In this document: positions 1 through 64,000 of the stretch, piece after piece
How the letters are laid out: each line of letters begins with the position of its first letter
Position numbering within the stretch: the first letter of the stretch is position 1
From: a virus
Taxonomy: Duplodnaviria > Caudoviricetes
IMG/VR virus record: IMGVR_UViG_3300047160_011027
Coordinates: 1,510-65,509 of that record
Strand: one strand, 5' to 3'
Length of the DNA stretch: 64,000 bases
The notes under the pieces: generated by a model
Seen by the model: only the letters and a program-made list of their open reading frames with translations
What the model was told of the DNA's origin: nothing
Database searches by the model: none
Position numbers and translations under genes: made by a program

Positions 1-120
1 CGTGTCGCTACGCAATGGGCTGCGGCTGGCGCTCTTGGGGGGCAGTCGCTGAGTTGGTTCGCGATATCGTCGCATGGCCTTGGGCTCACCGGCTCGGATT
101 GGATGCAGCATGAACGATGA
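1..120 (+). CDS. 3' end of a hypothetical protein (partial)
   Basis: Frame 1 open from base 1 to TGA 118-120, which overlaps the next ATG (ATGA). Confidence 0.4.
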   Translation, partial: RVATQWAAAGALGGQSLSWFAISSHGLGLTGSDWMQHER

Positions 121-401
121 TGACCTCGACGCCTAACCTCCCGCGAGCGTTCGTCTTGAATCGCGACGAGGACGTAACCGGCGTGAGCGGCACGGGCATC
201 GTTGCGTGGGGCGTCGAGTTCCCCGATGGGGTTGTCGCCCTTCGCTGGAAGTCTGCTTGGCCGACCTCGGTTGTGTTCCACGATCGCGGCATGGAGGGTA
301 TCGAGGCGGTTCACGGTCACGGCGGTAAAACGCAAGTGCTGTGGACGGATCAGATTCGAGTCGCTCGCGGAGAAATCGAGTCGATAAAAGGACGGCCATG
401 A
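117..401 (+). CDS. Conserved actinophage hypothetical protein
   Basis: RDEDVTGVSGTG.VA.GVEF.DG.VALRW...HGHGG.T motif recognised from actinophage small proteins; ATGA-coupled at both ends. Confidence 0.75.
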   Translation: MMTSTPNLPRAFVLNRDEDVTGVSGTGIVAWGVEFPDGVVALRWKSAWPTSVVFHDRGMEGIEAVHGHGGKTQVLWTDQIRVARGEIESIKGRP

Positions 402-1171
402 GCCTGATTCCCGCATCGAATAAGGCCGAGTGGCATCTGACCTATGGCTGCGATCTCGCGTGCCGGAACTGCAACCGGGCATCGTTCCTGCGGGAGCCGC
501 ACACGCCGGACATGACGCTTGATGATGCGCGGGAATTCATCCGCCAGGCGGAGGAGCTGCGTTGGTATCCGGCGATCATTCTGATCGGCGGCGAACCGTG
601 TTTACACGACGACTTCTATCAGTTCTGCTATCTGGCGTTGGAGTTCATGAACCGGCATCGGCATGAGGAAGGCGCAGCCGACTACGTGCAGCTCTGGAGT
701 AACCAAACGTCGGACGAATCGAAGGAACGGGCACGGCAGGCGCGCAACATGGGCGTGTCGCTTGTCAGCGAGACGACGAAAGATCATTCGATGGTGCTGG
801 AACGTGACGACGTTTACGTCAGCCCGAGCGATCTCGGCCTCGGCCAGCGTCCGCCGTGCTTCTCGCACGCGTCGATCTTGTGTGGCATCTCCGTCGATCA
901 TGAGGGCTACATGCCGTGCGCGATGGGCGGCATGGTGGACGCGCTCCTGAAACTCGGGCTGCGCACGAAACGCCTCGCCGATCTGTTCGATGAGGAGAAG
1001 AACGCGGAGATGACAGCGAAGATGTGTGAGCACTGCGGCCATAATCTTTCATTCACGGGTCTGCCGGATGTATCGATCCCGGAGTGGCGCAAGCTGGTCG
1101 ACGCGACGCCGCGCCGGTTCGCATCGCACATGACGCCGACGTGGATGGACGCGTTTGAGGGGCGTCGATGA
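398..1171 (+). CDS. Radical SAM enzyme with C-terminal Cys-rich (twitch/SPASM-like) extension
   Basis: CDLACRNC (CX3CX2C), GGEPCLH, further Cys in PCFS..LCG..PCAMGG..MCEHC; start moved to ATG 398 overlapping upstream stop. Confidence 0.85.
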   Translation: MSLIPASNKAEWHLTYGCDLACRNCNRASFLREPHTPDMTLDDAREFIRQAEELRWYPAIILIGGEPCLHDDFYQFCYLALEFMNRHRHEEGAADYVQLWSNQTSDESKERARQARNMGVSLVSETTKDHSMVLERDDVYVSPSDLGLGQRPPCFSHASILCGISVDHEGYMPCAMGGMVDALLKLGLRTKRLADLFDEEKNAEMTAKMCEHCGHNLSFTGLPDVSIPEWRKLVDATPRRFASHMTPTWMDAFEGRR

Positions 1172-1860
1172 AGCAGGTCACGATTAACTATCGCTGGCCG
1201 CTCTGGATGCCCGAACATCGCGAGAATCGGCCGGGCTGGAACTGGTGGGAGTGGATGGCACTCGCCGCCCTCTGGGACGTTGTGCGGCCCGGCGACGTGC
1301 TCTGGGACGTGGGTGCCGAGTACGGCGACCTATCGGCCCTGTATGCGACGTGGGGCGCGGAGGTGGTGCTGATCGAGGCGATGCCGAAAGCGTGGCCGTG
1401 GATCAGGCAGATCTGGCAAGCGAACGTCGCGCGACCGCCGAGGGGAACGGCATGCTGCCTTGTCGGCGACGCGGAAGACGATCGGCCGCTTAACTTATGC
1501 GCTGGCTGGCCGCCGATCTCCTACGAGGAGGAAATCGAGGAGCCGGGTTTTATGGCGTGGGAGGACGGGAACTCGCCGCGCCGGAATCTCGACACGCTGC
1601 TTGATGCGTTCTCCGCTCCGGCGATCGTCGTCATGGATATCGAAGGGTCGGAGCTGCGCGCGTTATTCGGCGCGCATCGGTTGCTATTAGAGGTACGGCC
1701 GATCTGGAAGATCAGCGTGCATCCCGAGATGATGCGCGGCAAGTACGGCGACACGCCGGACGATCTGCTGGTGCTTATGACGGACCACTACAACTACGAA
1801 TCGCATTACATCCACTATGACCATGAACAGCACTGGCTGTTCAAGCCGAGGCCAATGTGA
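1168..1860 (+). CDS. FkbM-family SAM-dependent methyltransferase
   Basis: VLWDVGAEYGD SAM-binding motif, VLIEAMP, VMDIEGSELRALFGA. Confidence 0.8.
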   Translation: MKQVTINYRWPLWMPEHRENRPGWNWWEWMALAALWDVVRPGDVLWDVGAEYGDLSALYATWGAEVVLIEAMPKAWPWIRQIWQANVARPPRGTACCLVGDAEDDRPLNLCAGWPPISYEEEIEEPGFMAWEDGNSPRRNLDTLLDAFSAPAIVVMDIEGSELRALFGAHRLLLEVRPIWKISVHPEMMRGKYGDTPDDLLVLMTDHYNYESHYIHYDHEQHWLFKPRPM

Positions 1861-2621
1861 ACGACTGGCTTGGCTACCTGGCCGAGATCTGGGGCGGCGG
1901 CCAGGAAGATCGTTGCACGTTCGGTCATGACGGCCACGCGACGAAGACGGTCACGGACGCGCTCATCGGCCCGATCGAGGTATTCGACTGGGAGCAGTAC
2001 GCGACAGACCAGCCGGGATTCTGCCCGGCACGCGATTCGGTGTCGCAGGCCGTGGATCAGAACGGTGAATGGGAGCAGGTCGGGCGCGAGATCATGCGCC
2101 GCTTCATCGAGACACCCGATCCGGGCGTCGTGCTCGACTTCGGCGCGCACATCGGAACGTTCACGCTCTACGCCGCGCAGATGGGCCGCGGCGTGCTCGC
2201 CGTGGACGCGTCGCCGGAGCATCTCATGCTTCTGAACCGAAACGCGTCGACGCTCGGCGTCGAAGACCGTGTCACACCATGTCGCGGCTGGATCGGCCCG
2301 GACGCGCCCGCTTGCACGCCGGACGGTACACGCGTCCGCTTCCTGAAATCCGACCTCGAGGGCGCGGAGGACGAGATGGTGCGCGTCACCTGGCCGCTCT
2401 GGCAGAACCGCCTCATCGACGCAGCGCTGCTCGAAGTGTCACCGATTTTCGCTGATTACTACCCGACCCTGATCGGCGACCTGATGGACTGCGACTATCG
2501 GGCGGGTATCGCCTGGCTCATGAACCAGCCGGAAGTGCTGACGCCGCTCAACCGTAACCGGCTCGCCGAACAGCTCACCGCGCCGCAATGCGACGTGCTG
2601 TTGACCCTGGAGGACGTATGA
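1857..2621 (+). CDS. FkbM-family SAM-dependent methyltransferase
   Basis: VLDFGAHIGTFTL, LAVDASP, FLKSDLEGAE motifs. Confidence 0.8.
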   Translation: MNDWLGYLAEIWGGGQEDRCTFGHDGHATKTVTDALIGPIEVFDWEQYATDQPGFCPARDSVSQAVDQNGEWEQVGREIMRRFIETPDPGVVLDFGAHIGTFTLYAAQMGRGVLAVDASPEHLMLLNRNASTLGVEDRVTPCRGWIGPDAPACTPDGTRVRFLKSDLEGAEDEMVRVTWPLWQNRLIDAALLEVSPIFADYYPTLIGDLMDCDYRAGIAWLMNQPEVLTPLNRNRLAEQLTAPQCDVLLTLEDV

Positions 2622-2860
2622 GTCTCGATCCTCGCCCGGACGGACTGATTATGGGACGAACTAACGGCGGGCGCACGTATTGGATCAGGTGTTCATTCTG
2701 TGGTCGGCTCGGGCGCGTTTTCCCAACACGAACAGACGCGTTCGATGCCTGGGATGAACACAAGCTCGGGATGCAGCATCGTCGTGAAGCCACGCTGGCG
2801 CTTAACGCGTACCTGTACAGCCACACAGAGAAGCACGTACGGGAGGCGCTGGGCCTATGA
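2618..2860 (+). CDS. Hypothetical protein (CxxC)
   Basis: ATGA-coupled ORF; CSFCG. Confidence 0.55.
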   Translation: MSLDPRPDGLIMGRTNGGRTYWIRCSFCGRLGRVFPTRTDAFDAWDEHKLGMQHRREATLALNAYLYSHTEKHVREALGL

Positions 2861-3807
2861 AGATCGTCTACGTCGGCGGCAATCTCGCGGAGGGCTCACC
2901 GCCCTTCTCGACGGAGAACGCCTACATCGACGCGCTGCGCGGCCTCGGGCATGAGGTGCTGCCAATCAAACAGGGCATGGCGCCGGGCATCTCCTGGCCC
3001 GATCCCGATCTCGTCATCTACACCCGGACGCATAACGACACCGCGCTCACGCCGGAGTTCACGGCGACGTGGCGGCGTCTCGAGGATGCCGGCGCGCGCA
3101 CCGCCTCGGTGCATCTCGACGTCTTCCGTGGCATCCCCGAGCGCGAGGGCTGGGTCGCGCGCGGCGATCCGCTCTTCACCACACAGCACGTCTTCACCGC
3201 CGACGGGGGCTCGGACGCTTTCTGGGTGCAGCACGGCGTCAATCACCACTGGCTCCCCCCGGCAGCCGATCTCCGCCACGTCGGCCCGTTTCCGACGCCC
3301 GAACTCGATCTCGACGGCAAGATCGTCTTCGTCGGCTCCGAGGGCTATCACGCCTGCTATCCGTTCCGCCCGAAACTCATCCAGCATCTGCGCGATCGAT
3401 ACGGCGAGGAATTCGTCCTCTTCGGGCCGGCCGCGCAGCGTGGCACGGTGCGCATGGAGGCGCTCGCGTCCGTCTATGCGGCGGATGCCATCTTCGTCGG
3501 CGATCACTGCTTTGCCGACGAACTCCGTCCGAACTACTGGAGCGATCGTCTGCCGGAGACGCTCGGCCGGGGCGGCTTCTTGATCTACCCGCGCACGCCC
3601 GGTCTCGAGGAGCAGGGCTATCGCAGCGGCGAGCACTTGCTCACCTACGAGCCCGGCGATCTGCAGGATCTCGACGATTGGATCGACTTCGCACGCTCGT
3701 GCTCGCCTGACGAACGCCAGGGAATCGCCGACGCGGGCCGCGAGCTCGTGCGCGCACGGCACACCTACGAGATCCGCGCGGCGCAGCTGCTGGAGGCGTT
3801 GGCGTGA
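2857..3807 (+). CDS. Glycosyltransferase, CgeB / Glyco_trans_1_2-like (GT-B)
   Basis: KIVFVGS, NYWSDRLPETLGRGGFLI, GRELVRARHTYEIRAAQLL typical of the CgeB-type C-terminal domain. Confidence 0.75.
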   Translation: MKIVYVGGNLAEGSPPFSTENAYIDALRGLGHEVLPIKQGMAPGISWPDPDLVIYTRTHNDTALTPEFTATWRRLEDAGARTASVHLDVFRGIPEREGWVARGDPLFTTQHVFTADGGSDAFWVQHGVNHHWLPPAADLRHVGPFPTPELDLDGKIVFVGSEGYHACYPFRPKLIQHLRDRYGEEFVLFGPAAQRGTVRMEALASVYAADAIFVGDHCFADELRPNYWSDRLPETLGRGGFLIYPRTPGLEEQGYRSGEHLLTYEPGDLQDLDDWIDFARSCSPDERQGIADAGRELVRARHTYEIRAAQLLEALA

Positions 3808-4058
3808 GTCTTACGAAGGCGGACGAGCGCTATCTCGCTGCCCTGGATCGGGCTATTTCCTGGCTCGGAAACGGGAAGCCGACAGCGCAGAAGGAGGAAC
3901 TCATTCTCTCGTGCGCCGAACGTCTCTACCGGCAGTTGCCCTCGAATCTCCGCACACGACCGTGCGCCGAGATCATGCCGCTCGGCTCGGAATATCTGCT
4001 CTGTTCACTGCCCTTCGGGCATGGCGGGGATCACGAGACGAGGACGATGCGCTGGTGA
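3804..4058 (+). CDS. Hypothetical protein with C..C.L..GH.G.H metal-binding motif
   Basis: CAEIMPLGSEYLLCSLPFGHGGDH; GTGA-coupled. Confidence 0.55.
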   Translation: MSLTKADERYLAALDRAISWLGNGKPTAQKEELILSCAERLYRQLPSNLRTRPCAEIMPLGSEYLLCSLPFGHGGDHETRTMRW

Positions 4059-5032
4059 GCCGCTGCCGTGTCCGCTGGCTTTCCCTGAACCGCGACTCGC
4101 CGCCGCGCGGTGCGCACTGGGATCAGACGCTTCTCGAGGATCTTCTCGGCGACGAGGGGTGGCAGACAGGCGTCCGCTACGAACACGACGACTGCGCCTG
4201 CGGCCGCCATTTCGATCGCTACGGCGGCATCGTCGTTGTCCCCGGCCAGCACAACGCCGAGATCAAAGCGACGCGCGAGGACGTCGGCATGCTGGATGCG
4301 GCGGAGTTCCGATTCCCGACGGCCAGTCGCATCGCCGACGTCATCGAGCAGATGGACTGGGCGCTCGTCATCGTCACCTCCGACGAGGAGGGCCTCTTCC
4401 CGCTCTCGATGCTGCCGGAAGGCCCGCGATACGAGGTGTGGACGCAGTACCGCGATCGCCCCGAAGCGGCGCGCATCCTGCCGATCGGCTATCCACCGGG
4501 ACTCCGGAACTGGGCTCGCCGGCGAGCGCGCATGACGGGGACGCACGCCGAGGCGCAGAGCCCGCTGTTCTTCGCAGGCCAGGACAACACGCGCCGCCGC
4601 CACGAACTCCTGAAGACGCTCGAAGCATTCGATCTGCCCGGCATGAGCTATCTGGCGACGGACGGCTTCACGCAAGGCATGGGCCAGCAGAACTACTGGG
4701 CGGCAATGCTGGGCGCACGGATGCTGCCGGCACCATCAGGTCACGTCTCGGTGGACTCGTTCCGCCTTTATGAAGCGCTCGAGCTCGGGCGTATCCCGGT
4801 GATCGAACGCAAGACTGACACCGAGGACATGATGGGAACGTGGGAGCGCATGTTCGGGGCGAACCCGCTTCCGATTGTGTCTTCGTGGGAGGAACTGCCC
4901 GAACTCCAGAGCGAACTTGGTCGGAAATGGGCGTTTACCGCATCTCGCCTCTCGGCGTGGTGGCAATGGCAGAAGCGCGAGCTGGCGTGGGCGCTCGCGG
5001 AAACGACGCAACGACTGCGGGAGGCCGCATGA
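4055..5032 (+). CDS. Exostosin-like (GT47-like) glycosyltransferase
   Basis: FFAGQ..RR.ELL and PAPSGHVSVDSFRLYEALELGRIPVI match the exostosin C-terminal P.G...S.R.YEAL..G.IPV signature; GTG start overlaps upstream TGA. Confidence 0.65.
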   Translation: MSRCRVRWLSLNRDSPPRGAHWDQTLLEDLLGDEGWQTGVRYEHDDCACGRHFDRYGGIVVVPGQHNAEIKATREDVGMLDAAEFRFPTASRIADVIEQMDWALVIVTSDEEGLFPLSMLPEGPRYEVWTQYRDRPEAARILPIGYPPGLRNWARRRARMTGTHAEAQSPLFFAGQDNTRRRHELLKTLEAFDLPGMSYLATDGFTQGMGQQNYWAAMLGARMLPAPSGHVSVDSFRLYEALELGRIPVIERKTDTEDMMGTWERMFGANPLPIVSSWEELPELQSELGRKWAFTASRLSAWWQWQKRELAWALAETTQRLREAA

Positions 5033-5352
5033 CACCGAAGAAAACGACGAAACGAACGGCGAAGAAAGCGACGAAGAAAGCGACGAAGAAACGCTCGCCG
5101 AAACGAACACCGGCAGTCCTGGCTCCGGTCTTGCAGACGAAGGGCGAGAAGCGCGTCAAGCCGCTTGCGAACGTCTTCGATCAACTTGAGGATCTCTTGC
5201 AAGAACTGCCGGAGCCGATCCGCGACGACGCGATCAACATGCTGCTCGGGCCCACGAGCGTCTCGATGCAACGCCTCCAGGCACTCATCAACTTCGTGAA
5301 CTCGCAGCACTTCGTCATCACGGAGATGGGCAAGAACGCGGAGCCCTGGTGA
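5029..5352 (+). CDS. Hypothetical protein with Lys-rich histone-H1-like N-terminus
   Basis: TPKKTTKRTAKKATKKATKKRSPKR; 12-bp GAAGAAAGCGAC repeats at 5061-5084. Confidence 0.6.
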   Translation: MTPKKTTKRTAKKATKKATKKRSPKRTPAVLAPVLQTKGEKRVKPLANVFDQLEDLLQELPEPIRDDAINMLLGPTSVSMQRLQALINFVNSQHFVITEMGKNAEPW

Positions 5353-5377
5353 TTACCGTCACGGTCACGGTGCCGGC

Positions 5378-6217
5378 GTGAGCGAGATCGGGATCTGCCT
5401 CGTCACCTCGCCCACGGCGCTTGCGGCCGCGGATCACGCCGCGATGGTCTTCGAGGTCATCAACTCGGCGCGGGCCTTCGCCGAACTGCGGGGCGCCGAG
5501 ACGATCATCGCCTGCGACGGCGTGCGGCCCGAGGCCGAGCACCTACGGGAGCGCTACGAGGGGGCGCTGCAAGAGATCGCCTGGTGGTGCAATCTCTCGG
5601 AGCCGAACGTGCTGCCGGTGATCCTCGAGACGTGGCAGCATCAGGCGCACACGCTCGCGGCGGGGTTGGCGCAGATGCGCTCCGAGCTCGTCGTCATGCT
5701 GGAGCACGACGCGCCGCTCCTGCCGGTACCGATCGACTGGGCCGGCTGCGCCGAGGTCGTCGGCGGGCACGAGCTCGACGTCATGCGCTTTCTGCACGAG
5801 AGCCAGATCCTGCGCGAGCACGGCCATCTGCTCGTCGACACCGTGGACTCACCGGGCCCGATTGAGCGCCGCGTGCCCTATCTGCGGACAGGCCAGTGGA
5901 GCCAGCGCCCGCATCTGGCCCGGCGCGCCTGGTATCAGGATCTGCTCCACCGCTACTTCGCGCCTGAGAGCCGCTGCTTCGTGGAAGAGGTGATGCACGG
6001 CGTCTGCGACTTCATGTGGCGGGAGTTCGGCGAGGAGGGCTGGGAGCAGAACAGGATCGGCATCTACGCCGATCCTGAGCCGACAATGCAACGCTCAACC
6101 CACCTCGACGGGCGCGCCGGCGAACCGCACTACGCCGAGAGCCAGATTTTCGCCTATGCCGGAGGCGGGACTCCGCCCGGAGCTCCGCGCGCGACGGCGG
6201 ATCGGCCCCCGGAATGA
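5378..6217 (+). CDS. Putative GT-A-fold glycosyltransferase (actinophage type)
   Basis: VTSP..., IIACDGVR, MLEHDAPL (DxD-like), WSQRPHLA..WY pattern recalled from mycobacteriophage glycosyltransferases. Confidence 0.55.
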   Translation: MSEIGICLVTSPTALAAADHAAMVFEVINSARAFAELRGAETIIACDGVRPEAEHLRERYEGALQEIAWWCNLSEPNVLPVILETWQHQAHTLAAGLAQMRSELVVMLEHDAPLLPVPIDWAGCAEVVGGHELDVMRFLHESQILREHGHLLVDTVDSPGPIERRVPYLRTGQWSQRPHLARRAWYQDLLHRYFAPESRCFVEEVMHGVCDFMWREFGEEGWEQNRIGIYADPEPTMQRSTHLDGRAGEPHYAESQIFAYAGGGTPPGAPRATADRPPE

Positions 6218-6813
6218 GCACGCCGGCACTCTGGGATGCGCAAGCCAGCACGCTCGAGGCCGCGCGCGGCGCGGTATTCGGGCTGCCGGGGTTCACCTGG
6301 GACGACGGCGTGGAGCATTGTCTGGCCCGCATTCTGCCGTTCATGGAGGACGAACCGGGGACGATCTGCGACTTCGGCTGCGGCGTGGGCCGGCTGGCGG
6401 TGCCGCTCGGCGCGCGCAAACCGGGCTGGCTGGTGCTCGGGATGGATCATTCGCCGCGCATGATCGAGCTCGCCCGCGAGCAAACAGATCTTGACAACGT
6501 CATCTTCGCCTGCGAGGACGGGCTCCCGATCGGCTGCTTCGACGGGCTTTATTGCGTGCTCGTCATGCAGCATCTCACGCCGCAGTGGCAGCGCATCATG
6601 CTCTCCCGGTTCTGGCTGACGCTACGCCCCGGTGGATGGCTCGTCGTCCAGTGGGTGCATGAGGGGGACGAAGGGCCGCTCTCGCACCCGGTGGCGCCCG
6701 AGGACTTCGCGGCGTGGGCCGAGGAGGCAGGATTCTGGTGCTGCGCTTGGGAGCTGGACGAGAAGATTGAGCCGTGGGCCTGGCTCACGGCGTTTAAGGA
6801 TCTGCGCACATGA
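6214..6813 (+). CDS. Class I SAM-dependent methyltransferase
   Basis: ICDFGCGVGRL, GMDHSPRMI, FDGLYCVLVMQHL, LRPGGWL. Confidence 0.85.
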   Translation: MSTPALWDAQASTLEAARGAVFGLPGFTWDDGVEHCLARILPFMEDEPGTICDFGCGVGRLAVPLGARKPGWLVLGMDHSPRMIELAREQTDLDNVIFACEDGLPIGCFDGLYCVLVMQHLTPQWQRIMLSRFWLTLRPGGWLVVQWVHEGDEGPLSHPVAPEDFAAWAEEAGFWCCAWELDEKIEPWAWLTAFKDLRT

Positions 6814-7904
6814 AGCGCCTGGGGCTTCTCGTCCGGATCGATGAGCACTCCGGGCTGACGCATCAGACGCAGGAGATGCTGCGCTGGCTGAAGCCGGAGG
6901 CGGTGCTGGTGGTGGAGATGGCGGGCGAACGAGCGCCGGCGCGCGGCCCGCAGCCGGTTGACGCCTGCCGCGGCTGGCCTCGAGCCCGCTTCTTCGGCGA
7001 TCCGGGCCAGACGACGCCGGATGCCGAGCAGAACATCGTCCACTTCCTGGAGCAATGCGACGTCGTCCTCTCCGTGGAGACGTTCTATTGGCCGTTCCTG
7101 TCCATCGCGGCCCGGGCCTCGGGCGTCGAGCGCGTGCTCTACGCCAACCCGGAACTCCTCTCGCCGCGCGAGCATCCCGAGCACGAGGCGGATCGCTACC
7201 TCTGGGCGGCGCGCTGGCAGCACGAGCACCCCACGGTGCGGGGCGAGCTGCTCGACTGGCCGACGTCGCCGGATCTCTTCGATCACGCGGAGCGCTGGCG
7301 CTCGGTGCCGCATCTCGTTCACGTCCGGACGCCGGCGATGCTCGACCGCGAGGGCTCAGAGATCGTCTACGAGGCCGCGGGATTCATCACGCAGCCCTGC
7401 CGCATCCTGATCTACGGCTCGCCGGAGACATCGCAGGACTGGGCGAACGAGTATGTCAGCGTCGAACATCGGCGCCGGCCCGACGACTTCCGCGAGCTCT
7501 ACGCCGACGCCGACGTCATGCTCTGCCCGCGGCGCTACGGCGCGCTCAGCCTCGTGATGCTCGAGGCGGCCGCGGCCGGGGTGCCCTCGATCACGACGGA
7601 TGCGCTGCCGCAGAGCGGCTGGTTCGGCGAGTGGCCCGAACTCCTGATCCCTACGGGCGGGCAGTTCATGCACGGCATGAAGGGCAACATGGCGGGCGTT
7701 CCTGTCTACACGCCGCACGCTTACGATCTCGGCTATGCGATCGATCGGCTGCTCTCGACGCCGGGGCTGCTCGATGACGTCACTGCCGGCGTCACCGCCT
7801 GGGCCATCGAACGCTCCTGGCCCGTGCTGCTCGATCGGTGGAATGTCACGCTGCGCGGGGAATCCACCGCAGCGCTCCAGGCGGACGGTATAACCGGGAC
7901 GTGA
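6810..7904 (+). CDS. GT-B glycosyltransferase (GT4-like)
   Basis: LYADADVMLCPRRYGALSLVMLEAAAAGVPSITTD (EX7E-type region). Confidence 0.75.
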   Translation: MKRLGLLVRIDEHSGLTHQTQEMLRWLKPEAVLVVEMAGERAPARGPQPVDACRGWPRARFFGDPGQTTPDAEQNIVHFLEQCDVVLSVETFYWPFLSIAARASGVERVLYANPELLSPREHPEHEADRYLWAARWQHEHPTVRGELLDWPTSPDLFDHAERWRSVPHLVHVRTPAMLDREGSEIVYEAAGFITQPCRILIYGSPETSQDWANEYVSVEHRRRPDDFRELYADADVMLCPRRYGALSLVMLEAAAAGVPSITTDALPQSGWFGEWPELLIPTGGQFMHGMKGNMAGVPVYTPHAYDLGYAIDRLLSTPGLLDDVTAGVTAWAIERSWPVLLDRWNVTLRGESTAALQADGITGT

Positions 7905-8116
7905 CGCTTCTCGGGGTATTCGTCGGAATCGCCATCGGGTTCACGATCGGCCTGGCGCTGGAGGCGTACTGGGCCCGAGTGGCGAAGCAGGCAATGGCGG
8001 TCGATGCCGCGGAGCGCGAGGCGGCGCTCAAGGCGGACTACGACTCGGCTCTCGCCGAGGTGGTGGCGCTCAGACAACCCCGCCCGAAGAAGGGCCGGGG
8101 TCGTGCCACGACTTGA
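7901..8116 (+). CDS. Small membrane protein
   Basis: N-terminal hydrophobic helix LLGVFVGIAIGFTIGLALEAYW then coiled coil; GTGA-coupled. Confidence 0.6.
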   Translation: MTLLGVFVGIAIGFTIGLALEAYWARVAKQAMAVDAAEREAALKADYDSALAEVVALRQPRPKKGRGRATT

Positions 8117-9077
8117 CGCCTTCGCCACCTATCCCCATCACCAGGCCCATCTGCTGCCGATCTGGCGAGCGCTCGATCCGGCCGCGCGCGGCTCGTTCTA
8201 CGCCGGGCACATGACGGCGTCCATGCGCTGGCTCGAAGCGCACGACGTCGAACCCACCTGGGGCCAGCCGCCCTGGCAGGACGCGCCGGTGCTGTGCGCC
8301 TCGGCGAACGAGACGCCGGCAGTCAAACGAGCGATCCTCGCCGAGCACGGCGCGGGCCAGACGTACTTCCCCGATCTCGATCACCCGAGTTGGCCGGGCG
8401 GCGCGGGGCGCGACAACGTCTGCCTCTTTCTGTGCCCGAACGAACACGTGGCGATCGCCAACGATCGGCTCTACCCCGCCCGTTCGGTGATCGTCGGCTC
8501 CCCGCACGTCGAGCAGCTGCGGGCGCGCCCGCCCTATCCGCTCACACGGCATCGGATCGCGCTCACCACGCACTGGGACATGGACATGGTCGTGCCGGAG
8601 CTCCGTTCGGGCTGGGCGCATTACGAGGCGGCATTCGCCGAGGTGGTGCATCAGGCGCCGGAGGACTACGTCATCCACGGGCATCCCCGCAAGCAGGACT
8701 ACACCAGCCACAAGGCGCGGCAATGGGGCTGCCAGTTCGTCGCCGATCTCGGCGAGCTCACGACGCAGGCATGGCTGCTGATCGCCGATAACACCTCGGC
8801 CGGCTGGGAATGGATGGCGCTCGATCGCCCCGTGATCTGGTACTCGCCGCCGTGGTATCGACGAGAAGCGAACTACGGCCTGCGCTTTTGGGACTGCGTC
8901 GACGCCGGCGTCCACATCGACAAGCCGGAGGATCTCGAGTCCGCCATCCTGACCGCGCTCGCCGATCCGAAGCCGATCCGCCAACGCCGCGCCACCGTCG
9001 CGCGTTGGCTCTTCGGCGCCGATCTCTCCAAGGGCGCGGCCGCGCGCGCGGCCCGGGCCTGCGAGGGGACGCTGTGA
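8103..9077 (+). CDS. GT-B protein resembling CDP-glycerol glycerophosphotransferase (TagB/TagF-like)
   Basis: VIHGHPR and LIADNTSAGWEWMALDRPVIW match the HP...LITD.SS..F..LD.PVI pattern. Confidence 0.55.
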   Translation: MPRLDAFATYPHHQAHLLPIWRALDPAARGSFYAGHMTASMRWLEAHDVEPTWGQPPWQDAPVLCASANETPAVKRAILAEHGAGQTYFPDLDHPSWPGGAGRDNVCLFLCPNEHVAIANDRLYPARSVIVGSPHVEQLRARPPYPLTRHRIALTTHWDMDMVVPELRSGWAHYEAAFAEVVHQAPEDYVIHGHPRKQDYTSHKARQWGCQFVADLGELTTQAWLLIADNTSAGWEWMALDRPVIWYSPPWYRREANYGLRFWDCVDAGVHIDKPEDLESAILTALADPKPIRQRRATVARWLFGADLSKGAAARAARACEGTL

Positions 9078-9331
9078 TCGAAGACGCGCTGGCGCTCTAT
9101 CGCCTCGTGCGGCTCTCGACGGAGGACGAGCTCACCGCACCGTGGCGAGACAAGGCCCGCAGCTGGGCGCTCGATAAGAAGCGGGGCAAACTGCACTACT
9201 TCCTCGGCTGCCCGTACTGCCAGAGCCTCTGGCTGGCGCCGCTCGTGCTCGTCCTCCCACGACGAGTCAAGCGCGGGCTCGCGGCGGCCGGGGCGGTGGC
9301 ACTGCTGCACGATTTCCGGGAGTGGATGTGA
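9074..9331 (+). CDS. DUF1360-like membrane protein
   Basis: YRLVRL..ED.L..PWR...YFLGCPYCQSLW. Confidence 0.65.
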   Translation: MIEDALALYRLVRLSTEDELTAPWRDKARSWALDKKRGKLHYFLGCPYCQSLWLAPLVLVLPRRVKRGLAAAGAVALLHDFREWM

Positions 9332-9414
9332 TTACGTTCGGCTGGCTGATCCTCTGCGGCACGCTCGTCTGGCTGACGCTCGCGCTGCTGACGCTCCTGG
9401 AGAAACGCCGATGA
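9328..9414 (+). CDS. 28-aa membrane peptide
   Basis: GTGA/ATGA overlaps on both sides; single hydrophobic stretch; below the ORF-track cutoff. Confidence 0.35.
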   Translation: MITFGWLILCGTLVWLTLALLTLLEKRR

Positions 9415-9623
9415 GTCTCTTCGCCAATCTTCTCATGCTCCTCGGTTCGATCACCTGGCTCATCGGCGAGTCCATCGGTATTCATAATCACACCGCCAGC
9501 CCGGACACGACGAGCGAATGGCTACGCATCCTGCGCCGCAAGCTCGGCCGGCTGGCGTTCGCCGGCATCTTCGTCGCGCTCTCGACGCTTTTGCTGATCC
9601 ACACGGAGACGTCCTGGCCGTAG
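9411..9623 (+). CDS. Small two-helix membrane protein
   Basis: Two hydrophobic segments; ATGA-coupled. Confidence 0.6.
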   Translation: MSLFANLLMLLGSITWLIGESIGIHNHTASPDTTSEWLRILRRKLGRLAFAGIFVALSTLLLIHTETSWP

Positions 9624-9635
9624 TTTCCTGGAGGC

Positions 9636-10211
9636 ATGCGGCATGGGCGTCCGCTGCGGGCGGTAGAGAACGGCGAGCAGGATTGGTGGACGCGCACTGC
9701 GTCGATGCTCGGCGAGATTCTCGCCGCGCAGTCGGCGGCCGACCGGCAGAAGCCGGAGCTGGCCGCGGCGTATGCGCGTGTTGATGCGCTGAAGGCCGAA
9801 GCGGGCTGGCAGCCGTCATGGAGTCGCGGCGAGATGGTCAGTCATGCGGTGCTGGCCGGATGGGAGATGCGCGAGTGCAAATGGTGCGGCGATGACTTCG
9901 CGGTCATCCGATCCAGTGATCAGCGATGCTGCAGTCGCGGATGCGGGCAGGATTATCGGCGATGGTCCGAGGAGCGTGCTCGGCCGCCGCGACTTCTGCC
10001 GCGGATGAAGCCGTGCGAGTGGTGCCAGGTCGAGTTCCAGCCGCACGGTCGATGGATCGAACGGTTCTGTTCGCCATTCTGCTCCGGGTCATATGGCCAC
10101 TCATGCCGCAAGGTGAAGGAGGAACCGCCGACGCCGCGCGCGGAGGCCGTGTCCGAATGGGAGCGTGCTCTCGTCAGGATGAACGCGTCTCGGCGTGAGG
10201 CCGCTTCCTAG
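9636..10211 (+). CDS. Hypothetical protein with two CxxC...CS..C zinc-binding repeats
   Basis: CKWCGDDF...CCSRGC and CEWCQVEF...FCSPFC; GGAGG SD upstream. Confidence 0.6.
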   Translation: MRHGRPLRAVENGEQDWWTRTASMLGEILAAQSAADRQKPELAAAYARVDALKAEAGWQPSWSRGEMVSHAVLAGWEMRECKWCGDDFAVIRSSDQRCCSRGCGQDYRRWSEERARPPRLLPRMKPCEWCQVEFQPHGRWIERFCSPFCSGSYGHSCRKVKEEPPTPRAEAVSEWERALVRMNASRREAAS

Positions 10212-10214
10212 AAT
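10209..10214 (+). promoter_or_regulatory. -10 element (TAGAAT) of probable leaderless promoter
   Basis: Includes the upstream TAG stop; ATG 10220 begins 6 nt after it; no SD. Confidence 0.5.
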
Positions 10215-10219
10215 CTGGT

Positions 10220-11167
10220 ATGCGCCGCTACTCGATACTGATTCTCGCTCTCGCCGTCTTCATCTTCGGCGCGGCTGACGCATGCGGCGGAGGCGGCACC
10301 AGCAGGCAGATCCCCGATCCGCCGACGTTGCAGACGATCAGCGCCGGCACGAGCTCGGACATCTCGCTCACCTGGACGGCCATCGCCGACGCCGACAGTT
10401 ACGACGTCTATCGGGGCACGAGTCCCGGCGGCGAGCTCGAGATTTACGGACAGACGCACTCGCTCGCCTACACCGACACCGGCGAATACCTGTGGCAGCA
10501 TCTCGTCGCTGGCACCACCTACTACTACGAGGTGACGAGCGTCAACACTGCAGGCGAATCGGTGCGATCGAACGAACTCAACGTGACGGCCGCGGTGCCG
10601 GGGAACTGCGTGACGTCGATCGGTTCCACCAACACGTTCCAGGTGAACGGCGTGATCGGCCAGCCGAACAGCTCGACGGCATCGGCGCCGCTCTTCACGC
10701 TCTACGGCGACGGCGGTCTCTCGTCCTATAACGTCAGCGTGGACGGTGTCGTCATCCCGGGCGCGTTCTATTCGCAGGGGACAGGCGTCGTCTGCGTCCA
10801 GACGCCGCCGACTTCGGACGGCTCGCATACGATTTCGGCGGTCGAACTCAAGCCGAATCCGACGAAACCCGTCACGCCGCTCACCTATCTCATCGACACG
10901 GTGCCGCCGCCCGCACCGTCGGCGCCGACGCTCGTTGGCGTGAACGCGGGCAAGATCGCGCTGACGGGCACCGCGCCCGCCGATGACTTCCAGGTGCAGG
11001 CGTTCTCGGGGACGAAGCTGCTCGGCGGCGCGGCAGTCATTTCCGGCAGCTGGTCGATCACGACAACAGCGCAAGCCGCGGGCACGTATTCGATCGTCGC
11101 GGTCGGTGTGGACAAGGCAGGGAACAAGAGCGCGCCGAGTGCTGCGTTATCCGTCGTCGTGAGCTAA
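10220..11167 (+). CDS. Secreted protein with fibronectin type III and Ig-like domains
   Basis: Signal peptide MRRYSILILALAVFIFGAADA; LTW..YDVYR...YTD...GTTYYYEVTSVN..GES (Fn3); DTVPPPAPS..GSWS.T....GTYSI.A...DKAGN (Big-type Ig). Confidence 0.75.
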   Translation: MRRYSILILALAVFIFGAADACGGGGTSRQIPDPPTLQTISAGTSSDISLTWTAIADADSYDVYRGTSPGGELEIYGQTHSLAYTDTGEYLWQHLVAGTTYYYEVTSVNTAGESVRSNELNVTAAVPGNCVTSIGSTNTFQVNGVIGQPNSSTASAPLFTLYGDGGLSSYNVSVDGVVIPGAFYSQGTGVVCVQTPPTSDGSHTISAVELKPNPTKPVTPLTYLIDTVPPPAPSAPTLVGVNAGKIALTGTAPADDFQVQAFSGTKLLGGAAVISGSWSITTTAQAAGTYSIVAVGVDKAGNKSAPSAALSVVVS

Positions 11168-11206
11168 CCGCGTGGGCGCGCGCGCGGACGATTACTCTTC
11201 GCTCCA

Positions 11207-13699
11207 ATGGCCGCGGTGACGGACGGGCCGCGCACGCGCGGCGGGGGAGTCCTCCTACAGCAGCCGAACGCCCGCGTCCGCCGCTCGTTCACGGCCGCGG
11301 CAGAGGTGCTCGACGCCGGCGACAAGGCGCAAGCGGGCCGGCTCAAGAGACTCGCGCAGGACTGGCAGACGCACTCCTGGAGCTATTACAAGAGCCTCGG
11401 GCTCATCCACTTCGCTCACGACTATCTTGCCAACTGCGCCAGCCGCAGCCGCCTCTATCCCGGATTCATCGGCAAACCCGGCGATCCCCCGACGCCGCTC
11501 GATGACATGGAAGATCCGGAGTTCACGCTCCCCGAGGGCGCGGACAAGAGTTCGGCGCAGGCGACGGTCGACGCCGCCGTTTATCTCGATTCGAGCTACG
11601 ACGGCGGGCTCGGCGCGCTTATGGGCGACTTCGGACTCAACGTGGCGCTGGCGGGCGAGGGGTTCCTGCACGGCTGCGAGTCCGACGAGACGGAGACGGG
11701 CGAACTCTTCCAGGTGCGGTCGGTGATCGAACTGCGAGCGACGTCGGAGGGCTACAAGCTCTATTCGCCGGGGACGCTCGGCCAAACGGGCGGCGAACTC
11801 ATCCCGCCCGACGAGTACGTTATGCGCCTCTGGCGTAAGGATCGCCAGTGGATCGATCTCGCCGACGCGCCGATGCGCGCGCTGCTCGATGACTGCGACA
11901 ATCTGCTGGCGCTGAAGCGCGTGCTCCTTGCCTCGACATACTCCCGGATGCACGGCGGCATCCTGAAGGTGCCGAGCGGTCTGCTCTTCCCGCAGCTCAG
12001 CGGCGATCCGTCCCAGCAGGCGCAAGACGACCCCGTTATGGACGCGATCAATCGCACCGTGACGCAGGCGATCCAAGATCCGGCGTCCGTCAACGCCGTC
12101 GCGCCGGTGCAGATCTCCGGGCCCAAGGAGGAACTCGCCGCGCTCCAGCTCCTCGACATCGGCCGTGGTTACGGGGCCGAGATCCAAAAGCAGATCGCCG
12201 ACGTGGAACGCACGGTGTGCATCGGGCTCGACTTGCCGCCCGAAATCATCATGGGCCTGGGCGGATCGAATCACTGGAACGCCTTCGCCATCGATGAACA
12301 GACGTTCAAGGCGCACATCGAGCCGCTCGTCCTCGTAATCTGCCGCGGGCTCACGAAGGGCTACCTCTGGCCGAAACTGCGCGCGCTCGGCGTCGAGGAT
12401 CTCGGCCGCTATTGCTTCTGGTACGACCCCTCGGCCCTTATCGGCCACCCTGATCGTTTCGCCAACGCACAGGTGCTCCACCAGCGGTTCGTCATCTCCG
12501 ATGACGCGCTCGCGCGCGCGGCCGACTTCTCCGAGGACGACGCGCCCGACGACGAGGAGGTGGCGCGTCGTATCGCCATCGCTCAACAGCTGCGGGTGAC
12601 GATCCGCGCCGCCGAGGTCGCGCCGCCCGGCGAGATCGAACAACCGAGCCAGATCAATCAGCCCGAAAGCGCCACCGCCACCCCGCTTCCCGAGGTCGGC
12701 GTCGGCAAGGCCCTCCCCAAAGCTGCCCCTGCGCCGGCTCAGCCTGCGGCGAAAAGCCCGACCCCTTCTCAGCCCGGGCCCCCGGCGCAGGGACGCCCGC
12801 CCGCCAAGACAGCCGCGGCGGTGCCCCGGCTCGGCGATCGACTGGCGGCGATCGACCGCGATCTCCTCACCCGGCTGCACGTGCTCGCCGATACGGCGCT
12901 ACGTCAGTCGCTCGAGCAGGCCGGCCGCCAGCTCTATAAACAGGCCGGTCGGGAGGATCGCAAGCTCGGCGCGTCGCTGCGAAACGTCCCGCTCGAGGAA
13001 CTCGGGCGCAAACTCGGACGGGATCAGGTGCAGGCGTGGGGGCTCGGCGAACACGATCTGATCGATGAGAAGATGGCGGGCTTCGAGCACGACTATCGCC
13101 GCCTCACGGCGAAGGCGCTCGCCGCCGCGCTCATCGCGGGCCGGCAGTCGGACGGGAACCCCGACGCTCTGCCGGATCACGAGATCGAGGACACGGTTGC
13201 GAGCGCGGGCCCCTCGATCAGTGCGGGCTGGGCGCTGCTCGCAGGCGCGATCGTCGCGCTGGCGCACGACCGACTCTTCAACGAACCGCCAGGCGCGCCG
13301 CCGCGGGGAGAGATCGATACCTCGGCAACGGTGCCGATCGGAACGATCCGCGATTCGCTCGCGGTCGCCGGCGGGGGCCAGAGCGCGGCGCTGCCCACTA
13401 CTCCGTCCGGTGGCGTCGCGCTCGGCCCGCTCGCGCTCGGCATCCTCAAGCAGGAACTCCAGGTGTTCCCGCAGGGCTGGCAGTGGGTCTGGGGCTTCTA
13501 CGGTGAGCCCGATCGGCCCTTCGAGCCGCACAACGCGCTTGATGGCCAGGAGTTCTCGAGCTGGGACGACGACGTGCTCGCCAACAACGAGTCATGGCCC
13601 GACACCGACTACTTCCGGCCCGGCGATCACAACGGCTGTTGCTGCGGCTACATCCCGATGTTCGCCTCGGATCGCGGCGAAGAGGCAGCGGGCGAATGA
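11207..13699 (+). CDS. Portal protein fused to MuF-like minor head domain
   Basis: WQTHSWSYY..LGLIHFA N-terminus, RLWR.D..W..LADAP, GLDLPPE..MGLG..NHWNA of actinophage portals; Pro/Ala linker; C-terminal W.W....R.FEPH..LDG...PGDHNGCCC. Confidence 0.75.
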   Translation: MAAVTDGPRTRGGGVLLQQPNARVRRSFTAAAEVLDAGDKAQAGRLKRLAQDWQTHSWSYYKSLGLIHFAHDYLANCASRSRLYPGFIGKPGDPPTPLDDMEDPEFTLPEGADKSSAQATVDAAVYLDSSYDGGLGALMGDFGLNVALAGEGFLHGCESDETETGELFQVRSVIELRATSEGYKLYSPGTLGQTGGELIPPDEYVMRLWRKDRQWIDLADAPMRALLDDCDNLLALKRVLLASTYSRMHGGILKVPSGLLFPQLSGDPSQQAQDDPVMDAINRTVTQAIQDPASVNAVAPVQISGPKEELAALQLLDIGRGYGAEIQKQIADVERTVCIGLDLPPEIIMGLGGSNHWNAFAIDEQTFKAHIEPLVLVICRGLTKGYLWPKLRALGVEDLGRYCFWYDPSALIGHPDRFANAQVLHQRFVISDDALARAADFSEDDAPDDEEVARRIAIAQQLRVTIRAAEVAPPGEIEQPSQINQPESATATPLPEVGVGKALPKAAPAPAQPAAKSPTPSQPGPPAQGRPPAKTAAAVPRLGDRLAAIDRDLLTRLHVLADTALRQSLEQAGRQLYKQAGREDRKLGASLRNVPLEELGRKLGRDQVQAWGLGEHDLIDEKMAGFEHDYRRLTAKALAAALIAGRQSDGNPDALPDHEIEDTVASAGPSISAGWALLAGAIVALAHDRLFNEPPGAPPRGEIDTSATVPIGTIRDSLAVAGGGQSAALPTTPSGGVALGPLALGILKQELQVFPQGWQWVWGFYGEPDRPFEPHNALDGQEFSSWDDDVLANNESWPDTDYFRPGDHNGCCCGYIPMFASDRGEEAAGE

Positions 13700-15870
13700 A
13701 CCGCGAACGCGCGAAGCAGATTCTTGATACGGCACTGGAGGTTTCCATGCCCTGGCATATCGCACACGGAGCTGGCTGCCCTTCCGACGCGCCCTGGGCC
13801 GTCGTCAAGGACGCGACGTCGGAGACGGTGGGCTGTCATCCTTCCGAGGAGATGGCTCGCCGGCACATGGCGGCGCTCTACGCCAACGAGCCGAACGCCG
13901 AGATCCTCGTCGAGCACGACACGCAGACGGGCGAGATGACGATGGACGGTCGCCCGTTCTTCAACGAGAACCACGACGACATCGCTGCGCTTGCCGCTGA
14001 ATACATCCTCGCCGCGGGCGTCGCCGACGGTCAGCTCGGCAAGCCGTTCACGGTGTTCTTCGTGCCCGAGGGCAAGGAGAGTCGCGACGGACGCCGACTC
14101 GCCCTCGATACCACCGAGTTCGATCAGACGCCGCTGCCGATCATGTTCCAGAACACCGCCAGTCACGGCGACGAAACGCCTGATCCCGGCGTCTTCATCG
14201 GCGCGGTTCACAGCGCCTATCGCGATCCGCGCGCGCCGCACCGCATGATGGGGCGAGGCAATCTCGTCATGAATCAGGCCGCGGCCGACGCCGAGACGCA
14301 GATCCGGGCCGGGCTGCGGGGCGTCTCGATCGACGGCTACGGACTGATGCCGCCCGAGCTTGAGCCTGCCGTGGTCGATCAGGAGGGAAACACCGTCGCA
14401 CTCCTGCGCACCTTCACGGACACGCGCATCATGGGCGCCACGGTGGTGCCGCATCCCGCTTTCGAGGACTGCTGCATCTGGTTCGATGACGAAACCGAAC
14501 CCGAGCGCGTCGCGGCGTGCATGCCCGATCAGCCGGCCCCGCCCGCCGAGGTACAGCTGCCCGATCACATGCCGGCATTGCTGGCCTCGTCCGCGCCGCT
14601 CAAACCGCCGCGCGCGTGGTTCTTTACGCCCGAGCCGAGCGCGATCCAGGCGCTCGAAGTGACGCCCGACGGCCATATCACCGGCCATATCGCGGCGAAG
14701 GGGATGTGCCACACCGCCTATAAGGGGCGCTGCGAGCCCTATCCGCCGTCGCGATCCGATTACCGTTTCTTCCACGTCCACGCCGCCGAGACGGCCGAAG
14801 GCGAGAAGATCCCCTGCGGCGTGCTCACCATGGAGACGACGCACATGCGCGATCCCTGGGGCACGCCGCGCGAGACGCTCGATCACTACGATCACTCCGG
14901 CTTGCAGGCGGCGAAGATCCGCGCGGTAAACGGCCGCTACGGCATCTGGGTGTCGGGGGCGCTGCGTCCGGGACTCGAGGATCGCGATCTCTGGATGCTC
15001 TGCGGCGCGGCCGTGTCGGGCGACTGGCGCGAGGTGCGCGAAGGCCAGAAGCGCTGGAAGGACGAACTCGTCGCGGTGCTCTGCGTGAACTCGCCGGGAT
15101 ATCCGATCCCGCGCCCCGAGGTACTCGTCGCGAGCTCGGGCGAGATCCTGGAACAACGCGGTTCGCTCGCTGGAGACGGAAGACTGTCCTTTGTCGCGCC
15201 CGCGCGCGATAGTGAAACCGAGCCGGCGGCATCGCCTCCGACGATTCTCGGGGGAACCATGACGAACACGAACACGGCCAACTCGAGCTGGGTGGAGACG
15301 AGCCAGCCCGGCAGATCGTTGAACGAACCCTGCCCGGACTGCGAACGGATCGCCGAGCTCGAAGCGCTCGTGGAGCAGCTCGAGGGCGAGAACCGAGCTC
15401 TCCGCGCGCAGATCGCTCGGCCGACGGTCGCCGCCGCGCGCGAAGAACGCAATGCGGCATTGCTCCAGCGCATCGAGGCCGCAGCCTCGGGCGATACGAG
15501 TCTGCCGCTCGCCGATCGGGGAGCTCCGTGGGACGGTCCCGCGGCCGAAGCCTCCATCTGGGCCTGGGCCAAATCGGGCGACTCCTTCGATTGGGGCAAG
15601 GCCGCCCAGGGATTCCTCTGGCACGCGCCGAACCCGTCGAAGAAAGGCGACTTCAAGCTGCCGTTCGCCCGCGTGGTCGGCGGTCGCTTGCAGGCCGTCC
15701 CGCGCGGGGTCTTCGCCTGCGCGCAACGCCTCGACGCAACAACCGACGTCCCGGCCGCGGACAAGGCGGGGATCAAGTCGAAGCTGAATGCGCTCTACAA
15801 ACGCATCTCGACGCCGGATAATCCGGCAACGCCGCCGTGGCAGGCGGCACTCGAGCCCGCTCCGAGCTGA
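13696..15870 (+). CDS. Multidomain prohead (capsid maturation) protease
   Basis: PWHI..CP..PWAVVK..GCH...A..HMAALYANE N-domain; PEG.ES.DGR, RGVSID, RIMGATVVPHPAFE protease core; GHIAA..CH..SGDWR domain; LPLADR..WDG..KLPFA..G.L.AVPRG C-domain. Confidence 0.7.
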   Translation: MNRERAKQILDTALEVSMPWHIAHGAGCPSDAPWAVVKDATSETVGCHPSEEMARRHMAALYANEPNAEILVEHDTQTGEMTMDGRPFFNENHDDIAALAAEYILAAGVADGQLGKPFTVFFVPEGKESRDGRRLALDTTEFDQTPLPIMFQNTASHGDETPDPGVFIGAVHSAYRDPRAPHRMMGRGNLVMNQAAADAETQIRAGLRGVSIDGYGLMPPELEPAVVDQEGNTVALLRTFTDTRIMGATVVPHPAFEDCCIWFDDETEPERVAACMPDQPAPPAEVQLPDHMPALLASSAPLKPPRAWFFTPEPSAIQALEVTPDGHITGHIAAKGMCHTAYKGRCEPYPPSRSDYRFFHVHAAETAEGEKIPCGVLTMETTHMRDPWGTPRETLDHYDHSGLQAAKIRAVNGRYGIWVSGALRPGLEDRDLWMLCGAAVSGDWREVREGQKRWKDELVAVLCVNSPGYPIPRPEVLVASSGEILEQRGSLAGDGRLSFVAPARDSETEPAASPPTILGGTMTNTNTANSSWVETSQPGRSLNEPCPDCERIAELEALVEQLEGENRALRAQIARPTVAAAREERNAALLQRIEAAASGDTSLPLADRGAPWDGPAAEASIWAWAKSGDSFDWGKAAQGFLWHAPNPSKKGDFKLPFARVVGGRLQAVPRGVFACAQRLDATTDVPAADKAGIKSKLNALYKRISTPDNPATPPWQAALEPAPS

Positions 15871-15879
15871 GGTTAGGCG

Positions 15880-15930
15880 GACCTCGCCGAGGGCGAACCG
15901 AGGGGGACTCAATCTCCTCTCGGCGAGGTC
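15880..15930 (+). terminator. Stem-loop after protease gene / upstream of capsid gene
   Basis: GACCTCGCCGAG (15880-91) perfectly complementary to CTCGGCGAGGTC (15919-30); no clear U-tract. Confidence 0.5.
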
Positions 15931-16162
15931 GGCGCTACTTCACTGATAGGCAGCTCCGAGCCGCCGCGCGGATTTTACCCTGATTGATCGTGCATAACAC
16001 GGTGCGTGCCAATCCTTGACGCGATCGTCGTCTATCCGCCACGCGCGCGCGCAAGTGTGGTTTCATAACCGGGAACGACGGGAACACCCCTCCGGCCCAG
16101 CCCCCGGAGCACACCCTCCCAGCGCAGCAGATCTTGCTCGTTACACCCCTGGGAGGGGACAC

Positions 16163-17980
16163 ATGGACCGCATCCGTCAATTGCTCGCCCTGCTCGCGGA
16201 GCCCGCCGATCTGAGCAACGACGAACTCGCGCAGGCCGTCATTGAGTTGCGTAGCGCCTCCCAGGACTTCGCGCTCACGGCCGACGCCGACACCGTCGAG
16301 GGCACCACGCTGTTGTCCGAGGTGGCAGTCGTCGTGGAGGCGACGGTCGATCTCATGAACGAACGCGAAGAGGCAGACGCCGAGCGCGCCGCGGTGCGCG
16401 CCGATCTGCTCGAGCGCATCAACGGCCCGAAGGCGGAGACACCGCCCGAGGAACTGCCCGCCGATAGCGGCGAGGAGCAGAGCTCCGGCGAAGGCGAGGC
16501 GCCCGCCGAAGAGCCCGCAGCCGAGCCCGCCGAAGAGCCCGCAGCCGAGCCCGAGGCCATCGCGGCGGCGACGGAGTCACGCCCGCGCACCAACCAGGTG
16601 CCGATCGCGCTCCTGAACCGTACGCAGCCCGTGTCCACCAAACCGCGCGTGCAGGCCGAGGCCGAGGCGCGGCCGGTAATCCGGGCCGCCGGCGATCTCC
16701 GTGACTTCGGCACCAATCAAGTGCTCGACTGGGATCAGGCGGCCATGGCGATGTCCGATCGCCTGCGCGGCGTCGAGCGCGACAACGGCCCGGTGGCGGA
16801 CTTGCGTGCCGGCACGATCGACTGGCGTCAGCAGTACGACGCCACGCCCGAGCGCCGGATCAACGGCATGCCCACCGAGATCATCGACCAGCGCTTCCGG
16901 GCCGTCGTCGGTGACATTCCCGGCTACGACATGAGCGTGCTCACCCCGCGTGAGCCGGGCAAGGTCGCATCCGGTGGCATCTGTGCGCCGGTGACGGTGC
17001 GTTACGAGCTCGAGGAGGTGTCGCAAGCCAGCCGGCCGCTCCGTGACGGATTGCCGAGCTTCAACGCCGACCGCGGTGGCATCCAGTTCAACACGCCGCC
17101 GCACCTCGTTGACATCTTGGCCGATCAGTCGTCGGCCACCCTGACCACGGTCACCGCCGCCCAGGACGCCGCGGCGGGCACCAAGACGGTGCAGGAGGCC
17201 GCGTGCGGCACGTTGAACACCGTGCAGGTACGTGCGATCTGCGCCCGCCTGCAGTTCTCGAACTTCACCGACCGCTACAACCCCGAACGCATGCGTGCGT
17301 TTATGGGCCTTGGCATGGCGGCGCACTCCCGCCTCGCCGAGCGGGAGATTCTCGAGGACATGCGCACGGCGTCGACGCTGACGCTCGGCGGCACGCAAGA
17401 GGTCGGCGCCGCTCGCCAGCTCATCGAGGTCATCCAGGTGGCGTCACGCGCGCAGCGCTATCGCCATCGGATGTCCGAGGACTACCCGATCCGCTGCGTA
17501 CTCCCGATGTGGGTCGCCGATGTGATCGAAGTCGACGTCTTGAAGCAAGCGCCCGGTGACAACGTCATCAACGGCGCGCCCATCGAAGGCGAGAACTGGA
17601 TCACCGAGCAACTCGCGAGCGACAACATCCGGCCGATCTTCCAGCTTGACGACGCTCGCACCAATAACGCGCTCGGTGCCGGCGCTCCCGCGTTCACGGG
17701 CCAGACCGGTTTGGGCGCAACGCTCCAGGACTTCCCGGGCCGCGCCGAGATCCTGCTGTACCCGGAGGGGAGCTTCTTGTTCCTCGACGGCGGCCAGCTC
17801 GATTTCGGTATCACCCGGGACTCGACGCTGAACAGCCAGAACCGATTCCAGACCTTCTTCGAGTCCTTCGAGGGCGTCGCCTTCGTCGGCGTCGAATGCC
17901 TGGACATCTCAGTGCTCCTCTGCGCTTCAGGTGCCGCGGCAGCGCTCGTGACCACCAAGTGCGGCGGTGTCGGTTCCTGA
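16163..17980 (+). CDS. Major capsid protein with N-terminal scaffolding domain (cluster-B-like hexamer type)
   Basis: GGAGG SD; acidic PAEEPAAE repeats (24-bp unit 16501-16548); SGGICAP...RGGIQF and LDGGQLDFGITRDSTLN..N.F..F.E.FE motifs. Confidence 0.85.
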   Translation: MDRIRQLLALLAEPADLSNDELAQAVIELRSASQDFALTADADTVEGTTLLSEVAVVVEATVDLMNEREEADAERAAVRADLLERINGPKAETPPEELPADSGEEQSSGEGEAPAEEPAAEPAEEPAAEPEAIAAATESRPRTNQVPIALLNRTQPVSTKPRVQAEAEARPVIRAAGDLRDFGTNQVLDWDQAAMAMSDRLRGVERDNGPVADLRAGTIDWRQQYDATPERRINGMPTEIIDQRFRAVVGDIPGYDMSVLTPREPGKVASGGICAPVTVRYELEEVSQASRPLRDGLPSFNADRGGIQFNTPPHLVDILADQSSATLTTVTAAQDAAAGTKTVQEAACGTLNTVQVRAICARLQFSNFTDRYNPERMRAFMGLGMAAHSRLAEREILEDMRTASTLTLGGTQEVGAARQLIEVIQVASRAQRYRHRMSEDYPIRCVLPMWVADVIEVDVLKQAPGDNVINGAPIEGENWITEQLASDNIRPIFQLDDARTNNALGAGAPAFTGQTGLGATLQDFPGRAEILLYPEGSFLFLDGGQLDFGITRDSTLNSQNRFQTFFESFEGVAFVGVECLDISVLLCASGAAAALVTTKCGGVGS

Positions 17981-17996
17981 TCAGGGAGGAGTCGAT

Positions 17997-18028
17997 GGTG
18001 GAGGGCTGGCCCGCAGCGGCCCTCCACC
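17997..18028 (+). terminator. GC-rich hairpin between the two capsid-type genes
   Basis: GGTGGAGGGC (17997-18006) / GCCCTCCACC (18019-28) 10-bp stem. Confidence 0.55.
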
Positions 18029-18050
18029 TCGGCATTGAGAGGACGCGCAC

Positions 18051-19043
18051 ATGGCAGAAGCGGCAACTCCGGTCGATGCCGAGAAAGCCACCGCCAACCG
18101 CGCTGGCAGCCTTCTCGGCTCGATCACGCCAGTGGTCGACGGCTCGGATTACGAGACGCCCGACATCCTGTCGCCGCGCCTCGACTCGGCGCAGTACGGG
18201 ACGGAAGGCGCCACGCGCGATCGGAGCGTCCGGTGGGTGAACGGTTACACGTTCTACCCCGACGACTGCTACGGCGGGCATCTGATGGATCCCTGCCAGG
18301 TAGGCCACGCCGACGTGCCGGCATTCAGCCAGCTCACTGCGATCGGTGTCACCGAGCCGGTCCATCCGTTCATCGTGGAAGCCACGGATCAATGCTCGAC
18401 GTTCGGCGCGCCCGAGGCGCTTCACATCGAACGGCTCAAGCGCAAGTTCTACGCCGTGCGGTCGACGCGCATCGCCAAGGAATGGTGGCGGGGCGATCAG
18501 GCCCAGGCGTCGTCATGGACGGAGAATCAATATCTGGCGAAGGCGGGCGCGTTCGGTTCGGGCGGCGCCTCGATCATCTCCGGCGTCTACGGCTACATCT
18601 CCGCGCTCGCCGCGTTGGAACAGGCGATCGCCAATCAAACCGACTGGGGACGAGGCGTCATTCACGCCACGCCGCGCGTCGTCAGCCACTGGATCGCCGA
18701 GCACATGGTGCGGGCCGTGCCGAACCCGCCGAACGTGCTCATGACGGAACTCGGGACGATCGTCATCGCGGACTCGGGCTACGACGGCTCGGGCCCCGGC
18801 GACAGCCAGGCCGGGCTGGGCCAGCTCACGCACGTTCAATGGGCCTACGTCTCGGGCATTCCCCAGATCCGCCTCGGCCAGGTCTACATGCTCGACACCG
18901 ACGACGACCACGTGGCCGTCGACCGCAGCACCAACACCCGCACCATCCGCATGTGGCAGTTCGCCTCGGTGGCGCAGACGCCCTGCATTCACTCCGGCGT
19001 CATCGTCAACCTCGGCACTGCAATCTCCGTACCCGGTAGCTAA
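18051..19043 (+). CDS. Second capsid-type protein (putative pentamer / minor capsid protein)
   Basis: PFIVEATDQCSTFG...KEWWRG, ALEQAIA..GVIH.TP, TELGTIVIADSGY pattern of the gene following the capsid gene in cluster-B-like actinophages. Confidence 0.55.
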   Translation: MAEAATPVDAEKATANRAGSLLGSITPVVDGSDYETPDILSPRLDSAQYGTEGATRDRSVRWVNGYTFYPDDCYGGHLMDPCQVGHADVPAFSQLTAIGVTEPVHPFIVEATDQCSTFGAPEALHIERLKRKFYAVRSTRIAKEWWRGDQAQASSWTENQYLAKAGAFGSGGASIISGVYGYISALAALEQAIANQTDWGRGVIHATPRVVSHWIAEHMVRAVPNPPNVLMTELGTIVIADSGYDGSGPGDSQAGLGQLTHVQWAYVSGIPQIRLGQVYMLDTDDDHVAVDRSTNTRTIRMWQFASVAQTPCIHSGVIVNLGTAISVPGS

Positions 19044-19054
19044 GGAGCACCGCA

Positions 19055-19753
19055 ATGACACAACCCTGTTATCAGTCGCTCCGAGCGGTGCGCATCCGGG
19101 CCTCGAAGATCAACTCGAGCACGGGCGCGCCGACGGTCGGCGCTTCCAATGGCGTCGTGAGCTCGGCGCAGATCCAGGCGCAGATCGGCATCACCATCAC
19201 CACCGGCGATACCGGCACGCAGAAGAACGGCGACGGTGTGACGTGCGCGACGTTCACCGACCCCGACACCCTGAAGAACGTCACGATCGCGCTCGATCTC
19301 TGCTCGGCCGATCCGATCCTGCGCGGCATTCTGACGTCGGGCACGATCTTCACCGATCCCGCTCACGCCTCGATCGCTGCCGGCTTCCAGAGTCTGGCGG
19401 TCGGTTCGTCGCCGACGCCGGTCTGCTTCGAGCTCTGGACACGGGCCTGGGACGGTTCCAGTCAGACGAGCTCGACGACGACGTTCGGCAACGGCGTCGC
19501 CGCCTATTGGCATTGGGTCTTCCCGTGGACGACCTGGGTCGAGGATCAAACGACGCTGTCCAACGGCATTCACACGCTGCCGCTCAAGGGCACCGGCGTG
19601 GCGAACAGCGCGATCACGGCGAACGGCCCGTTCAACGACTGGCCGACGTACGTGGCGCAGAACGGCGGCGTCACGCAGCCTTACGGTTACTTCCTCGACT
19701 CGCAACTTCCGTCCGCGACCTGCGGCTTCACGGCCGTCCCGGCCGGTTCCTAG
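19055..19753 (+). CDS. Major tail (tube) protein
   Basis: C...RAVRIRA..I..GAP, KNGDG..C, LDLCSADP, ELWT, YW..VFPW; position. Confidence 0.75.
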   Translation: MTQPCYQSLRAVRIRASKINSSTGAPTVGASNGVVSSAQIQAQIGITITTGDTGTQKNGDGVTCATFTDPDTLKNVTIALDLCSADPILRGILTSGTIFTDPAHASIAAGFQSLAVGSSPTPVCFELWTRAWDGSSQTSSTTTFGNGVAAYWHWVFPWTTWVEDQTTLSNGIHTLPLKGTGVANSAITANGPFNDWPTYVAQNGGVTQPYGYFLDSQLPSATCGFTAVPAGS

Positions 19754-19764
19754 CCTGGGGGGCC

Positions 19765-20631
19765 ATGACCACGCCCGCCGTCGATCAACCGAACGTCCCC
19801 TGGGTTACGCCCGGGGGCGTTCGGAAGATGGAGCCCTACGAACGAGCCGCGGGTTCCATGGATACCGGCCTGCTGACGCAGATCTGCCTCGTCGCCTCGA
19901 CGTGGCTGTGGCGCGCCACGGGCCGGCGCTGGAGTGGGGAGGCGTCGGAAACGGTGCGGCCGGTCGGGCGCTGGCATTCGATCCAGCCGCGCGGCCCGCA
20001 CCAGAACGACCCCGCCTATACCACGACGTTCGATCCCAGCTTCTTCTCCTCGAGAACGGGCCAATACGGCTGGCCCTCGGCGCAAGGCCGCCAGGAATGG
20101 GCCTGGGAATGCCTGCTCGGCGAGTACCCGGTCGTCTCCGTCGATCAGGTCGTCATTGACGGCGCGCTATTCGATCCGACAATCGCCTCCGGCCCGCAGG
20201 CAGGGATGCCGTCCTACCGCCTGGACGATCAGCGCTGGCTCGTCCGTTGCGACGGGGGCTCGTGGCCGTTCTGGCAGGACTGGCGTCTCCCCGCCGACGT
20301 GGGGCCGAACCGCCAGGGAACCTGGCAGGTGAGCTTCACCTTCGGCGAGGCGCCGCCTCCGGACGGGATCTGGGCCGCACAGGTGCTCGCGGGCGAGCTC
20401 GCGCTCTCCACGAACAACGATTCAGCCTGTCGGCTGAACTCGCGCGTGCAGTCGATGGCGCGCCAGGGCGAGTCCATGCTGCTCGTCGATCCGATGGTGC
20501 TGCTCGAGGGGAAGCGTTGGGGCATCCGCGAGATCGATATGTTCGTCATGGCGGCGAATCCTTACGGCCTGCAGCAGCGCACGGCGGTGCTCTCCCCGGA
20601 TATCCCGCGCGCGGTGCGCCATACCGGGTGA
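19765..20631 (+). CDS. Head-to-tail adaptor
   Basis: AS.WLW.ATGRRW, PVVSVDQV.IDG, YRLDD..WLVR.DG..WP, CRL..RV....RQG, G..EID.FV...NP.GL. Confidence 0.7.
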   Translation: MTTPAVDQPNVPWVTPGGVRKMEPYERAAGSMDTGLLTQICLVASTWLWRATGRRWSGEASETVRPVGRWHSIQPRGPHQNDPAYTTTFDPSFFSSRTGQYGWPSAQGRQEWAWECLLGEYPVVSVDQVVIDGALFDPTIASGPQAGMPSYRLDDQRWLVRCDGGSWPFWQDWRLPADVGPNRQGTWQVSFTFGEAPPPDGIWAAQVLAGELALSTNNDSACRLNSRVQSMARQGESMLLVDPMVLLEGKRWGIREIDMFVMAANPYGLQQRTAVLSPDIPRAVRHTG

Positions 20632-21035
20632 GCATTCGCGACCAGCTCGAGCGGAATCTGCGCCAGCGGGTCGCCGCCAATCTCGAGTCGAGTCGTACGA
20701 TCCTCGTTGAGTTGATCCGCGCCCCGCTCAACGACATCTCGGGCCAGCTGAAGGCGGGCATCCTCGTCGACACCTGGCGCGAAGAGGGCAGCCGATATTC
20801 CTCCTCGGTGCGTTCGCTCGCGCCGTATTCCATGTGGGTCGATCAGGGAACCGGCGTCTACGGCCCGCTCGGCGGCCGCATCTACCCGCGCTCGGCGAAA
20901 GCTCTGCACTTCTACTGGTATAAGCGGGGCGCCTGGTACACGTTCGCCTCCGTCCGCGGCTCGCCGGCGCAGAACTTCTTTGAGAAACCCATGCCGGACT
21001 ACTTCGCGCGCGCGCTCGAGGCCGCATTCCCATAG
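20628..21035 (+). CDS. Neck / tail completion protein (HK97 gp10-like)
   Basis: Y..WV..GTG....I.P...KAL.F...V.G..A..FF motif. Confidence 0.6.
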   Translation: MSIRDQLERNLRQRVAANLESSRTILVELIRAPLNDISGQLKAGILVDTWREEGSRYSSSVRSLAPYSMWVDQGTGVYGPLGGRIYPRSAKALHFYWYKRGAWYTFASVRGSPAQNFFEKPMPDYFARALEAAFP

Positions 21036-21052
21036 CCGCAACGCCTGGAAAG

Positions 21053-21058
21053 TACGCT
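21053..21058 (+). promoter_or_regulatory. -10 element (TACGCT) of probable leaderless promoter
   Basis: ATG 21065 starts 7 nt after; AAGTACGCTT recurs at 25973-25982. Confidence 0.5.
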
Positions 21059-21064
21059 TCTCGC

Positions 21065-21511
21065 ATGCGAATTCTCTACGGCAATCGCGATCCCTGGCAC
21101 TATGTCGACGGGCAATTCGTCCGCGCGCTCGAGCAGCCGGCCGTGACGGAACAGCACCTCACCGATGCGTTGAACAATGACGGCGACGCGATGCTGACGT
21201 ACACGGTCGGCACCAATGGGCAGGAGATCCGCGATCATCTCTTCGAGAATCCGATCACGAGTCGCATGGCCGCGAACACGGCGCTCCTCTCCTCGGTTGG
21301 GCAGTTCAAGCACACGAGCCCGGAGCCGCCCGCCTGGGTCGCCGTCGAGCCCGAGGGCCGCGATCCCGCAATGGCGGCCGACATGGAACGCTGTCTCGCC
21401 GAATACTGGGGCTGCGCGCGCGGCGTGCCGGCCGATGTCGAGGCTACGCACTGGACGGAACATCAGATCGACGGCGGCATGGTCGCGTTCGCGCCGGGAG
21501 AGCATCCGTGA
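21065..21511 (+). CDS. Hypothetical protein in tail module
   Basis: 148-aa ORF with phage codon usage, GTGA-coupled to next gene. Confidence 0.65.
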   Translation: MRILYGNRDPWHYVDGQFVRALEQPAVTEQHLTDALNNDGDAMLTYTVGTNGQEIRDHLFENPITSRMAANTALLSSVGQFKHTSPEPPAWVAVEPEGRDPAMAADMERCLAEYWGCARGVPADVEATHWTEHQIDGGMVAFAPGEHP

Positions 21512-22176
21512 GCAAGGTCAATCAGACACGCGACGTGCAATCAATCTGGTTCGGGATCAATAACAACGCGGCGGCGGTTATGGCCGCCGGTGCCGCGACC
21601 GCGTCGGGCGCGACCTCGCTGACGACTGTCACGACCGCAGCCGCAGTCAACTGCTTCGCCGGGCAGGCTGTCTATGCGAACACCGCCGCGAACACCGCGA
21701 CGCAGGCGACCGAGATCTACGGCATCATCCAGTCGAACACCAACGGCGCGAACACCGTGCTCACCATCGACGGCTGGACGACGCTGGCGGGCGCGGCTGG
21801 CGCGACGCCTTCCGCGACGACGTTCTACATCATCGGGCCGCCGCCGCCGTTCTGGTTCATCGCCCTGTCCGACTCGACCTCCGCCGTCGCGGGGACGGAG
21901 ACGGGCGCGGCGATGGGCGGCACCGAACTGACGACGAACGGTCTCGCCCGCGCGCTCGCGGACACGCTCACGCACACGGCCGGGACGACGACCGCGGTGG
22001 TCGGTAAGACGTTCACCTACTCGGCGGGGACGCCGCAGACGATCGGGCGCGCCGCGATCGTGAACAGCCGCGTCGCCAACAAGAACTTCGCGCACTTCAT
22101 CACGCAGTTCGCCTCGGCGACGGTCGGTTCGATCGGCGACACGCTCCAGGTCATCGACACGCTCACGGTCGGTTGA
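21508..22176 (+). CDS. Thr/Ala-rich structural (minor tail/collar) protein
   Basis: ELTTNGLARA...THTAGTT...TFTY...GDTLQVIDTLT pattern of phage structural proteins. Confidence 0.6.
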   Translation: MSKVNQTRDVQSIWFGINNNAAAVMAAGAATASGATSLTTVTTAAAVNCFAGQAVYANTAANTATQATEIYGIIQSNTNGANTVLTIDGWTTLAGAAGATPSATTFYIIGPPPPFWFIALSDSTSAVAGTETGAAMGGTELTTNGLARALADTLTHTAGTTTAVVGKTFTYSAGTPQTIGRAAIVNSRVANKNFAHFITQFASATVGSIGDTLQVIDTLTVG

Positions 22177-22177
22177 C

Positions 22178-24616
22178 GTGCCGTTCGACACGCATGCGAA
22201 CCTGATCCGATCCACGATCGTGACGCCGCCGTCGCCAGCGACGACGGGCACGACGTTGGAGGTAGGCCCGTCCGATCCGATCGTGGGGGAGGCTCCGCCT
22301 TTCAACTGCACCGCGTGGCCGAGCAGCGCGGCGTTCCCAACGCATGACAACGCCGAGATCGTGCGCGTCACCGGCATTTCATCCACCCTCGACACGACCG
22401 CGCAGCCGTTCTTCGCCATCGACAGCAACGGCTTCAGCAACGAGCCGTTCCTGATCCTCGTCGGCTTCAACCAGTTCGTCACCATGTCATTTAGGGTGCA
22501 GACGTCGATCCCGCAGGGCGTGGCGGTGACGCAGGCGATGATGTTCGTGTGGGAGGAAGTGTCCCTCGGCGCGTATTCCGCGGACTGTACGGTGTGGGGC
22601 GACGACGGCACCGGGCCAACTGCGGCAACCGTGCAGTTCAACTACACGGGCTTCTCGGGCTACAACCAACTCGACATTACGCCGATCGTGCAGGAACTTG
22701 TGAACCGGTCGTCGTGGACCGGCACCTTCACGATCACGTTCAACGACAACGGCACTTCGCTGCTCGGGTTCGACGTCATCAACGCCGGGCCGACTTACAT
22801 CCAGATCACGGCGACGAATCCGGTTCCTGTGCTGACGATCCAACGGCATCAGGAAGGCACGTCCGCGATCCCGCTCGCGGCAGGCGACAACTTGGCGCTG
22901 ACGATCACGAAGAAAGTGATTACGGACATTGAGGATAGAATCAGTCAGCAAGGCTGGCCGATCTTCTCGATCCCGGATTTCGCGCCTGCTGGGCATGTGT
23001 TTGGTGTCGGCGACGATGCAGCCTATGTGCAGGCCGCGGTGGATGCGGCCGCGGCGGTGGGCCGCGGCACCATTTTCTGGCCGCATGGTTGTCTGACGAA
23101 GATCAGGACGTGCATCAATCTCCCTGCCCGCGGCACCTACAGGTTCACCGTCGATCCGGGCGGCATGGCCGACTCCGTCTATCTCTACAACGCGAATCCC
23201 GCATACTCCTCCGGCATCGTCGTTGATACCGGCATCGCCGGGATGCCTGCTGGCTGGCAGGCGGGCCTCGACATCGTGTTCAACTCGTGGAACGCGACCA
23301 ACGCCGGGCCGGGAGCGCAAGGCGAACTCAATCTCGTCTTCGACGGCATCATGCTTTACAACAGCACCGGAAGTCTCAAGGTCGGCCTCGTCACGATCTG
23401 CGGGAACGTCAATCAGTGGGCGGTGCGGAACTGCATCACGACTGCCGCAGGCCTCGTCTACAAGTTCAGTCCTGCGGGGATGGGCCAGGATTACCTCGGC
23501 ATCATCGAGGGCAATCAAGGCTCCGGGTGGATGCTCTACGCGCCACAAGGTGGCCCGTTCATCGGTGTCATTGCGCACAACACCTGGTACGCGACCGGCG
23601 ATGTCTTAAACCCGATGCCGATCGGTGAGGTGATCGACCAGCAGGATTTCTGGATCTGGTCTTGTCATCACAACGTCTTCCAGACCGCGAACAACACGGT
23701 CGCGGGCAACCGGGCGATGATCGCCGTCCACAACATCGTTGAGACGATCCTCGGTCAGATCGATCACAACGCGTTCTACGGCGCGACCGGCGCGTGCATC
23801 TATTGGAAAGACGACGCCGCGACGACCGTGAACAACGCGTCGGGCGGCATCACGATCGACTACAACCAGTTCGTCGGCTGGAACCAGGCCGGGCGCGACG
23901 AGACGCAATGGGCGTCGGCCGCGCTCGTCATCGACGCCTCTACGGGATCTCCACCGGATCAGCAGATCAACATCGGGCCGAATACCTTCTCGGGCGGCGC
24001 GCAGATCGGCAGCGCGACCGGCGCGCACTTCGGCATCTGGCTCATCGGCACCACCGATCCGGCTCCACCGGTCGGCGACCCACCGAACGCCACGAACTAT
24101 CCGCGTGGCGTCATGGTGTCGCCGTTCCAGATGTTCCGTCAGTGTCAGACGGCCAACATCCTTATCGATGACGGCGGCGCGATGGGCGGCTCGGCGCAAT
24201 GGGTGCCCGCGCGCATGGGACAGATCGAATGCTCCAACCTGTTCATGGCGGGCACGCTGCAAGCGCAGTTCGGCATCCTGGTCGGCGGCAGCCACTTCTC
24301 CGGCTCCGGTTCCGTCAGTGATGTGAGCGCGGCAGGCGCGGCGCAGGATCTCTATTTCGGTTACAGCGCCGGGAGCGGCAAACACCATTTCTTCTCGTCA
24401 GCGGACGGCACGACTGTCCTCGACCTCGACGCGCACCTCATGCGGGTCGGGTTCTTCGGCCACGCGACCGTCGCGCAGGCGACCGGATGGGGCGCGCCGA
24501 CCGGCACCGCGACGCGCACGACGTTCGCGACGGGCAGCGTCACGCTGTCGCAGCTCGCCGAACGCGTGAAGGCGCTGATTGACGATCTGACCAGCTACGG
24601 CCTCCTGCATTCATGA
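22178..24616 (+). CDS. Tail fibre / tailspike with pectate-lyase-like beta-helix
   Basis: GVGDDAAYVQAAVDAAAAVGRGTIFWPHG beta-helix start, Asn/Gly repeats (IAHNTW, IDHNAF, IGPNTF), C-terminal GFFG...LAERVKALIDDL..YGLL. Confidence 0.75.
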   Translation: MPFDTHANLIRSTIVTPPSPATTGTTLEVGPSDPIVGEAPPFNCTAWPSSAAFPTHDNAEIVRVTGISSTLDTTAQPFFAIDSNGFSNEPFLILVGFNQFVTMSFRVQTSIPQGVAVTQAMMFVWEEVSLGAYSADCTVWGDDGTGPTAATVQFNYTGFSGYNQLDITPIVQELVNRSSWTGTFTITFNDNGTSLLGFDVINAGPTYIQITATNPVPVLTIQRHQEGTSAIPLAAGDNLALTITKKVITDIEDRISQQGWPIFSIPDFAPAGHVFGVGDDAAYVQAAVDAAAAVGRGTIFWPHGCLTKIRTCINLPARGTYRFTVDPGGMADSVYLYNANPAYSSGIVVDTGIAGMPAGWQAGLDIVFNSWNATNAGPGAQGELNLVFDGIMLYNSTGSLKVGLVTICGNVNQWAVRNCITTAAGLVYKFSPAGMGQDYLGIIEGNQGSGWMLYAPQGGPFIGVIAHNTWYATGDVLNPMPIGEVIDQQDFWIWSCHHNVFQTANNTVAGNRAMIAVHNIVETILGQIDHNAFYGATGACIYWKDDAATTVNNASGGITIDYNQFVGWNQAGRDETQWASAALVIDASTGSPPDQQINIGPNTFSGGAQIGSATGAHFGIWLIGTTDPAPPVGDPPNATNYPRGVMVSPFQMFRQCQTANILIDDGGAMGGSAQWVPARMGQIECSNLFMAGTLQAQFGILVGGSHFSGSGSVSDVSAAGAAQDLYFGYSAGSGKHHFFSSADGTTVLDLDAHLMRVGFFGHATVAQATGWGAPTGTATRTTFATGSVTLSQLAERVKALIDDLTSYGLLHS

Positions 24617-24628
24617 TCGGCTGAGGGC

Positions 24629-24802
24629 ATGTTCGCCGGGATCGAGTTCGCAGGAGCGGAGTTCGCGGGCATCATGTTCACGGGCGGCGCCGGAGCCAGC
24701 CCGCTCGCCTCGACGTTCACGGTCGACGCGCAAGCCACGCTGACGCTTGATCGTCCTTCTAAGCTGACGTTGGACGCCGAGGCGGAGGAGACGATCCCAT
24801 GA
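24629..24802 (+). CDS. Small structural protein (57 aa)
   Basis: MFAGIEFAGAEFAG repeat; GAGG SD; ATGA overlap with next gene. Confidence 0.45.
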   Translation: MFAGIEFAGAEFAGIMFTGGAGASPLASTFTVDAQATLTLDRPSKLTLDAEAEETIP

Positions 24803-25164
24803 CGATCGCGGCGGCGCAGCCGATCTATCAGGTAATCACCGGCCAGGCGCTGCCCGATACCGGGCTCTTCGTGCGCTCGGGCGGCGTGCTCCTCACGGGG
24901 CTGAACTCGGGCTATACGTTCTCGCTGCGAGTTCGCAACCCGAACGACGATGCCACGCTGTTCACGAAGACGACGGGGTTCACGGGCCAGATCGGCTCGG
25001 GTTCCGAACCGGGCGGCGTGCCGAATCTCGTTATCGCCTGGGCCGTTTCGGGCGAACTCGACACGCTGACGATCGGCGAGGTTCATAAGGCGCGTCTCAC
25101 GATCACGCGCGTGAGCGACTCCAAGCCCTATATCTACGACTTTCTCCTCGACGCCGATTCATGA
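24799..25164 (+). CDS. Putative BppU-N-like tail/baseplate protein
   Basis: beta-rich 121 aa, ...L.G.TF.L.V....W..GELDTL..G pattern; position. Confidence 0.45.
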   Translation: MTIAAAQPIYQVITGQALPDTGLFVRSGGVLLTGLNSGYTFSLRVRNPNDDATLFTKTTGFTGQIGSGSEPGGVPNLVIAWAVSGELDTLTIGEVHKARLTITRVSDSKPYIYDFLLDADS

Positions 25165-25673
25165 CGTCGCTCTCGCAAGTCATTCCGGCGCTCCTGCGGG
25201 ATCTCGGCGCCGGCGCGCTTGGTGCTTATACCGACGTGGCGGATGGCCCGCTCCCGGTGCCCGAGCTCGTTATCCATCACGACGGCCCAGCCCCGACGAT
25301 CGACTGCGGCGATCTCCTGATCGTGACGCCGACGGCTCTCACCTCGGCGTTTCAGGGTTCGGTGGAGAACTGCGCCTACGTCCTGCAGGTAGGGATGAGC
25401 GTCACGATTACGCGCTGCGTGCCGAATCTCCAGCCCTCGGGCGAAACGGCGGAGAACGAGGATCTCACCGCGGCGGCGCTCGGGCTCGCCGGCGACATCT
25501 CTACGCTCTGGTACGGGCTCATCGGGCGTTGCCGCGCGGACACGCTCTTCACGAGCTTCGCCGGCATCATGTGCGGCGACGTCTCCTGGCACGACGGCCG
25601 GCCGGGAGTCGGCGGCGGCATCGGATGGTGGACGCTCCCCGTCACGGTTACGGTCGGAGCTCCGCTGCTCTAG
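25161..25673 (+). CDS. Tail terminator (cluster-B / Streptomyces type)
   Basis: P..DCGDLL.V, C.......V.ITRCVP, TAAA....D motifs. Confidence 0.6.
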   Translation: MTSLSQVIPALLRDLGAGALGAYTDVADGPLPVPELVIHHDGPAPTIDCGDLLIVTPTALTSAFQGSVENCAYVLQVGMSVTITRCVPNLQPSGETAENEDLTAAALGLAGDISTLWYGLIGRCRADTLFTSFAGIMCGDVSWHDGRPGVGGGIGWWTLPVTVTVGAPLL

Positions 25674-25724
25674 GGCTTCGACGCATGCGTTTGCACTAGC
25701 CGCAAGCATCCGAAGGGCGCGCCG

Positions 25725-25730
25725 TACAAT
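25725..25730 (+). promoter_or_regulatory. -10 element (TACAAT) of probable leaderless promoter
   Basis: ATG 25737 starts 7 nt after; no SD. Confidence 0.55.
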
Positions 25731-25736
25731 TTGGTC

Positions 25737-25958
25737 ATGGCTGAACGCGACCGTAAGGATGATCCGATCAAGAACCAGAAGCGCGTGCTCGACGCGACGG
25801 TCGCTCGCTCAGAGAGCGAAGACGAACCGGAAGGCGTGATCCTCTGGGGCGATACTGAGCCGACCACGCTTATAACTCTTGTACGGCGCGAGTTGCCAAT
25901 GGAACTGCTTACTCCACGGACGGAATCTCCTGCACCTGACCCACTACCATCCGAATAA
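25737..25958 (+). CDS. Small acidic hypothetical protein (moron-like)
   Basis: ORF with own -10 and more AT-ending codons than neighbours. Confidence 0.5.
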   Translation: MAERDRKDDPIKNQKRVLDATVARSESEDEPEGVILWGDTEPTTLITLVRRELPMELLTPRTESPAPDPLPSE

Positions 25959-25988
25959 GCACGAACCGGCTCAAGTACGCTTGCGCGC

Positions 25989-26465
25989 GTGCTACGACTC
26001 TTCACCGATGGCCCTCGGGCTGGCTACGCCGCCATCACGTTCGAGACTGACGAGGGCGAACGCACCATTACGATCCGGCGCGCGCCGTTCGGTTATTTCA
26101 AGCGCTGCCGGGCCCTGCTCGATGAGGTGAGCGCCAAGCAGACGGCGAAGCTCCGTGAGGTCGTCATCGAGAAGAGCGAGGGCGAGACGGCGACGGCCGA
26201 GGAACTCAACGCCGCCATGGTGATCTGGCAGGACTACGCGGACGAGACGATCGCCGACTGGTGGCGGTTTGTCGTCGAGGGCGACGGCGAGACGAATAAA
26301 GGGCTCGGCGACGGGCCGCTCCCGCCGTTGGACGACTGGCCGGCGTGGCTGATCGAGGGCCCCGCCGCGCGCGAGCTCGTCAATCACTGGCGGGCCGTCC
26401 CTTTGGCCCGTGGCGACGACGGAGCGAACCTGGAGTTGATCCCGCCGATCCTCCTTCGGCAGTAG
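25989..26465 (+). CDS. Tail assembly chaperone
   Basis: Two overlapping ORFs directly before tape measure; slippery heptamer in frame. Confidence 0.7.
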   Translation: MLRLFTDGPRAGYAAITFETDEGERTITIRRAPFGYFKRCRALLDEVSAKQTAKLREVVIEKSEGETATAEELNAAMVIWQDYADETIADWWRFVVEGDGETNKGLGDGPLPPLDDWPAWLIEGPAARELVNHWRAVPLARGDDGANLELIPPILLRQ

Positions 26466-26776
26466 AGCATCGGCCGCTGGCGGGGACGTGGTTCGATGAG
26501 ATCGCCGTCATCTACGAAGCCTGCGCTCACGTCGGACTCGGCCCGCGCGCGGTTGACGAACTCGAACTCTGGGAGATCGCGGCGGTGATCGGCGCCAACC
26601 GCCCGCCCGATATCTACGATGATGAGATGGGCGTCCATGCCTGGAACGAGGCACGAGCTCGCGCGGTGCTCGCCGGCGAACCCGAGCCGCAATTCGAGGA
26701 CTTCTATGAACTGAGCGACGCCGACAATCCTCTGCCCGATTTCGCGGGCGGCTTCATCGGGCCGGGGGTGAACTGA
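26399..26776 (+). CDS. -1 frameshift extension of tail assembly chaperone
   Basis: C CCT TTG (X XXY YYZ) at 26399-26405 in the chaperone frame; -1 frame open to TGA 26776, 1 nt before tape measure ATG. Confidence 0.65.
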   Translation, partial: PFGPWRRRSEPGVDPADPPSAVEHRPLAGTWFDEIAVIYEACAHVGLGPRAVDELELWEIAAVIGANRPPDIYDDEMGVHAWNEARARAVLAGEPEPQFEDFYELSDADNPLPDFAGGFIGPGVN

Positions 26777-26777
26777 C

Positions 26778-29700
26778 ATGCCCGAGCCGCTTGAAGAGGA
26801 ACTCAGTCTCGACATCTCCCCGGCGCTCACCTCGATCGGTTCGCTCGATGACGCGCTGACGGCGGTCATCCAGAACTTCCAGGTCGGGCTCGCTTCTGCC
26901 ATTCAGTCGCTCACCGAGGCGACGACGATCACCGCCCAGCCCGTCGACATTGCCGTCCAGGCCGACGTGACGCCCGCCGAGGCCACGATCCAGGGGCTCT
27001 CCAACGAGACGGTCGACATCGCCGTGGATGCCGATACGACGCAGGCCCAGGCGGGCCTCAACGATCTCGCCACCAGCGCAGGCGGCGCAGCAGGCGGGCT
27101 TGAGCAAGTCAAGGGCGCCTCGACGGGCGTTGGCGTGGCGGCGGGCCTGGCCGCTGGCTCCGGACGCAAACTGGCGGATGCGTTCGGATCGATCGGCGAG
27201 GGTGCCGGCGCCGTGGTCGCGGGTGGCGTTGCGCTGACGGCGTTCTTCGGCACGACGATCGCGAAGGCGGCCGACGCGCAGGCGCAACTCGCTCGATTCA
27301 ATAACGTCTTCGGCGATCTCGCCGGTTCCGTGCGGAACATCAACGTGGGCGGCCTCGTCATCTCGCTGGATGAACTCGGCAGAAAGAGCGGCACCACTAC
27401 CGCCGATCTCGAGAACTCCGCCAGCCGCATCGGGCTTCTCGGGAAAACCGCGGAGGCATCGACGGCCCAGATCAAGACGACGACCGATCAGATTCTCGCT
27501 TTGGGCGGCACGCTCTCCGTGCAGAATCCTCGGCTGGGTGACGCAGCTGCAGTGAGTGATCGCCTGACGACTGCCCTCGCCCGCGGCGGGCGCGCAGCTG
27601 CGCAACTCGGGCTAAACGTCCCAACGGACGAACTCAAACGGCTCTCAGAGCAGATCGCGGGTGCCGGGAATCAGGTGACGTTCTTCGACAAACTCATGGC
27701 GGGCGCGCAGATCGCCACGGGCGCATTCGGTGACACGCTCGGTACGCAGTTCGCGCAAGGCGCGCAGAATGCGCAGGTGCAGATCCGCGCGCTCGGGGTT
27801 GCGCTCGAGGAGAGCCTGATCCGGATCGGCACGCCACTCCTCGGCCCGACGGTGGATCTGCTGACGAGCCTGGTGCCGATCGCCGAGCAGGTCGGGCGCG
27901 CGCTCGGCTCGATCGCCCAGATTGCGGTGCCGGCGTTCCAGGTGCTCGAGCCGGTGTTACACGTCGTTGCCGACGTGCTCGGGCTGATCGCCGACGGGCT
28001 CGATCACATCCCGGGCCCGCTCGCCGACGTCGCCGCGGGGTTCGTTCTCGTGACGCTGGCGGTGGGGCGACTGCTCCCGCTATTGGAGGGGCTCAATCTC
28101 GTCGAACTCATCAGCAACCCGGTGTTTATCGCCGTCGCCGCGCTGGCCGCGCTCGGCGCGGCCTTCGACATTTTCGGCGGGAAAAGCGACGCGGCCGCCA
28201 AGAGCGCCAAGGACTTCAACGACGCGGTCTTCGGCGCGGGTTCGGGATTCCAGTCGCTGCATGACAAGGTGACGAACCTCATCCCGGATGTCACCAAGTT
28301 CGCGCAGGCGACGATCGATGGCATCGATGCGGCCTCCAAACTGCGCCTCGCGCTCGATGATGCCGGCGGGGGAGCGCGCGGGATGGCAGACGCGCTCACC
28401 GGGACGAACACGCACTTCGCTAACTATGAGAATGTTGTACGACGCGCTGCCGGCGTGAGCGATGATCTCCAAGCGAAATTCGAGCGCCTCGCGAACGGGA
28501 ATCTCAATGCTGCGCAATCATCGGGCCAGTTCTCCGACGCGGAACTCCACGCCTTGGCGGGGACACAGGATCTGACGAAATCGCTTGACGCGCAGCGAAA
28601 GGTGTATGAAGCGCACTCGGCGGCGGCGCTTCAGGCATTCGTCACGAGCGGGCAACTGAACCAGGCTCAGATCGATCAGATCAAGGTGACGGACGCCGCC
28701 TCGATCGCGCAGGGCGACTACACCAAGGCGCTCCAGGACGCCAATCTTGCCGCCCAGCAGGCCGCCGACGCGCAGTCGGCCGCGAACGTCAAGACGGCCG
28801 CGAGCTCGGGCGCGCTCGCTTCGCTCGTCGAGTCATTCCGCCAGGGCAACATCTCCGCCGAGACGTTCTCGACAACGCTGCAGACGAACTACAACGTCTC
28901 GGCGAGCGACGCCAAGACGATCACCGACGCGCTGACGAAGAGTCTCCAGGACTTCGCCGACGCCGCGGTGAAGGCGCTCCCTACTGCGGGCGGGGCGATC
29001 CAGAACTTCGCCAGCGGCGTCAAGACCGCGCAGGCGAATCTCGCGCAGGCGGTGACATCGGGCGCCAATGCCGTTGCGCAAGCGCAGAAGCAACTGGATC
29101 AGACGATCGCGGCAACCTCGAAATCGGGCGGCGTATCAACTGCTGTCCAGAACGCGCAGGATTCACTCCAGCGCGCGCAGGACAATCTGGCCCGCATTCA
29201 GAGCCAGGGCGGGACGAATCAAGCATCCGCGATCACCTCGGCGCAGGGTCAAGTCGACGCCGCGAACACGCGGCTTCTCGATGCGCAGCGAGCCGCGGAT
29301 GCGCGTCTGCAATCGCAGCTCGACAGCCGCAATCAGCGCGTCGCCGATGCGCAGAAAAATCTCGCTGATGTCCAGGGAAAGTCCGCCGCCGATATCAAGG
29401 CCGCGCAGGACGCGGTCGTCAAGGCGGTTGATCCGGAGACCCTTGTCAAGGAACTGCAATCGAACCTGACGAACATCGCGAACTTCACGAAGAACATCGA
29501 CACGCTCGTCCACGAAGGCTTCACCTCCATCGCGGCCGAGCTCGTGAAACAAGGCCCAACCGTGGCCGGGGGGCTCGCCGAATCGCTCGTGGATCGCCCG
29601 AAGATCGCCAAGTCACTCAACGCGCTCACCGAGGAAGGCGATAAACAAGCGGAGCAATATCGGCAGCACGCGTTGACGGTCTGGGCGCCGATCATGCAGG

Positions 29701-30401
29701 GCGCGACCGCGACGCTCGCCGATGGGACGACGCTCGCCTTCAAGCCCGATCTCGTCGGACAGATGAATAAGGCCGTCGCCGATCTCTCCGATCATCTGCT
29801 CAAGAACGTGCCGGCGCAACTCTCCTCCAACGCCGTGCTGCGGCGCGTCGGCGAGAGCGTGGGGACGAACGCCGCCTCCTCCGTCTCGCAGGCCGGCCCT
29901 GTGATCGTGCAGGCTGCAGCCGGGGTCGCCAGCGCCGCGAACACCGCCTTCGATCAGACGTTCAATCCGGACAGCGTCGCCGGCAAGACGATGCTCAAGG
30001 TGCCGGCTGCGGTGCAGAAGAACGCGCCGCCCGCCTACGTTGCGACGGGCCAGCTCGGTAGCGATATGTCGCGGGCTTTCGAGAACGCGCTTGATCTCGA
30101 GGGTGCCGTCAAGGATCAGATCACGCTCGCCGCGAAGGCATTCGACAACACGCTCAAGCTCGACGCGGCTGCGCTGACGGCCGGATTCCGTGCCGGCGCG
30201 GCGTTCTCCATCGGCGTCGGGCTCGGTGCCAACACGCAGGCGAACGCGCCGACGCAGAAACAGCCGACGACGCATGGCGCCGAGGCCCGGACTTCAGCTG
30301 CGACGAGCGCCAGTCAGTTCACCGTCAATCAAGTCTTCAACGAGAAGGTCGATCCGCAGCACGTGATCGCCGAGCTCGCCTGGCAATTGAGTCATCCATG
30401 A
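26778..30401 (+). CDS. Tape measure protein
   Basis: 1207 aa Ala/Gln-rich helical protein with central hydrophobic segment, downstream of chaperone pair. Confidence 0.92.
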   Translation: MPEPLEEELSLDISPALTSIGSLDDALTAVIQNFQVGLASAIQSLTEATTITAQPVDIAVQADVTPAEATIQGLSNETVDIAVDADTTQAQAGLNDLATSAGGAAGGLEQVKGASTGVGVAAGLAAGSGRKLADAFGSIGEGAGAVVAGGVALTAFFGTTIAKAADAQAQLARFNNVFGDLAGSVRNINVGGLVISLDELGRKSGTTTADLENSASRIGLLGKTAEASTAQIKTTTDQILALGGTLSVQNPRLGDAAAVSDRLTTALARGGRAAAQLGLNVPTDELKRLSEQIAGAGNQVTFFDKLMAGAQIATGAFGDTLGTQFAQGAQNAQVQIRALGVALEESLIRIGTPLLGPTVDLLTSLVPIAEQVGRALGSIAQIAVPAFQVLEPVLHVVADVLGLIADGLDHIPGPLADVAAGFVLVTLAVGRLLPLLEGLNLVELISNPVFIAVAALAALGAAFDIFGGKSDAAAKSAKDFNDAVFGAGSGFQSLHDKVTNLIPDVTKFAQATIDGIDAASKLRLALDDAGGGARGMADALTGTNTHFANYENVVRRAAGVSDDLQAKFERLANGNLNAAQSSGQFSDAELHALAGTQDLTKSLDAQRKVYEAHSAAALQAFVTSGQLNQAQIDQIKVTDAASIAQGDYTKALQDANLAAQQAADAQSAANVKTAASSGALASLVESFRQGNISAETFSTTLQTNYNVSASDAKTITDALTKSLQDFADAAVKALPTAGGAIQNFASGVKTAQANLAQAVTSGANAVAQAQKQLDQTIAATSKSGGVSTAVQNAQDSLQRAQDNLARIQSQGGTNQASAITSAQGQVDAANTRLLDAQRAADARLQSQLDSRNQRVADAQKNLADVQGKSAADIKAAQDAVVKAVDPETLVKELQSNLTNIANFTKNIDTLVHEGFTSIAAELVKQGPTVAGGLAESLVDRPKIAKSLNALTEEGDKQAEQYRQHALTVWAPIMQGATATLADGTTLAFKPDLVGQMNKAVADLSDHLLKNVPAQLSSNAVLRRVGESVGTNAASSVSQAGPVIVQAAAGVASAANTAFDQTFNPDSVAGKTMLKVPAAVQKNAPPAYVATGQLGSDMSRAFENALDLEGAVKDQITLAAKAFDNTLKLDAAALTAGFRAGAAFSIGVGLGANTQANAPTQKQPTTHGAEARTSAATSASQFTVNQVFNEKVDPQHVIAELAWQLSHP

Positions 30402-31231
30402 CGGCCACCTCGTGGTTCGTGCAACTTGCGAATGCGCTCACGCTCGATGCCAGCACGGTCGACGCGGATGGGAATCTCTGGACGGCCACCGAACTCGCGG
30501 GCTGGTTCGGCACGACGAACGTCCGATCGGAGAGCGGCGAAGCGGCGCCGCTGGGTTCGGCGTTTACCGTCGGGCGCGAGAACGGGCGGGCCATGACGCT
30601 TGTGGGCGCCGCGTACAGCACAAGCGGCAAGAAACTCGGCAGCACGCAATGGCATCTCGCAGAACGGCGGCTCAAGGCCGCGGTGGCGAACTGGGTGGCG
30701 TCGCCCGCACTCCTCAAGGTGACAGAGCCGGGCCTCGCCGCGCAGGCGATGGTCTACCGCGTCGGCAATGTCCTGATCGGCGGGAACCCGCCGTTCTTTA
30801 CGATGGACTTTCAGATCCCGCTCCTGGCGATGGACCCGCGGCGCTATTCGCAGAACCTGACGACGAACACGAGCCTGCTGCTCACCGGCTCTAACGGCGA
30901 CGTCGGCGCGGCTGTCACGATCACCTCGGACATGCCGACCGGGCCGCTCGTCACGATCAACGGCCCGGCCGGGACGCCGTTCATCCGGAACAACTCGCTG
31001 TCCGGCAGCCCAAAGGTGCAATACAACGGGACGCTCGGCGGCGGGGACACGCTCGTCCTCGACTTGCAGAACCTGACTGCGGTACTCAACGGGACGACCA
31101 ACGTCCGCGCCAATCTCTCGCTCGCGAACTGGTGGCAACTCTGGCCGGGCGTGAACAACCTGGAGTATTTCCGTTCATCCGGTTCATCGAACTCGACCGC
31201 GCAGCTCGACTACCGGCAGGCGTACTCCTGA
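30398..31231 (+). CDS. Distal tail protein (Dit-like minor tail protein)
   Basis: Follows TMP; W.....GW.G...R, F.IPL.A.DP.RYS, G.....P..TING, WWQL.PG.N.L. Confidence 0.8.
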   Translation: MTATSWFVQLANALTLDASTVDADGNLWTATELAGWFGTTNVRSESGEAAPLGSAFTVGRENGRAMTLVGAAYSTSGKKLGSTQWHLAERRLKAAVANWVASPALLKVTEPGLAAQAMVYRVGNVLIGGNPPFFTMDFQIPLLAMDPRRYSQNLTTNTSLLLTGSNGDVGAAVTITSDMPTGPLVTINGPAGTPFIRNNSLSGSPKVQYNGTLGGGDTLVLDLQNLTAVLNGTTNVRANLSLANWWQLWPGVNNLEYFRSSGSSNSTAQLDYRQAYS

Positions 31232-31674
31232 TGGCGATCACCGGATTTGTTCACGACGCCGCGAAGAAACACATGGTGGACGGCGCGTTCCCGTGGACGT
31301 CGACGATGTCGCCGCGAGCGATGCTGGTTCTGAAGAACACCTGGACACCGCAGGCTTCTGACAACTTCGTGCAGACCGCCATCACGGCCGGAGCGACGGA
31401 GCTGTCCGCGTCCGGTTATGCGCGGCTCGCGCTTGTCGGTCTCACCACTTCGCAGGACGACGGGAACACGCGGGCGCTGATCTCGGCCGGGACGATCCAC
31501 TTCGCGAACATCGCGGCGGCGCAGAACTTCAACGCGCTGATGATCTTCAACTTCGTCACGAACGACACCGACTCCTGGCTGATCGCCACCTACGACCTCG
31601 GCGGCACGCAGACCACGAACGGCCTCGGCTGGTATTTCGCGCTGAACGCGGCAGGGCTGATCGCGCTGACATGA
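31231..31674 (+). CDS. Minor tail protein
   Basis: ELS..GYAR.AL.......D..RA......F pattern; TGATG overlap. Confidence 0.65.
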   Translation: MAITGFVHDAAKKHMVDGAFPWTSTMSPRAMLVLKNTWTPQASDNFVQTAITAGATELSASGYARLALVGLTTSQDDGNTRALISAGTIHFANIAAAQNFNALMIFNFVTNDTDSWLIATYDLGGTQTTNGLGWYFALNAAGLIALT

Positions 31675-34214
31675 CCTATCAGTCCACCGTCCTCGCCGAC
31701 ACGCCGCTCATCTACTGGCGCCTCGGCGACCCGTCCGGCACGACCGCGGCCGACACGTCCGGCAACGCGCGGCCCGGCACCTATAACAACGGCCCCACAC
31801 TCGGCGTTCCGAGCCTGCTGCCGAGCGATCCTACGAACACCGCCGTCAACTTCACGGCCGCGTCATCGCAGTACGTCATCAGCGCCGTCACTGCCGCGGG
31901 ACTCGGCATCGCGGGCGGCAGCGCGATCACGTTGGAGGCGTGGATCAAACCGACTGCGGCGGCGCTGTCGGCCGTTGCGCCGACGCTCTGCGGCTTCAGT
32001 ATTGGCGGCGGCGATATCACGCTGATGCGGATCGGCGGCGCGCAAGATCTGAACTGGGCGCTCGTCACGTCAGGTAGCGGACTCATCAACATGAGCGGCG
32101 GTGTCGCGTTCACGGCCGGGAACGTCTACCACCTCGTCTGCACATACGACGGCGCGCACGCGATCACTTATGTCAATGGCGTGCAGCAGAACAGTGTCGC
32201 TGCGACCGGCACGATCAGCGAGAACACCCTTGCGCATTTCGTCGCGGCGGGCGACTTTGAGGCGGCCGATAACCGCTGGTTCGACGGCGTCATGGATGAG
32301 GTCGCGCTCTACGGGACCGCATTATCTGCGGCGCGTGTCCTCGCGCATTATCAGGCCGGGACGCCGACGTTCTCTCGGCCGATCACGGACACGGTCGGGA
32401 TCACGGACGGGATCGTCCGCACCGAAGCGTTGCACATCGCTCTTTCGGACACGGTCGGCATCACTGATTCGATGCTCGGCGGCGCCGACTTCCACGGCAC
32501 GTTGCCGCTCCTCACCGTTGCGTCATCCGCGTTGGCGATGACGATGGATCAGCCGACCGTTCCAGTCGCGACCGCGGCCGGGCAGCAGACGCTCTACCAA
32601 ATCCTCGCCGTCGATATCAACGGCACGATCTTTGCCGAATATCCGACCGGCCAGGTCCAATCGGTGACCTGGACGAAAAACTCCTGGGAGGAGGCGACGT
32701 TTTCGATCCCGATCGACGCGCCGAACCTCGATCAACTCACGCTGCCGGATGGCAGCGTCACGCCCTATCACGAGGTGCAGATCTGGCGGAACGGTTCCCT
32801 GCTGTTCTGGGGGATTCCGCACACGCGCCGCGCTAACTCGCAGAAGCGGACGTGGGATTACACGGCGAAGGGCCTGCTCTGGTATTTCACGAAGCGGTTC
32901 GTCGGGAAGGCGAACCGGCACAACTTCGTGACTAACGGCGACTTTGAGTCAGGCACGGCGAACTGGAGCACGGTCGGCACCGGCCTCACCGTCACGACAC
33001 CGACGAATCAGCCGCTCAACGGTACGCACAGCCTCAAGCTCGTCGGCGACAGCACACTGAACGCGAACCGTTACCTGGCGCAGCAGTTCGTCATCGGCCA
33101 GACCGGCCACATCGGCCTCGCGCTGTTCCTCACCGCCTGGTTCTACATCGAGTCGTTCTCCGGTCCCGCCGCGCTTAATCTCGGCGCGGTCATCAACCGT
33201 CCGAGCAGCCCGAACGTGCCCGGCTGGATCGGTATCGTCAACATCGACGCGAACACGCCGAAGCAGCAATGGACGCGGATCGCATGCCATATCCAGATCC
33301 CGCCGTTCACGACTAGCGTCGTCGCCGTCGATCTCTATGGCATCTTCGGCACCATCTACTGGGATGCGGTGACCGTCACCGCGGAGCAGTCATTCACGCT
33401 CGGCGTCGGCGCGCACGACGAGGTGCTCATCGCCAAGGGCCTCGTCGAGCTGGCGCAGAACAAGGGCTTCGCCGCGCACGAGTTCGGTGACAGCCTTGGC
33501 AAGAGCGATCTCAACATCGGGACGGACACGCCACTATCCGGCGTCCTCAAGCAGCGGACCTATTTCTTCTCCGATCACCAGCAAATCTTCTCCGGCGTCG
33601 CCGGCGGCGGCGGCGCGCTCGATGAGTTCCCAGCCGCAGAAGACGGCTTCGACTATCGGATAATGCTCACGCCGCACACGCGCACGTTCACGACCTACTA
33701 CCCCGGCGTCGGCATTACCTACACCGACTTCACGCTCACCTGGGATAACCAGGGCAGCGGACTGACCGGCTCCTGGGGCATCATCGGCTGGGATTTCAGC
33801 GAGAGCATCGAACGCAGCGCCAATCAGGTGACCGAGCTCGGTGGCTGGGGCACCGGCTCGGGCCGCGAGGAAGGCGGCTATACGGACTCGGCGAGCATGG
33901 GCGGGCTCACGTTAGAGCTGGTCGAGTCCGCACCGAACACCGCGCCGATCGACATGCTGTCCCAGATCGCGCAGCAGCGCGGCATTCTGTATCACAAGCC
34001 TTTCAAGACACCGACGCTGACGATTCGCGAGCCGCGCGATCCGATCACGGGCGCAGTCACGTATCCGTTGATCGGTGTGCTGATGCCCGGCGATACGGTG
34101 CCGGTCGATCTGCGCGACGGCGGCGTCACCTGGCAAGGGAACTACACGATCGCGACGATCACGCTCGACGCCACGAAGGAACAGATGACGCTCGTCCCGT
34201 TCGATCCGTCATGA
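31671..34214 (+). CDS. Tail hub / minor tail protein: LamG domain + Gp37-like hub with inserted carbohydrate-binding module
   Basis: PLIYWRLGD..GT...TLEAWIKP...YHLVCTYDG...YVNG...DEVALY (LamG); EVQIWRNG.LLFWG (hub); NFVTNGDFESG..NW (CBM-like). Confidence 0.75.
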   Translation: MTYQSTVLADTPLIYWRLGDPSGTTAADTSGNARPGTYNNGPTLGVPSLLPSDPTNTAVNFTAASSQYVISAVTAAGLGIAGGSAITLEAWIKPTAAALSAVAPTLCGFSIGGGDITLMRIGGAQDLNWALVTSGSGLINMSGGVAFTAGNVYHLVCTYDGAHAITYVNGVQQNSVAATGTISENTLAHFVAAGDFEAADNRWFDGVMDEVALYGTALSAARVLAHYQAGTPTFSRPITDTVGITDGIVRTEALHIALSDTVGITDSMLGGADFHGTLPLLTVASSALAMTMDQPTVPVATAAGQQTLYQILAVDINGTIFAEYPTGQVQSVTWTKNSWEEATFSIPIDAPNLDQLTLPDGSVTPYHEVQIWRNGSLLFWGIPHTRRANSQKRTWDYTAKGLLWYFTKRFVGKANRHNFVTNGDFESGTANWSTVGTGLTVTTPTNQPLNGTHSLKLVGDSTLNANRYLAQQFVIGQTGHIGLALFLTAWFYIESFSGPAALNLGAVINRPSSPNVPGWIGIVNIDANTPKQQWTRIACHIQIPPFTTSVVAVDLYGIFGTIYWDAVTVTAEQSFTLGVGAHDEVLIAKGLVELAQNKGFAAHEFGDSLGKSDLNIGTDTPLSGVLKQRTYFFSDHQQIFSGVAGGGGALDEFPAAEDGFDYRIMLTPHTRTFTTYYPGVGITYTDFTLTWDNQGSGLTGSWGIIGWDFSESIERSANQVTELGGWGTGSGREEGGYTDSASMGGLTLELVESAPNTAPIDMLSQIAQQRGILYHKPFKTPTLTIREPRDPITGAVTYPLIGVLMPGDTVPVDLRDGGVTWQGNYTIATITLDATKEQMTLVPFDPS

Positions 34215-34585
34215 GCGAATCCAAGCTGCCGCCCGAATACGTCACGCTGCTCGCGAACCATTCGGAACGGATCTACGAGCTGGAGCGGCGGCAGATCGTC
34301 ATCAACGCCGACGACTGGCATTTCCTGCACGGCTCGGTCACACAGGCCGGCGCAGGCACGTCAGTCACGACGCTCGACTTCACGCCGGTCGGATTCGCGA
34401 TCAAACCGATCTTCGCTTTCGGCGCGGAGGCAGACGTCGATCCGGGCACCGTGACCGGCGCGGCCGGCGTCGTCTACGCGTGGACGATCTCCTCGACCGG
34501 CCTTTATACAGGCGCGTCGTTGCGGTTCTATGCGCCTGCGAGCGCCAACTGGACGTTCCATTGCACGTTCATGGGGTTCGTGTGA
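34211..34585 (+). CDS. Minor tail protein
   Basis: RIYELERR coiled-coil then beta domain; ATGA-coupled. Confidence 0.6.
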   Translation: MSESKLPPEYVTLLANHSERIYELERRQIVINADDWHFLHGSVTQAGAGTSVTTLDFTPVGFAIKPIFAFGAEADVDPGTVTGAAGVVYAWTISSTGLYTGASLRFYAPASANWTFHCTFMGFV

Positions 34586-34752
34586 CCGCCGTCGTGCTCG
34601 CCAGGCCGAGGCGCTGGCGGATGCCCGTCTGCTGTGTCGCGCTCGCGTGCGCGCTCGCCGGAACCGCCGTCGCGATCCGGCACGATACGACGAAAGTGCA
34701 CCGCTCCGATGTTCCGGGATCGGCCGTGCCGACGACACTCGGCGGCCAGTAG
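34582..34752 (+). CDS. Small protein with signal-peptide-like hydrophobic helix
   Basis: RPRRWRMPVCCVALACALAGTAVA; ends in TAG in frame with next ORF. Confidence 0.45.
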   Translation: MTAVVLARPRRWRMPVCCVALACALAGTAVAIRHDTTKVHRSDVPGSAVPTTLGGQ

Positions 34753-35415
34753 GTGCCGACCCAATATCACCGTTCTGATTTCGCCGGTTCGACGGTCGGC
34801 GTGCTGCCCGGCCAGTTCCTGTCACCCGCAGGCGTCTACTACGGCAGTGGCTCCCTCTGCGTCGGCAGCGAACAGCCGTCGTGGGCGTCCGCGTATGGCG
34901 GCAGCGCGTATTGCGATCCTGGGAGCTTCCGAACGATCGGCGGCGAACGCGGCACGACCGTTAACGGCGTCACCTACATCTCCTACTGCCTCGTCACGAA
35001 CGTCGCGCTGCCGTCGTTCGATCCGCGCACGCAGCACATCTCCTCGCTGTTCGCTCGCCTCTACGCCGGATCGGGTGGCCTCTCGGACGGCAACACGATC
35101 GGCTTCGCTCTCATCGGCGGGTCACGCAACGTCAACGCGGGCCTGACCGTCCCGACCAGCTACGTCTCCGGGCCCGGGAGTTATACGGTGCTCGGCTCGC
35201 AGTTCTACGCGGCCGGGACTCCGGCAGGCACCTACTACGACATACCGCTTTCGACCGGCCCGATCTGTTTCGTGGATGACGCGACGCTCGCTCCGTACCT
35301 ATGGCTGCTGCTCTACGCCGCGAACGTGCAACCCAGCTCGGACTTCACGCCGAACGGCGTGAACGGGACGTTCTTCCTTAACGTCACGTACGCGGCGGGC
35401 GGGAGTCTCTGCTGA
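34753..35415 (+). CDS. Hypothetical beta-rich protein (tail/adsorption region)
   Basis: 220-aa ORF rich in Gly/Ser/Tyr/Thr. Confidence 0.6.
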   Translation: MPTQYHRSDFAGSTVGVLPGQFLSPAGVYYGSGSLCVGSEQPSWASAYGGSAYCDPGSFRTIGGERGTTVNGVTYISYCLVTNVALPSFDPRTQHISSLFARLYAGSGGLSDGNTIGFALIGGSRNVNAGLTVPTSYVSGPGSYTVLGSQFYAAGTPAGTYYDIPLSTGPICFVDDATLAPYLWLLLYAANVQPSSDFTPNGVNGTFFLNVTYAAGGSLC

Positions 35416-36062
35416 TGGCGTTCAACGTCATTCCCGCGCCGCACACGCGAACACATCGTTCCGAGGTCGGCGTGTTCGTCGCGCCCGCTCGCACCCTATT
35501 GTCCGCCGATTCCTTCAATCGTGCTGATTCGACGACGAATCTTGGTAGCACTGATGGAGTGAGTCCAAATAATGATGGGCCGGGCATCCTCGATCCATTG
35601 ACTTGGACGCAGCAACGTGGGACGTGGGGAATCAACACGAATCGCGCTTACACATCGGTCAGCACAGGTGGCGCGATCGCGACCGTTGACCTTCTTACGC
35701 CCGATGTGGACATCACGATCACTGTTCGGGTCGTGAGTCTGCTCGGCAGCATTATCTTCCGGTTTGTCGACACCAGCAACTATTTCGAGTTTTTTTATCG
35801 GTCAACCGGCTCCGCCTTCTTTCTTCGCCGCATTCAATCGGGGTCAGCGACCGTGCTCGGAACCACCACGCATATTCCATTCGTCCAGGTCAACGACACG
35901 ATCCGCATGGTCGCAGCGGGATCGGCGATCGCTTGTTATTGGAATGCAACAAGTCTCTTCACAGCGACGGACACCTTCCAGCAGACAGTCACGAAACATG
36001 GCTTGCAAATCAGTGCCGACACGGGGGCACGTTTGGATGACTGGACTGCATACCCGGCATGA
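35415..36062 (+). CDS. Putative lectin-fold (concanavalin-like) tail protein
   Basis: DSFNRADS..LG...W....GTW.I..N.A, IIFRFVD..NYF, DTIRM...G..I..Y.N; lower-GC codons. Confidence 0.55.
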   Translation: MAFNVIPAPHTRTHRSEVGVFVAPARTLLSADSFNRADSTTNLGSTDGVSPNNDGPGILDPLTWTQQRGTWGINTNRAYTSVSTGGAIATVDLLTPDVDITITVRVVSLLGSIIFRFVDTSNYFEFFYRSTGSAFFLRRIQSGSATVLGTTTHIPFVQVNDTIRMVAAGSAIACYWNATSLFTATDTFQQTVTKHGLQISADTGARLDDWTAYPA

Positions 36063-36096
36063 TCACGCTACGTGGTCGCAGTCGCTCAATCGGTAG

Positions 36097-36417
36097 ATGC
36101 CTACGATTTCGGCTGTGCTGCAGGGAGTGCTCGCCGTCATCGACTGGGGTCAGGCGGGCATCCTTTTCGGCGTTAGTGTCATTGCCGCGTTCGCGCTCAA
36201 GTTCGTGCCATGGGTGACCCGTTCGGGTATAGAGGACGTAGTCAAGAAAGAACTGCATCCGTTCTACGACCGGCTACACCGGCACCTCCAGGACGAGGAA
36301 GCCGAGCTACGGAACATCCACAAGCAGCTCGCCAAGCTACAAGACCGCAAAAACACCGAACATGACCAGATCTGGGCCGCGATCGATGAACTGAGGCGGC
36401 GTGGTAGCGATTCGTGA
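36097..36417 (+). CDS. Membrane protein of lysis cassette
   Basis: N-terminal TM then coiled coil; position before holin/endolysin. Confidence 0.6.
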   Translation: MPTISAVLQGVLAVIDWGQAGILFGVSVIAAFALKFVPWVTRSGIEDVVKKELHPFYDRLHRHLQDEEAELRNIHKQLAKLQDRKNTEHDQIWAAIDELRRRGSDS

Positions 36418-37084
36418 GATGTTCGACAAGACGTTCATCCCACGGGTACTCATCGCGCTCGCAGTCATCCTGCCGGTGTTCGTCTTCTGGTCGGATGCGC
36501 AGCAGTCTCGAGAACGAGCTGCCCGCTCGGCGAGCATCGCGGCCGCGTCTGCAGCCGAGGCCCGGGCCATCAACGAGGAACGCAACGATCGCCTCATTGC
36601 CGCCTGCAAATTCGCCAATAGTCGTAACGAGAAAAACATGCGCGATGAGCTCGCCGCGGTGCAGACGCAGCGGAAACTCCTGCTGACGCTCAGCGCGTCC
36701 ATTCCGCCTGACGCGCTCAAGCGAGCGTTCGAGCTCCTGGACGCGGAGGAGAAACAGATCAAGGCGTCGTCGAAGACGCTGACGTGTACGCCGGCGGCGC
36801 TCGGGCTCGTCATTATCCCGACGATGACGACGACAACCGCGCCGCGTAGTGCTGCGCCGGCCGCGACTGAGGCGGGAACGGTGCCTCCCGCCTCGACGCC
36901 TGTTCCGACGACCGCGCGGACGCCGCCGACACATCCGGGGAGTCAGGAGACGACGACGAGCACGATCCCAAAAGGCCGCCGCCGACGACGGCACCCTGTA
37001 CCCCGCCCGATCATGGCAACGGCAAGGATCGCAAGTGCGAACACCGCCACTAGGCGCTCGGCGGCGAATACGATTCAGGCATGA
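36401..37084 (+). CDS. Membrane-anchored coiled-coil protein with Thr/Pro-rich tail (lysis cassette); possible -1 frameshift variant ending at 37053
   Basis: Single TM, two Cys, T/P-rich stretch; CCCAAAA at 36967-36973. Confidence 0.65.
   Translation: MVAIREMFDKTFIPRVLIALAVILPVFVFWSDAQQSRERAARSASIAAASAAEARAINEERNDRLIAACKFANSRNEKNMRDELAAVQTQRKLLLTLSASIPPDALKRAFELLDAEEKQIKASSKTLTCTPAALGLVIIPTMTTTTAPRSAAPAATEAGTVPPASTPVPTTARTPPTHPGSQETTTSTIPKGRRRRRHPVPRPIMATARIASANTATRRSAANTIQA
37069..37074 (+). promoter_or_regulatory. -10 element (TACGAT) of probable leaderless holin promoter
   Basis: ATG 37081 starts 7 nt after. Confidence 0.45.
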
Positions 37085-37320
37085 CGCTCACCGGCAAGGA
37101 AAAGGCGGCTCTCGCCTTCATCGTCACGTTCGTGCTCGGCCTGGTCGGGCAGATCGCGACGCAGCTGCAGCAGGGCCAATGGAACGCGCAGTCCTACTGG
37201 ACGCTCGGCGTCTGGATCGCCTCCACGCTCGGCGCCACGCTCGGCGTCTACTTCAAGGCGAACACCCCGCCCACGCCGCCGCCCGATCCGGCCCTCGTCG
37301 ACAAGCCGGCTGGTTCGTGA
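37081..37320 (+). CDS. Holin (two TM helices)
   Basis: KAALAFIVTFVLGL...LGVWIASTLGATLGVYFKAN.P; directly upstream of endolysin. Confidence 0.7.
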   Translation: MTLTGKEKAALAFIVTFVLGLVGQIATQLQQGQWNAQSYWTLGVWIASTLGATLGVYFKANTPPTPPPDPALVDKPAGS

Positions 37321-38117
37321 CGACCGGGCTCGATCTCGTCCATTCCTGCATCAGTCTCTTCAACACCGTCCATCCGTGGTATAGCCAGCTCGGCGACCGC
37401 TGCCATCCGGATATCACGCATCACTGTGACTGCTCCGGGCTGATCTCCTGGGCGCTGGAACATGACGGCGCCGGGATTGGCTGCACGAACTCCTGGGCGA
37501 TCGCCCAGCTCGGGCATCAGGATGGGCTCGGCATCCCGCTCGCGGAAGCAGCGACGATGCCGGGCGCGATCTTCGTGCTCGGCGCGAATGAAGGCCAGAC
37601 CGATATCAACGGCCTGGGACATACCGGGTTTTTCATCGGTGACGGCGTCCACACCGCCGAGGCGCGCGGGCATACCGCAGGCGTCGGGGTCTTCACGATC
37701 GACTCGCTCGGCGGGATCGACTACTGCATGAAGGCACCGAACGTCAGCTATGCGCCCACACCGCCGCCAGTCGTACAGCCGAAACAGATCCGAGGAGACG
37801 AGGCCATGATTCCGTTGCCCGAAACGAGCCGCACACCGATCGGGCAAGGCGCGTTCGCCGTTGCCGACTTCACGAACAACCGCGTCAAGCTCATCGGTGG
37901 CGGGATGTTGAAGGACTACCACCCCGATCACACGCACGCCGAGCAGGGCTACTGGTCGCCCCCAGCGTCAGCGACGGTGCCGGGCTGGCAGCTCATCGGC
38001 GTCGGCGACGGACGGCAGGACGTGAACCGCCCGGAGAACATCGTGGTGCTCGCCTACGAATATCCGAACGGCGGCACCGGCACCTATCGGGCCGAGATCG
38101 TCACCGATAAGCACTAA
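37317..38117 (+). CDS. Endolysin, NlpC/P60-type cysteine peptidase with C-terminal wall-binding region
   Basis: CDCSGLISWA catalytic Cys, GHTGFFIGDG...EARG His, Pro linker PTPPPVVQP. Confidence 0.8.
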   Translation: MTTGLDLVHSCISLFNTVHPWYSQLGDRCHPDITHHCDCSGLISWALEHDGAGIGCTNSWAIAQLGHQDGLGIPLAEAATMPGAIFVLGANEGQTDINGLGHTGFFIGDGVHTAEARGHTAGVGVFTIDSLGGIDYCMKAPNVSYAPTPPPVVQPKQIRGDEAMIPLPETSRTPIGQGAFAVADFTNNRVKLIGGGMLKDYHPDHTHAEQGYWSPPASATVPGWQLIGVGDGRQDVNRPENIVVLAYEYPNGGTGTYRAEIVTDKH

Positions 38118-39334
38118 ATCTCGTCGCTCTCCCAGGTTGGATCGCCGGTCGGTTCGGCATCGCCCGGGCCTTCGTGCCCAACCTGCCGACCGCGGACGCC
38201 CTCGATGATTCCTCGAGCGGTCGCGAGGCGTTCTTCCTTGGAGGCATCTTCGGCGGGCGACGTCGACGCGTCGGCGAGCGCTCGGAGTTCGCGGTATTCG
38301 TCATAGCTCAGGCGGCGTTTCGCGGCCGTTTCGTTCCAGCGTTCGCGCGGCTCGGGCCCGAGCGTCGAGAAGCGTTGTTTGAGTAACAACATCGCGCTCT
38401 GGCGGCCTTCTTCGCCGCCGCCCCAACCATGCTCGCGGGCCCAGAGATCGCGCTCCTGTTCCTCGGTGAGCTCGCCCATCTCTGGGCTCGTGGCGTCGGC
38501 GTCTGGCCCGTTGAGCGGGATGAGGAACGTATCGAGCAGGAGATACTTCAGGCTGGCCTGGAGCGCCTTGTTCGTCGCCTTGTCGGAAGAATCGAGCGCC
38601 TCGCCGCGCAGCACGGCTTCGACGCAATCCCCGGCCGGCCCGTAGAACGTCCAGCACACCTCAAGGAAAGCGTGTGTCTGTTTCCCGTGCTCGCGGTATT
38701 CGGCGGACTTGACCGTCGGGACCGCAATCACGCCGGCATCGGCCATCAGATCGTGCAGGGTGTCGAAGACATCGTCAATCGATCGTGAGGCGTAGTGCGA
38801 GTCGATGTTGCGCTGATTCTTGGCGATGGGGCCCACTTTCGCCATGACGTCGAGCAGGGCTACGTGGACGCTCGGAATCGTGGAAGCGATCGCGCGCGGA
38901 TGCGGATTTCTTTCCACCTCGGCGCGATATTCCTCCTCCCAGAGATGCGCATAGACGGCCGGATGTTCGATCGCGAGCTCGGCGAGAGTCGCCCGATCGA
39001 CCTCGGTCGCCCAGAGATGCGCATAGACGGCCGGATGTTCGATCGCGAGCTCGGCGAGAGTCGCCTGATCGACCTCGGTCGCCGTGACGACATAGCGCCG
39101 GATGGCGGCGCGATAGCCGTCGAGATCCTCATCGGAGAGGGCGGAGGAGGGGGGCAAGGCTGGGTTTGGGGTGCCCCCCTCCTCGCTCGGGCGCTCGCTG
39201 GGCGGGCGGGCTGCGAGCGCCTCGATCAATCGATCCTTCGGCCAGTTCTGATTCACGTCAATGCCCTCTTCGCGCGCCAACTCGATGAGCTGCGCGCGCG
39301 TGCCGCGTTGTAGATCTTCAAGCGTTCTGCTCAT
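38114..39334 (-). CDS. erf: ERF-family ssDNA-annealing protein with N-terminal Rho-N/HeH-like domain
   Basis: IAKNQRN....Y..RSIDDV...L...GV, F.GP.GD......GEA.DS.DKATNKAL..S.KY.L...F.IP...D.DA; N-terminal RAQLIELAREEGI...KDRLIEAL. Confidence 0.85.
   Translation of the reverse strand: MSRTLEDLQRGTRAQLIELAREEGIDVNQNWPKDRLIEALAARPPSERPSEEGGTPNPALPPSSALSDEDLDGYRAAIRRYVVTATEVDQATLAELAIEHPAVYAHLWATEVDRATLAELAIEHPAVYAHLWEEEYRAEVERNPHPRAIASTIPSVHVALLDVMAKVGPIAKNQRNIDSHYASRSIDDVFDTLHDLMADAGVIAVPTVKSAEYREHGKQTHAFLEVCWTFYGPAGDCVEAVLRGEALDSSDKATNKALQASLKYLLLDTFLIPLNGPDADATSPEMGELTEEQERDLWAREHGWGGGEEGRQSAMLLLKQRFSTLGPEPRERWNETAAKRRLSYDEYRELRALADASTSPAEDASKEERLATARGIIEGVRGRQVGHEGPGDAEPTGDPTWESDEI
38939..39082. 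repeat. 72-bp tandem duplication inside erf
   Basis: Copies 38939-39010 and 39011-39082 differ at one base (ATEVDQ/R ATLAELAIEHPAVYAHLW twice). Confidence 0.95.
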
Positions 39335-39641
39335 AATCCTGTTCCTCTCTCGGAGCGGGGAGATCGCTGTCGGGATCGATCTCCTCCCAGACACCTATGC
39401 GAACGGTCGGTTCGGCACCAATCGGAGAGCCAGCCCGCAGCGTCGTCCGCCAGACGCCGAGTAGGCGGTGATGACGCGGGAACTTGCGGAGATTCCGAAT
39501 CCAATCTGCCGCCAGCTGTGCATCGGCGAAGAACCGAGTCCGCACGCGTTCGGTCTTCGGAACGGGATCGGGCCAGCCGGTGCGCATGGCAGCGCACACG
39601 CGTAGCATTTCCGACGGCAAGGGCGGTAGCCGATCAGCCAC
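39318..39641 (-). CDS. Hypothetical protein
   Basis: GTG start overlapping upstream stop; ends overlapping erf start. Confidence 0.55.
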   Translation of the reverse strand: MADRLPPLPSEMLRVCAAMRTGWPDPVPKTERVRTRFFADAQLAADWIRNLRKFPRHHRLLGVWRTTLRAGSPIGAEPTVRIGVWEEIDPDSDLPAPREEQDYEQNA

Positions 39642-39906
39642 GAGCGCCTCGGCGTCCGTCGCCGGCGACGAGCGGCCGGCTGCGTTCTTCCTCATCGGCC
39701 CGCAAGAGCGCACGCACGAGCCGGCGCGTCTCCTCGGACGGAGCGTTCACCTCGGCCGCGCGCGCGAGCGCCCGCCATTCGGCGTCGGTGAAGGCCCGGG
39801 CGATCTCCGTCGAGGCGCCTGCCTCGAGAAGCAAATCGGCGAGTGCGCGGGCCTTGCGAGAGCGCGCCCGCTGCGCATATTCGTTGTGAGCAAAGTCCGC
39901 AGCCAT
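39634..39906 (-). CDS. Conserved actinophage hypothetical protein
   Basis: R.RKARALAD.L.....W..LA..A....PS.ETR..V pattern; AGGGGA SD. Confidence 0.6.
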   Translation of the reverse strand: MAADFAHNEYAQRARSRKARALADLLLEAGASTEIARAFTDAEWRALARAAEVNAPSEETRRLVRALLRADEEERSRPLVAGDGRRGARG

Positions 39907-39957
39907 ATCTAATCCCCTGTTGGGTGTTACATTAGCAGCCGCCTGTGACACTTTCGC

Positions 39958-39986
39958 TGGACGCTGGCGCAGGCTGGGTCTATCTT
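39958..39986 (+). promoter_or_regulatory. sigma70/SigA-type promoter for the replication/modification operon
   Basis: TGGACG-N17-TATCTT in the divergent intergenic region. Confidence 0.55.
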
Positions 39987-40013
39987 CGGACTCCGAACCG
40001 AAGGGGGAATGCC

Positions 40014-40820
40014 ATGGCGGAAGCCCGCATTGACGCGTTCTCGCGTCTCAACGCGCTGGAACGGAAGGCTGAGAAACACGAAGGCCCGGCCAGTGATATC
40101 CGCTGGGAACAGGCCGAGGAGGTTGCTGGGCTGCTCGACCAGGGCTACAGCGAGCGCATCGTGGCCGACGGCTGGCTCAACGCCCGGATAGGGCAGCCAT
40201 ATAGCCGTGCCCACGTCCGGCTCACTTATCGCGCCTGGCGCGAGTTTGGGCACCTAGGTGCCCAGGAGCGACCGCGATGGAACGACGCCTATCACTCACC
40301 GAAAGTCCGCGACGGCGAACCGCACGTCACCTTCAATTCGGGTGAGGAGGAGTGGTACACGCCGACAGAGGTCGTTGAGCTCGTCCGTCGTGTGCTCGGC
40401 GATATCGACCTCGACCCTTGTTCAACCGCCGAGGCGAACAAGCTCGTCGGCGCCCGCAAATTCTTCACCAAAGAACAGGACGGCCTTCGGCAGCAATGGC
40501 GGGGCCGGGTGTTCATGAACCCGCCCTACGGGTCGAGTCTATGGGAATGGGCCGAGAAGTTCGCCGAATCATTCACCGACGGTGATGTGACTCAAGGTTG
40601 TGTGCTTGTCAACAACGCGACCGAGACTGGCTGGTTCGCCAAGCTTGCCGAGGTCGCTGGCGCGCTGTGTTTCACCGCGCAGCGGTTGCGTTATTGGCAT
40701 CCCGACCGGGACGATACGGCGACGGGCCTACAGGGCCAGGCTGTTCTCTATTTCGGCGAGAACGTCGAGGTTTTCGCCCGCGAGTTCGTGACGCTTGGCA
40801 CAGTCTGGTTGCCGGCGTGA
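40014..40820 (+). CDS. Phage DNA N6-adenine methyltransferase (Dam_phage family)
   Basis: EWYTP, DIDLDPCS..AN, DGL.Q.W.GRVFMNPPYG, LVNNATETGWF. Confidence 0.9.
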   Translation: MAEARIDAFSRLNALERKAEKHEGPASDIRWEQAEEVAGLLDQGYSERIVADGWLNARIGQPYSRAHVRLTYRAWREFGHLGAQERPRWNDAYHSPKVRDGEPHVTFNSGEEEWYTPTEVVELVRRVLGDIDLDPCSTAEANKLVGARKFFTKEQDGLRQQWRGRVFMNPPYGSSLWEWAEKFAESFTDGDVTQGCVLVNNATETGWFAKLAEVAGALCFTAQRLRYWHPDRDDTATGLQGQAVLYFGENVEVFAREFVTLGTVWLPA

Positions 40821-41239
40821 GCGTTCTTGATGGCCCCCAATCCTTCGACATCTGCCTTGATTACGGCAAGGATGGCGAGCATTACGTCGATTCGCTGCTC
40901 GCTCATCTCTGGGGCTGCGAATCCTGTGAAGTGAAAACCGATAGGCGTTGCTTGGAGACGGGCAACATTTTCATCGAATACGAAGCGTGGTCGAATCGCA
41001 CAGCGCGCTATGAGCCGAGCGGTATAGCGACATCAACCGCTCACCTCTGGGCGTTCGTACTTTCGGACACGGGTGTTGTGTTTATCTTCCCGACCGAAAA
41101 ACTACGCTGGCTTGCCCGTATGGCATGGCGAGACGAGGGGCGACGACGCGAACAAGGTCTTCCGCCGAACCCGACCCGCGGTGTCGTCATCTCACTGGCG
41201 CAGCTTGTGCAGAAGTCGGGGGAAATGTCCTGGGAATGA
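40817..41239 (+). CDS. PD-(D/E)xK-like nuclease-fold protein
   Basis: CEVKTD....TGNIFIEY...SGI.TS.A..WAF. Confidence 0.55.
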   Translation: MSVLDGPQSFDICLDYGKDGEHYVDSLLAHLWGCESCEVKTDRRCLETGNIFIEYEAWSNRTARYEPSGIATSTAHLWAFVLSDTGVVFIFPTEKLRWLARMAWRDEGRRREQGLPPNPTRGVVISLAQLVQKSGEMSWE

Positions 41240-41316
41240 GAGACGCCCGGGCTGCAGATTCCCGGGCGGTCTCACCGAACATGCTGAATCACAAAATCTA
41301 AGGGGGACTCAGCAAC

Positions 41317-42087
41317 ATGGAAACTACCACGCCGAGTGGCGAACTCCCAGACGAATCGGCTGTCGCGTGGGCTGAGCGCGAGCCAGCATTCGCGATCGTG
41401 CCTGATTGGCTTATCTGGGCGGAAGTTAGCGACCGTGCGGTGCGCGTCTACGCGGCGCTCGCCCGCTATGCCGACAAGGACGGACGCTGCTTCCCGGGCC
41501 GCAAGGGACTTGCGCAGCGGCTCGGCTGCTCGGTGGACACCCTCGACCGGGCTGTCGCCGAACTGGAAGCTGTCGGCGCGGTTCGGCGTCAGGGTCGGTT
41601 TCGCAAGGACCGCTCACAGACCAGCAATATCTACCGGCTCTATCGGACGCCGGTCTCGGACGACGACGATGATGATTCTGCGCCGGGTAGCCGCGATTCT
41701 GCGGCTATCGATCGCCGCGTGGACGCGGCACCAATTAACGAGAACCAAGAAGAACGAGAATCACTTACCCGCGTCGCTCTTTCAGAGCGAAAGACGCGAC
41801 CAAGGAACGAACTGTGGGACGCGATCGCGCGCGCGTGTTCGCTTCCTCTTGAGAGCAGCCGACTGACGAAAAGTGCGCAGGGCATGCTCGTGCGGGCGAC
41901 AGCTGAAATCAAAGCGGCGGGCGGTACACCGGCGCAGGTCGGCCAGGCAGCCGAGGCATACCGGCGAGAGTTCCGGGGTGCAACGTTGACCCCGACAGCG
42001 CTGGCGAAGTGGTGGCCGAGGTTCGCTAGCGACGAACAGGACGACGATTACCGAAGCGCGGCCGACAGGCTTCAGGACATTCGGTGA
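41317..42087 (+). CDS. HTH replication initiator
   Basis: FAIVPDW..SDRAVRVYAALARYAD...CFPGRKGLAQRLGCSVDTLDRAVAELE..G..SN.Y.L. Confidence 0.8.
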   Translation: METTTPSGELPDESAVAWAEREPAFAIVPDWLIWAEVSDRAVRVYAALARYADKDGRCFPGRKGLAQRLGCSVDTLDRAVAELEAVGAVRRQGRFRKDRSQTSNIYRLYRTPVSDDDDDDSAPGSRDSAAIDRRVDAAPINENQEERESLTRVALSERKTRPRNELWDAIARACSLPLESSRLTKSAQGMLVRATAEIKAAGGTPAQVGQAAEAYRREFRGATLTPTALAKWWPRFASDEQDDDYRSAADRLQDIR

Positions 42088-43358
42088 GCGTCCCTCACAA
42101 CCTCGAAGCCGAAGAATCCCTGCTCGGCAGCATGCTGCTCAGTCCCGAGGCGATTCGGGTGGCGCTCGACCTGCTCGACGCTGCCGATTTCTACAAGCCG
42201 ATTCACCAGTTGGTCTTCGGCGCGATCGCGGCGCTGCACGCGCGGGAGAAACCGGTCGATCCGGTGATTGTGGCGGCCGAGCTCGCCCCGCGAGTCAATC
42301 TCGGCGATCTCCTGGCGATCCAGGCGGGGACGCCGGCAAGCGTGAACGCGCCGCGTTATGCCGAGATCGTCGCTCGAGACGCGGCGCGACGACGGGCGCT
42401 CGGCTTCGCCGCCGATCTGCGGGAGACGGCATCGGCGGGCGATCCCGACGAACTAATCGAACTTCTGCGCGCGGCGGAATCCCGCCTGATGCCGCCCTCG
42501 GCGCATGTCCAGCCCGGCGTGGACGTCGGCGATCTCGTCGCTCAGGGCGAGATCGATCCGCCCGAGTGGGCGATCCGCGACGTGCTATCGGTGGGCGAGG
42601 CGGTCATCATCACCGGGGGCGAGGGCCACGGCAAGACGACGCTGCTCCGCCAGCTCGCCATGCAGGTCGCCTTCGGACGCCACCCCTGGCAGCGCACGAA
42701 CGAGACGCCCCGGCGCGTGCTCTACATCGACTTGCAAGATCCGGTGCGCCACGTGCGATCGCAGTTCGCCCGCTTCCTCGACGGGCCCGCCCGGGGCTAC
42801 GAACGAGGATCGGGCTGGCTGTCGATCGTCGCCCGCCCGAACGGGATGGATCTCTGTAGCCCTCAGGACGCCCGCTGGCTGGACGCGCTCGTCGCGACGC
42901 ATAATCCCGCCCTCGTCTGCCTCGGGCCGATCTACCGGGCCTATCGGGGCCAGGACGGGGCGAATAAGGCGTCGGAGGAGACCGCCGACGTCGTGACGGA
43001 CGTCTTCGCCCGTCTCATGGTGCGAAGGAGCTGTGCGCTGATCCTGGAGGCGCACACGGTGCATGACGGCGAGAAGGCGGACTACCGCCCGCGCGGCTCA
43101 CGGCTGTGGGAGGGCTGGCCCGCCTTCGGATTCGGGCTGATGCCGCCGAAGAGCCGCAGCGGCCCGGAGGAGGAAGAGGGCAAGCGTTCGGCCCGTTACC
43201 GCCTCGTGCGCTGGCGCGGCCAGCGCGATCGCGATCGTCCCTGGCCCGAGCATCTTCTCGCCCTAGGGTTCAGCCGTGGCGGATGGCCCTGGGTTCCCCC
43301 GGCTTCCGATGCCTCGACCGTCGATACGACGACGGGCACGCAGGACGAGGTCTTCTGA
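42084..43358 (+). CDS. DnaB-like N-terminal domain + RecA-family (AAA_25) helicase
   Basis: PHNLEAEESLLGSMLL...DFY...HQ.VF; Walker A GGEGHGKTT; RP.GS..WEGWP.FG. Confidence 0.85.
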   Translation: MSVPHNLEAEESLLGSMLLSPEAIRVALDLLDAADFYKPIHQLVFGAIAALHAREKPVDPVIVAAELAPRVNLGDLLAIQAGTPASVNAPRYAEIVARDAARRRALGFAADLRETASAGDPDELIELLRAAESRLMPPSAHVQPGVDVGDLVAQGEIDPPEWAIRDVLSVGEAVIITGGEGHGKTTLLRQLAMQVAFGRHPWQRTNETPRRVLYIDLQDPVRHVRSQFARFLDGPARGYERGSGWLSIVARPNGMDLCSPQDARWLDALVATHNPALVCLGPIYRAYRGQDGANKASEETADVVTDVFARLMVRRSCALILEAHTVHDGEKADYRPRGSRLWEGWPAFGFGLMPPKSRSGPEEEEGKRSARYRLVRWRGQRDRDRPWPEHLLALGFSRGGWPWVPPASDASTVDTTTGTQDEVF

Positions 43359-44677
43359 TGCGCGTGCTTGATCTCTTCTGCGGCATGGGCGGCTGGGACG
43401 AGGCGGCGCGCGAGCTCGGGATCGACGCAATCGGCATCGACTCCGACGCGGCGGCATGCCGCGTCAATGCTGCAGCTGGCGGCCGGCCCGTGCTGGCCGA
43501 TGTTGCCGCGCTGGAACCCCACCGTTTCGGAGCTCTCGATGGTCTGATCGCTTCGCCGCCGTGTACCGATTTCTCCGCCGCGGGCAAACGGGCCGGCATC
43601 GCCGGCGAGACGGGGCATCTGATCTTCGAGGTGCCGCGCTTCGCCGAGGCCCTTCGTCCCCGCTGGATCGTCTGCGAACAGGTGCCCGCGGTACTGGAAT
43701 GGTGGGAACGCATCGGCCGCGGGCTCGGCGCGCGCGGCTATCACTGGTGGGCCGGCATCCTGAACGCGGCCGACTACGGCGTGGCGCAGACGCGCCAGCG
43801 CGCGTTCCTCATCGCTTCGCTCGAGTCCGAACCTCGGCCGCCCGCCCCGACGCACGCGCGCCATCCGCAGGCGCCGCTCTTCGGCGACGAACTCCTGCCG
43901 TGGGTTTCCATGGCGCAAGCGCTCGGCTGGGGCGCGCTCGACTGCGCGAGCCCGACGGTGACGTCCGGAGGCACGGGCTCGGGCGGCGGCGTCGAGCCCA
44001 TCGGGAACTTCGGACGGGAACTGCTCAATCGGGAACGGGCCAAGGGCCGCTGGGTCAACACGCGCGGCGAGCGCAAGACGCAGGGTGGGCACGGCTTCGA
44101 TCCCGGCGATCCGTCCTGGGCGCTTTCGACGCGGAGCTACTCCTGGAAACTGCAGACCGGGAACAACAGCCACGTCACGAGCCGCACGGGATCGAAGGCG
44201 GGCGAGGGCGGCGTGGAGCTCTACGAACGCCCGATCAGCGAACCGGCGCCGACGCTCGATGCCAAGGCGGGCGCGGCCTGGCGCGTGATCGGCGTCAACA
44301 CCGGACGTGACTGGAAGACAGGCGGCACGCGGGAGGACGCGCAAATCGTCTCACCCGACGAACCGGCGTCCGCGATCGACGGCAAGGGCCGCTGGCACGC
44401 GCTCGTGGCGCAAGGCGTCTGGCCCGAGGATCGTCCCGCCACCACGCTGAGCTCGAAACCAGCGGTGCCGGCGCCGGGCCATCGCGATCGGGCCGGGGGC
44501 GAGCGACAGTTCGCGGAGAAAGCGATCCGGCTCGGCATCGTGGACGCGCTCATCCTGCAGGGATTTCCGGCCTGGTATCCGATCGAGGCGGCCGGGGGAA
44601 AGACGAAACAATTCGAATGCGTCGGCAACGCGGTGCCGCCCCCGATCGCTCGACGAGTCCTGGAGTCGGTGCTGTGA
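43358..44677 (+). CDS. C5 cytosine DNA methyltransferase
   Basis: DLFCGMGG (I), SPPCTDFS (IV), CEQV (VI variant), QTRQRAF (VIII), GNAV (X). Confidence 0.92.
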   Translation: MRVLDLFCGMGGWDEAARELGIDAIGIDSDAAACRVNAAAGGRPVLADVAALEPHRFGALDGLIASPPCTDFSAAGKRAGIAGETGHLIFEVPRFAEALRPRWIVCEQVPAVLEWWERIGRGLGARGYHWWAGILNAADYGVAQTRQRAFLIASLESEPRPPAPTHARHPQAPLFGDELLPWVSMAQALGWGALDCASPTVTSGGTGSGGGVEPIGNFGRELLNRERAKGRWVNTRGERKTQGGHGFDPGDPSWALSTRSYSWKLQTGNNSHVTSRTGSKAGEGGVELYERPISEPAPTLDAKAGAAWRVIGVNTGRDWKTGGTREDAQIVSPDEPASAIDGKGRWHALVAQGVWPEDRPATTLSSKPAVPAPGHRDRAGGERQFAEKAIRLGIVDALILQGFPAWYPIEAAGGKTKQFECVGNAVPPPIARRVLESVL

Positions 44678-45987
44678 CGGCGCGCTACCTGATCGGCGAC
44701 GTCATGGCGCGCCTCGCCGAACTCGAACCCGCTTCGGTGGATCTCGTCCTCAGCTCGCCGCCGTTCCTCGCGCTCCGTTCCTACCTGCCCGCGGATCATC
44801 CGGACAAGGATCTCGAGATCGGATCCGAGTCGAATCCGGCCGCGTTCCTCGACGCGCTGCTCGACGTTACGGAGGCGTGCGCGCGTGTGCTCGCGCCGCA
44901 CGGGTCGCTCGTCTTCGAGTTGGGGGACACCTACTCGGGCTCGGGCGGATCCGGGGGCGATTACGCCAGCGACGGGGATCGTGCGGGCGCACCGGGGTTC
45001 AATGGTTCGGCCTACGCACGGCGCGGGCGTTTCGCCCTCGGCGAGCGCACGGGCCCGGGGCGCACGCGCGCCGATCGCCCCGACTGGCCGCTGGACAAAT
45101 CGCTCTGCCTCATGCCGCAGCTCTTCGCGGCCTCGCTCGCCTACGGCCGCAATCTCCTCGATCCCGGCCGGGAGACCGAACGCTGGCGCGTGCGCAACGT
45201 CGTCGCATGGTGCCGGCCGAACCCGCCCGTCGGGGCGCTCGCCGATAAGTTCCGGCCGGCGACGAGCTATCTCACGGTGGCGTGCAAGGCCCGCGACCGC
45301 TGGTTCGATCTGGACGCGGTCCGTAGCCCGTACTCGGAGAATTCCCACGCGAGAACTCGCGTGGGAATCCAGCGTCAGAAACGCACGGCGAAGACGTCTC
45401 CCGACGGAAATCGAGCGACACTTCACGATCGCAATAACGACGACGCGGGTGCCCCGCCGCTTGACTATTGGGAGATCCCCAGCCAGCCCTATCAGGGCAG
45501 CCATTACGCCACGTGGCCCGAGAAAGTCTGCGTACGTCCGATCCTCGCCATGTGTCCCGAGCGCGTCTGCCGCGTGTGCGGTGAACCCTCGAGGCGAATA
45601 AGCGAGCAGCGCTGGCTGGATGCGCTCACGGGCGAGGAGCGGGCCGACATCGGCGGCTCGGATATGTTCCGCCACGAGGCCGGGACGAGAGAGATCCGTG
45701 GTCGGAACCGAGGCACCACGCAGCCCGGCGTCGTCTCCTCGCCGATCACGACGAGCTGGACTGACTGCGGTCATAACGCATGGCGACGCGGTGTTGTTCT
45801 CGATCCGTTCGCGGGCTCGGGTACCACGCTTGCCGTCGCTGAGGGCCACGCGCGCGATTCCATCGGCATCGATCTGGACGAACGCAACGCCGAGCTCGCG
45901 CGCGAACGCGTCGGCGGGCTCTTTCTCGAGGTGGACTGCGGGACACCGCGCACGGAAGCGATCTTCCCGAGCAAGGCGTTCCTTTGA
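44674..45987 (+). CDS. N4-cytosine/N6-adenine DNA methyltransferase (beta class)
   Basis: SSPPF motif IV first, HYATWPE, VLDPFAGSGTT motif I last. Confidence 0.9.
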   Translation: MTARYLIGDVMARLAELEPASVDLVLSSPPFLALRSYLPADHPDKDLEIGSESNPAAFLDALLDVTEACARVLAPHGSLVFELGDTYSGSGGSGGDYASDGDRAGAPGFNGSAYARRGRFALGERTGPGRTRADRPDWPLDKSLCLMPQLFAASLAYGRNLLDPGRETERWRVRNVVAWCRPNPPVGALADKFRPATSYLTVACKARDRWFDLDAVRSPYSENSHARTRVGIQRQKRTAKTSPDGNRATLHDRNNDDAGAPPLDYWEIPSQPYQGSHYATWPEKVCVRPILAMCPERVCRVCGEPSRRISEQRWLDALTGEERADIGGSDMFRHEAGTREIRGRNRGTTQPGVVSSPITTSWTDCGHNAWRRGVVLDPFAGSGTTLAVAEGHARDSIGIDLDERNAELARERVGGLFLEVDCGTPRTEAIFPSKAFL

Positions 45988-46469
45988 CGGCGGTCGCACT
46001 CCGGCAGCTGGAACGACGGCCGATCTCGTTACGCGAGGCGAATCGCTTCGTGGTGGCGCATCACCGCCATAACATCGAGGTCCGAGGCTGGCTCTTCGGC
46101 TCCTCGCTCTGGCTGGAGGAGGAACTCCGGGCGGTGGGAATCGCGGGCCAGCCGGTCGGCCGGGGCATGGACGACGGGCGGACGCTGGAGATCCTGCGCG
46201 TCTGCACGCTCGGCGATAAGAATGCCTGCTCGATGCTCTACGGAGCGCTCTGTCGAGCTGCGAAAGCGCTCGGCTACGAACGAGCGATCACCTACACGCT
46301 CGCCTCTGAAGCGGGCGTGACGCCGCTCTCCGCTGGCTTCCGGCTCGATGCCGTCCTCTCACCGCGCGAATCCTGGGCCGGGGAAACGCGCCATCGCTAT
46401 GACGCCGATCTCTTCGGCGAACAGCGCCGTCCGCAGGACGGCAAGCTGCGCTGGAGACGAGATCTGTGA
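45984..46469 (+). CDS. XF1762-family GNAT-like protein
   Basis: PISLREAN.FV..HHRH, G.PV.R..DDG.TLEI.RVCT.G..NACSMLYGA..RAAKALGY...ITYTL.SE. Confidence 0.85.
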   Translation: MTAVALRQLERRPISLREANRFVVAHHRHNIEVRGWLFGSSLWLEEELRAVGIAGQPVGRGMDDGRTLEILRVCTLGDKNACSMLYGALCRAAKALGYERAITYTLASEAGVTPLSAGFRLDAVLSPRESWAGETRHRYDADLFGEQRRPQDGKLRWRRDL

Positions 46470-46566
46470 ACGTCGGACTGCCGGCGCTGCACTACGGGGC
46501 CATCGAGCCCTATGCCCGCGCGCATTTCGCGCGGAGGACTCGAACCCGAGAGAAGGCCCTAATGAC

Positions 46567-47100
46567 GTGCTTCGACGACTTCCGATTCTGGCGCTCGCGT
46601 TTGGCGCAGCCCTCCTGATTTCCTGCTCCGATTCATCTAAACCGCGGGTCGTTGTCGCGCCGCCCACGACGCAAAGCAGAGCCCAGTTTCATGCCCCCGA
46701 TCTCTCCGTCTTCGGCCGTTGGCTCACCGCCGCGCATGCGCGCGACGTCGTAAAATGGGAGGCGGCGGCCGTGCGGCCTCAACCCGTTGAAACTCTGGGC
46801 CAGAGCGGAGGCGCGAGAACTGTCGCGCCGGTCACGGAACCGGCGGCCGCCACCTCCGGCCTCTGGCACACAGACGGCTACGACTGGCAGGCCCTCGCCC
46901 GCTGCGAAACGGGAGCCGATTGGCGCATGCACGGCAGCGTCTACTCCACCGCGTTCGGGATCATGAACGGCGCCGGAGAGATGACCGCCGCAGCTCTAGC
47001 CGGGACCGCTTCTCCCGACGATCAGGTCCGCATCGCGATCGCGGTCGAGCGGCGAGCCGGTATCCGCGCCTGGGGCTGCCATGCGGCGGCAGGCGGATGA
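46567..47100 (+). CDS. Lipoprotein with resuscitation-promoting-factor (Rpf)-like transglycosylase domain
   Basis: Lipobox LLISC; WQALARCETGADW (catalytic Glu), ASPDDQVRIA, G..AWGC (second Cys). Confidence 0.7.
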   Translation: MLRRLPILALAFGAALLISCSDSSKPRVVVAPPTTQSRAQFHAPDLSVFGRWLTAAHARDVVKWEAAAVRPQPVETLGQSGGARTVAPVTEPAAATSGLWHTDGYDWQALARCETGADWRMHGSVYSTAFGIMNGAGEMTAAALAGTASPDDQVRIAIAVERRAGIRAWGCHAAAGG

Positions 47101-47441
47101 AGCGCAGCGGTCTACCGAAGCGGAAGGCGCCGCTCCGCGCGACCGGCCGGAAAGCCACACGCGAACGAAAAGCTCTCGACGCGTTCAAGGCCGCCGTACA
47201 CGCCCGGCGATGGTGTGAAGCGCAGGGCCTGCTGCGCGGCGAGGGATATCTGCGCGGTAAGCAGGTCTGCTCCGCGTCCTTGCATATCGGCGAGCACGCT
47301 CATCATGTCTGGCCGGAAGATCGGCGGACCGGTAAGCATGACCCGGATCGCGGTCTGCTGCTCTGCTATGTCGCGCATAGCTACGCGCATGACTTCCCGG
47401 CCGACGCGAAGCGGCTCGGATTGCTACGTCCCGAGGGTTAG
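47097..47441 (+). CDS. HNH-like endonuclease (degenerate)
   Basis: MKRSGL.RK.PL N-terminus, C..., HAHH, LLLC..AH..AH..P..A..LGLL. Confidence 0.6.
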   Translation: MKRSGLPKRKAPLRATGRKATRERKALDAFKAAVHARRWCEAQGLLRGEGYLRGKQVCSASLHIGEHAHHVWPEDRRTGKHDPDRGLLLCYVAHSYAHDFPADAKRLGLLRPEG

Positions 47442-47451
47442 GCTCCCGCTC

Positions 47452-47817
47452 ATGGATCCCGAAGAGGATCACGAAGACGAACGTCACGAACTTGAACGCC
47501 GCATCGAGCGGCTGGAGGATGAAATGGCTGATCTCGCAAGCGCTATCGCCGATCTCCAAGGCGAAGACACTGCCTTACAGGCGTCCGTCGCGCAACTCAA
47601 CACCGACGCCGGCGCGGTGACGACGGCGCTCTCCGACCAGGCGACGCAGATCGCCTCGCTGCAAGCGCAGATCGCGGCGCTCCAGGCGGGCGGCACGGTG
47701 ACTGCGGATCAGCTCGCAGCACTTCAGCAGGTGGCGACCGATCTCGGTAGCGCGAACGACCAAGCCCAAGCCGCGCACGGCTCCCTCACCGCTGCACTGC
47801 CCACGCCTTCGGCGTGA
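47452..47817 (+). CDS. Coiled-coil hypothetical protein
   Basis: Heptad Ala/Gln/Leu pattern; TAGGCT -10 8 nt upstream. Confidence 0.6.
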   Translation: MDPEEDHEDERHELERRIERLEDEMADLASAIADLQGEDTALQASVAQLNTDAGAVTTALSDQATQIASLQAQIAALQAGGTVTADQLAALQQVATDLGSANDQAQAAHGSLTAALPTPSA

Positions 47818-47840
47818 TCTGTCCTATCTGCGGGCACGAC

Positions 47841-47969
47841 ATGGCGCTTCAGCACGACGGCGACGGGATGGAGAATGATCCCTACGTCTGCCGGGCGAGG
47901 AACTGCAACTGCGCGTGGGTCGTCGGCCTCATGGGCGATCCGGAAATGATTCTGGTGGATCGTGACTGA
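47841..47969 (+). CDS. Small Cys-containing peptide
   Basis: 42-aa ORF filling the gap, overlaps ParB start. Confidence 0.3.
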   Translation: MALQHDGDGMENDPYVCRARNCNCAWVVGLMGDPEMILVDRD

Positions 47970-48618
47970 CGCCGAACAACTCGAGAACTTCGCCGTTGAG
48001 CTCTGGCCGATCGCCGAACTCGAACCGCACCCGCGTAATCCGCAGCACGGCGACATCGGCGCGATCGCCACCGCGATCGCGGTCGACGGCTGGCACGGCG
48101 CGGTCATCGCGCAGTCTCCTCGAGGACGTCGCAAACGGCCGCGGCTCATCGCCGGCGAACACCGCTGGCGGGGACTCGCCGCATTGCAGCGCGATGGCAT
48201 CGATCTCGACGGCACGCATCACGACTACGAGGCGCTGCGCGCGCGCGTAATTCTCCCGCCAGCCGGCTACGTTCCCGTCCAGCAGCTCGACATCTCCGAC
48301 GAGGCCGCCCGCCGCAAACTGCTCGCCGATAACCGCGCCTCGGCGCTCGCCACGCAGGACGCGCCGGTACTCATCGATCTGCTGCAGGAGCTGGCCGCGA
48401 GCAATGAACTGCTCGGCTCCCTCTACGACGGCGAGGATCTCGACGCGCTGCTCAAGTCACTGGAAGAAGGGCCCGGGCCGCAAGAGGGCGACGCCAAGAC
48501 GCAGGATCTGCCGGCGCTGTGGTCCGTCGTCATCGAATGCACCACCGAGGCCGAACAACTGGAGCTCCTCGATGAGTTCGCCGGGCGCGGGCTCAACGTG
48601 CGGGCGATCATCACATGA
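47962..48618 (+). CDS. ParB/Srx-like N-terminal domain protein
   Basis: PIAEL.PHPRNP..GD...I...I...GW, LIAGEHRW, LLADNR. Confidence 0.85.
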   Translation: MTDAEQLENFAVELWPIAELEPHPRNPQHGDIGAIATAIAVDGWHGAVIAQSPRGRRKRPRLIAGEHRWRGLAALQRDGIDLDGTHHDYEALRARVILPPAGYVPVQQLDISDEAARRKLLADNRASALATQDAPVLIDLLQELAASNELLGSLYDGEDLDALLKSLEEGPGPQEGDAKTQDLPALWSVVIECTTEAEQLELLDEFAGRGLNVRAIIT

Positions 48619-49829
48619 AGGCGACGATAACGCTCGAGACGGAACTGAAACGCACGGCGCGCGTCATGCAGATTGAATCACTCTTCGACGTCCCGCCTTC
48701 GCAGCATGCCGCGCAGAGCTGGGAGGTAGATCTGCCGGTTGAGGAGAAGGACTGGCATATCGGGCTCGTCGTCGGGCCATCGGGCGCCGGCAAGTCCACC
48801 GTGCTCCGCGCGCTCTTCGCCGACGATCTCGCCCCGCCGAAGGATTGGTCGCCCTCCGCCGCGCTCGTGGACGAGTTCCCGCCCGGTATGTCCGTGCGTG
48901 ACATTACGACGATGCTCTCGAGCGTCGGACTCGGCTCGATCCCCACCTGGACGCGCCCGTATCGCACACTCTCGACGGGTGAACAGTTCCGCGCTGAGGT
49001 CGCCTACACGCTCGCCAGCCGGCCCGAGCTCGCGGTGATCGATGAATGGACGTCCACCGTGGATCGCCAAGTGGCGAAGGTGGCATCGGCGGCGACGGCG
49101 AAGACGGTGCGCAAATACGGGCAGCGCCTGATCGCCTCAACGTGCCATTACGACGTCGAGGACTGGCTGAACCCCGACTGGGTCTACCAGCCGCACGTCG
49201 GCGAGTTCACATGGAGGTCTCTTCATCCGAGGCCAACGATCGCCCTCCGTATCTGCCCGGTGGATCGAAGCGCGTGGCGAGTGTTTGCCCGCCATCACTA
49301 TCTGAGCAGCCAACTGCCGGCGGGCGAAGCGTGGGGCGCCTTCACCGAGACCGGCGAGTGCATTGCGTTTTGTCTGTACGGCCCGACGGTGCACCCCTCG
49401 CCGAAATCCCGCTCGATCCGGCGCGCCCATCGCGTCGTCGTGCTGCCCGACTGGCAGGGGCTCGGCATCGGCCCGCGCATCGTCGAGCAACTCGCTCGCT
49501 ACTACGGCGCTCGGCGTCTGCGTCCCCGGATTCTCACCGTGCATCCGGGCCTCATCCGTTACTTCCTGCGTTCGCCCCGATGGGCCGTGGTGCAGACGCC
49601 GAGGGTGGATCGTCTCACATCGGGGAAACGGGCGACCGCCGGGCTTCGCGCGCGCCAGCGCAGCACGCGCCGCCTGCAGATCTACGGTTTCGAGTATCGA
49701 CTGGGCGGGGATATGTCTGATTCAGGGCACTCAGCGCCTGCCGTCCCAGGCGACGCCCTGGTGGGCCAGACGCCCGATCCGCGTCTGGGCGTCGAACCCG
49801 AGGCCGGGACGCGGGAGGCGACGCCCTAG
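48615..49829 (+). CDS. ABC-type ATPase fused to GNAT acetyltransferase
   Basis: GPSGAGKST, LSTGEQFRA (signature variant), IDEWTSTVDR, CHYD..DWL.PDW; GNAT: W..F..HHYL, HRVVVLPDWQGLGIG. Confidence 0.88.
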   Translation: MKATITLETELKRTARVMQIESLFDVPPSQHAAQSWEVDLPVEEKDWHIGLVVGPSGAGKSTVLRALFADDLAPPKDWSPSAALVDEFPPGMSVRDITTMLSSVGLGSIPTWTRPYRTLSTGEQFRAEVAYTLASRPELAVIDEWTSTVDRQVAKVASAATAKTVRKYGQRLIASTCHYDVEDWLNPDWVYQPHVGEFTWRSLHPRPTIALRICPVDRSAWRVFARHHYLSSQLPAGEAWGAFTETGECIAFCLYGPTVHPSPKSRSIRRAHRVVVLPDWQGLGIGPRIVEQLARYYGARRLRPRILTVHPGLIRYFLRSPRWAVVQTPRVDRLTSGKRATAGLRARQRSTRRLQIYGFEYRLGGDMSDSGHSAPAVPGDALVGQTPDPRLGVEPEAGTREATP

Positions 49830-50266
49830 CGGGACTCTTCGCGGGCGGCTCGCTCGTCTTCGCAGAGATCGCAGTGGCAGACGTCGCAGGCCCGATCGCG
49901 TATGTGCCGGAGCGTTCGTCCATCCGGCGTGCGTGCGTTCGGGCGGGCGACGACGGAACAGCCCGCGCGGTGATCCTCGTGCGGGACGTGACGCCGACAG
50001 TCTGGGCATCGAACGCTCGCGCGCGCGGCGGCGAGTCGGTTCATTTCCTGATAGGCGGCGCTCGTCTCCTCGTCGCGCAGGAGATTCGGCTCCGGCGTAT
50101 TCGGGACTTGATCCGACGGGCTGCCTGCCGCGCGCCACGCTCGCATGGCTGCGTTATGCCGGCGCTCGCCCAGATCGCGCCACGCCGCCAGCCGCCAACT
50201 CGACATGTCTTCCCAGCGAATGAGCGCATCGACGTATTCCTGTTCGTTCTCGTCAGTCCAGGGCAT
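49826..50266 (-). CDS. Hypothetical protein with CxxC motifs
   Basis: RCPDC and CDVCHCDLC; start overlapping ASCH gene end. Confidence 0.55.
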   Translation of the reverse strand: MPWTDENEQEYVDALIRWEDMSSWRLAAWRDLGERRHNAAMRAWRAAGSPSDQVPNTPEPNLLRDEETSAAYQEMNRLAAARASVRCPDCRRHVPHEDHRAGCSVVARPNARTPDGRTLRHIRDRACDVCHCDLCEDERAAREESR

Positions 50267-50660
50267 GGAGTCTCCTCTCGATCCGGGCGCTGATCGGCCA
50301 GAGCGATTGCTGCCCGCGTACCGGGATCGGGCTGGCGAGCTCGCGGGGGTTGGCGAGCAGCCAGGCGTAACGGCCGCGGCGGAAGTCCCCGAGCGGGCGC
50401 TGACGGGCCGGCCGGTGCTGACGGGTCGGCACCACGTCGATGATGTCAACGACGCCGATCACGCAGCCGAAGGCGACGCCGATATCGACGCCGGCGTCCT
50501 CAAGTAGGCGCCAGAGTTCGTTGACGTCCTGCTCGGGTCGCAGCGCTGCGTGAATCGCCAGCGGGCCCCGTTCGTTCGTGCTCCACGACCGCGTCTCGAC
50601 GGTCTTGATCCCGGCCATGATGAGCGAGGCGTAGGGCTGGCGGATCGTCAGCGCCCTCAC
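50253..50660 (-). CDS. ASCH-domain protein
   Basis: ALTIRQPYA.LI..G.KTVETRSW....RG.LAIHA, G..IGVV.I.D, YAW.L..P..L..PIP.RGQ..LW. Confidence 0.9.
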   Translation of the reverse strand: MRALTIRQPYASLIMAGIKTVETRSWSTNERGPLAIHAALRPEQDVNELWRLLEDAGVDIGVAFGCVIGVVDIIDVVPTRQHRPARQRPLGDFRRGRYAWLLANPRELASPIPVRGQQSLWPISARIERRLHALD

Positions 50661-50839
50661 GACTGTATCTCCATGCACTCGGCGACTTGGCGTCGCAGGA
50701 AGTTGTCGAAATAGCGAGACGCAGCCCGATCGAGCGCTGTTCGCGTCTCGTCGGACGGGCGCGCTCGGTACTCGATTACTCGGTAATCGAGGGCCACGCG
50801 TAGCGCGTCGGCCGCTAATAGGAGTTCGTCGCAGTTCAT
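50657..50839 (-). CDS. Hypothetical protein
   Basis: 60-aa ORF with own promoter-like upstream element. Confidence 0.5.
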   Translation of the reverse strand: MNCDELLLAADALRVALDYRVIEYRARPSDETRTALDRAASRYFDNFLRRQVAECMEIQS

Positions 50840-50848
50840 CTCGCCTGC

Positions 50849-50870
50849 CTCTCTGACACTGCTCATTCTA
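50849..50870 (-). promoter_or_regulatory. Early-type promoter: -10 TAGAAT followed by GTCAGAGAG start motif
   Basis: Same GTCAGAGAG 7-8 nt after the -10 as at the two divergent promoters. Confidence 0.5.
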
Positions 50871-50985
50871 TCGCAGCGGGGTGACAGGCTCCCGGGCCCG
50901 GCGCAGCCGGAGTGAGAGAGTTCATCACTTGTCAGAGAGACGGACTCGACGGCCGCACCAGCGGCCCGGGAGTCCTCAGCGTACT

Positions 50986-51282
50986 TCACGCGATTCTCCT
51001 CTTCGCTCGTTTGGGTGCCATGCAGGGCGTACGCGCCTTAACGGCGTCGTCCAGCCCGAAGAGTTCGTCATCGTCCAGCATGTATTCGCCGAGACGTTTG
51101 GCGTAGCCGAGCGTGTCCGTCTCGGCGAGCACGTTGTTGGAGGGCGTATCGATGAGGGCGTAGCCGCCTCGTCCGTCGACGCGTCCGCGCGTTCGTAACG
51201 CGATGATCGTCAGCGTCGGATCGTCGGCGTTCTCCCACCAACGCCTTCCGTTCTGCTGGTGATAGTTCCATGTTGTGTTCAC
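50986..51282 (-). CDS. Hypothetical protein
   Basis: GTGA-coupled to upstream gene. Confidence 0.55.
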   Translation of the reverse strand: MNTTWNYHQQNGRRWWENADDPTLTIIALRTRGRVDGRGGYALIDTPSNNVLAETDTLGYAKRLGEYMLDDDELFGLDDAVKARTPCMAPKRAKRRIA

Positions 51283-51761
51283 GCCACCCACCCGTCGAAG
51301 AGGGCGGCGTAACGCTCGTCCGCGTCCATCGTGCGGGAGTCGATCGTCCACGACGTGAACCCGCGCGCCTCGCCGCAGTAGATGCAGCAGCCGTCGTCGT
51401 CCACGAACGACGCGGAGTCGCAGTGCGGGCACGGCGTTCCGGGCCCGTCGTCGTGACAGCGGTCGTGAACGGCGAACCCGCCAACCATGCGGCCCACGTT
51501 CACTGGGCCCGACGCCCAGACGGGCGTTGCGCAGACGACGCAGTAGCCGATCGAGTAGTTACCGATCCGGCGAACGTCATCGACGGGCATTGCGAGTTGC
51601 GTGACGTCGGGCGTCTCGTTGTCGAACGTCTCGCGCTGTTCGTAGAGATCCCAGAGATAGTCGCTGGCGTCCTCGTCGGGCGTCCACGTGCGATCCAGCC
51701 GACGGCGTTCGTGCGTCGCCTGCGGATCGATCGGACGATTGCTGTTCCATTCGGTGCCCAT
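51279..51761 (-). CDS. Hypothetical protein with multiple CxxC motifs
   Basis: CVVC..HDRC, CPHC, CIYC; AGGAAA SD. Confidence 0.6.
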   Translation of the reverse strand: MGTEWNSNRPIDPQATHERRRLDRTWTPDEDASDYLWDLYEQRETFDNETPDVTQLAMPVDDVRRIGNYSIGYCVVCATPVWASGPVNVGRMVGGFAVHDRCHDDGPGTPCPHCDSASFVDDDGCCIYCGEARGFTSWTIDSRTMDADERYAALFDGWVA

Positions 51762-51773
51762 GACGTTTTCCTT

Positions 51774-52751
51774 TCACGCGCCATAGCGGGCGCTGCGGGC
51801 CGACAGACGATCGGCGTCGGACTGGCTGAGATAGGCGTTGTCGACCAGGTAGCCGACGAACCCGTTGAAGTCGGTGGGGATGCGCGGCTCGTTCGTCGCC
51901 GCGTTCGCGCACGCGACGAGGGCGAGAAGGAAGCGAACCCACTCGGCGATCTTGCGTCCGTCGAGCGTCCCGTGGTGCTGACGGAACTCAAGCGTTCCGT
52001 AGCGAGGGAATGAGCAGACGTTGACGGTGCGGTAACGCATCCCGTGATATTCGGGGATGACGCGCCCAGCCATCGCGTCGAGCGCATATTGGACGGTGCC
52101 CTCGCGGTTGCCGAGGTTCGGCAGGTGCTGGCAGTAGTAGGCGTTGCGACGGGAGACGGGGACGAGCGAGTCGATCGCCGACTGGCGATCGGTGTAGAGG
52201 CGAACGAGGCGCATCCGAGCGGACGGCGTCATCGGGCGAACCTCGACGTGGACGTGGAGGCCCTCGCTACGCCCGACGCGGCAGCCGAGCGAACGGAGGA
52301 CGCGGGTGACGGTGCTGATCTGGCGGATGCCTTCGGGGCCCGACAGGGGCGGCGAAACCAGTTCCAGATCCGTCGATCCGTCGGGGACGATCTTCCACGC
52401 GTCCATCACCTCGTGCGTGTAGCCGGGCGAATAACAGGCGATTCCCTCGTTGGCGAGGGCGGCGACGATCTCGGCCTCGGGGACGTAGCGCCCAGCCCTG
52501 CGGAATTCGATCTCGACGCCGAAGCGAGTGGTGCCCATGTTCGGGCGGGCGGCGGCGTTGTTCGTGCGGCTACCCGTACCCGGCTCGGGCTGCTCGGTGT
52601 GACGCGCCCACGCGCAGGCGGCGTGGCGAGCCTGCTGCCAGTTCCGGAATCCGAGTTGGTCGGCGATCGTCTGCCAGGTGGTGCCCGACTGGCGAAGCTG
52701 GAAACTCGACTCGGCCCTGACGTCTGCGTGGAGAAGATTCGTGCTGGGCAT
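51774..52751 (-). CDS. Putative amidoligase (Amidoligase_2, COOH-NH2 ligase fold) with N-terminal HTH-like segment
   Basis: RFGVEIEF, WKIVPDGS..ELVSPPL, GLHVHV, RY..VN, GTLEFRQHHGTLD..KI..WV.F; N-terminal LRQSGTTWQTIADQLGF. Confidence 0.88.
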   Translation of the reverse strand: MPSTNLLHADVRAESSFQLRQSGTTWQTIADQLGFRNWQQARHAACAWARHTEQPEPGTGSRTNNAAARPNMGTTRFGVEIEFRRAGRYVPEAEIVAALANEGIACYSPGYTHEVMDAWKIVPDGSTDLELVSPPLSGPEGIRQISTVTRVLRSLGCRVGRSEGLHVHVEVRPMTPSARMRLVRLYTDRQSAIDSLVPVSRRNAYYCQHLPNLGNREGTVQYALDAMAGRVIPEYHGMRYRTVNVCSFPRYGTLEFRQHHGTLDGRKIAEWVRFLLALVACANAATNEPRIPTDFNGFVGYLVDNAYLSQSDADRLSARSARYGA

Positions 52752-52771
52752 TTCCTGTCCCTCTCGTTCGT

Positions 52772-52816
52772 TCTCTCTGACGTCTCTATTAGACAGCACC
52801 GCCGTGCTGGAGTCGA
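52772..52816 (-). promoter_or_regulatory. Leftward early promoter with palindromic operator
   Basis: TCGACT-N17-TCTAAT; spacer holds CAGCAC-N4-GTGCTG (52794-52809); AGACGTCAGAGAGA leader. Confidence 0.7.
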
Positions 52817-53159
52817 GGATTATCTGCCGCGGAATCGCCCGGAACGCCCTGAACTACTGATCTTTTCGCGGCGCGAGACGAGAACGACGGGAAACCCAGG
52901 CCAGGCGCGGATCTCGAGAAATCACACGCGTGTCACCAGCTCGGGCGACGACGCGCCCTAGAGAGACGTCTGCGCGAGGGAAACGACGAGGGCGGGCTGG
53001 CTACGCCCTGCCGCGTCGAAAAAGAGCTCCGCGTCGAGTCGCCGGCGACGCCCCCGATACGCGGTAGGGACGATCCTGGGCGACGCCCTGAATCAGACAT
53101 CTCACGTGAACGACGGAGAACGCCCAGCTGTACGTGATTACGCCCGCCGCGATTAGTCC

Positions 53160-53204
53160 TCGACTCCAGCACCGGCGTGCTGTACGATGAAGACGTCAGA
53201 GAGA
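53160..53204 (+). promoter_or_regulatory. Rightward early promoter with palindromic operator
   Basis: TCGACT-N17-TACGAT; spacer holds CAGCAC-N4-GTGCTG (53167-53182); AGACGTCAGAGAGA leader. Confidence 0.75.
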
Positions 53205-53223
53205 GAAGAACGAGGGAGTGGAA

Positions 53224-53451
53224 ATGATCGCACGTCGCAGGCTCGCCCCGAAGGGTTCGTTCCGATCGAACGAGAGAGGGCACCACGTGTCGTTCTCGTC
53301 CGTCGAGTTCCCGAAGGACTCGCGTCCGCGCTGTCCGATCTGCGAGACGACGATCAGCGAGATCGGCCGCGATGTCGGCGTTCTCGTCAACGGAGAATGG
53401 GTTCACCCGTTCTGCGCCGTCGCTCGCAACGAACATCTCGCTCGTTCATAA
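53224..53451 (+). CDS. Small zinc-binding protein
   Basis: CPIC...HPFC; GAGGGAG SD. Confidence 0.6.
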   Translation: MIARRRLAPKGSFRSNERGHHVSFSSVEFPKDSRPRCPICETTISEIGRDVGVLVNGEWVHPFCAVARNEHLARS

Positions 53452-53470
53452 CGAGAGGAAAGTCAAGAGA

Positions 53471-54472
53471 ATGTGTGGAATCGCCGGATTCTCTCTTCAC
53501 GAGGGAACAACCAGAGTCGATCAGGTTCGACTCGCACGCGCGCTACTGCTCGGGATCGAGCCGCGCGGACGAGACGCGGCTGGGATCGCATGGGTGGGCG
53601 ACGACGCCGAGAGTTCCGTTTGGTATCAGAAGCACAACGTCGCAGCCTCGCTGCTCGTTGACGATCTGCAACCCGCGGGCGCTCGTTCGTTGATCGCGCA
53701 CACCCGCTACGCGACGCAGGGCGACCCGCGTCACAACGAGAACAACCACCCGATCTCGCTGCCCGGAATCGTGGGCGTCCACAACGGACAGATTGCGAAC
53801 GATCGGGAAATCTTCAAGATGCTCGGCTGCAAGCGAGACGGAGAGGTCGACTCGGAGGCCGCGTTCGCGCTGCTCGTCCACGGCCCGAGCGTTCTCACCG
53901 CAACCGTGCCCGAACTGCTCTCGCTCATCGAGGGTTCAGCCGCACTCGCGTGGATCGCGACAGACGATCCGAACACTCTGCACCTCGCCCGCCTCGGCTA
54001 CTCGCCGCTGGTGATCGCGACGACGCGCAAGGGTTCGCTCGTCTTCGCGTCGACGGAGGACGCGCTCAAGAAGGCGGCGACGGCAGGCGGATTTAACTTC
54101 CGTCGCATCGTTCGCGTGCCCGAGGGAACGTATCTCCGAGTCGTGAACGGCAAGGTTGTCGAGGTGAGCCCGATCGAGTTGTCGAGTCGAGGCAGCAGCC
54201 GTCGGGCATTCGATGCCTATAAGTCCGCCAATCGCGATCGCATGGACGTCGCGTACTTCGACGGAGACGACGAGGCCGAGAGTTCCTACTGGACGCGCGT
54301 CAGCGACAGTCGGGCCTCGTCCCAATCGTTCCCGCTGATGAACGCGCACGAGCAGGCGATCACGCAGAAGCAGAAGCGTCGGCACGGCAAGGGCAAGGGC
54401 ACGCCGAACGTCGTCGTCCACGAGCGCGAGTCGTTCCCGGACTACGACCCGAACGAGAGGGCGCTGTCATGA
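53471..54472 (+). CDS. Class II (Ntn) glutamine amidotransferase
   Basis: MCGIAG N-terminal Cys, RGRDAAG, AHTRYATQG, NNHP, HNG.I.N, VDSE. Confidence 0.9.
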   Translation: MCGIAGFSLHEGTTRVDQVRLARALLLGIEPRGRDAAGIAWVGDDAESSVWYQKHNVAASLLVDDLQPAGARSLIAHTRYATQGDPRHNENNHPISLPGIVGVHNGQIANDREIFKMLGCKRDGEVDSEAAFALLVHGPSVLTATVPELLSLIEGSAALAWIATDDPNTLHLARLGYSPLVIATTRKGSLVFASTEDALKKAATAGGFNFRRIVRVPEGTYLRVVNGKVVEVSPIELSSRGSSRRAFDAYKSANRDRMDVAYFDGDDEAESSYWTRVSDSRASSQSFPLMNAHEQAITQKQKRRHGKGKGTPNVVVHERESFPDYDPNERALS

Positions 54473-54654
54473 ACGTCTTTCAAGATCAAGGCGGGAACTG
54501 GGTCGCCATTCGCGAGATCCGTTTCTCGTCGGGGGCTAAGGGCTATGAGCGGATCACCGTCATCAAGCGTGGCACCGATCCGTTCGCCCAGGCCGAGTTA
54601 CGAGAAGAGGCAGAAGAGCGCGCACGGCGCGCCTTCGGAATCGAGGAATCATGA
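54469..54654 (+). CDS. Hypothetical protein
   Basis: ATGA-coupled early gene. Confidence 0.55.
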   Translation: MNVFQDQGGNWVAIREIRFSSGAKGYERITVIKRGTDPFAQAELREEAEERARRAFGIEES

Positions 54655-55031
54655 GTTTCGACTTCAGCGATCGCAACGCGGTGAAGGAACTCGGCGCTGA
54701 CGTCGCCGAGGCCGTCATGGCAGTCGCCGCCCGACACGGGCTCAAATGCCAGGTGAAGGGCGGGCGTTACGACCCGCACGCGGGCACCTATACGCCGCGC
54801 CTTGAGTTGCAGGCAAACGACAAGGACGAGCGTGAGTTCCGCGAATACGCGGATGCGTTCGGCCTCTCGCCCGACGACTTCGGGCGTTCGTTCGTCGTTC
54901 ACGGGACGACGTACAAGATCACGGGCCTTCGCACGCGAGCGCGCACGCGTCCGATCGTCGCCAGCGCGGGCGGGAAGAACTACACGTGGAAGGCGCTTGA
55001 CGTGGCGCGGCTCTTGGCGAGGGCGTCGTGA
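54651..55031 (+). CDS. Conserved phage hypothetical protein
   Basis: GGRY, FGL.PDDFG..F...G..Y.ITGL..R....PI pattern. Confidence 0.65.
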   Translation: MSFDFSDRNAVKELGADVAEAVMAVAARHGLKCQVKGGRYDPHAGTYTPRLELQANDKDEREFREYADAFGLSPDDFGRSFVVHGTTYKITGLRTRARTRPIVASAGGKNYTWKALDVARLLARAS

Positions 55032-55771
55032 ACGTCTACAGCAAGACGATCTACGTCGAGGTGGAAGCAGCCGACGAAGCGTCGGCGAACGCCATCATCA
55101 CCGAAGCGTTCGTGCTCGACGCGCACCCGCTGAATGACATCCCCGCGATCCTCAACATCGATCTCGCGGGCCCGATCGAGGAGACGGAGTTCACTGTCTG
55201 CGAATGGTGCGCGGGCGAGGGCTGCAAGTCCTGCGGATTTAGCGGACGAGGAGGCACCGGCATGGCAACACTCGACTTCGGATCATCTTACGATCCCAAC
55301 AATAACGACGCGCCCGTGATCGTTGTGATCCGACACCCGGATGCCGGCGACGACATCCGCTGCTTCGGCTTCGACGCCGAGGTGATCTATCTGGACGAGG
55401 GCGCCTCGTTCGATCGTTCCAAGCTCTGGCCGAACGATGACGACGAGACGAAGGAAACGGTGCGCGAGTGGGCGCAGTGGCGTCTCGCTGAGGTCGCCGA
55501 GTGCGGGAACCCCGAGGCCGCCGACTGGGTGCGCGTCGAGGTGGGCGAGGTGCTCAAGGACATCGACGCGCTCTGCGGGTTCCGCTGGCGCGAACGTGCT
55601 GCTGACGGCTCGGGCCCGTTCGTCTGGCGCGAGTGCGTCAAGGCGAAGGGTCACACGTCGATCCCGCACGAATGGCCCAACGAGTTCGTGGGCACGGATC
55701 GACAGATCGGGCCGTCGATGCCCGACGAGTCCGAACGCAATCGCATCGGTTATCAGGAGGAGACGCCATGA
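55028..55771 (+). CDS. Hypothetical protein with CxxCxGxG zinc motif; possible internal start at 55262
   Basis: CEWCAGEGCKSCG; GGAGG SD before in-frame ATG 55262. Confidence 0.6.
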   Translation: MNVYSKTIYVEVEAADEASANAIITEAFVLDAHPLNDIPAILNIDLAGPIEETEFTVCEWCAGEGCKSCGFSGRGGTGMATLDFGSSYDPNNNDAPVIVVIRHPDAGDDIRCFGFDAEVIYLDEGASFDRSKLWPNDDDETKETVREWAQWRLAEVAECGNPEAADWVRVEVGEVLKDIDALCGFRWRERAADGSGPFVWRECVKAKGHTSIPHEWPNEFVGTDRQIGPSMPDESERNRIGYQEETP

Positions 55772-56274
55772 CGCCCGATAGCGAACTCCGCAACGTCGTC
55801 GCGTCCTGGATCGCAACGAAGAAACATGCCTGCAAGGACGGTCCCGAGGATCTCAATCCGCAACTCGACATTCTCTATGCCGATGGCACGCGCGGCTTGG
55901 CGCTCATAGCCGGCCCGCGTGAACTGCTGACGCCGGCAATCGCCGAAATGAAATCAGGCGGCGAGATCGTCCGGATCTTCCATCTGGCCGACGTCTATAT
56001 GCGCACGGGTTTGCCGAAGGACTTCGATATCGACAACTCACGCTTCGCCCTCAGCGACGCCTTCCAGGCGGGCGATATGAAGGTGGGCGAAGCGTTGACG
56101 ATCAGCGACTACGACGCCCAGGGCGCGTGCGCGGGCTATGCGATCGTGCGTTACACGATTGACGACCGCGGACATCCGCGGTTCGGACAGCCCGACTTCC
56201 TCGACGCGTTCGACATGGGCGGTGTCATCCCCGAAATCATTGCTGAAGCACTAGGAGGCTCCCATGGGTCTTGA
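55768..56274 (+). CDS. Hypothetical protein
   Basis: AGGAGG SD; ATGA-coupled. Confidence 0.6.
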   Translation: MTPDSELRNVVASWIATKKHACKDGPEDLNPQLDILYADGTRGLALIAGPRELLTPAIAEMKSGGEIVRIFHLADVYMRTGLPKDFDIDNSRFALSDAFQAGDMKVGEALTISDYDAQGACAGYAIVRYTIDDRGHPRFGQPDFLDAFDMGGVIPEIIAEALGGSHGS

Positions 56275-56746
56275 TATGTATCTCTACCGCCAACGTGCGA
56301 ACGCCGAGTCCATCGAGGACGTTCTGAACGACGATCGCTTCGACATCGCCAAGGACGGCTGGTTCGAGGAGTGGAAGCTCGTCCACGACGATCTGCAGGT
56401 GGCGTACTGGCGCAAGGCGAACGCCATCCACGCGTGGTTCGTCCATAACTTCCAGGACGACGTGGACGAGTGCCAATACTCCAAGCCGATCAGTCGCGAG
56501 GCGCTGGCGGGACTCGTCGAACGATGCAAGCGCATCCTCGCCGGCGATCCGGCGAACCCCTTCGACAACGGCGCCATCGATCCGAAGATCGCCGGGGAAC
56601 TCCTGCCGACGCAGGGAGGATTCTTCTTCGGCACCTACGAATATGGCGAGTGGTACCGCGAAGGGCTGCGCGAGACGATCGAACAGCTTGAGCCCGTCAT
56701 CGCCGAACGCAACGACGACGTATTCGTCTATAACTCGTCATGGTGA
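56264..56746 (+). CDS. Widespread conserved phage hypothetical protein
   Basis: MGLDMYL, YWRKANAIH.WFV, LLPTQ.GFFFG..EY.EWY, Y.SSW. Confidence 0.8.
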   Translation: MGLDMYLYRQRANAESIEDVLNDDRFDIAKDGWFEEWKLVHDDLQVAYWRKANAIHAWFVHNFQDDVDECQYSKPISREALAGLVERCKRILAGDPANPFDNGAIDPKIAGELLPTQGGFFFGTYEYGEWYREGLRETIEQLEPVIAERNDDVFVYNSSW

Positions 56747-56868
56747 TGCGCGACGTGATCCTCATCATCCTCTTCGCGACGATCGCTGCGATGCTCTTGC
56801 GCCTCGGCGATCCGGGAATGCCGCAGTGTCCGCAGGGCCGCGTCGCCCACGTTCGGTGCGCGCCATGA
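56746..56868 (+). CDS. 40-aa membrane peptide
   Basis: TGATG and ATGA overlaps on both sides; hydrophobic N-terminus. Confidence 0.4.
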   Translation: MRDVILIILFATIAAMLLRLGDPGMPQCPQGRVAHVRCAP

Positions 56869-57107
56869 ATATCCCGCAGCGTGGCGGCTGGTTCAATCTG
56901 CGTTGCTGGAACGGGCTCTCCAACGCGCAAAAGCTGCGACTCATCGCCGACGGCAATCTGCCCTTCGGGTATACGCCCGAAGGGCCCTGCCCGAACGGGG
57001 CCGAGATCGCAATCGAAACGCGGTTCGATCCCGCGCCCGGGCCCCGGTTCTATTGCGTCGAGTGCGGGTTGGCATACGTGGCCCGCTTTAGAGAGGAGAG
57101 AACATGA
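56865..57107 (+). CDS. Hypothetical protein
   Basis: ATGA-coupled; C...CxxC. Confidence 0.55.
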   Translation: MNIPQRGGWFNLRCWNGLSNAQKLRLIADGNLPFGYTPEGPCPNGAEIAIETRFDPAPGPRFYCVECGLAYVARFREERT

Positions 57108-57307
57108 GAAAACGCGTCGATGAACTACAACCGGGTGACGTGCTGGTTTTCCGAAGCGATCGCGGGCTGCCACGGCCCTACACCATCGATCGCGTCGAAC
57201 CAGCGCCCGATCATTGCGGAGAGAAGATGGTGCGCGTGATCTGGCGAGAACTCCGCATCGTGAGTTCAATCGTCGCGGCCGCTACCGAGACGGAGGTGGA
57301 GATATGA
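57104..57307 (+). CDS. Small SH3-like hypothetical protein
   Basis: ELQPGDVL..., ATGA-coupled, GGAG SD. Confidence 0.55.
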   Translation: MRKRVDELQPGDVLVFRSDRGLPRPYTIDRVEPAPDHCGEKMVRVIWRELRIVSSIVAAATETEVEI

Positions 57308-57777
57308 ACGACGTCTGGATGCCAAGGCGACCCGTCATGACGGCGAAGGAATTTAGGGAGGCGGAGATCGCGTCCTACCCGCGCGACTACGCACGATCGG
57401 ACGACGGCTACGGCGATATTGAAGTTGCGCGATCCGAAGGCTGGCGCCCGCTGTCGAGCTGGGGCGCCGACGGCTGGGATCTCGGCGAGTGGCCCTACGT
57501 GATTCTCTGCATTCGCGATCACGGCGCCGACTACGAGCTGCTTTCGATCTGCGAGGGCGATCACGTCGTCTACGCCTTTATGAGCGAAAAGGATCGCAGC
57601 GCGGCACTCGACTATCTCTTCTGCTGGTACATGATCGGCAAGGGGTTGGCCGAGACGCAATGGGATGCCGCGATCGGTGTCTACGATCCTGAGGAGGCGC
57701 GCAAACGTCTGGACGACGGGAATCTCCAGGTGCCCAATCGATTCCGGGGGCCCTATCGCGAATGCGAGTCGCCATGA
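57304..57777 (+). CDS. Conserved actinophage hypothetical protein
   Basis: GW....SWG.DGWDLG.WPYV, CEGD motif; GGAGG SD. Confidence 0.65.
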   Translation: MNDVWMPRRPVMTAKEFREAEIASYPRDYARSDDGYGDIEVARSEGWRPLSSWGADGWDLGEWPYVILCIRDHGADYELLSICEGDHVVYAFMSEKDRSAALDYLFCWYMIGKGLAETQWDAAIGVYDPEEARKRLDDGNLQVPNRFRGPYRECESP

Positions 57778-57989
57778 TCTCCCCATTCCCGCCCGCAGCG
57801 CCCGGCGATCTCGTCTTCTACGACGACGCTCAGGGGCAGCACCAAAAGGGCGAGGTGGCGCTCGATTGCCGCATGACGCCAACCGGGGATTGGGAGATCC
57901 CGGTCTTCGTGCAGGACGGCATCGTATGGGTGAACGAAATGCTGCCGAGTCTCGTGATCCGGCGACGCGCCGAGAGGAGAGAAGAGTGA
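57774..57989 (+). CDS. Hypothetical protein
   Basis: ATGA-coupled. Confidence 0.5.
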   Translation: MISPFPPAAPGDLVFYDDAQGQHQKGEVALDCRMTPTGDWEIPVFVQDGIVWVNEMLPSLVIRRRAERREE

Positions 57990-58210
57990 CGAAAGACGCA
58001 TGGATTCGCCGGGCCGTCGCGATCGAGGAACGCTTGCGCCGGCATCGCGAGCGGGAAGAACAGCTGCTGTGGAATCGGCGCAAGACGTGGCTCATGGCGA
58101 CAGAGGCCGGTGCGACATATAGCGAACTGAAACAGGCGGTGGGAATGTCCGATGGGCTGCTCATCAAAGAGCTCCGGCGCGCCCGCCTTGAACGATTGGA
58201 GAAGCAATGA
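57986..58210 (+). CDS. Small HTH DNA-binding protein
   Basis: A.EAGATYSELKQAVGMS..L pattern. Confidence 0.55.
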   Translation: MTKDAWIRRAVAIEERLRRHREREEQLLWNRRKTWLMATEAGATYSELKQAVGMSDGLLIKELRRARLERLEKQ

Positions 58211-58668
58211 CTGCAAGATTCGTGCAGATCGGCGACGACTGGCTCAACGTCGATCACATCCAGAGCGTCCATCTGCATTGCGTCAACGAGTCGCTCTGGC
58301 ACGTTCGGATTCGTACCGAGGGCAGGCCCTATGTCCTGCCCGATCGGTTCCCGAGTAAGGACGAAGCCCTGGACGGAGCGCGTCGCTTCGTGCAGCGGGC
58401 CGTCATGCCCGATCTGGGCCCGCTGCTTGCTGCCCTGGGCGCTGCGGCGGACGTCAGCGATACCCAGCCGCACGACGCCCGAGAGGGCCAGGACGAGCTG
58501 GACGATATGACGGACGACGAGCTGGCCGCGACGGAGGCGTATCTGCTCTCGCAGGCGCAGGCAGCGCTGGAGGAGGACGACTTCGGGCGCTACGCCCATC
58601 TCCGCACGAAGGCGAACCGCTACGGCGCACGCCTCGACGCACGGCAGGAGGACGCATGCGCGGAATGA
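58207..58668 (+). CDS. Hypothetical protein
   Basis: RFVQIGD.WLNVDHI N-terminus; ATGA-coupled. Confidence 0.55.
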   Translation: MTARFVQIGDDWLNVDHIQSVHLHCVNESLWHVRIRTEGRPYVLPDRFPSKDEALDGARRFVQRAVMPDLGPLLAALGAAADVSDTQPHDAREGQDELDDMTDDELAATEAYLLSQAQAALEEDDFGRYAHLRTKANRYGARLDARQEDACAE

Positions 58669-59096
58669 ACGACTATCTGAACCGTTCGCTCGAGATCATC
58701 GCCGAGCGCGGGCACATGGTGCAGGGCGTGATCCCGGTGGAGGAAGGCGATCACGGGTTCACGTATACGGTCGGGCTCTCGGCGCGCGGCTGGCCGGAGA
58801 TCGTCATGGTCTGCCCGGATATGCAGCCGGCGGCCAAGCTCATCAACGACATCGTCGACTATTACGACGGCGCGGGCCGTGAACCAGTTGCCGGCGACGA
58901 GGTGACGCTCGCCGAGGGGTGCATGCCGATCCGTCTGCGCGCCTGTTCGATCGATGCGCCCGGCTATCCGCTCAACACCGCGCGCGCCTTCTACGACGAC
59001 GACGTCAGAGCGCTCCAGGCGGTGCTGCCCGATCCGCTGGGCCATTATCCCGGCGATCCTGAGAACATCTGGGACTGGCAGGAGCTCGTTCCCTGA
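58665..59096 (+). CDS. DUF4262-like protein
   Basis: I.ERG..VQ.V, FTYTVGL...GWPEIV, Q.V.PD..G..P. Confidence 0.75.
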   Translation: MNDYLNRSLEIIAERGHMVQGVIPVEEGDHGFTYTVGLSARGWPEIVMVCPDMQPAAKLINDIVDYYDGAGREPVAGDEVTLAEGCMPIRLRACSIDAPGYPLNTARAFYDDDVRALQAVLPDPLGHYPGDPENIWDWQELVP

Positions 59097-59102
59097 AGAA
59101 CA

Positions 59103-59233
59103 CCGCTGCCCGTCAATTTCCGCGGGGACGAGAAGCACCTGCCAAGGACGTGTGGGCAGCGGGTAGGTAGACATCTCACGTCGAAAGGTGTGGATTCCGG
59201 GAGAGTGCGACCGCGTGGGCTGTTCTCTCCCGG
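59103..59233 (+). terminator. Two stem-loops ending the rightward early operon
   Basis: CCGCTGCCC/GGGCAGCGG (59103-11/59154-62) and CCGGGAGAG/CTCTCCCGG (59197-205/59225-33). Confidence 0.4.
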
Positions 59234-59273
59234 TTCCCCGTCTCTGATTCCGCGCCGTGCCTACACTTGACTC

Positions 59274-59636
59274 GTGTCCGCTCTCGATGACGCCTGTACG
59301 CTGCGCGGCGAGATCGCCATGTTCGAGCACGATCACGATCTCCGTCAGAGCAGTCGGCGCCGCGAGGTGCGCCGCCTCTGGCTCGTTGCGCTCGTTCTCG
59401 AGGGCGAAACTTGGGCCGATATCCAACGACGGTGCGGCGTGAACAGTCGCACGCTCTCAACGCAACTCTCGCTCGCTCGTGAGGAGAATCCCGATCTCGG
59501 AGCCGAACGACTGCCGCGCAACCGCCCGACGGGCCAATACGCCTGCCCGGAGTGCGGCATGGTGAAATCGAGCCGCCAGGCCCTGGCGCTGCATCGTCGG
59601 CGAGCTCGGGGGCATACGCAGGCGGCGGCGTCATGA
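59274..59636 (+). CDS. HTH + C2H2 zinc-finger protein
   Basis: GETWADIQRRCGVNSRTL; YACPECG....RQALALHRRRARGH; TACACT -10 7 nt upstream of GTG. Confidence 0.65.
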   Translation: MSALDDACTLRGEIAMFEHDHDLRQSSRRREVRRLWLVALVLEGETWADIQRRCGVNSRTLSTQLSLAREENPDLGAERLPRNRPTGQYACPECGMVKSSRQALALHRRRARGHTQAAAS

Positions 59637-60193
59637 AATCCGGCATCAGCCCGAACTCCCGTCTCACCGAGGACGTGATCGCCCGCTGCTGCAAGAGCCT
59701 GCGCGTGAACCCGTCATGGTCCGCGGCGGCCGACTACGCCGGCATCGCCGTCAACACCTTGCGGAACTGGCGGCGTTGGTCGGAGCTCTACGAGCCCCGC
59801 GAGGACGATGACGAGGAAACCGCGCAACTGGACGAACGTCGGCTCTACCGTGCCGCGCGCGAGGCATGGCGGGCCGGCCAGCGCCAAGTCGGTATGGCCC
59901 TTTTCGCCGAACTGGACGAACTGACGGAACGCCGGGACGGGCGCGTCTACTGGATCGCGGTGCAGCGGATGAACGCGGCGCGCGCTGACGGTGAACTCGA
60001 GCTCGTCGCGCTCGTGCGGAAGGCGGCATCTCGAGACTGGCGTGCGGCCTGGGCGCTGCTTCGTTCGGCATGGCCCGAACGCTATGGCGACGAGGCGGGC
60101 GAACTCCCCGCCGCCATGAGTCTCGTCGACGTCGAGAGCCGAGCGCGCGCCGCGCTGGAGGAATGGGAGCGGCGCCAAGCGCAGGGCGAATGA
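59633..60193 (+). CDS. terS: Terminase small subunit
   Basis: KL/RLT.D.I..., AA.YAGI...TL.NW, DWRAAW.LL...PE.YG; directly upstream of terL. Confidence 0.75.
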   Translation: MKSGISPNSRLTEDVIARCCKSLRVNPSWSAAADYAGIAVNTLRNWRRWSELYEPREDDDEETAQLDERRLYRAAREAWRAGQRQVGMALFAELDELTERRDGRVYWIAVQRMNAARADGELELVALVRKAASRDWRAAWALLRSAWPERYGDEAGELPAAMSLVDVESRARAALEEWERRQAQGE

Positions 60194-61701
60194 GTTTCCA
60201 GCTGCCTTCGGATCGCGCCGCGGTGCGTTTCATGTTGCAGTCAGCGATCGAGGCCGAGGACGCGCAGCTCATCGAGTTCTACCGATCGCTTCTACAGGAC
60301 GATCTCGCCTGGCGCCCGCAGGACTATCAGGTGGTGCCCGAGGGCGAATGGACGGTGTGGCTGGCGCTGGCTGGCCGGGGTACGGGCAAGACGGACATGG
60401 GCGCGGCCGCGCTCAACGCGCACATGACAGGCCCTCCGTGCGACGCTCGACTCCTCGGCGGGCATCGGGGCCGGATTATCGGGCCGACGTACACCGACGC
60501 GGTAGCGGCCTGTGTGAACGGGCCCTCCGGGCTGAAGGCGCACAACCCGGACGTCAAGCTGAAGGGGACGAAGGAGGGCACCGTCGTCGAGTGGCCCTCG
60601 GGCGCGCTCTGCCGCATCTTCGGTGGCTACGGGCCCGAAGATCCCGAGCGTTTGCGTTCGGGTGGTAACTCCTGCATCGACTGGCTGGACGAGGCCGCCG
60701 CTTATCGTCAGCTCGACGGGGTCTGGGATCAGGCGCAATTCGGGCTTCGTATCGGATCGAACCCCCGCACGATCATCACCACGACACCGAAGAACCGCCC
60801 CCGTATCCGCGAGCTCGCCGCCGCTGGGGAGCTCTACGCCAAGGAGGGCGACGCGCTGCCGCGCGAACAGCGCGTCGCGGTCGTGCGCGCGTCGACGGAG
60901 CAGAATCGTTACCTGGCGCCCGAGGTGCGCGCCGCGCTCTATGCCCGTTACGCCGGCACTCGGCTCGGCGCTCAGGAGCTGGACGGCGCGATCCTTGATG
61001 ATCTCGGCACCTTCTTCAGCCGGTCATGGTTCGCCTGGGTCGAAGGCGGCACCGCCTGGGTGCAGAAGATCCGATCCTGGGATCTGGCGGGCACGCCGCC
61101 CGGGCCTGCGAATGAGAACCCGGACTGGACGGTCGGGGCGCTCGTGGCCTACCGGCCGGCCGGGAGCTTCACGCTCGCCGATGGCACGCTCATCACGGCC
61201 GGGGAGTTCTGCATCGAAGACGTCATCCGATTGCGCGACACGCCGGCGAACGTCGAGCAGGCCGTCATCGACGCCGCGCGCGCGGATGGGCCCATGGTGG
61301 GCGTCGTGATCGAACGCGAACCGGGCCAGTCCGGGAAGAGTCAGCTCGCGCACTTCCAGCAGGCCCTTGCCGGCGTGGCCCTCGTGAGCGAACACGCGCC
61401 GTCCGGGCCGAAACAGGTGCGAGCGCAGCTCGTCTCAAGCGCGGCGCAGCAAGGTCGCGTCTCGGTCGTGCGCGGTCCCTGGAACGCGGCGCTGATGGAC
61501 GAGCTCGAGGAATTCACCGGGAATCCCGCGCTCGATCGCCACGACGATCAGGTGGACGCGCTCAGCCAGGCGTTCGCCGTTCTCGAGAGCCGCGGCGGCC
61601 CTGCGACGATCCGCGTTCCCGAGGGGCATCTTCCGGGGCGCGAGGCGCTGCTCGGGCGCAACGGCGCACGATCCATCCCGCGCGTCGGGCCGCGGTTCTA
61701 G
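60190..61701 (+). CDS. terL: Terminase large subunit
   Basis: AGRGTGKT Walker A, WLDEAA Walker B, TTTPK, SWDLA, HDDQVDA nuclease motif. Confidence 0.95.
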   Translation: MSFQLPSDRAAVRFMLQSAIEAEDAQLIEFYRSLLQDDLAWRPQDYQVVPEGEWTVWLALAGRGTGKTDMGAAALNAHMTGPPCDARLLGGHRGRIIGPTYTDAVAACVNGPSGLKAHNPDVKLKGTKEGTVVEWPSGALCRIFGGYGPEDPERLRSGGNSCIDWLDEAAAYRQLDGVWDQAQFGLRIGSNPRTIITTTPKNRPRIRELAAAGELYAKEGDALPREQRVAVVRASTEQNRYLAPEVRAALYARYAGTRLGAQELDGAILDDLGTFFSRSWFAWVEGGTAWVQKIRSWDLAGTPPGPANENPDWTVGALVAYRPAGSFTLADGTLITAGEFCIEDVIRLRDTPANVEQAVIDAARADGPMVGVVIEREPGQSGKSQLAHFQQALAGVALVSEHAPSGPKQVRAQLVSSAAQQGRVSVVRGPWNAALMDELEEFTGNPALDRHDDQVDALSQAFAVLESRGGPATIRVPEGHLPGREALLGRNGARSIPRVGPRF

Positions 61702-61704
61702 GCT
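61699..61704 (+). promoter_or_regulatory. -10 element (TAGGCT) of probable leaderless promoter
   Basis: Includes terL TAG stop; ATG 61711 starts 7 nt after. Confidence 0.5.
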
Positions 61705-61710
61705 GAGACG

Positions 61711-62391
61711 ATGCGCGCACTTCACGTCGTCAACGCCTCGCAGAATCACACCGTGCAGGTCAACCAGAACATGCCGATGATTCTCGACGCCCTCAATCTC
61801 CAGCTGCATCATCTGGCCGCTGCCTGGGGCGAGTACGTCTATCACCTGTATGCGGCGCCCTCGGATCGCGGTTTCGCCATGGTCTTCGCCGATGACGATC
61901 AGCAAGTCCAGGGCGCCCTCGCCTATCACGACGTCCTCGCCAACGGGACGCCCTACGCCATGATCCTGCTGGACGAGATCCTCGGGAACGGCGGGACGTG
62001 GCTCGAGGGCGACGTCTCCGTCTCCGGCGCGGCCAGTCACGAACTCTGCGAACTCCTCGGCGATCCCGGCGCGAACCGCTGGGCGAACGACGCGCAGGGC
62101 GAGTTCTGGGCGCTTGAACTCTGCGACGCGACGCAGGGTGACTCCTACGTCCTCAATGGCGTCGCCGTATCGAACTTCCTGCTCCCCGCCTACTTCAATC
62201 CGCTCAATGCCGATGGGCCATACGACTACCTCGGGGTCGTGAACGCGCCATTCGAGATCCGTCCGAACGGTTACGCCATCTCCGGCTCCCGCGGCGCGGT
62301 GTTCGGCGACGAGTATCCGAGCTGGCGCAAGGAGTACGCGACGCGGCCCGGCGCTCGGACGCGGGCGCGCCTCGGCTGGGCATCCCATTGA
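61711..62391 (+). CDS. Putative zinc metallopeptidase-like protein
   Basis: SHELCELLGDP (HExxE), ELCD.TQ, VAVSNF..P.YF, YDYLG. Confidence 0.5.
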   Translation: MRALHVVNASQNHTVQVNQNMPMILDALNLQLHHLAAAWGEYVYHLYAAPSDRGFAMVFADDDQQVQGALAYHDVLANGTPYAMILLDEILGNGGTWLEGDVSVSGAASHELCELLGDPGANRWANDAQGEFWALELCDATQGDSYVLNGVAVSNFLLPAYFNPLNADGPYDYLGVVNAPFEIRPNGYAISGSRGAVFGDEYPSWRKEYATRPGARTRARLGWASH

Positions 62392-62414
62392 ACCTGAGCG
62401 CGCTCAGGTAGAGT
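62392..62414 (+). promoter_or_regulatory. Perfect 18-bp palindrome abutting a TAGAGT -10
   Basis: ACCTGAGCG|CGCTCAGGT 62392-62409; -10 62409-62414; ATG 62421. Confidence 0.55.
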
Positions 62415-62420
62415 CAGTTC

Positions 62421-62735
62421 ATGGCGGTGATCGACGCCGATATCCCGGTGGGCAGGCTTTTTACGCCCGCGCAGACGCTGACGAATGTCGTCATCCGCGC
62501 GCGCGGCGGACAAGTTGAGGTGCTTCGCCCCCGGACGCTCGAGGTGCTCGTGGAGATCGAGGCCGCCGAGTTCACGTTCGTCTGCGCCGGGCCGGAGTGC
62601 GATGACGCCTCGGTGCTCCGGCGCTATCAGATTGTCGCCACGGACGGGACGAGGTTCCTGGCCGAGGGCGTCGTCGGCTGCGGCTGCGGCGGGGTGCAAG
62701 TCGGCGATGCGCTCGCCGAACGCCTGGCATGGTGA
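62421..62735 (+). CDS. Hypothetical protein
   Basis: 104-aa ORF, overlapped by next start. Confidence 0.55.
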   Translation: MAVIDADIPVGRLFTPAQTLTNVVIRARGGQVEVLRPRTLEVLVEIEAAEFTFVCAGPECDDASVLRRYQIVATDGTRFLAEGVVGCGCGGVQVGDALAERLAW

Positions 62736-63469
62736 GCCGCTCCTGTGAACTCTTCTTCTGCGTACCGTGCATCGAGGGCCCGGGCGCAGTGCCGGCGCAC
62801 GCCTTCTGGGATGTCGGCGAGGATCTCCTGGTGGTGGATCACACCCCGACGCTCGAATGGGCGCAGCTCGCCGCCGAACGCGGCTGGCGCTACGTCCCCG
62901 TGGCGCTCAATCTCGGGACGAACGGGGCGTGGAACATCGGGCGCGGATTACTACTCGCCGAGCGACGCCCGCAGGATCTCATCTCGTTTCTGTCCTGCTC
63001 GTGCATTCTCCCCATGGGTCTCGCCGAGGTGCGCTACGCGCTCATCCGGAACGCCTCGTGGAAAGGCGTACAGGCCGAGGGCTATGGCTGGCATCTCATG
63101 ACGCTCTCCGGCGCGCTCTTGGCCGAGCTCGGGACGTTCGACGAGAATCTCCCGCATTTCTGGGGCGATAACGATTACGTCTACCGCGGCATCCTGGCCG
63201 GTCACTTTCTCGCTGGCCCCGACAGTTTCCCCTGCGTCCCGTTGGATGCCGAAGCACCGCGTTCGGGCAAGGCGCTGCGTTCGGGCCGGCTACTGCCGAT
63301 CAACTGGGAGCAGCTTGCCGCCTATTACCGCGCCAAGTGGGGCGGGAACACCGCCGAGGAGATCTACCGAACGCCGTTCGATCTGCCGGTCGCCACGGAC
63401 TGGTGGTCGCCGGCCTTTCGGCCCATGATCGGAGAGAACGGCGAGAGACTCGGAACGCTGCCATGGTGA
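62729..63469 (+). CDS. GT2-like glycosyltransferase (actinophage type)
   Basis: LVVDH, NLGTNGAWNIG, GTFDENL..FWGDNDYVYR, YY.AKWGG...E.Y.TPF. Confidence 0.7.
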   Translation: MVSRSCELFFCVPCIEGPGAVPAHAFWDVGEDLLVVDHTPTLEWAQLAAERGWRYVPVALNLGTNGAWNIGRGLLLAERRPQDLISFLSCSCILPMGLAEVRYALIRNASWKGVQAEGYGWHLMTLSGALLAELGTFDENLPHFWGDNDYVYRGILAGHFLAGPDSFPCVPLDAEAPRSGKALRSGRLLPINWEQLAAYYRAKWGGNTAEEIYRTPFDLPVATDWWSPAFRPMIGENGERLGTLPW

Positions 63470-63777
63470 ACGGCCCGACAGCTCCCGGCCCGATGCCGCA
63501 GGGCGCGCAACCGCAGCCGCAGATCCCCGTACTTGCGGGCCTGCCGGTGCTGACTGGCCCGACGCCGTGGGCGGCAGACTTCGATCAGATCGGCACAAAC
63601 GATCAGGGCCAGAAGGTGTTCGTACTGCGCCTGCGGAACGGCGGCGGCCAGATTGAATGTTGGGGCACGCCGGAGAACTTCAAGCCGCTCGGTGAAGCGA
63701 TCTTGCAGCGGACGACTGGCATCGAGATCGCGCGTGAGGTGCCGCCAAACGGATTAGGAGGGCCGCGTGGCAGTTAA
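63463..63777 (+). CDS. Pro-rich hypothetical protein
   Basis: ATG overlapping upstream end. Confidence 0.5.
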   Translation: MVNGPTAPGPMPQGAQPQPQIPVLAGLPVLTGPTPWAADFDQIGTNDQGQKVFVLRLRNGGGQIECWGTPENFKPLGEAILQRTTGIEIAREVPPNGLGGPRGS

Positions 63778-64000
63778 TCAAGAACTACGCGAATACGTGA
63801 CGCGCACCGGGTTCGATCTTCGGCTGTCCAAAACGCAGATACAAGCGCTGGTGTGGCTCGACGCGATGGCGAACCATCCCGCGAATAACAGAACGGACCA
63901 TCGCGAACCGCATCCCATCACCGGAAGCGGGAAGTGGTTCGTGGTCGCAGGCGACGCACTACAACGCAAGGGACTGGCCTGGCATCGTCACTTCCGGGAC
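63767..64000 (+). CDS. Hypothetical protein (5' part, runs off window)
   Basis: AGGAGG SD, GTG start, N..LREYVT..GF.L.L open to window end. Confidence 0.55.
   Translation, partial: MAVNQELREYVTRTGFDLRLSKTQIQALVWLDAMANHPANNRTDHREPHPITGSGKWFVVAGDALQRKGLAWHRHFRD

Follow-up and report, generated by a model that had tools for sequence, protein, structure and literature searches.

What does a block of sugar-handling enzymes do among the late genes of an uncultured, actinobacterial tailed phage? The original prediction for the window (the whole 64,000-nucleotide stretch of viral DNA analysed here) was that the phage builds a complex, methylated glycan on its own virion. Bases 1-193 of the contig were compared with window positions 63808-64000 and were identical at 192 of 193 positions. 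This terminal overlap closes the genome on itself at about 65.3 kb, so that the terminase large subunit gene (terL; 60070-61701, phrog_979, E 4e-46), the cluster, and the portal gene (11207-13699, phrog_776, E 2e-85) form a single stretch of about 14.8 kb, with terL at its upstream and the portal at its downstream edge. The location between terminase and portal, which had been proposed on condition of a circularly permuted genome, was thereby borne out. Ten enzymes lie between the two genes: six glycosyltransferases (GTs), three methyltransferases, and one radical SAM enzyme. The cluster genes, like terL, the portal gene, the ORF at 61711-62391, and the three acceptor candidates given below, are on the plus strand, which is the late strand. 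The run had been described as translationally coupled, and nine overlaps confirmed this: eight ATGA/GTGA overlaps at 1168, 1857, 2857, 3804, 4055, 5029, 6214, and 6810, and a ninth start/stop overlap at 7901.

Several smaller ORFs accompany the enzymes. The frame at 2588-2860 is open, has no family match, and is of uncertain coding status; a small ORF at 3804-4058 has GTGA overlaps on both sides; and a small basic ORF with a Lys/Thr-rich repeat (5029-5352) has an ATGA overlap with the gene at 4055. The ninth overlap, a GTGA shared with the stop of the GT4 gene, starts a 71-aa single-pass membrane protein (7901-8116), which is coupled on both sides and has one N-terminal hydrophobic helix in its translation; this ORF was absent from the gene list of the original prediction. 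A conserved ORF without assigned function (61711-62391) travels with the cluster, a homologue with 31% identity being found inside the corresponding cassette of an 83.6-kb contig (G001/L025). Just downstream of the cluster lies a gene for a lipoprotein-like fn3/Big protein (10220-11167).

We found that the window's cluster is not a one-off but an elaborated version of a cassette that occurs widely. The cassette has a collinear five-gene core, encoding a CgeB-like GT, an FkbM methyltransferase, a GT47/GT114-like GT-B, a GT-A, and a GT4. Of the IMG/VR contigs that encode the GT-A, at least 541 in number, the best 80 were seen to have the core (GC 30-73%). It was also seen in 28 prokaryote genomes, among them Nocardia (for example N. 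asiatica NBRC 100129) and Mycolicibacterium (for example M. moriokaense DSM 44221); these carriers included Actinomycetota, Saccharibacteria, one Firmicutes MAG, and MAGs with Gammaproteobacteria and Bacteroidota labels. A comparison of three core GTs with 50,697 GenBank phage records gave no match, which counts against virion glycosylation. The cassette repeatedly adjoined or sat within virion genes in unrelated phages, and the large ORFs downstream of it were mostly terL and portal. Among related contigs, the cassette occupied the predicted interval between terL and portal in G001, and lay between the capsid and tail-tube genes in L149 and L126. The weight of this location is reduced in that unrelated cargo genes, too, are commonly found next to terL and portal.

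All six predicted GTs, five in the cluster and a GT2-like one after terL, were upheld by profile or fold evidence. The CgeB-like GT-B of the core (2857-3807) matched PF13524 (Glyco_trans_1_2, E 5e-18) and phrog_28745 (E 1e-48); it was present in 63 of the best 80 loci and had homologues in nine Streptomyces phages. The second core GT (4055-5032), predicted to be exostosin/GT47-like, proved to be a GT-B of GT47/GT114 type: its family profile matched A075L of chlorovirus PBCV-1 (E 3e-4), family members contained RXYLT1_C (35/42) and Exostosin_GT47 (27/42), and A075L was the top Foldseek match of the AF2 model (pLDDT 89.7). A075L was thus its closest solved relative by both profile and fold. The gene was present in all of the best 80 loci (80/80). 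The third (5378-6217) belongs to a family without a Pfam model, and its AF2 model (pLDDT 90) bore out the GT-A assignment with Foldseek matches of about 1e-7 to TarS, RmlT, and ppGalNAc-Ts and a further match to B4GALNT1; residues D47, G48, R50, E109, and D111 were invariant, and 40 of the 74 loci that could be assessed had this gene and the GT47-like one fused. The GT4 GT-B (6810-7904; PF13692, E 8e-11) completed the core and was present in 78 of the best 80 loci. The two remaining GTs are accessory. The TagF-like (CDP-glycerol glycerophosphotransferase-like) enzyme (8103-9077) matched PF04464 below the cut-off (E 1.4e-3), and its ESM-Atlas neighbours scoring 0.98 were mostly viral PF04464 clusters; its gene was found in 11 of the best 80 loci and in high-GC phages, with a TagF-like fragment upstream of the portal in L004. 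The GT2-like GT-A (62729-63469) had no Pfam match and was assigned by an ESM-Atlas feature score of 0.98 and a structural TM of 0.73 to GT2 clusters; homologues lay inside the cassette in 6 of the best 80 loci and in L025.

Of the three SAM methyltransferases claimed for the cluster, two were solid. The core FkbM enzyme (1168-1860) scored above the cut-offs of PF05050 (30.8 vs 22.7) and TIGR01444 (38.5 vs 37.7) and was present in 62 of the best 80 loci; a class I enzyme (6214-6813; PF13649, E 4e-12) was a frequent accessory (17/80 of the same loci). The third, a divergent FkbM-like/class I accessory enzyme (1857-2621; 5 of the best 80), was weaker, with FkbM and class I matches below curated cut-offs. 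The predicted radical SAM enzyme (398-1171) was confirmed by PF04055 (35 bits vs a cut-off of 29.5) and a CX3CX2C motif. This compact protein has five further invariant Cys (C154, C162, C174, C210, and C213) of auxiliary-cluster type, its core resembles peptide-modifying SPASM enzymes, and a model search found no equivalog. Its gene occurred in 0 of the first 80 cassette loci; close relatives were inside cassettes L189, L190, L198, and L151, and other relatives were flanked by GT4 and GT2 genes. The genome yielded neither an NDP-sugar epimerase (PF01370) nor a nucleotidyltransferase (PF00483), in agreement with the claim that it carries no sugar-nucleotide biosynthesis genes.

The likely acceptors, judged from their sequences, are the C-terminal Ser tails of three proteins: the major capsid protein (16016-17980; phrog_777, E 4e-59), ending CGGVGS, a conserved virion-module protein (18051-19043; phrog_779), ending SVPGS, and the major tail (tube) protein (19055-19753; phrog_792, E 1e-23), ending VPAGS. 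The tail tube, one of the acceptors originally put forward, therefore stays a candidate through its C-terminal Ser, whereas Thr/Ser-rich surfaces in general did not hold up and nothing singled out the collar protein (21508). In the cassette-bearing relatives G001, G002, L149, and L126, the capsid, 18051-type, and tail-tube proteins all end in Ser, and homologues of the 18051 protein in cassette phages end STS, AGS, or TGS. In four relatives without the cassette (Mimi, Pumpernickel, Phlop, and DSL-LC01) the capsid protein is not Ser-ended, and among their other checked proteins only the DSL-LC01 tail protein has a Ser end. Among capsid proteins of cassette contigs, 20 of 21 ended in Ser, whereas among PF05065 prophage controls 3 of 35 did so (Fisher p = 4e-11, uncorrected for relatedness), a comparison of related sequences with controls dominated by one Firmicutes capsid family, which tempers its support for virion glycosylation. 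In a second, low-GC lineage the likely tail-tube proteins end VS or IS. Since terminal Ser is common in this genome (18 of 82 ORFs in a rough ORF list), Gly-Ser as a dipeptide is a more specific marker than Ser by itself. The capsid protein and the protein of the tail tube end TGS and DGS in Che8, which is reportedly among the phages shown to be glycosylated by Freeman in 2023, and VGS and GDS in Corndog. In Gordonia phage Phendrix a GT2 gene lies beside the head-tail genes, and the three corresponding proteins all end GS.

Mycobacteriophages Che8, Corndog, and Myrna reportedly have O-glycosylated virions (Freeman 2023, Cell Host Microbe 31:1216, as cited in PMC11600133, PMC12619734, and PMC13313380), with glycans at the C-termini of capsid and tail-tube subunits (PMC12619734, citing Freeman 2023) and cluster O phages, Corndog's cluster, named as modified (PMC11600133, citing Freeman 2023). 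As in the window, the operon of virion genes contains phage-encoded GTs, whether accompanied by an O-methyltransferase or not; in Corndog three small GTs, together with a TylF-type methyltransferase, sit between portal and protease. The Gly/Asp-Ser ends of the Che8 and Corndog capsid and tail tube likewise resemble the VGS, PGS, and AGS ends in the window. However, the enzyme sets, Corndog's included, shared no similarity detectable at the sequence level, which counts against virion glycosylation in the window. The window has an FkbM instead of a TylF methyltransferase, GT-Bs (CgeB-like, GT47/GT114-like, and GT4) and a new GT-A instead of small GT-As, and 10 enzymes instead of 2-4, the TagF-like and radical SAM enzymes being extra. 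The host range of the putative system is also far wider (30-73% GC). In Streptomyces phages Wentworth, Yara, Gibson, and their relatives, a two- or three-gene sub-module (gp32 GT, gp33, and gp34 FkbM methyltransferase) sits immediately downstream of the tail and lysin genes and shares their strand. Its CgeB-like GT is 30-37% identical to 2857-3807, the likely capsid ends ALS, and the tail protein ends AGS, but the GT47-like, GT-A, and GT4 core is missing.

Outside these phages, the cassette can be likened to the virus-encoded, cytoplasmic machinery that builds a capsid-protein glycan in PBCV-1, whose glycans also bear methylated sugars; unlike the cassette phage, PBCV-1 is a giant virus that infects a eukaryotic alga, and it carries N-linked glycans. 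A075L is a GT114 beta-xylosyltransferase building the N-glycan of the capsid protein Vp54 (PDB 8ASA, 8AVQ, 8Q8I; PMC11571054). Its identity to the 4055 family is only about 13-19%, the likeness being one of overall profile and fold. A further parallel is offered by spore-crust glycosylation in Bacillus (CgeB) and by flagellin glycosylation islands, where a protein surface that assembles itself is modified from within the cytoplasm by soluble GTs and methyltransferases. These are cellular systems, unlike the phage cassette, and the likeness of 2857-3807 to Bacillus CgeB is at the level of the Pfam family (CgeB-type Glyco_trans_1_2) only.

It is unlikely that the enzymes instead modify a host cell-envelope polymer during infection, such as a wall teichoic-acid-like or other cell-wall glycan, which could block superinfection or stop progeny from re-adsorbing to lysing cells. 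The TagF-like gene and the GT-A fold matches to the teichoic-acid glycosyltransferases TarS and RmlT fit cell-wall polymer chemistry as well as they fit virion glycosylation, and the membrane protein coupled within the cluster and the lipoprotein-like protein after it also speak for the envelope and against the virion. However, the TagF-like gene is accessory (11 of the best 80 loci), and none of the cluster enzymes contains the kind of hydrophobic segment expected of a polytopic membrane protein, for example a flippase or an initiating polyprenyl-phosphate transferase. The predicted absence of a flippase or multi-TM pair thus stood for the enzymes, with the single-pass ORF at 7901-8116 as a qualification. 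An envelope target would also leave the virion-gene link and Ser tails unexplained, and the occurrence of the core across hosts with very different envelopes is hard to square with a single envelope acceptor.

More doubtful still is a soluble product, that is, a glycosylated, methylated small molecule or peptide, comparable to mycofactocin with its radical SAM enzyme, GT, and methyltransferase, acting on host metabolism or defence. The SPASM-like radical SAM core would suit such a product, and the radical SAM enzyme and second methyltransferase resemble MftC- and MftM-type models, but these matches fall far short of the cut-offs for those families, most cassettes lack the radical SAM gene, no gene for a precursor peptide was identified, and neither virion-gene linkage nor tail association is accounted for. 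Hypermodification of phage DNA against restriction, with sugars on hydroxymethylated bases, is a classical role of phage GTs but very improbable here: the genes for these enzymes belong to the late virion operon and stand apart from replication and DNA-modification genes, we know of no role for sugar methyltransferases or TagF-like enzymes in DNA glycosylation, and of the predicted absence of TET and hydroxymethylase genes the second part held, no thymidylate-synthase-family hydroxymethylase being found in the closed genome, whereas the Tet/JBP search gave no match in this genome and none in control genomes either.

Virion O-glycosylation is probably the function of the block, whose enzymes would then be a new set for a phenomenon already known. 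What the analysis shows is which folds and families the enzymes belong to, how the cassette is conserved and ordered, where it sits among virion genes, and that it goes with C-terminal Ser on capsid proteins. With its core embedded among virion genes and A075L as the closest solved relative of one core enzyme, a phage-encoded, complex, methylated virion glycan is the best-supported reading. As to acceptors, glycan, and role, we infer a late-expressed, cytoplasmic system by which the phage would glycosylate its own virion proteins. From nucleotide sugars of the host, the five core enzymes would assemble a short hetero-oligosaccharide bearing methyl groups, and the major capsid, 18051, and tail-tube proteins would receive it on their C-terminal Ser tails. 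The second FkbM-like and class I methyltransferases, the GT2-like GT, and the radical SAM enzyme would provide accessory tailoring, and the TagF-like enzyme may add glycerol phosphate. The glycan may, for example, shield the particle surface, as reported for mycobacteriophages. The presence of the core in the best 80 of at least 541 contigs of uncultured phages with the GT-A gene suggests that sugar-coated particles are commoner than the few mycobacteriophage cases so far.

The IMG/VR contig that contains the window (65,509 bp, ~66% GC, with the window as its bases 1510-65509) is a closed genome of ~65,316 bp (about 65.3 kb), because contig bases 1-193 match window positions 63808-64000 at 192 of 193 nucleotides and an ORF continues across the end-to-start junction. 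The linear label of the record and its CheckV completeness of 51% were set aside, as a complete set of modules and the 193-nt overlap of the two ends favored closure. The original prediction placed the glycan cluster between terminase and portal only if the genome was circularly permuted. The end overlap settled this condition, and terL, cluster, and portal were found to be continuous. The order is terL (60070-61701), orf61711, orf62421, a GT2-like gene (62729-63469), the junction, small ORFs, the cluster (398-9077), two ORFs, and portal at 11207, which together form a block of ~14.8 kb on a single strand, the late strand. Upstream of the radical SAM gene, the region of small ORFs contains a direct repeat of 23 nt at 96% identity (contig 1088-1110 and window 91-113). 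No nucleotide-level relative of the window was detected among 50,697 GenBank phage records, and a megablast search with the cluster as query matched none of the GenBank phages. Few relatives were recovered by portal protein search, the sole close one being a 6.8-kb fragment. The capsid protein shares at most 33% identity with its distant relatives in Actinomycetia phage DSL-LC01 and in Arthrobacter, Microbacterium, and Gordonia phages, and DSL-LC01, the best capsid relative, does not carry the gene cassette to which the cluster belongs.

Six glycosyltransferases (GTs) were predicted, and each was supported by profile or fold. The gene at 2857-3807 encodes a CgeB-type Glyco_trans_1_2 GT (E 5e-18; phrog_28745, E 1e-48), and that at 6810-7904 a GT4 enzyme. 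The protein encoded at 4055-5032 gave by itself only a weak RXYLT1_C match; in its family, RXYLT1_C was matched by 35 of 42 members and Exostosin_GT47 by 27 of 42, and the family profile matched chlorovirus A075L (8Q8I, 8AVQ, 8ASA) with an E value of 3e-4. Its model (pLDDT 89.7) has a GT-B fold with A075L as best Foldseek match, followed by FUT9 and EXT1/2, and family profile and predicted fold together define it as a GT47/GT114-like GT-B. A075L relies on a catalytic Asp base and two Arg residues (Asp73, Arg158, and Arg208; PMC11571054), and candidate residues in the 4055 family are D110, E111, and R182, all invariant, and R181, which is nearly so. The GT-A enzyme encoded at 5378-6217 had no match in Pfam, PHROG, or NCBIfam models, and its homologues carry no precomputed Pfam domain, the one exception being PF24785, which was assigned to the longer form P0025 (461 aa). 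Since its family profile found nothing useful among PDB sequences, a fold search was needed. The model (pLDDT 90) had 399 PDB matches at E <= 0.001 with nearly all top ranks occupied by GT-A enzymes, and Foldseek related it to TarS, B4GALNT1, RmlT, and polypeptide GalNAc-transferases. D47, G48, R50, E109, and D111 are among the invariant residues of the family, which includes an acidic DxD-type motif. The TagF-like gene (8103-9077) scored 18.1 bits with PF04464, below the cut-off of 22.1, and its support is indirect: its nearest ESM-Atlas clusters, mostly viral, score 0.98 and carry PF04464 on 37-94% of their members. An ATG at 8004 was set aside as its start, as the coupled small ORF at 7901-8116 favored the GTG at 8103. 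The GT2-like protein (62729-63469) matched GT2 clusters with a TM score of 0.73.

Three SAM methyltransferases had also been proposed. Two of them, an FkbM enzyme (1168) and a class I enzyme (6214), were solid, and the third, a divergent candidate at 1857, stayed below the cut-offs. The proposed radical SAM enzyme scored above the cut-off for PF04055 and carries a CX3CX2C motif together with five further invariant Cys. It matched no SPASM model, no solved relative spanned its C-terminal half, and its profile matches (GDGT-MAS, SkfB, YydG, MoaA, and viperin-type enzymes) were limited to the SAM-binding core. The gene was present in none of the best 80 cassette loci. Its closest relatives elsewhere sit within cassettes (loci L151, L189, L190, and L198), and more distant relatives are flanked by GT4 and GT2 genes, one of them (L191) a few genes past a protein with a minor tail domain (tape-measure-like). 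It is therefore a recurrent GT-linked enzyme, presumably for tailoring. The predicted translational coupling was seen as ATGA/GTGA overlaps at eight junctions, with a ninth at 7901, where a 71-aa single-pass membrane ORF missed in the first reading (7901-8116, + strand) overlaps the GT4 stop through GTGA and also overlaps the TagF-like start. Its product combines a single hydrophobic helix at the N-terminus with a helical tail that is charged, and is the sole membrane element of the cluster, and no 19-residue window with a mean hydropathy >1.5 was found in the cluster enzymes. NDP-sugar epimerase and nucleotidyltransferase family genes were not found in the genome, in agreement with the first reading, which saw no genes for sugar-nucleotide biosynthesis. 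A Cys-rich ORF (9636-10211, + strand) with several CxxC pairs (zinc-ribbon-like) and no family match separates the TagF-like gene from that of an fn3 protein. The fn3 protein itself (10220-11167, + strand), directly upstream of portal, has a signal-peptide or lipobox-like N-terminus (hydropathy 2.18) followed by fn3 and Big_13/Big_6 domains, and could be an exported or decoration protein.

The cluster in the window is one copy of a widespread cassette. At least 541 contigs in IMG/VR encode a relative of the GT-A family, and the best 80 loci (30-73% GC) were compared. Their gene order was nearly constant, with the GT47-like and GT-A genes in 80/80, GT4 in 78/80, the CgeB-like GT in 63/80, FkbM in 62/80, and the class I methyltransferase in 17/80. 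Accessory genes were less frequent among these loci: TagF-like in 11/80 (high-GC contigs only), GT2-like in 6/80, and a second FkbM in 5/80. Of the 74 loci that could be assessed, 40 had the GT47-like and GT-A genes fused to a single ORF, at times with GT4 as well, and these fusions argue for one pathway. ORFs of 958-1067 aa in five loci (L016, L022, L037, L040, and L046) apparently fuse the GT47-like, GT-A, and GT4 modules. Among 185,579 species genomes, GT-A was found at 28 loci, including Mycolicibacterium moriokaense DSM 44221, three Nocardia genomes, and MAGs of Saccharibacteria, Acidimicrobiia, and Firmicutes or labelled Gammaproteobacteria and Bacteroidota. All 24 prokaryote loci long enough to judge had GT47-like, GT-A, and GT4 genes, and most added the CgeB-like GT and FkbM. 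Among the sequenced genomes with the cassette, those of Nocardia asiatica NBRC 100129, Nocardia pulmonis CDC141, and M. moriokaense DSM 44221 come from strains that can be cultured. A full cassette was also seen on a 48-kb contig of 32% GC (L140) binned as a Candidatus Heimdallarchaeota MAG (Asgard archaeon), which could be a mis-binned viral contig or an archaeal virus. No prior description of the cassette was found in the literature searched, where a pelagiphage preprint mentioned FkbM and GT in a figure legend only.

We further examined the position of the cassette relative to virion genes. Among large ORFs up to 7 kb downstream of the cassette, terL and portal families dominate. Co-occurrence between terL and portal in related contigs, raised as a check on the original prediction, was observed in the 83.6-kb contig G001 (estimated 93% complete), which carries terL, the cassette with homologues of orf61711 and of the GT2-like gene, and then portal. 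In loci L149 and L126 it separates the capsid gene from the tail-tube gene, and locus L011 is arranged as cassette, terL, portal, protease, and capsid. These differing positions indicate that the cassette entered virion modules at several points.

Several virion proteins of the window phage and of cassette-bearing relatives have a C-terminal Ser. In the window, the capsid (16016-17980), the conserved virion-module protein at 18051-19043, and the tail tube (19055-19753) end VGS, PGS, and AGS. The same three proteins end GGS, STS, and AAS in G001, DGS, AGS, and TAS in L149, and SGS, TGS, and CTS in L126; in a further related contig, G002, the capsid ends DNS and the tail tube GPS. The Ser-ended tails of these cassette-bearing relatives frequently have a Cys 4-12 residues upstream. 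In phages of the same family that lack the cassette (Mimi, Pumpernickel, Phlop, and DSL-LC01), no capsid ended in Ser, and among their other checked proteins only the DSL-LC01 tail protein did so. Mimi and DSL-LC01 each carry one GT2 gene, far from the virion genes. The cultured Gordonia phage Phendrix (L122, MN096369.1, genes 74-79) carries a GT2 gene (gp79) next to its head-tail genes, and its capsid, gp75, and gp76 end GS; we predict that its virion is glycosylated. In other lineages, PF05065 capsids on cassette contigs ended in Ser (16/18) or Thr (2/18), and a Nocardia prophage capsid near its cassette ended SGS. Control prophage capsids were drawn from a Firmicutes-phylum sample, as a sample from a single class (that of G042) yielded only three capsid genes, and 3 of 35 ended in Ser. 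With 21 distinct cassette capsids counted, of which 20 ended in Ser, the difference from the 35 controls had a Fisher p value of 4e-11, in a comparison where sequences are related and the controls are dominated by one family; terminal Ser is also frequent in the rough ORF list of the window genome. Within-family capsid controls were not obtained, as the alignment was too divergent for a pattern search, a single-protein query matched only itself, and tblastn against GenBank phages found nothing. Three cassette phages of low GC have likely tail-tube proteins that end TVS, DIS, and AIS. In the low-GC cassette phages L209, L210, and L211, several small head-tail proteins other than the capsid and likely tail tube end IS or VS, and the sequences suggest a C-terminal ending shared across many virion proteins in this lineage. 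By a rough gene list, ~9 of ~20 virion-module proteins at 10220-35415 in the window end in Ser (such as 13594, 22178, 24799, 30398, and 31671) versus ~5 of ~45 elsewhere, which may reflect a Ser tag beyond the three major proteins or a compositional quirk.

To our knowledge, phage virion glycosylation has been demonstrated for a few mycobacteriophages only. Che8 is said to be among the phages shown to be glycosylated, and the abstract of the founding paper reportedly described little evidence for virion glycosylation in the wider phage population. The Che8 capsid and tail tube end TGS and DGS and those of Corndog VGS and GDS, endings that the Ser tails of the window resemble. As in the mycobacteriophage system, the GTs lie in or next to the virion operon, between terL and portal in the window and between capsid and tail tube in relatives. 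The enzymes differ, in that they have no detectable sequence similarity: blastp of Corndog gp33-38 against window proteins gave no match at 1e-2. The core GTs 4055, 5378, and 6810 had no tblastn match in the 50,697 GenBank phage records, and of the window GTs searched there only the CgeB-like GT did, in nine Streptomyces phages where it is paired with an FkbM methyltransferase. In its apparent mode of action, the cassette resembles the Che8/Corndog system and, at a greater distance, the glycosylation of chlorovirus capsids. A passage of PMC12619734, citing Freeman et al. 2023, reports that mycobacteriophage capsid and tail-tube subunits are glycosylated at their C-termini, and one of PMC11600133, citing the same work, names cluster O phages (the cluster of Corndog) as modified.

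Beyond the folds, conservation, position, and tail association established here, we infer an acceptor, a glycan, and a role. Late in infection, the soluble cassette enzymes would take host nucleotide sugars and assemble an oligosaccharide on the major virion proteins, attached to their C-terminal Ser or possibly to a nearby Cys, and this glycan would be methylated by the FkbM and class I enzymes. The window phage would add GT2-like and TagF-like steps and a radical SAM step. Modification of the host cell envelope is an unlikely alternative role. It is suggested by the likeness to TagF and TarS, by the small membrane ORF, and by the neighboring lipoprotein-like fn3/Big protein; as the original prediction held, no flippase or serotype-converting GtrA/B/C set was seen, the cluster having no polytopic enzyme and one helix in the 71-aa ORF. 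That the cassette makes a soluble glycosylated product is quite improbable, the Ser endings being found on capsid and tail-tube proteins. Glycosylation of DNA is the least credible role, as the thymidylate-synthase family PF00303, and with it the hydroxymethylase of T4-like DNA glucosylation, is absent from the closed genome. For the proposed glycosylation of virion proteins, the acceptor would be one terminal residue, accessible to mutagenesis.

The new elements are enzymes with no detectable sequence similarity to those of known systems, conserved order and content in the best 80 of at least 541 uncultured viral contigs, core GTs that were absent from GenBank phages where tested, and Ser endings as in proven cases. 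More tentatively, and as a possibility we would not yet favor, the five-gene core (CgeB-like GT, FkbM, GT47-like GT-B, GT-A, and GT4) and the C-terminal Ser endings may constitute a portable 'tag-and-coat' system spread across phages from many bacterial phyla (among them Actinomycetota, Saccharibacteria, and Firmicutes, as well as lineages whose bins are labelled Gammaproteobacteria or Bacteroidota), with the glycan elaborated in high-GC phages to a methylated, glycerol-phosphate-bearing (teichoic-acid-like) coat by way of a radical SAM tailoring step that lacks a described counterpart. If true, phage particles with glycans would be widespread in nature instead of a mycobacteriophage peculiarity, and glycosylation of the particle would count as a trait of phages in general. 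This would have consequences for adsorption, for stability in the environment, for recognition by the immune system in phage therapy, and for how 'auxiliary' GT genes in viromes are interpreted.
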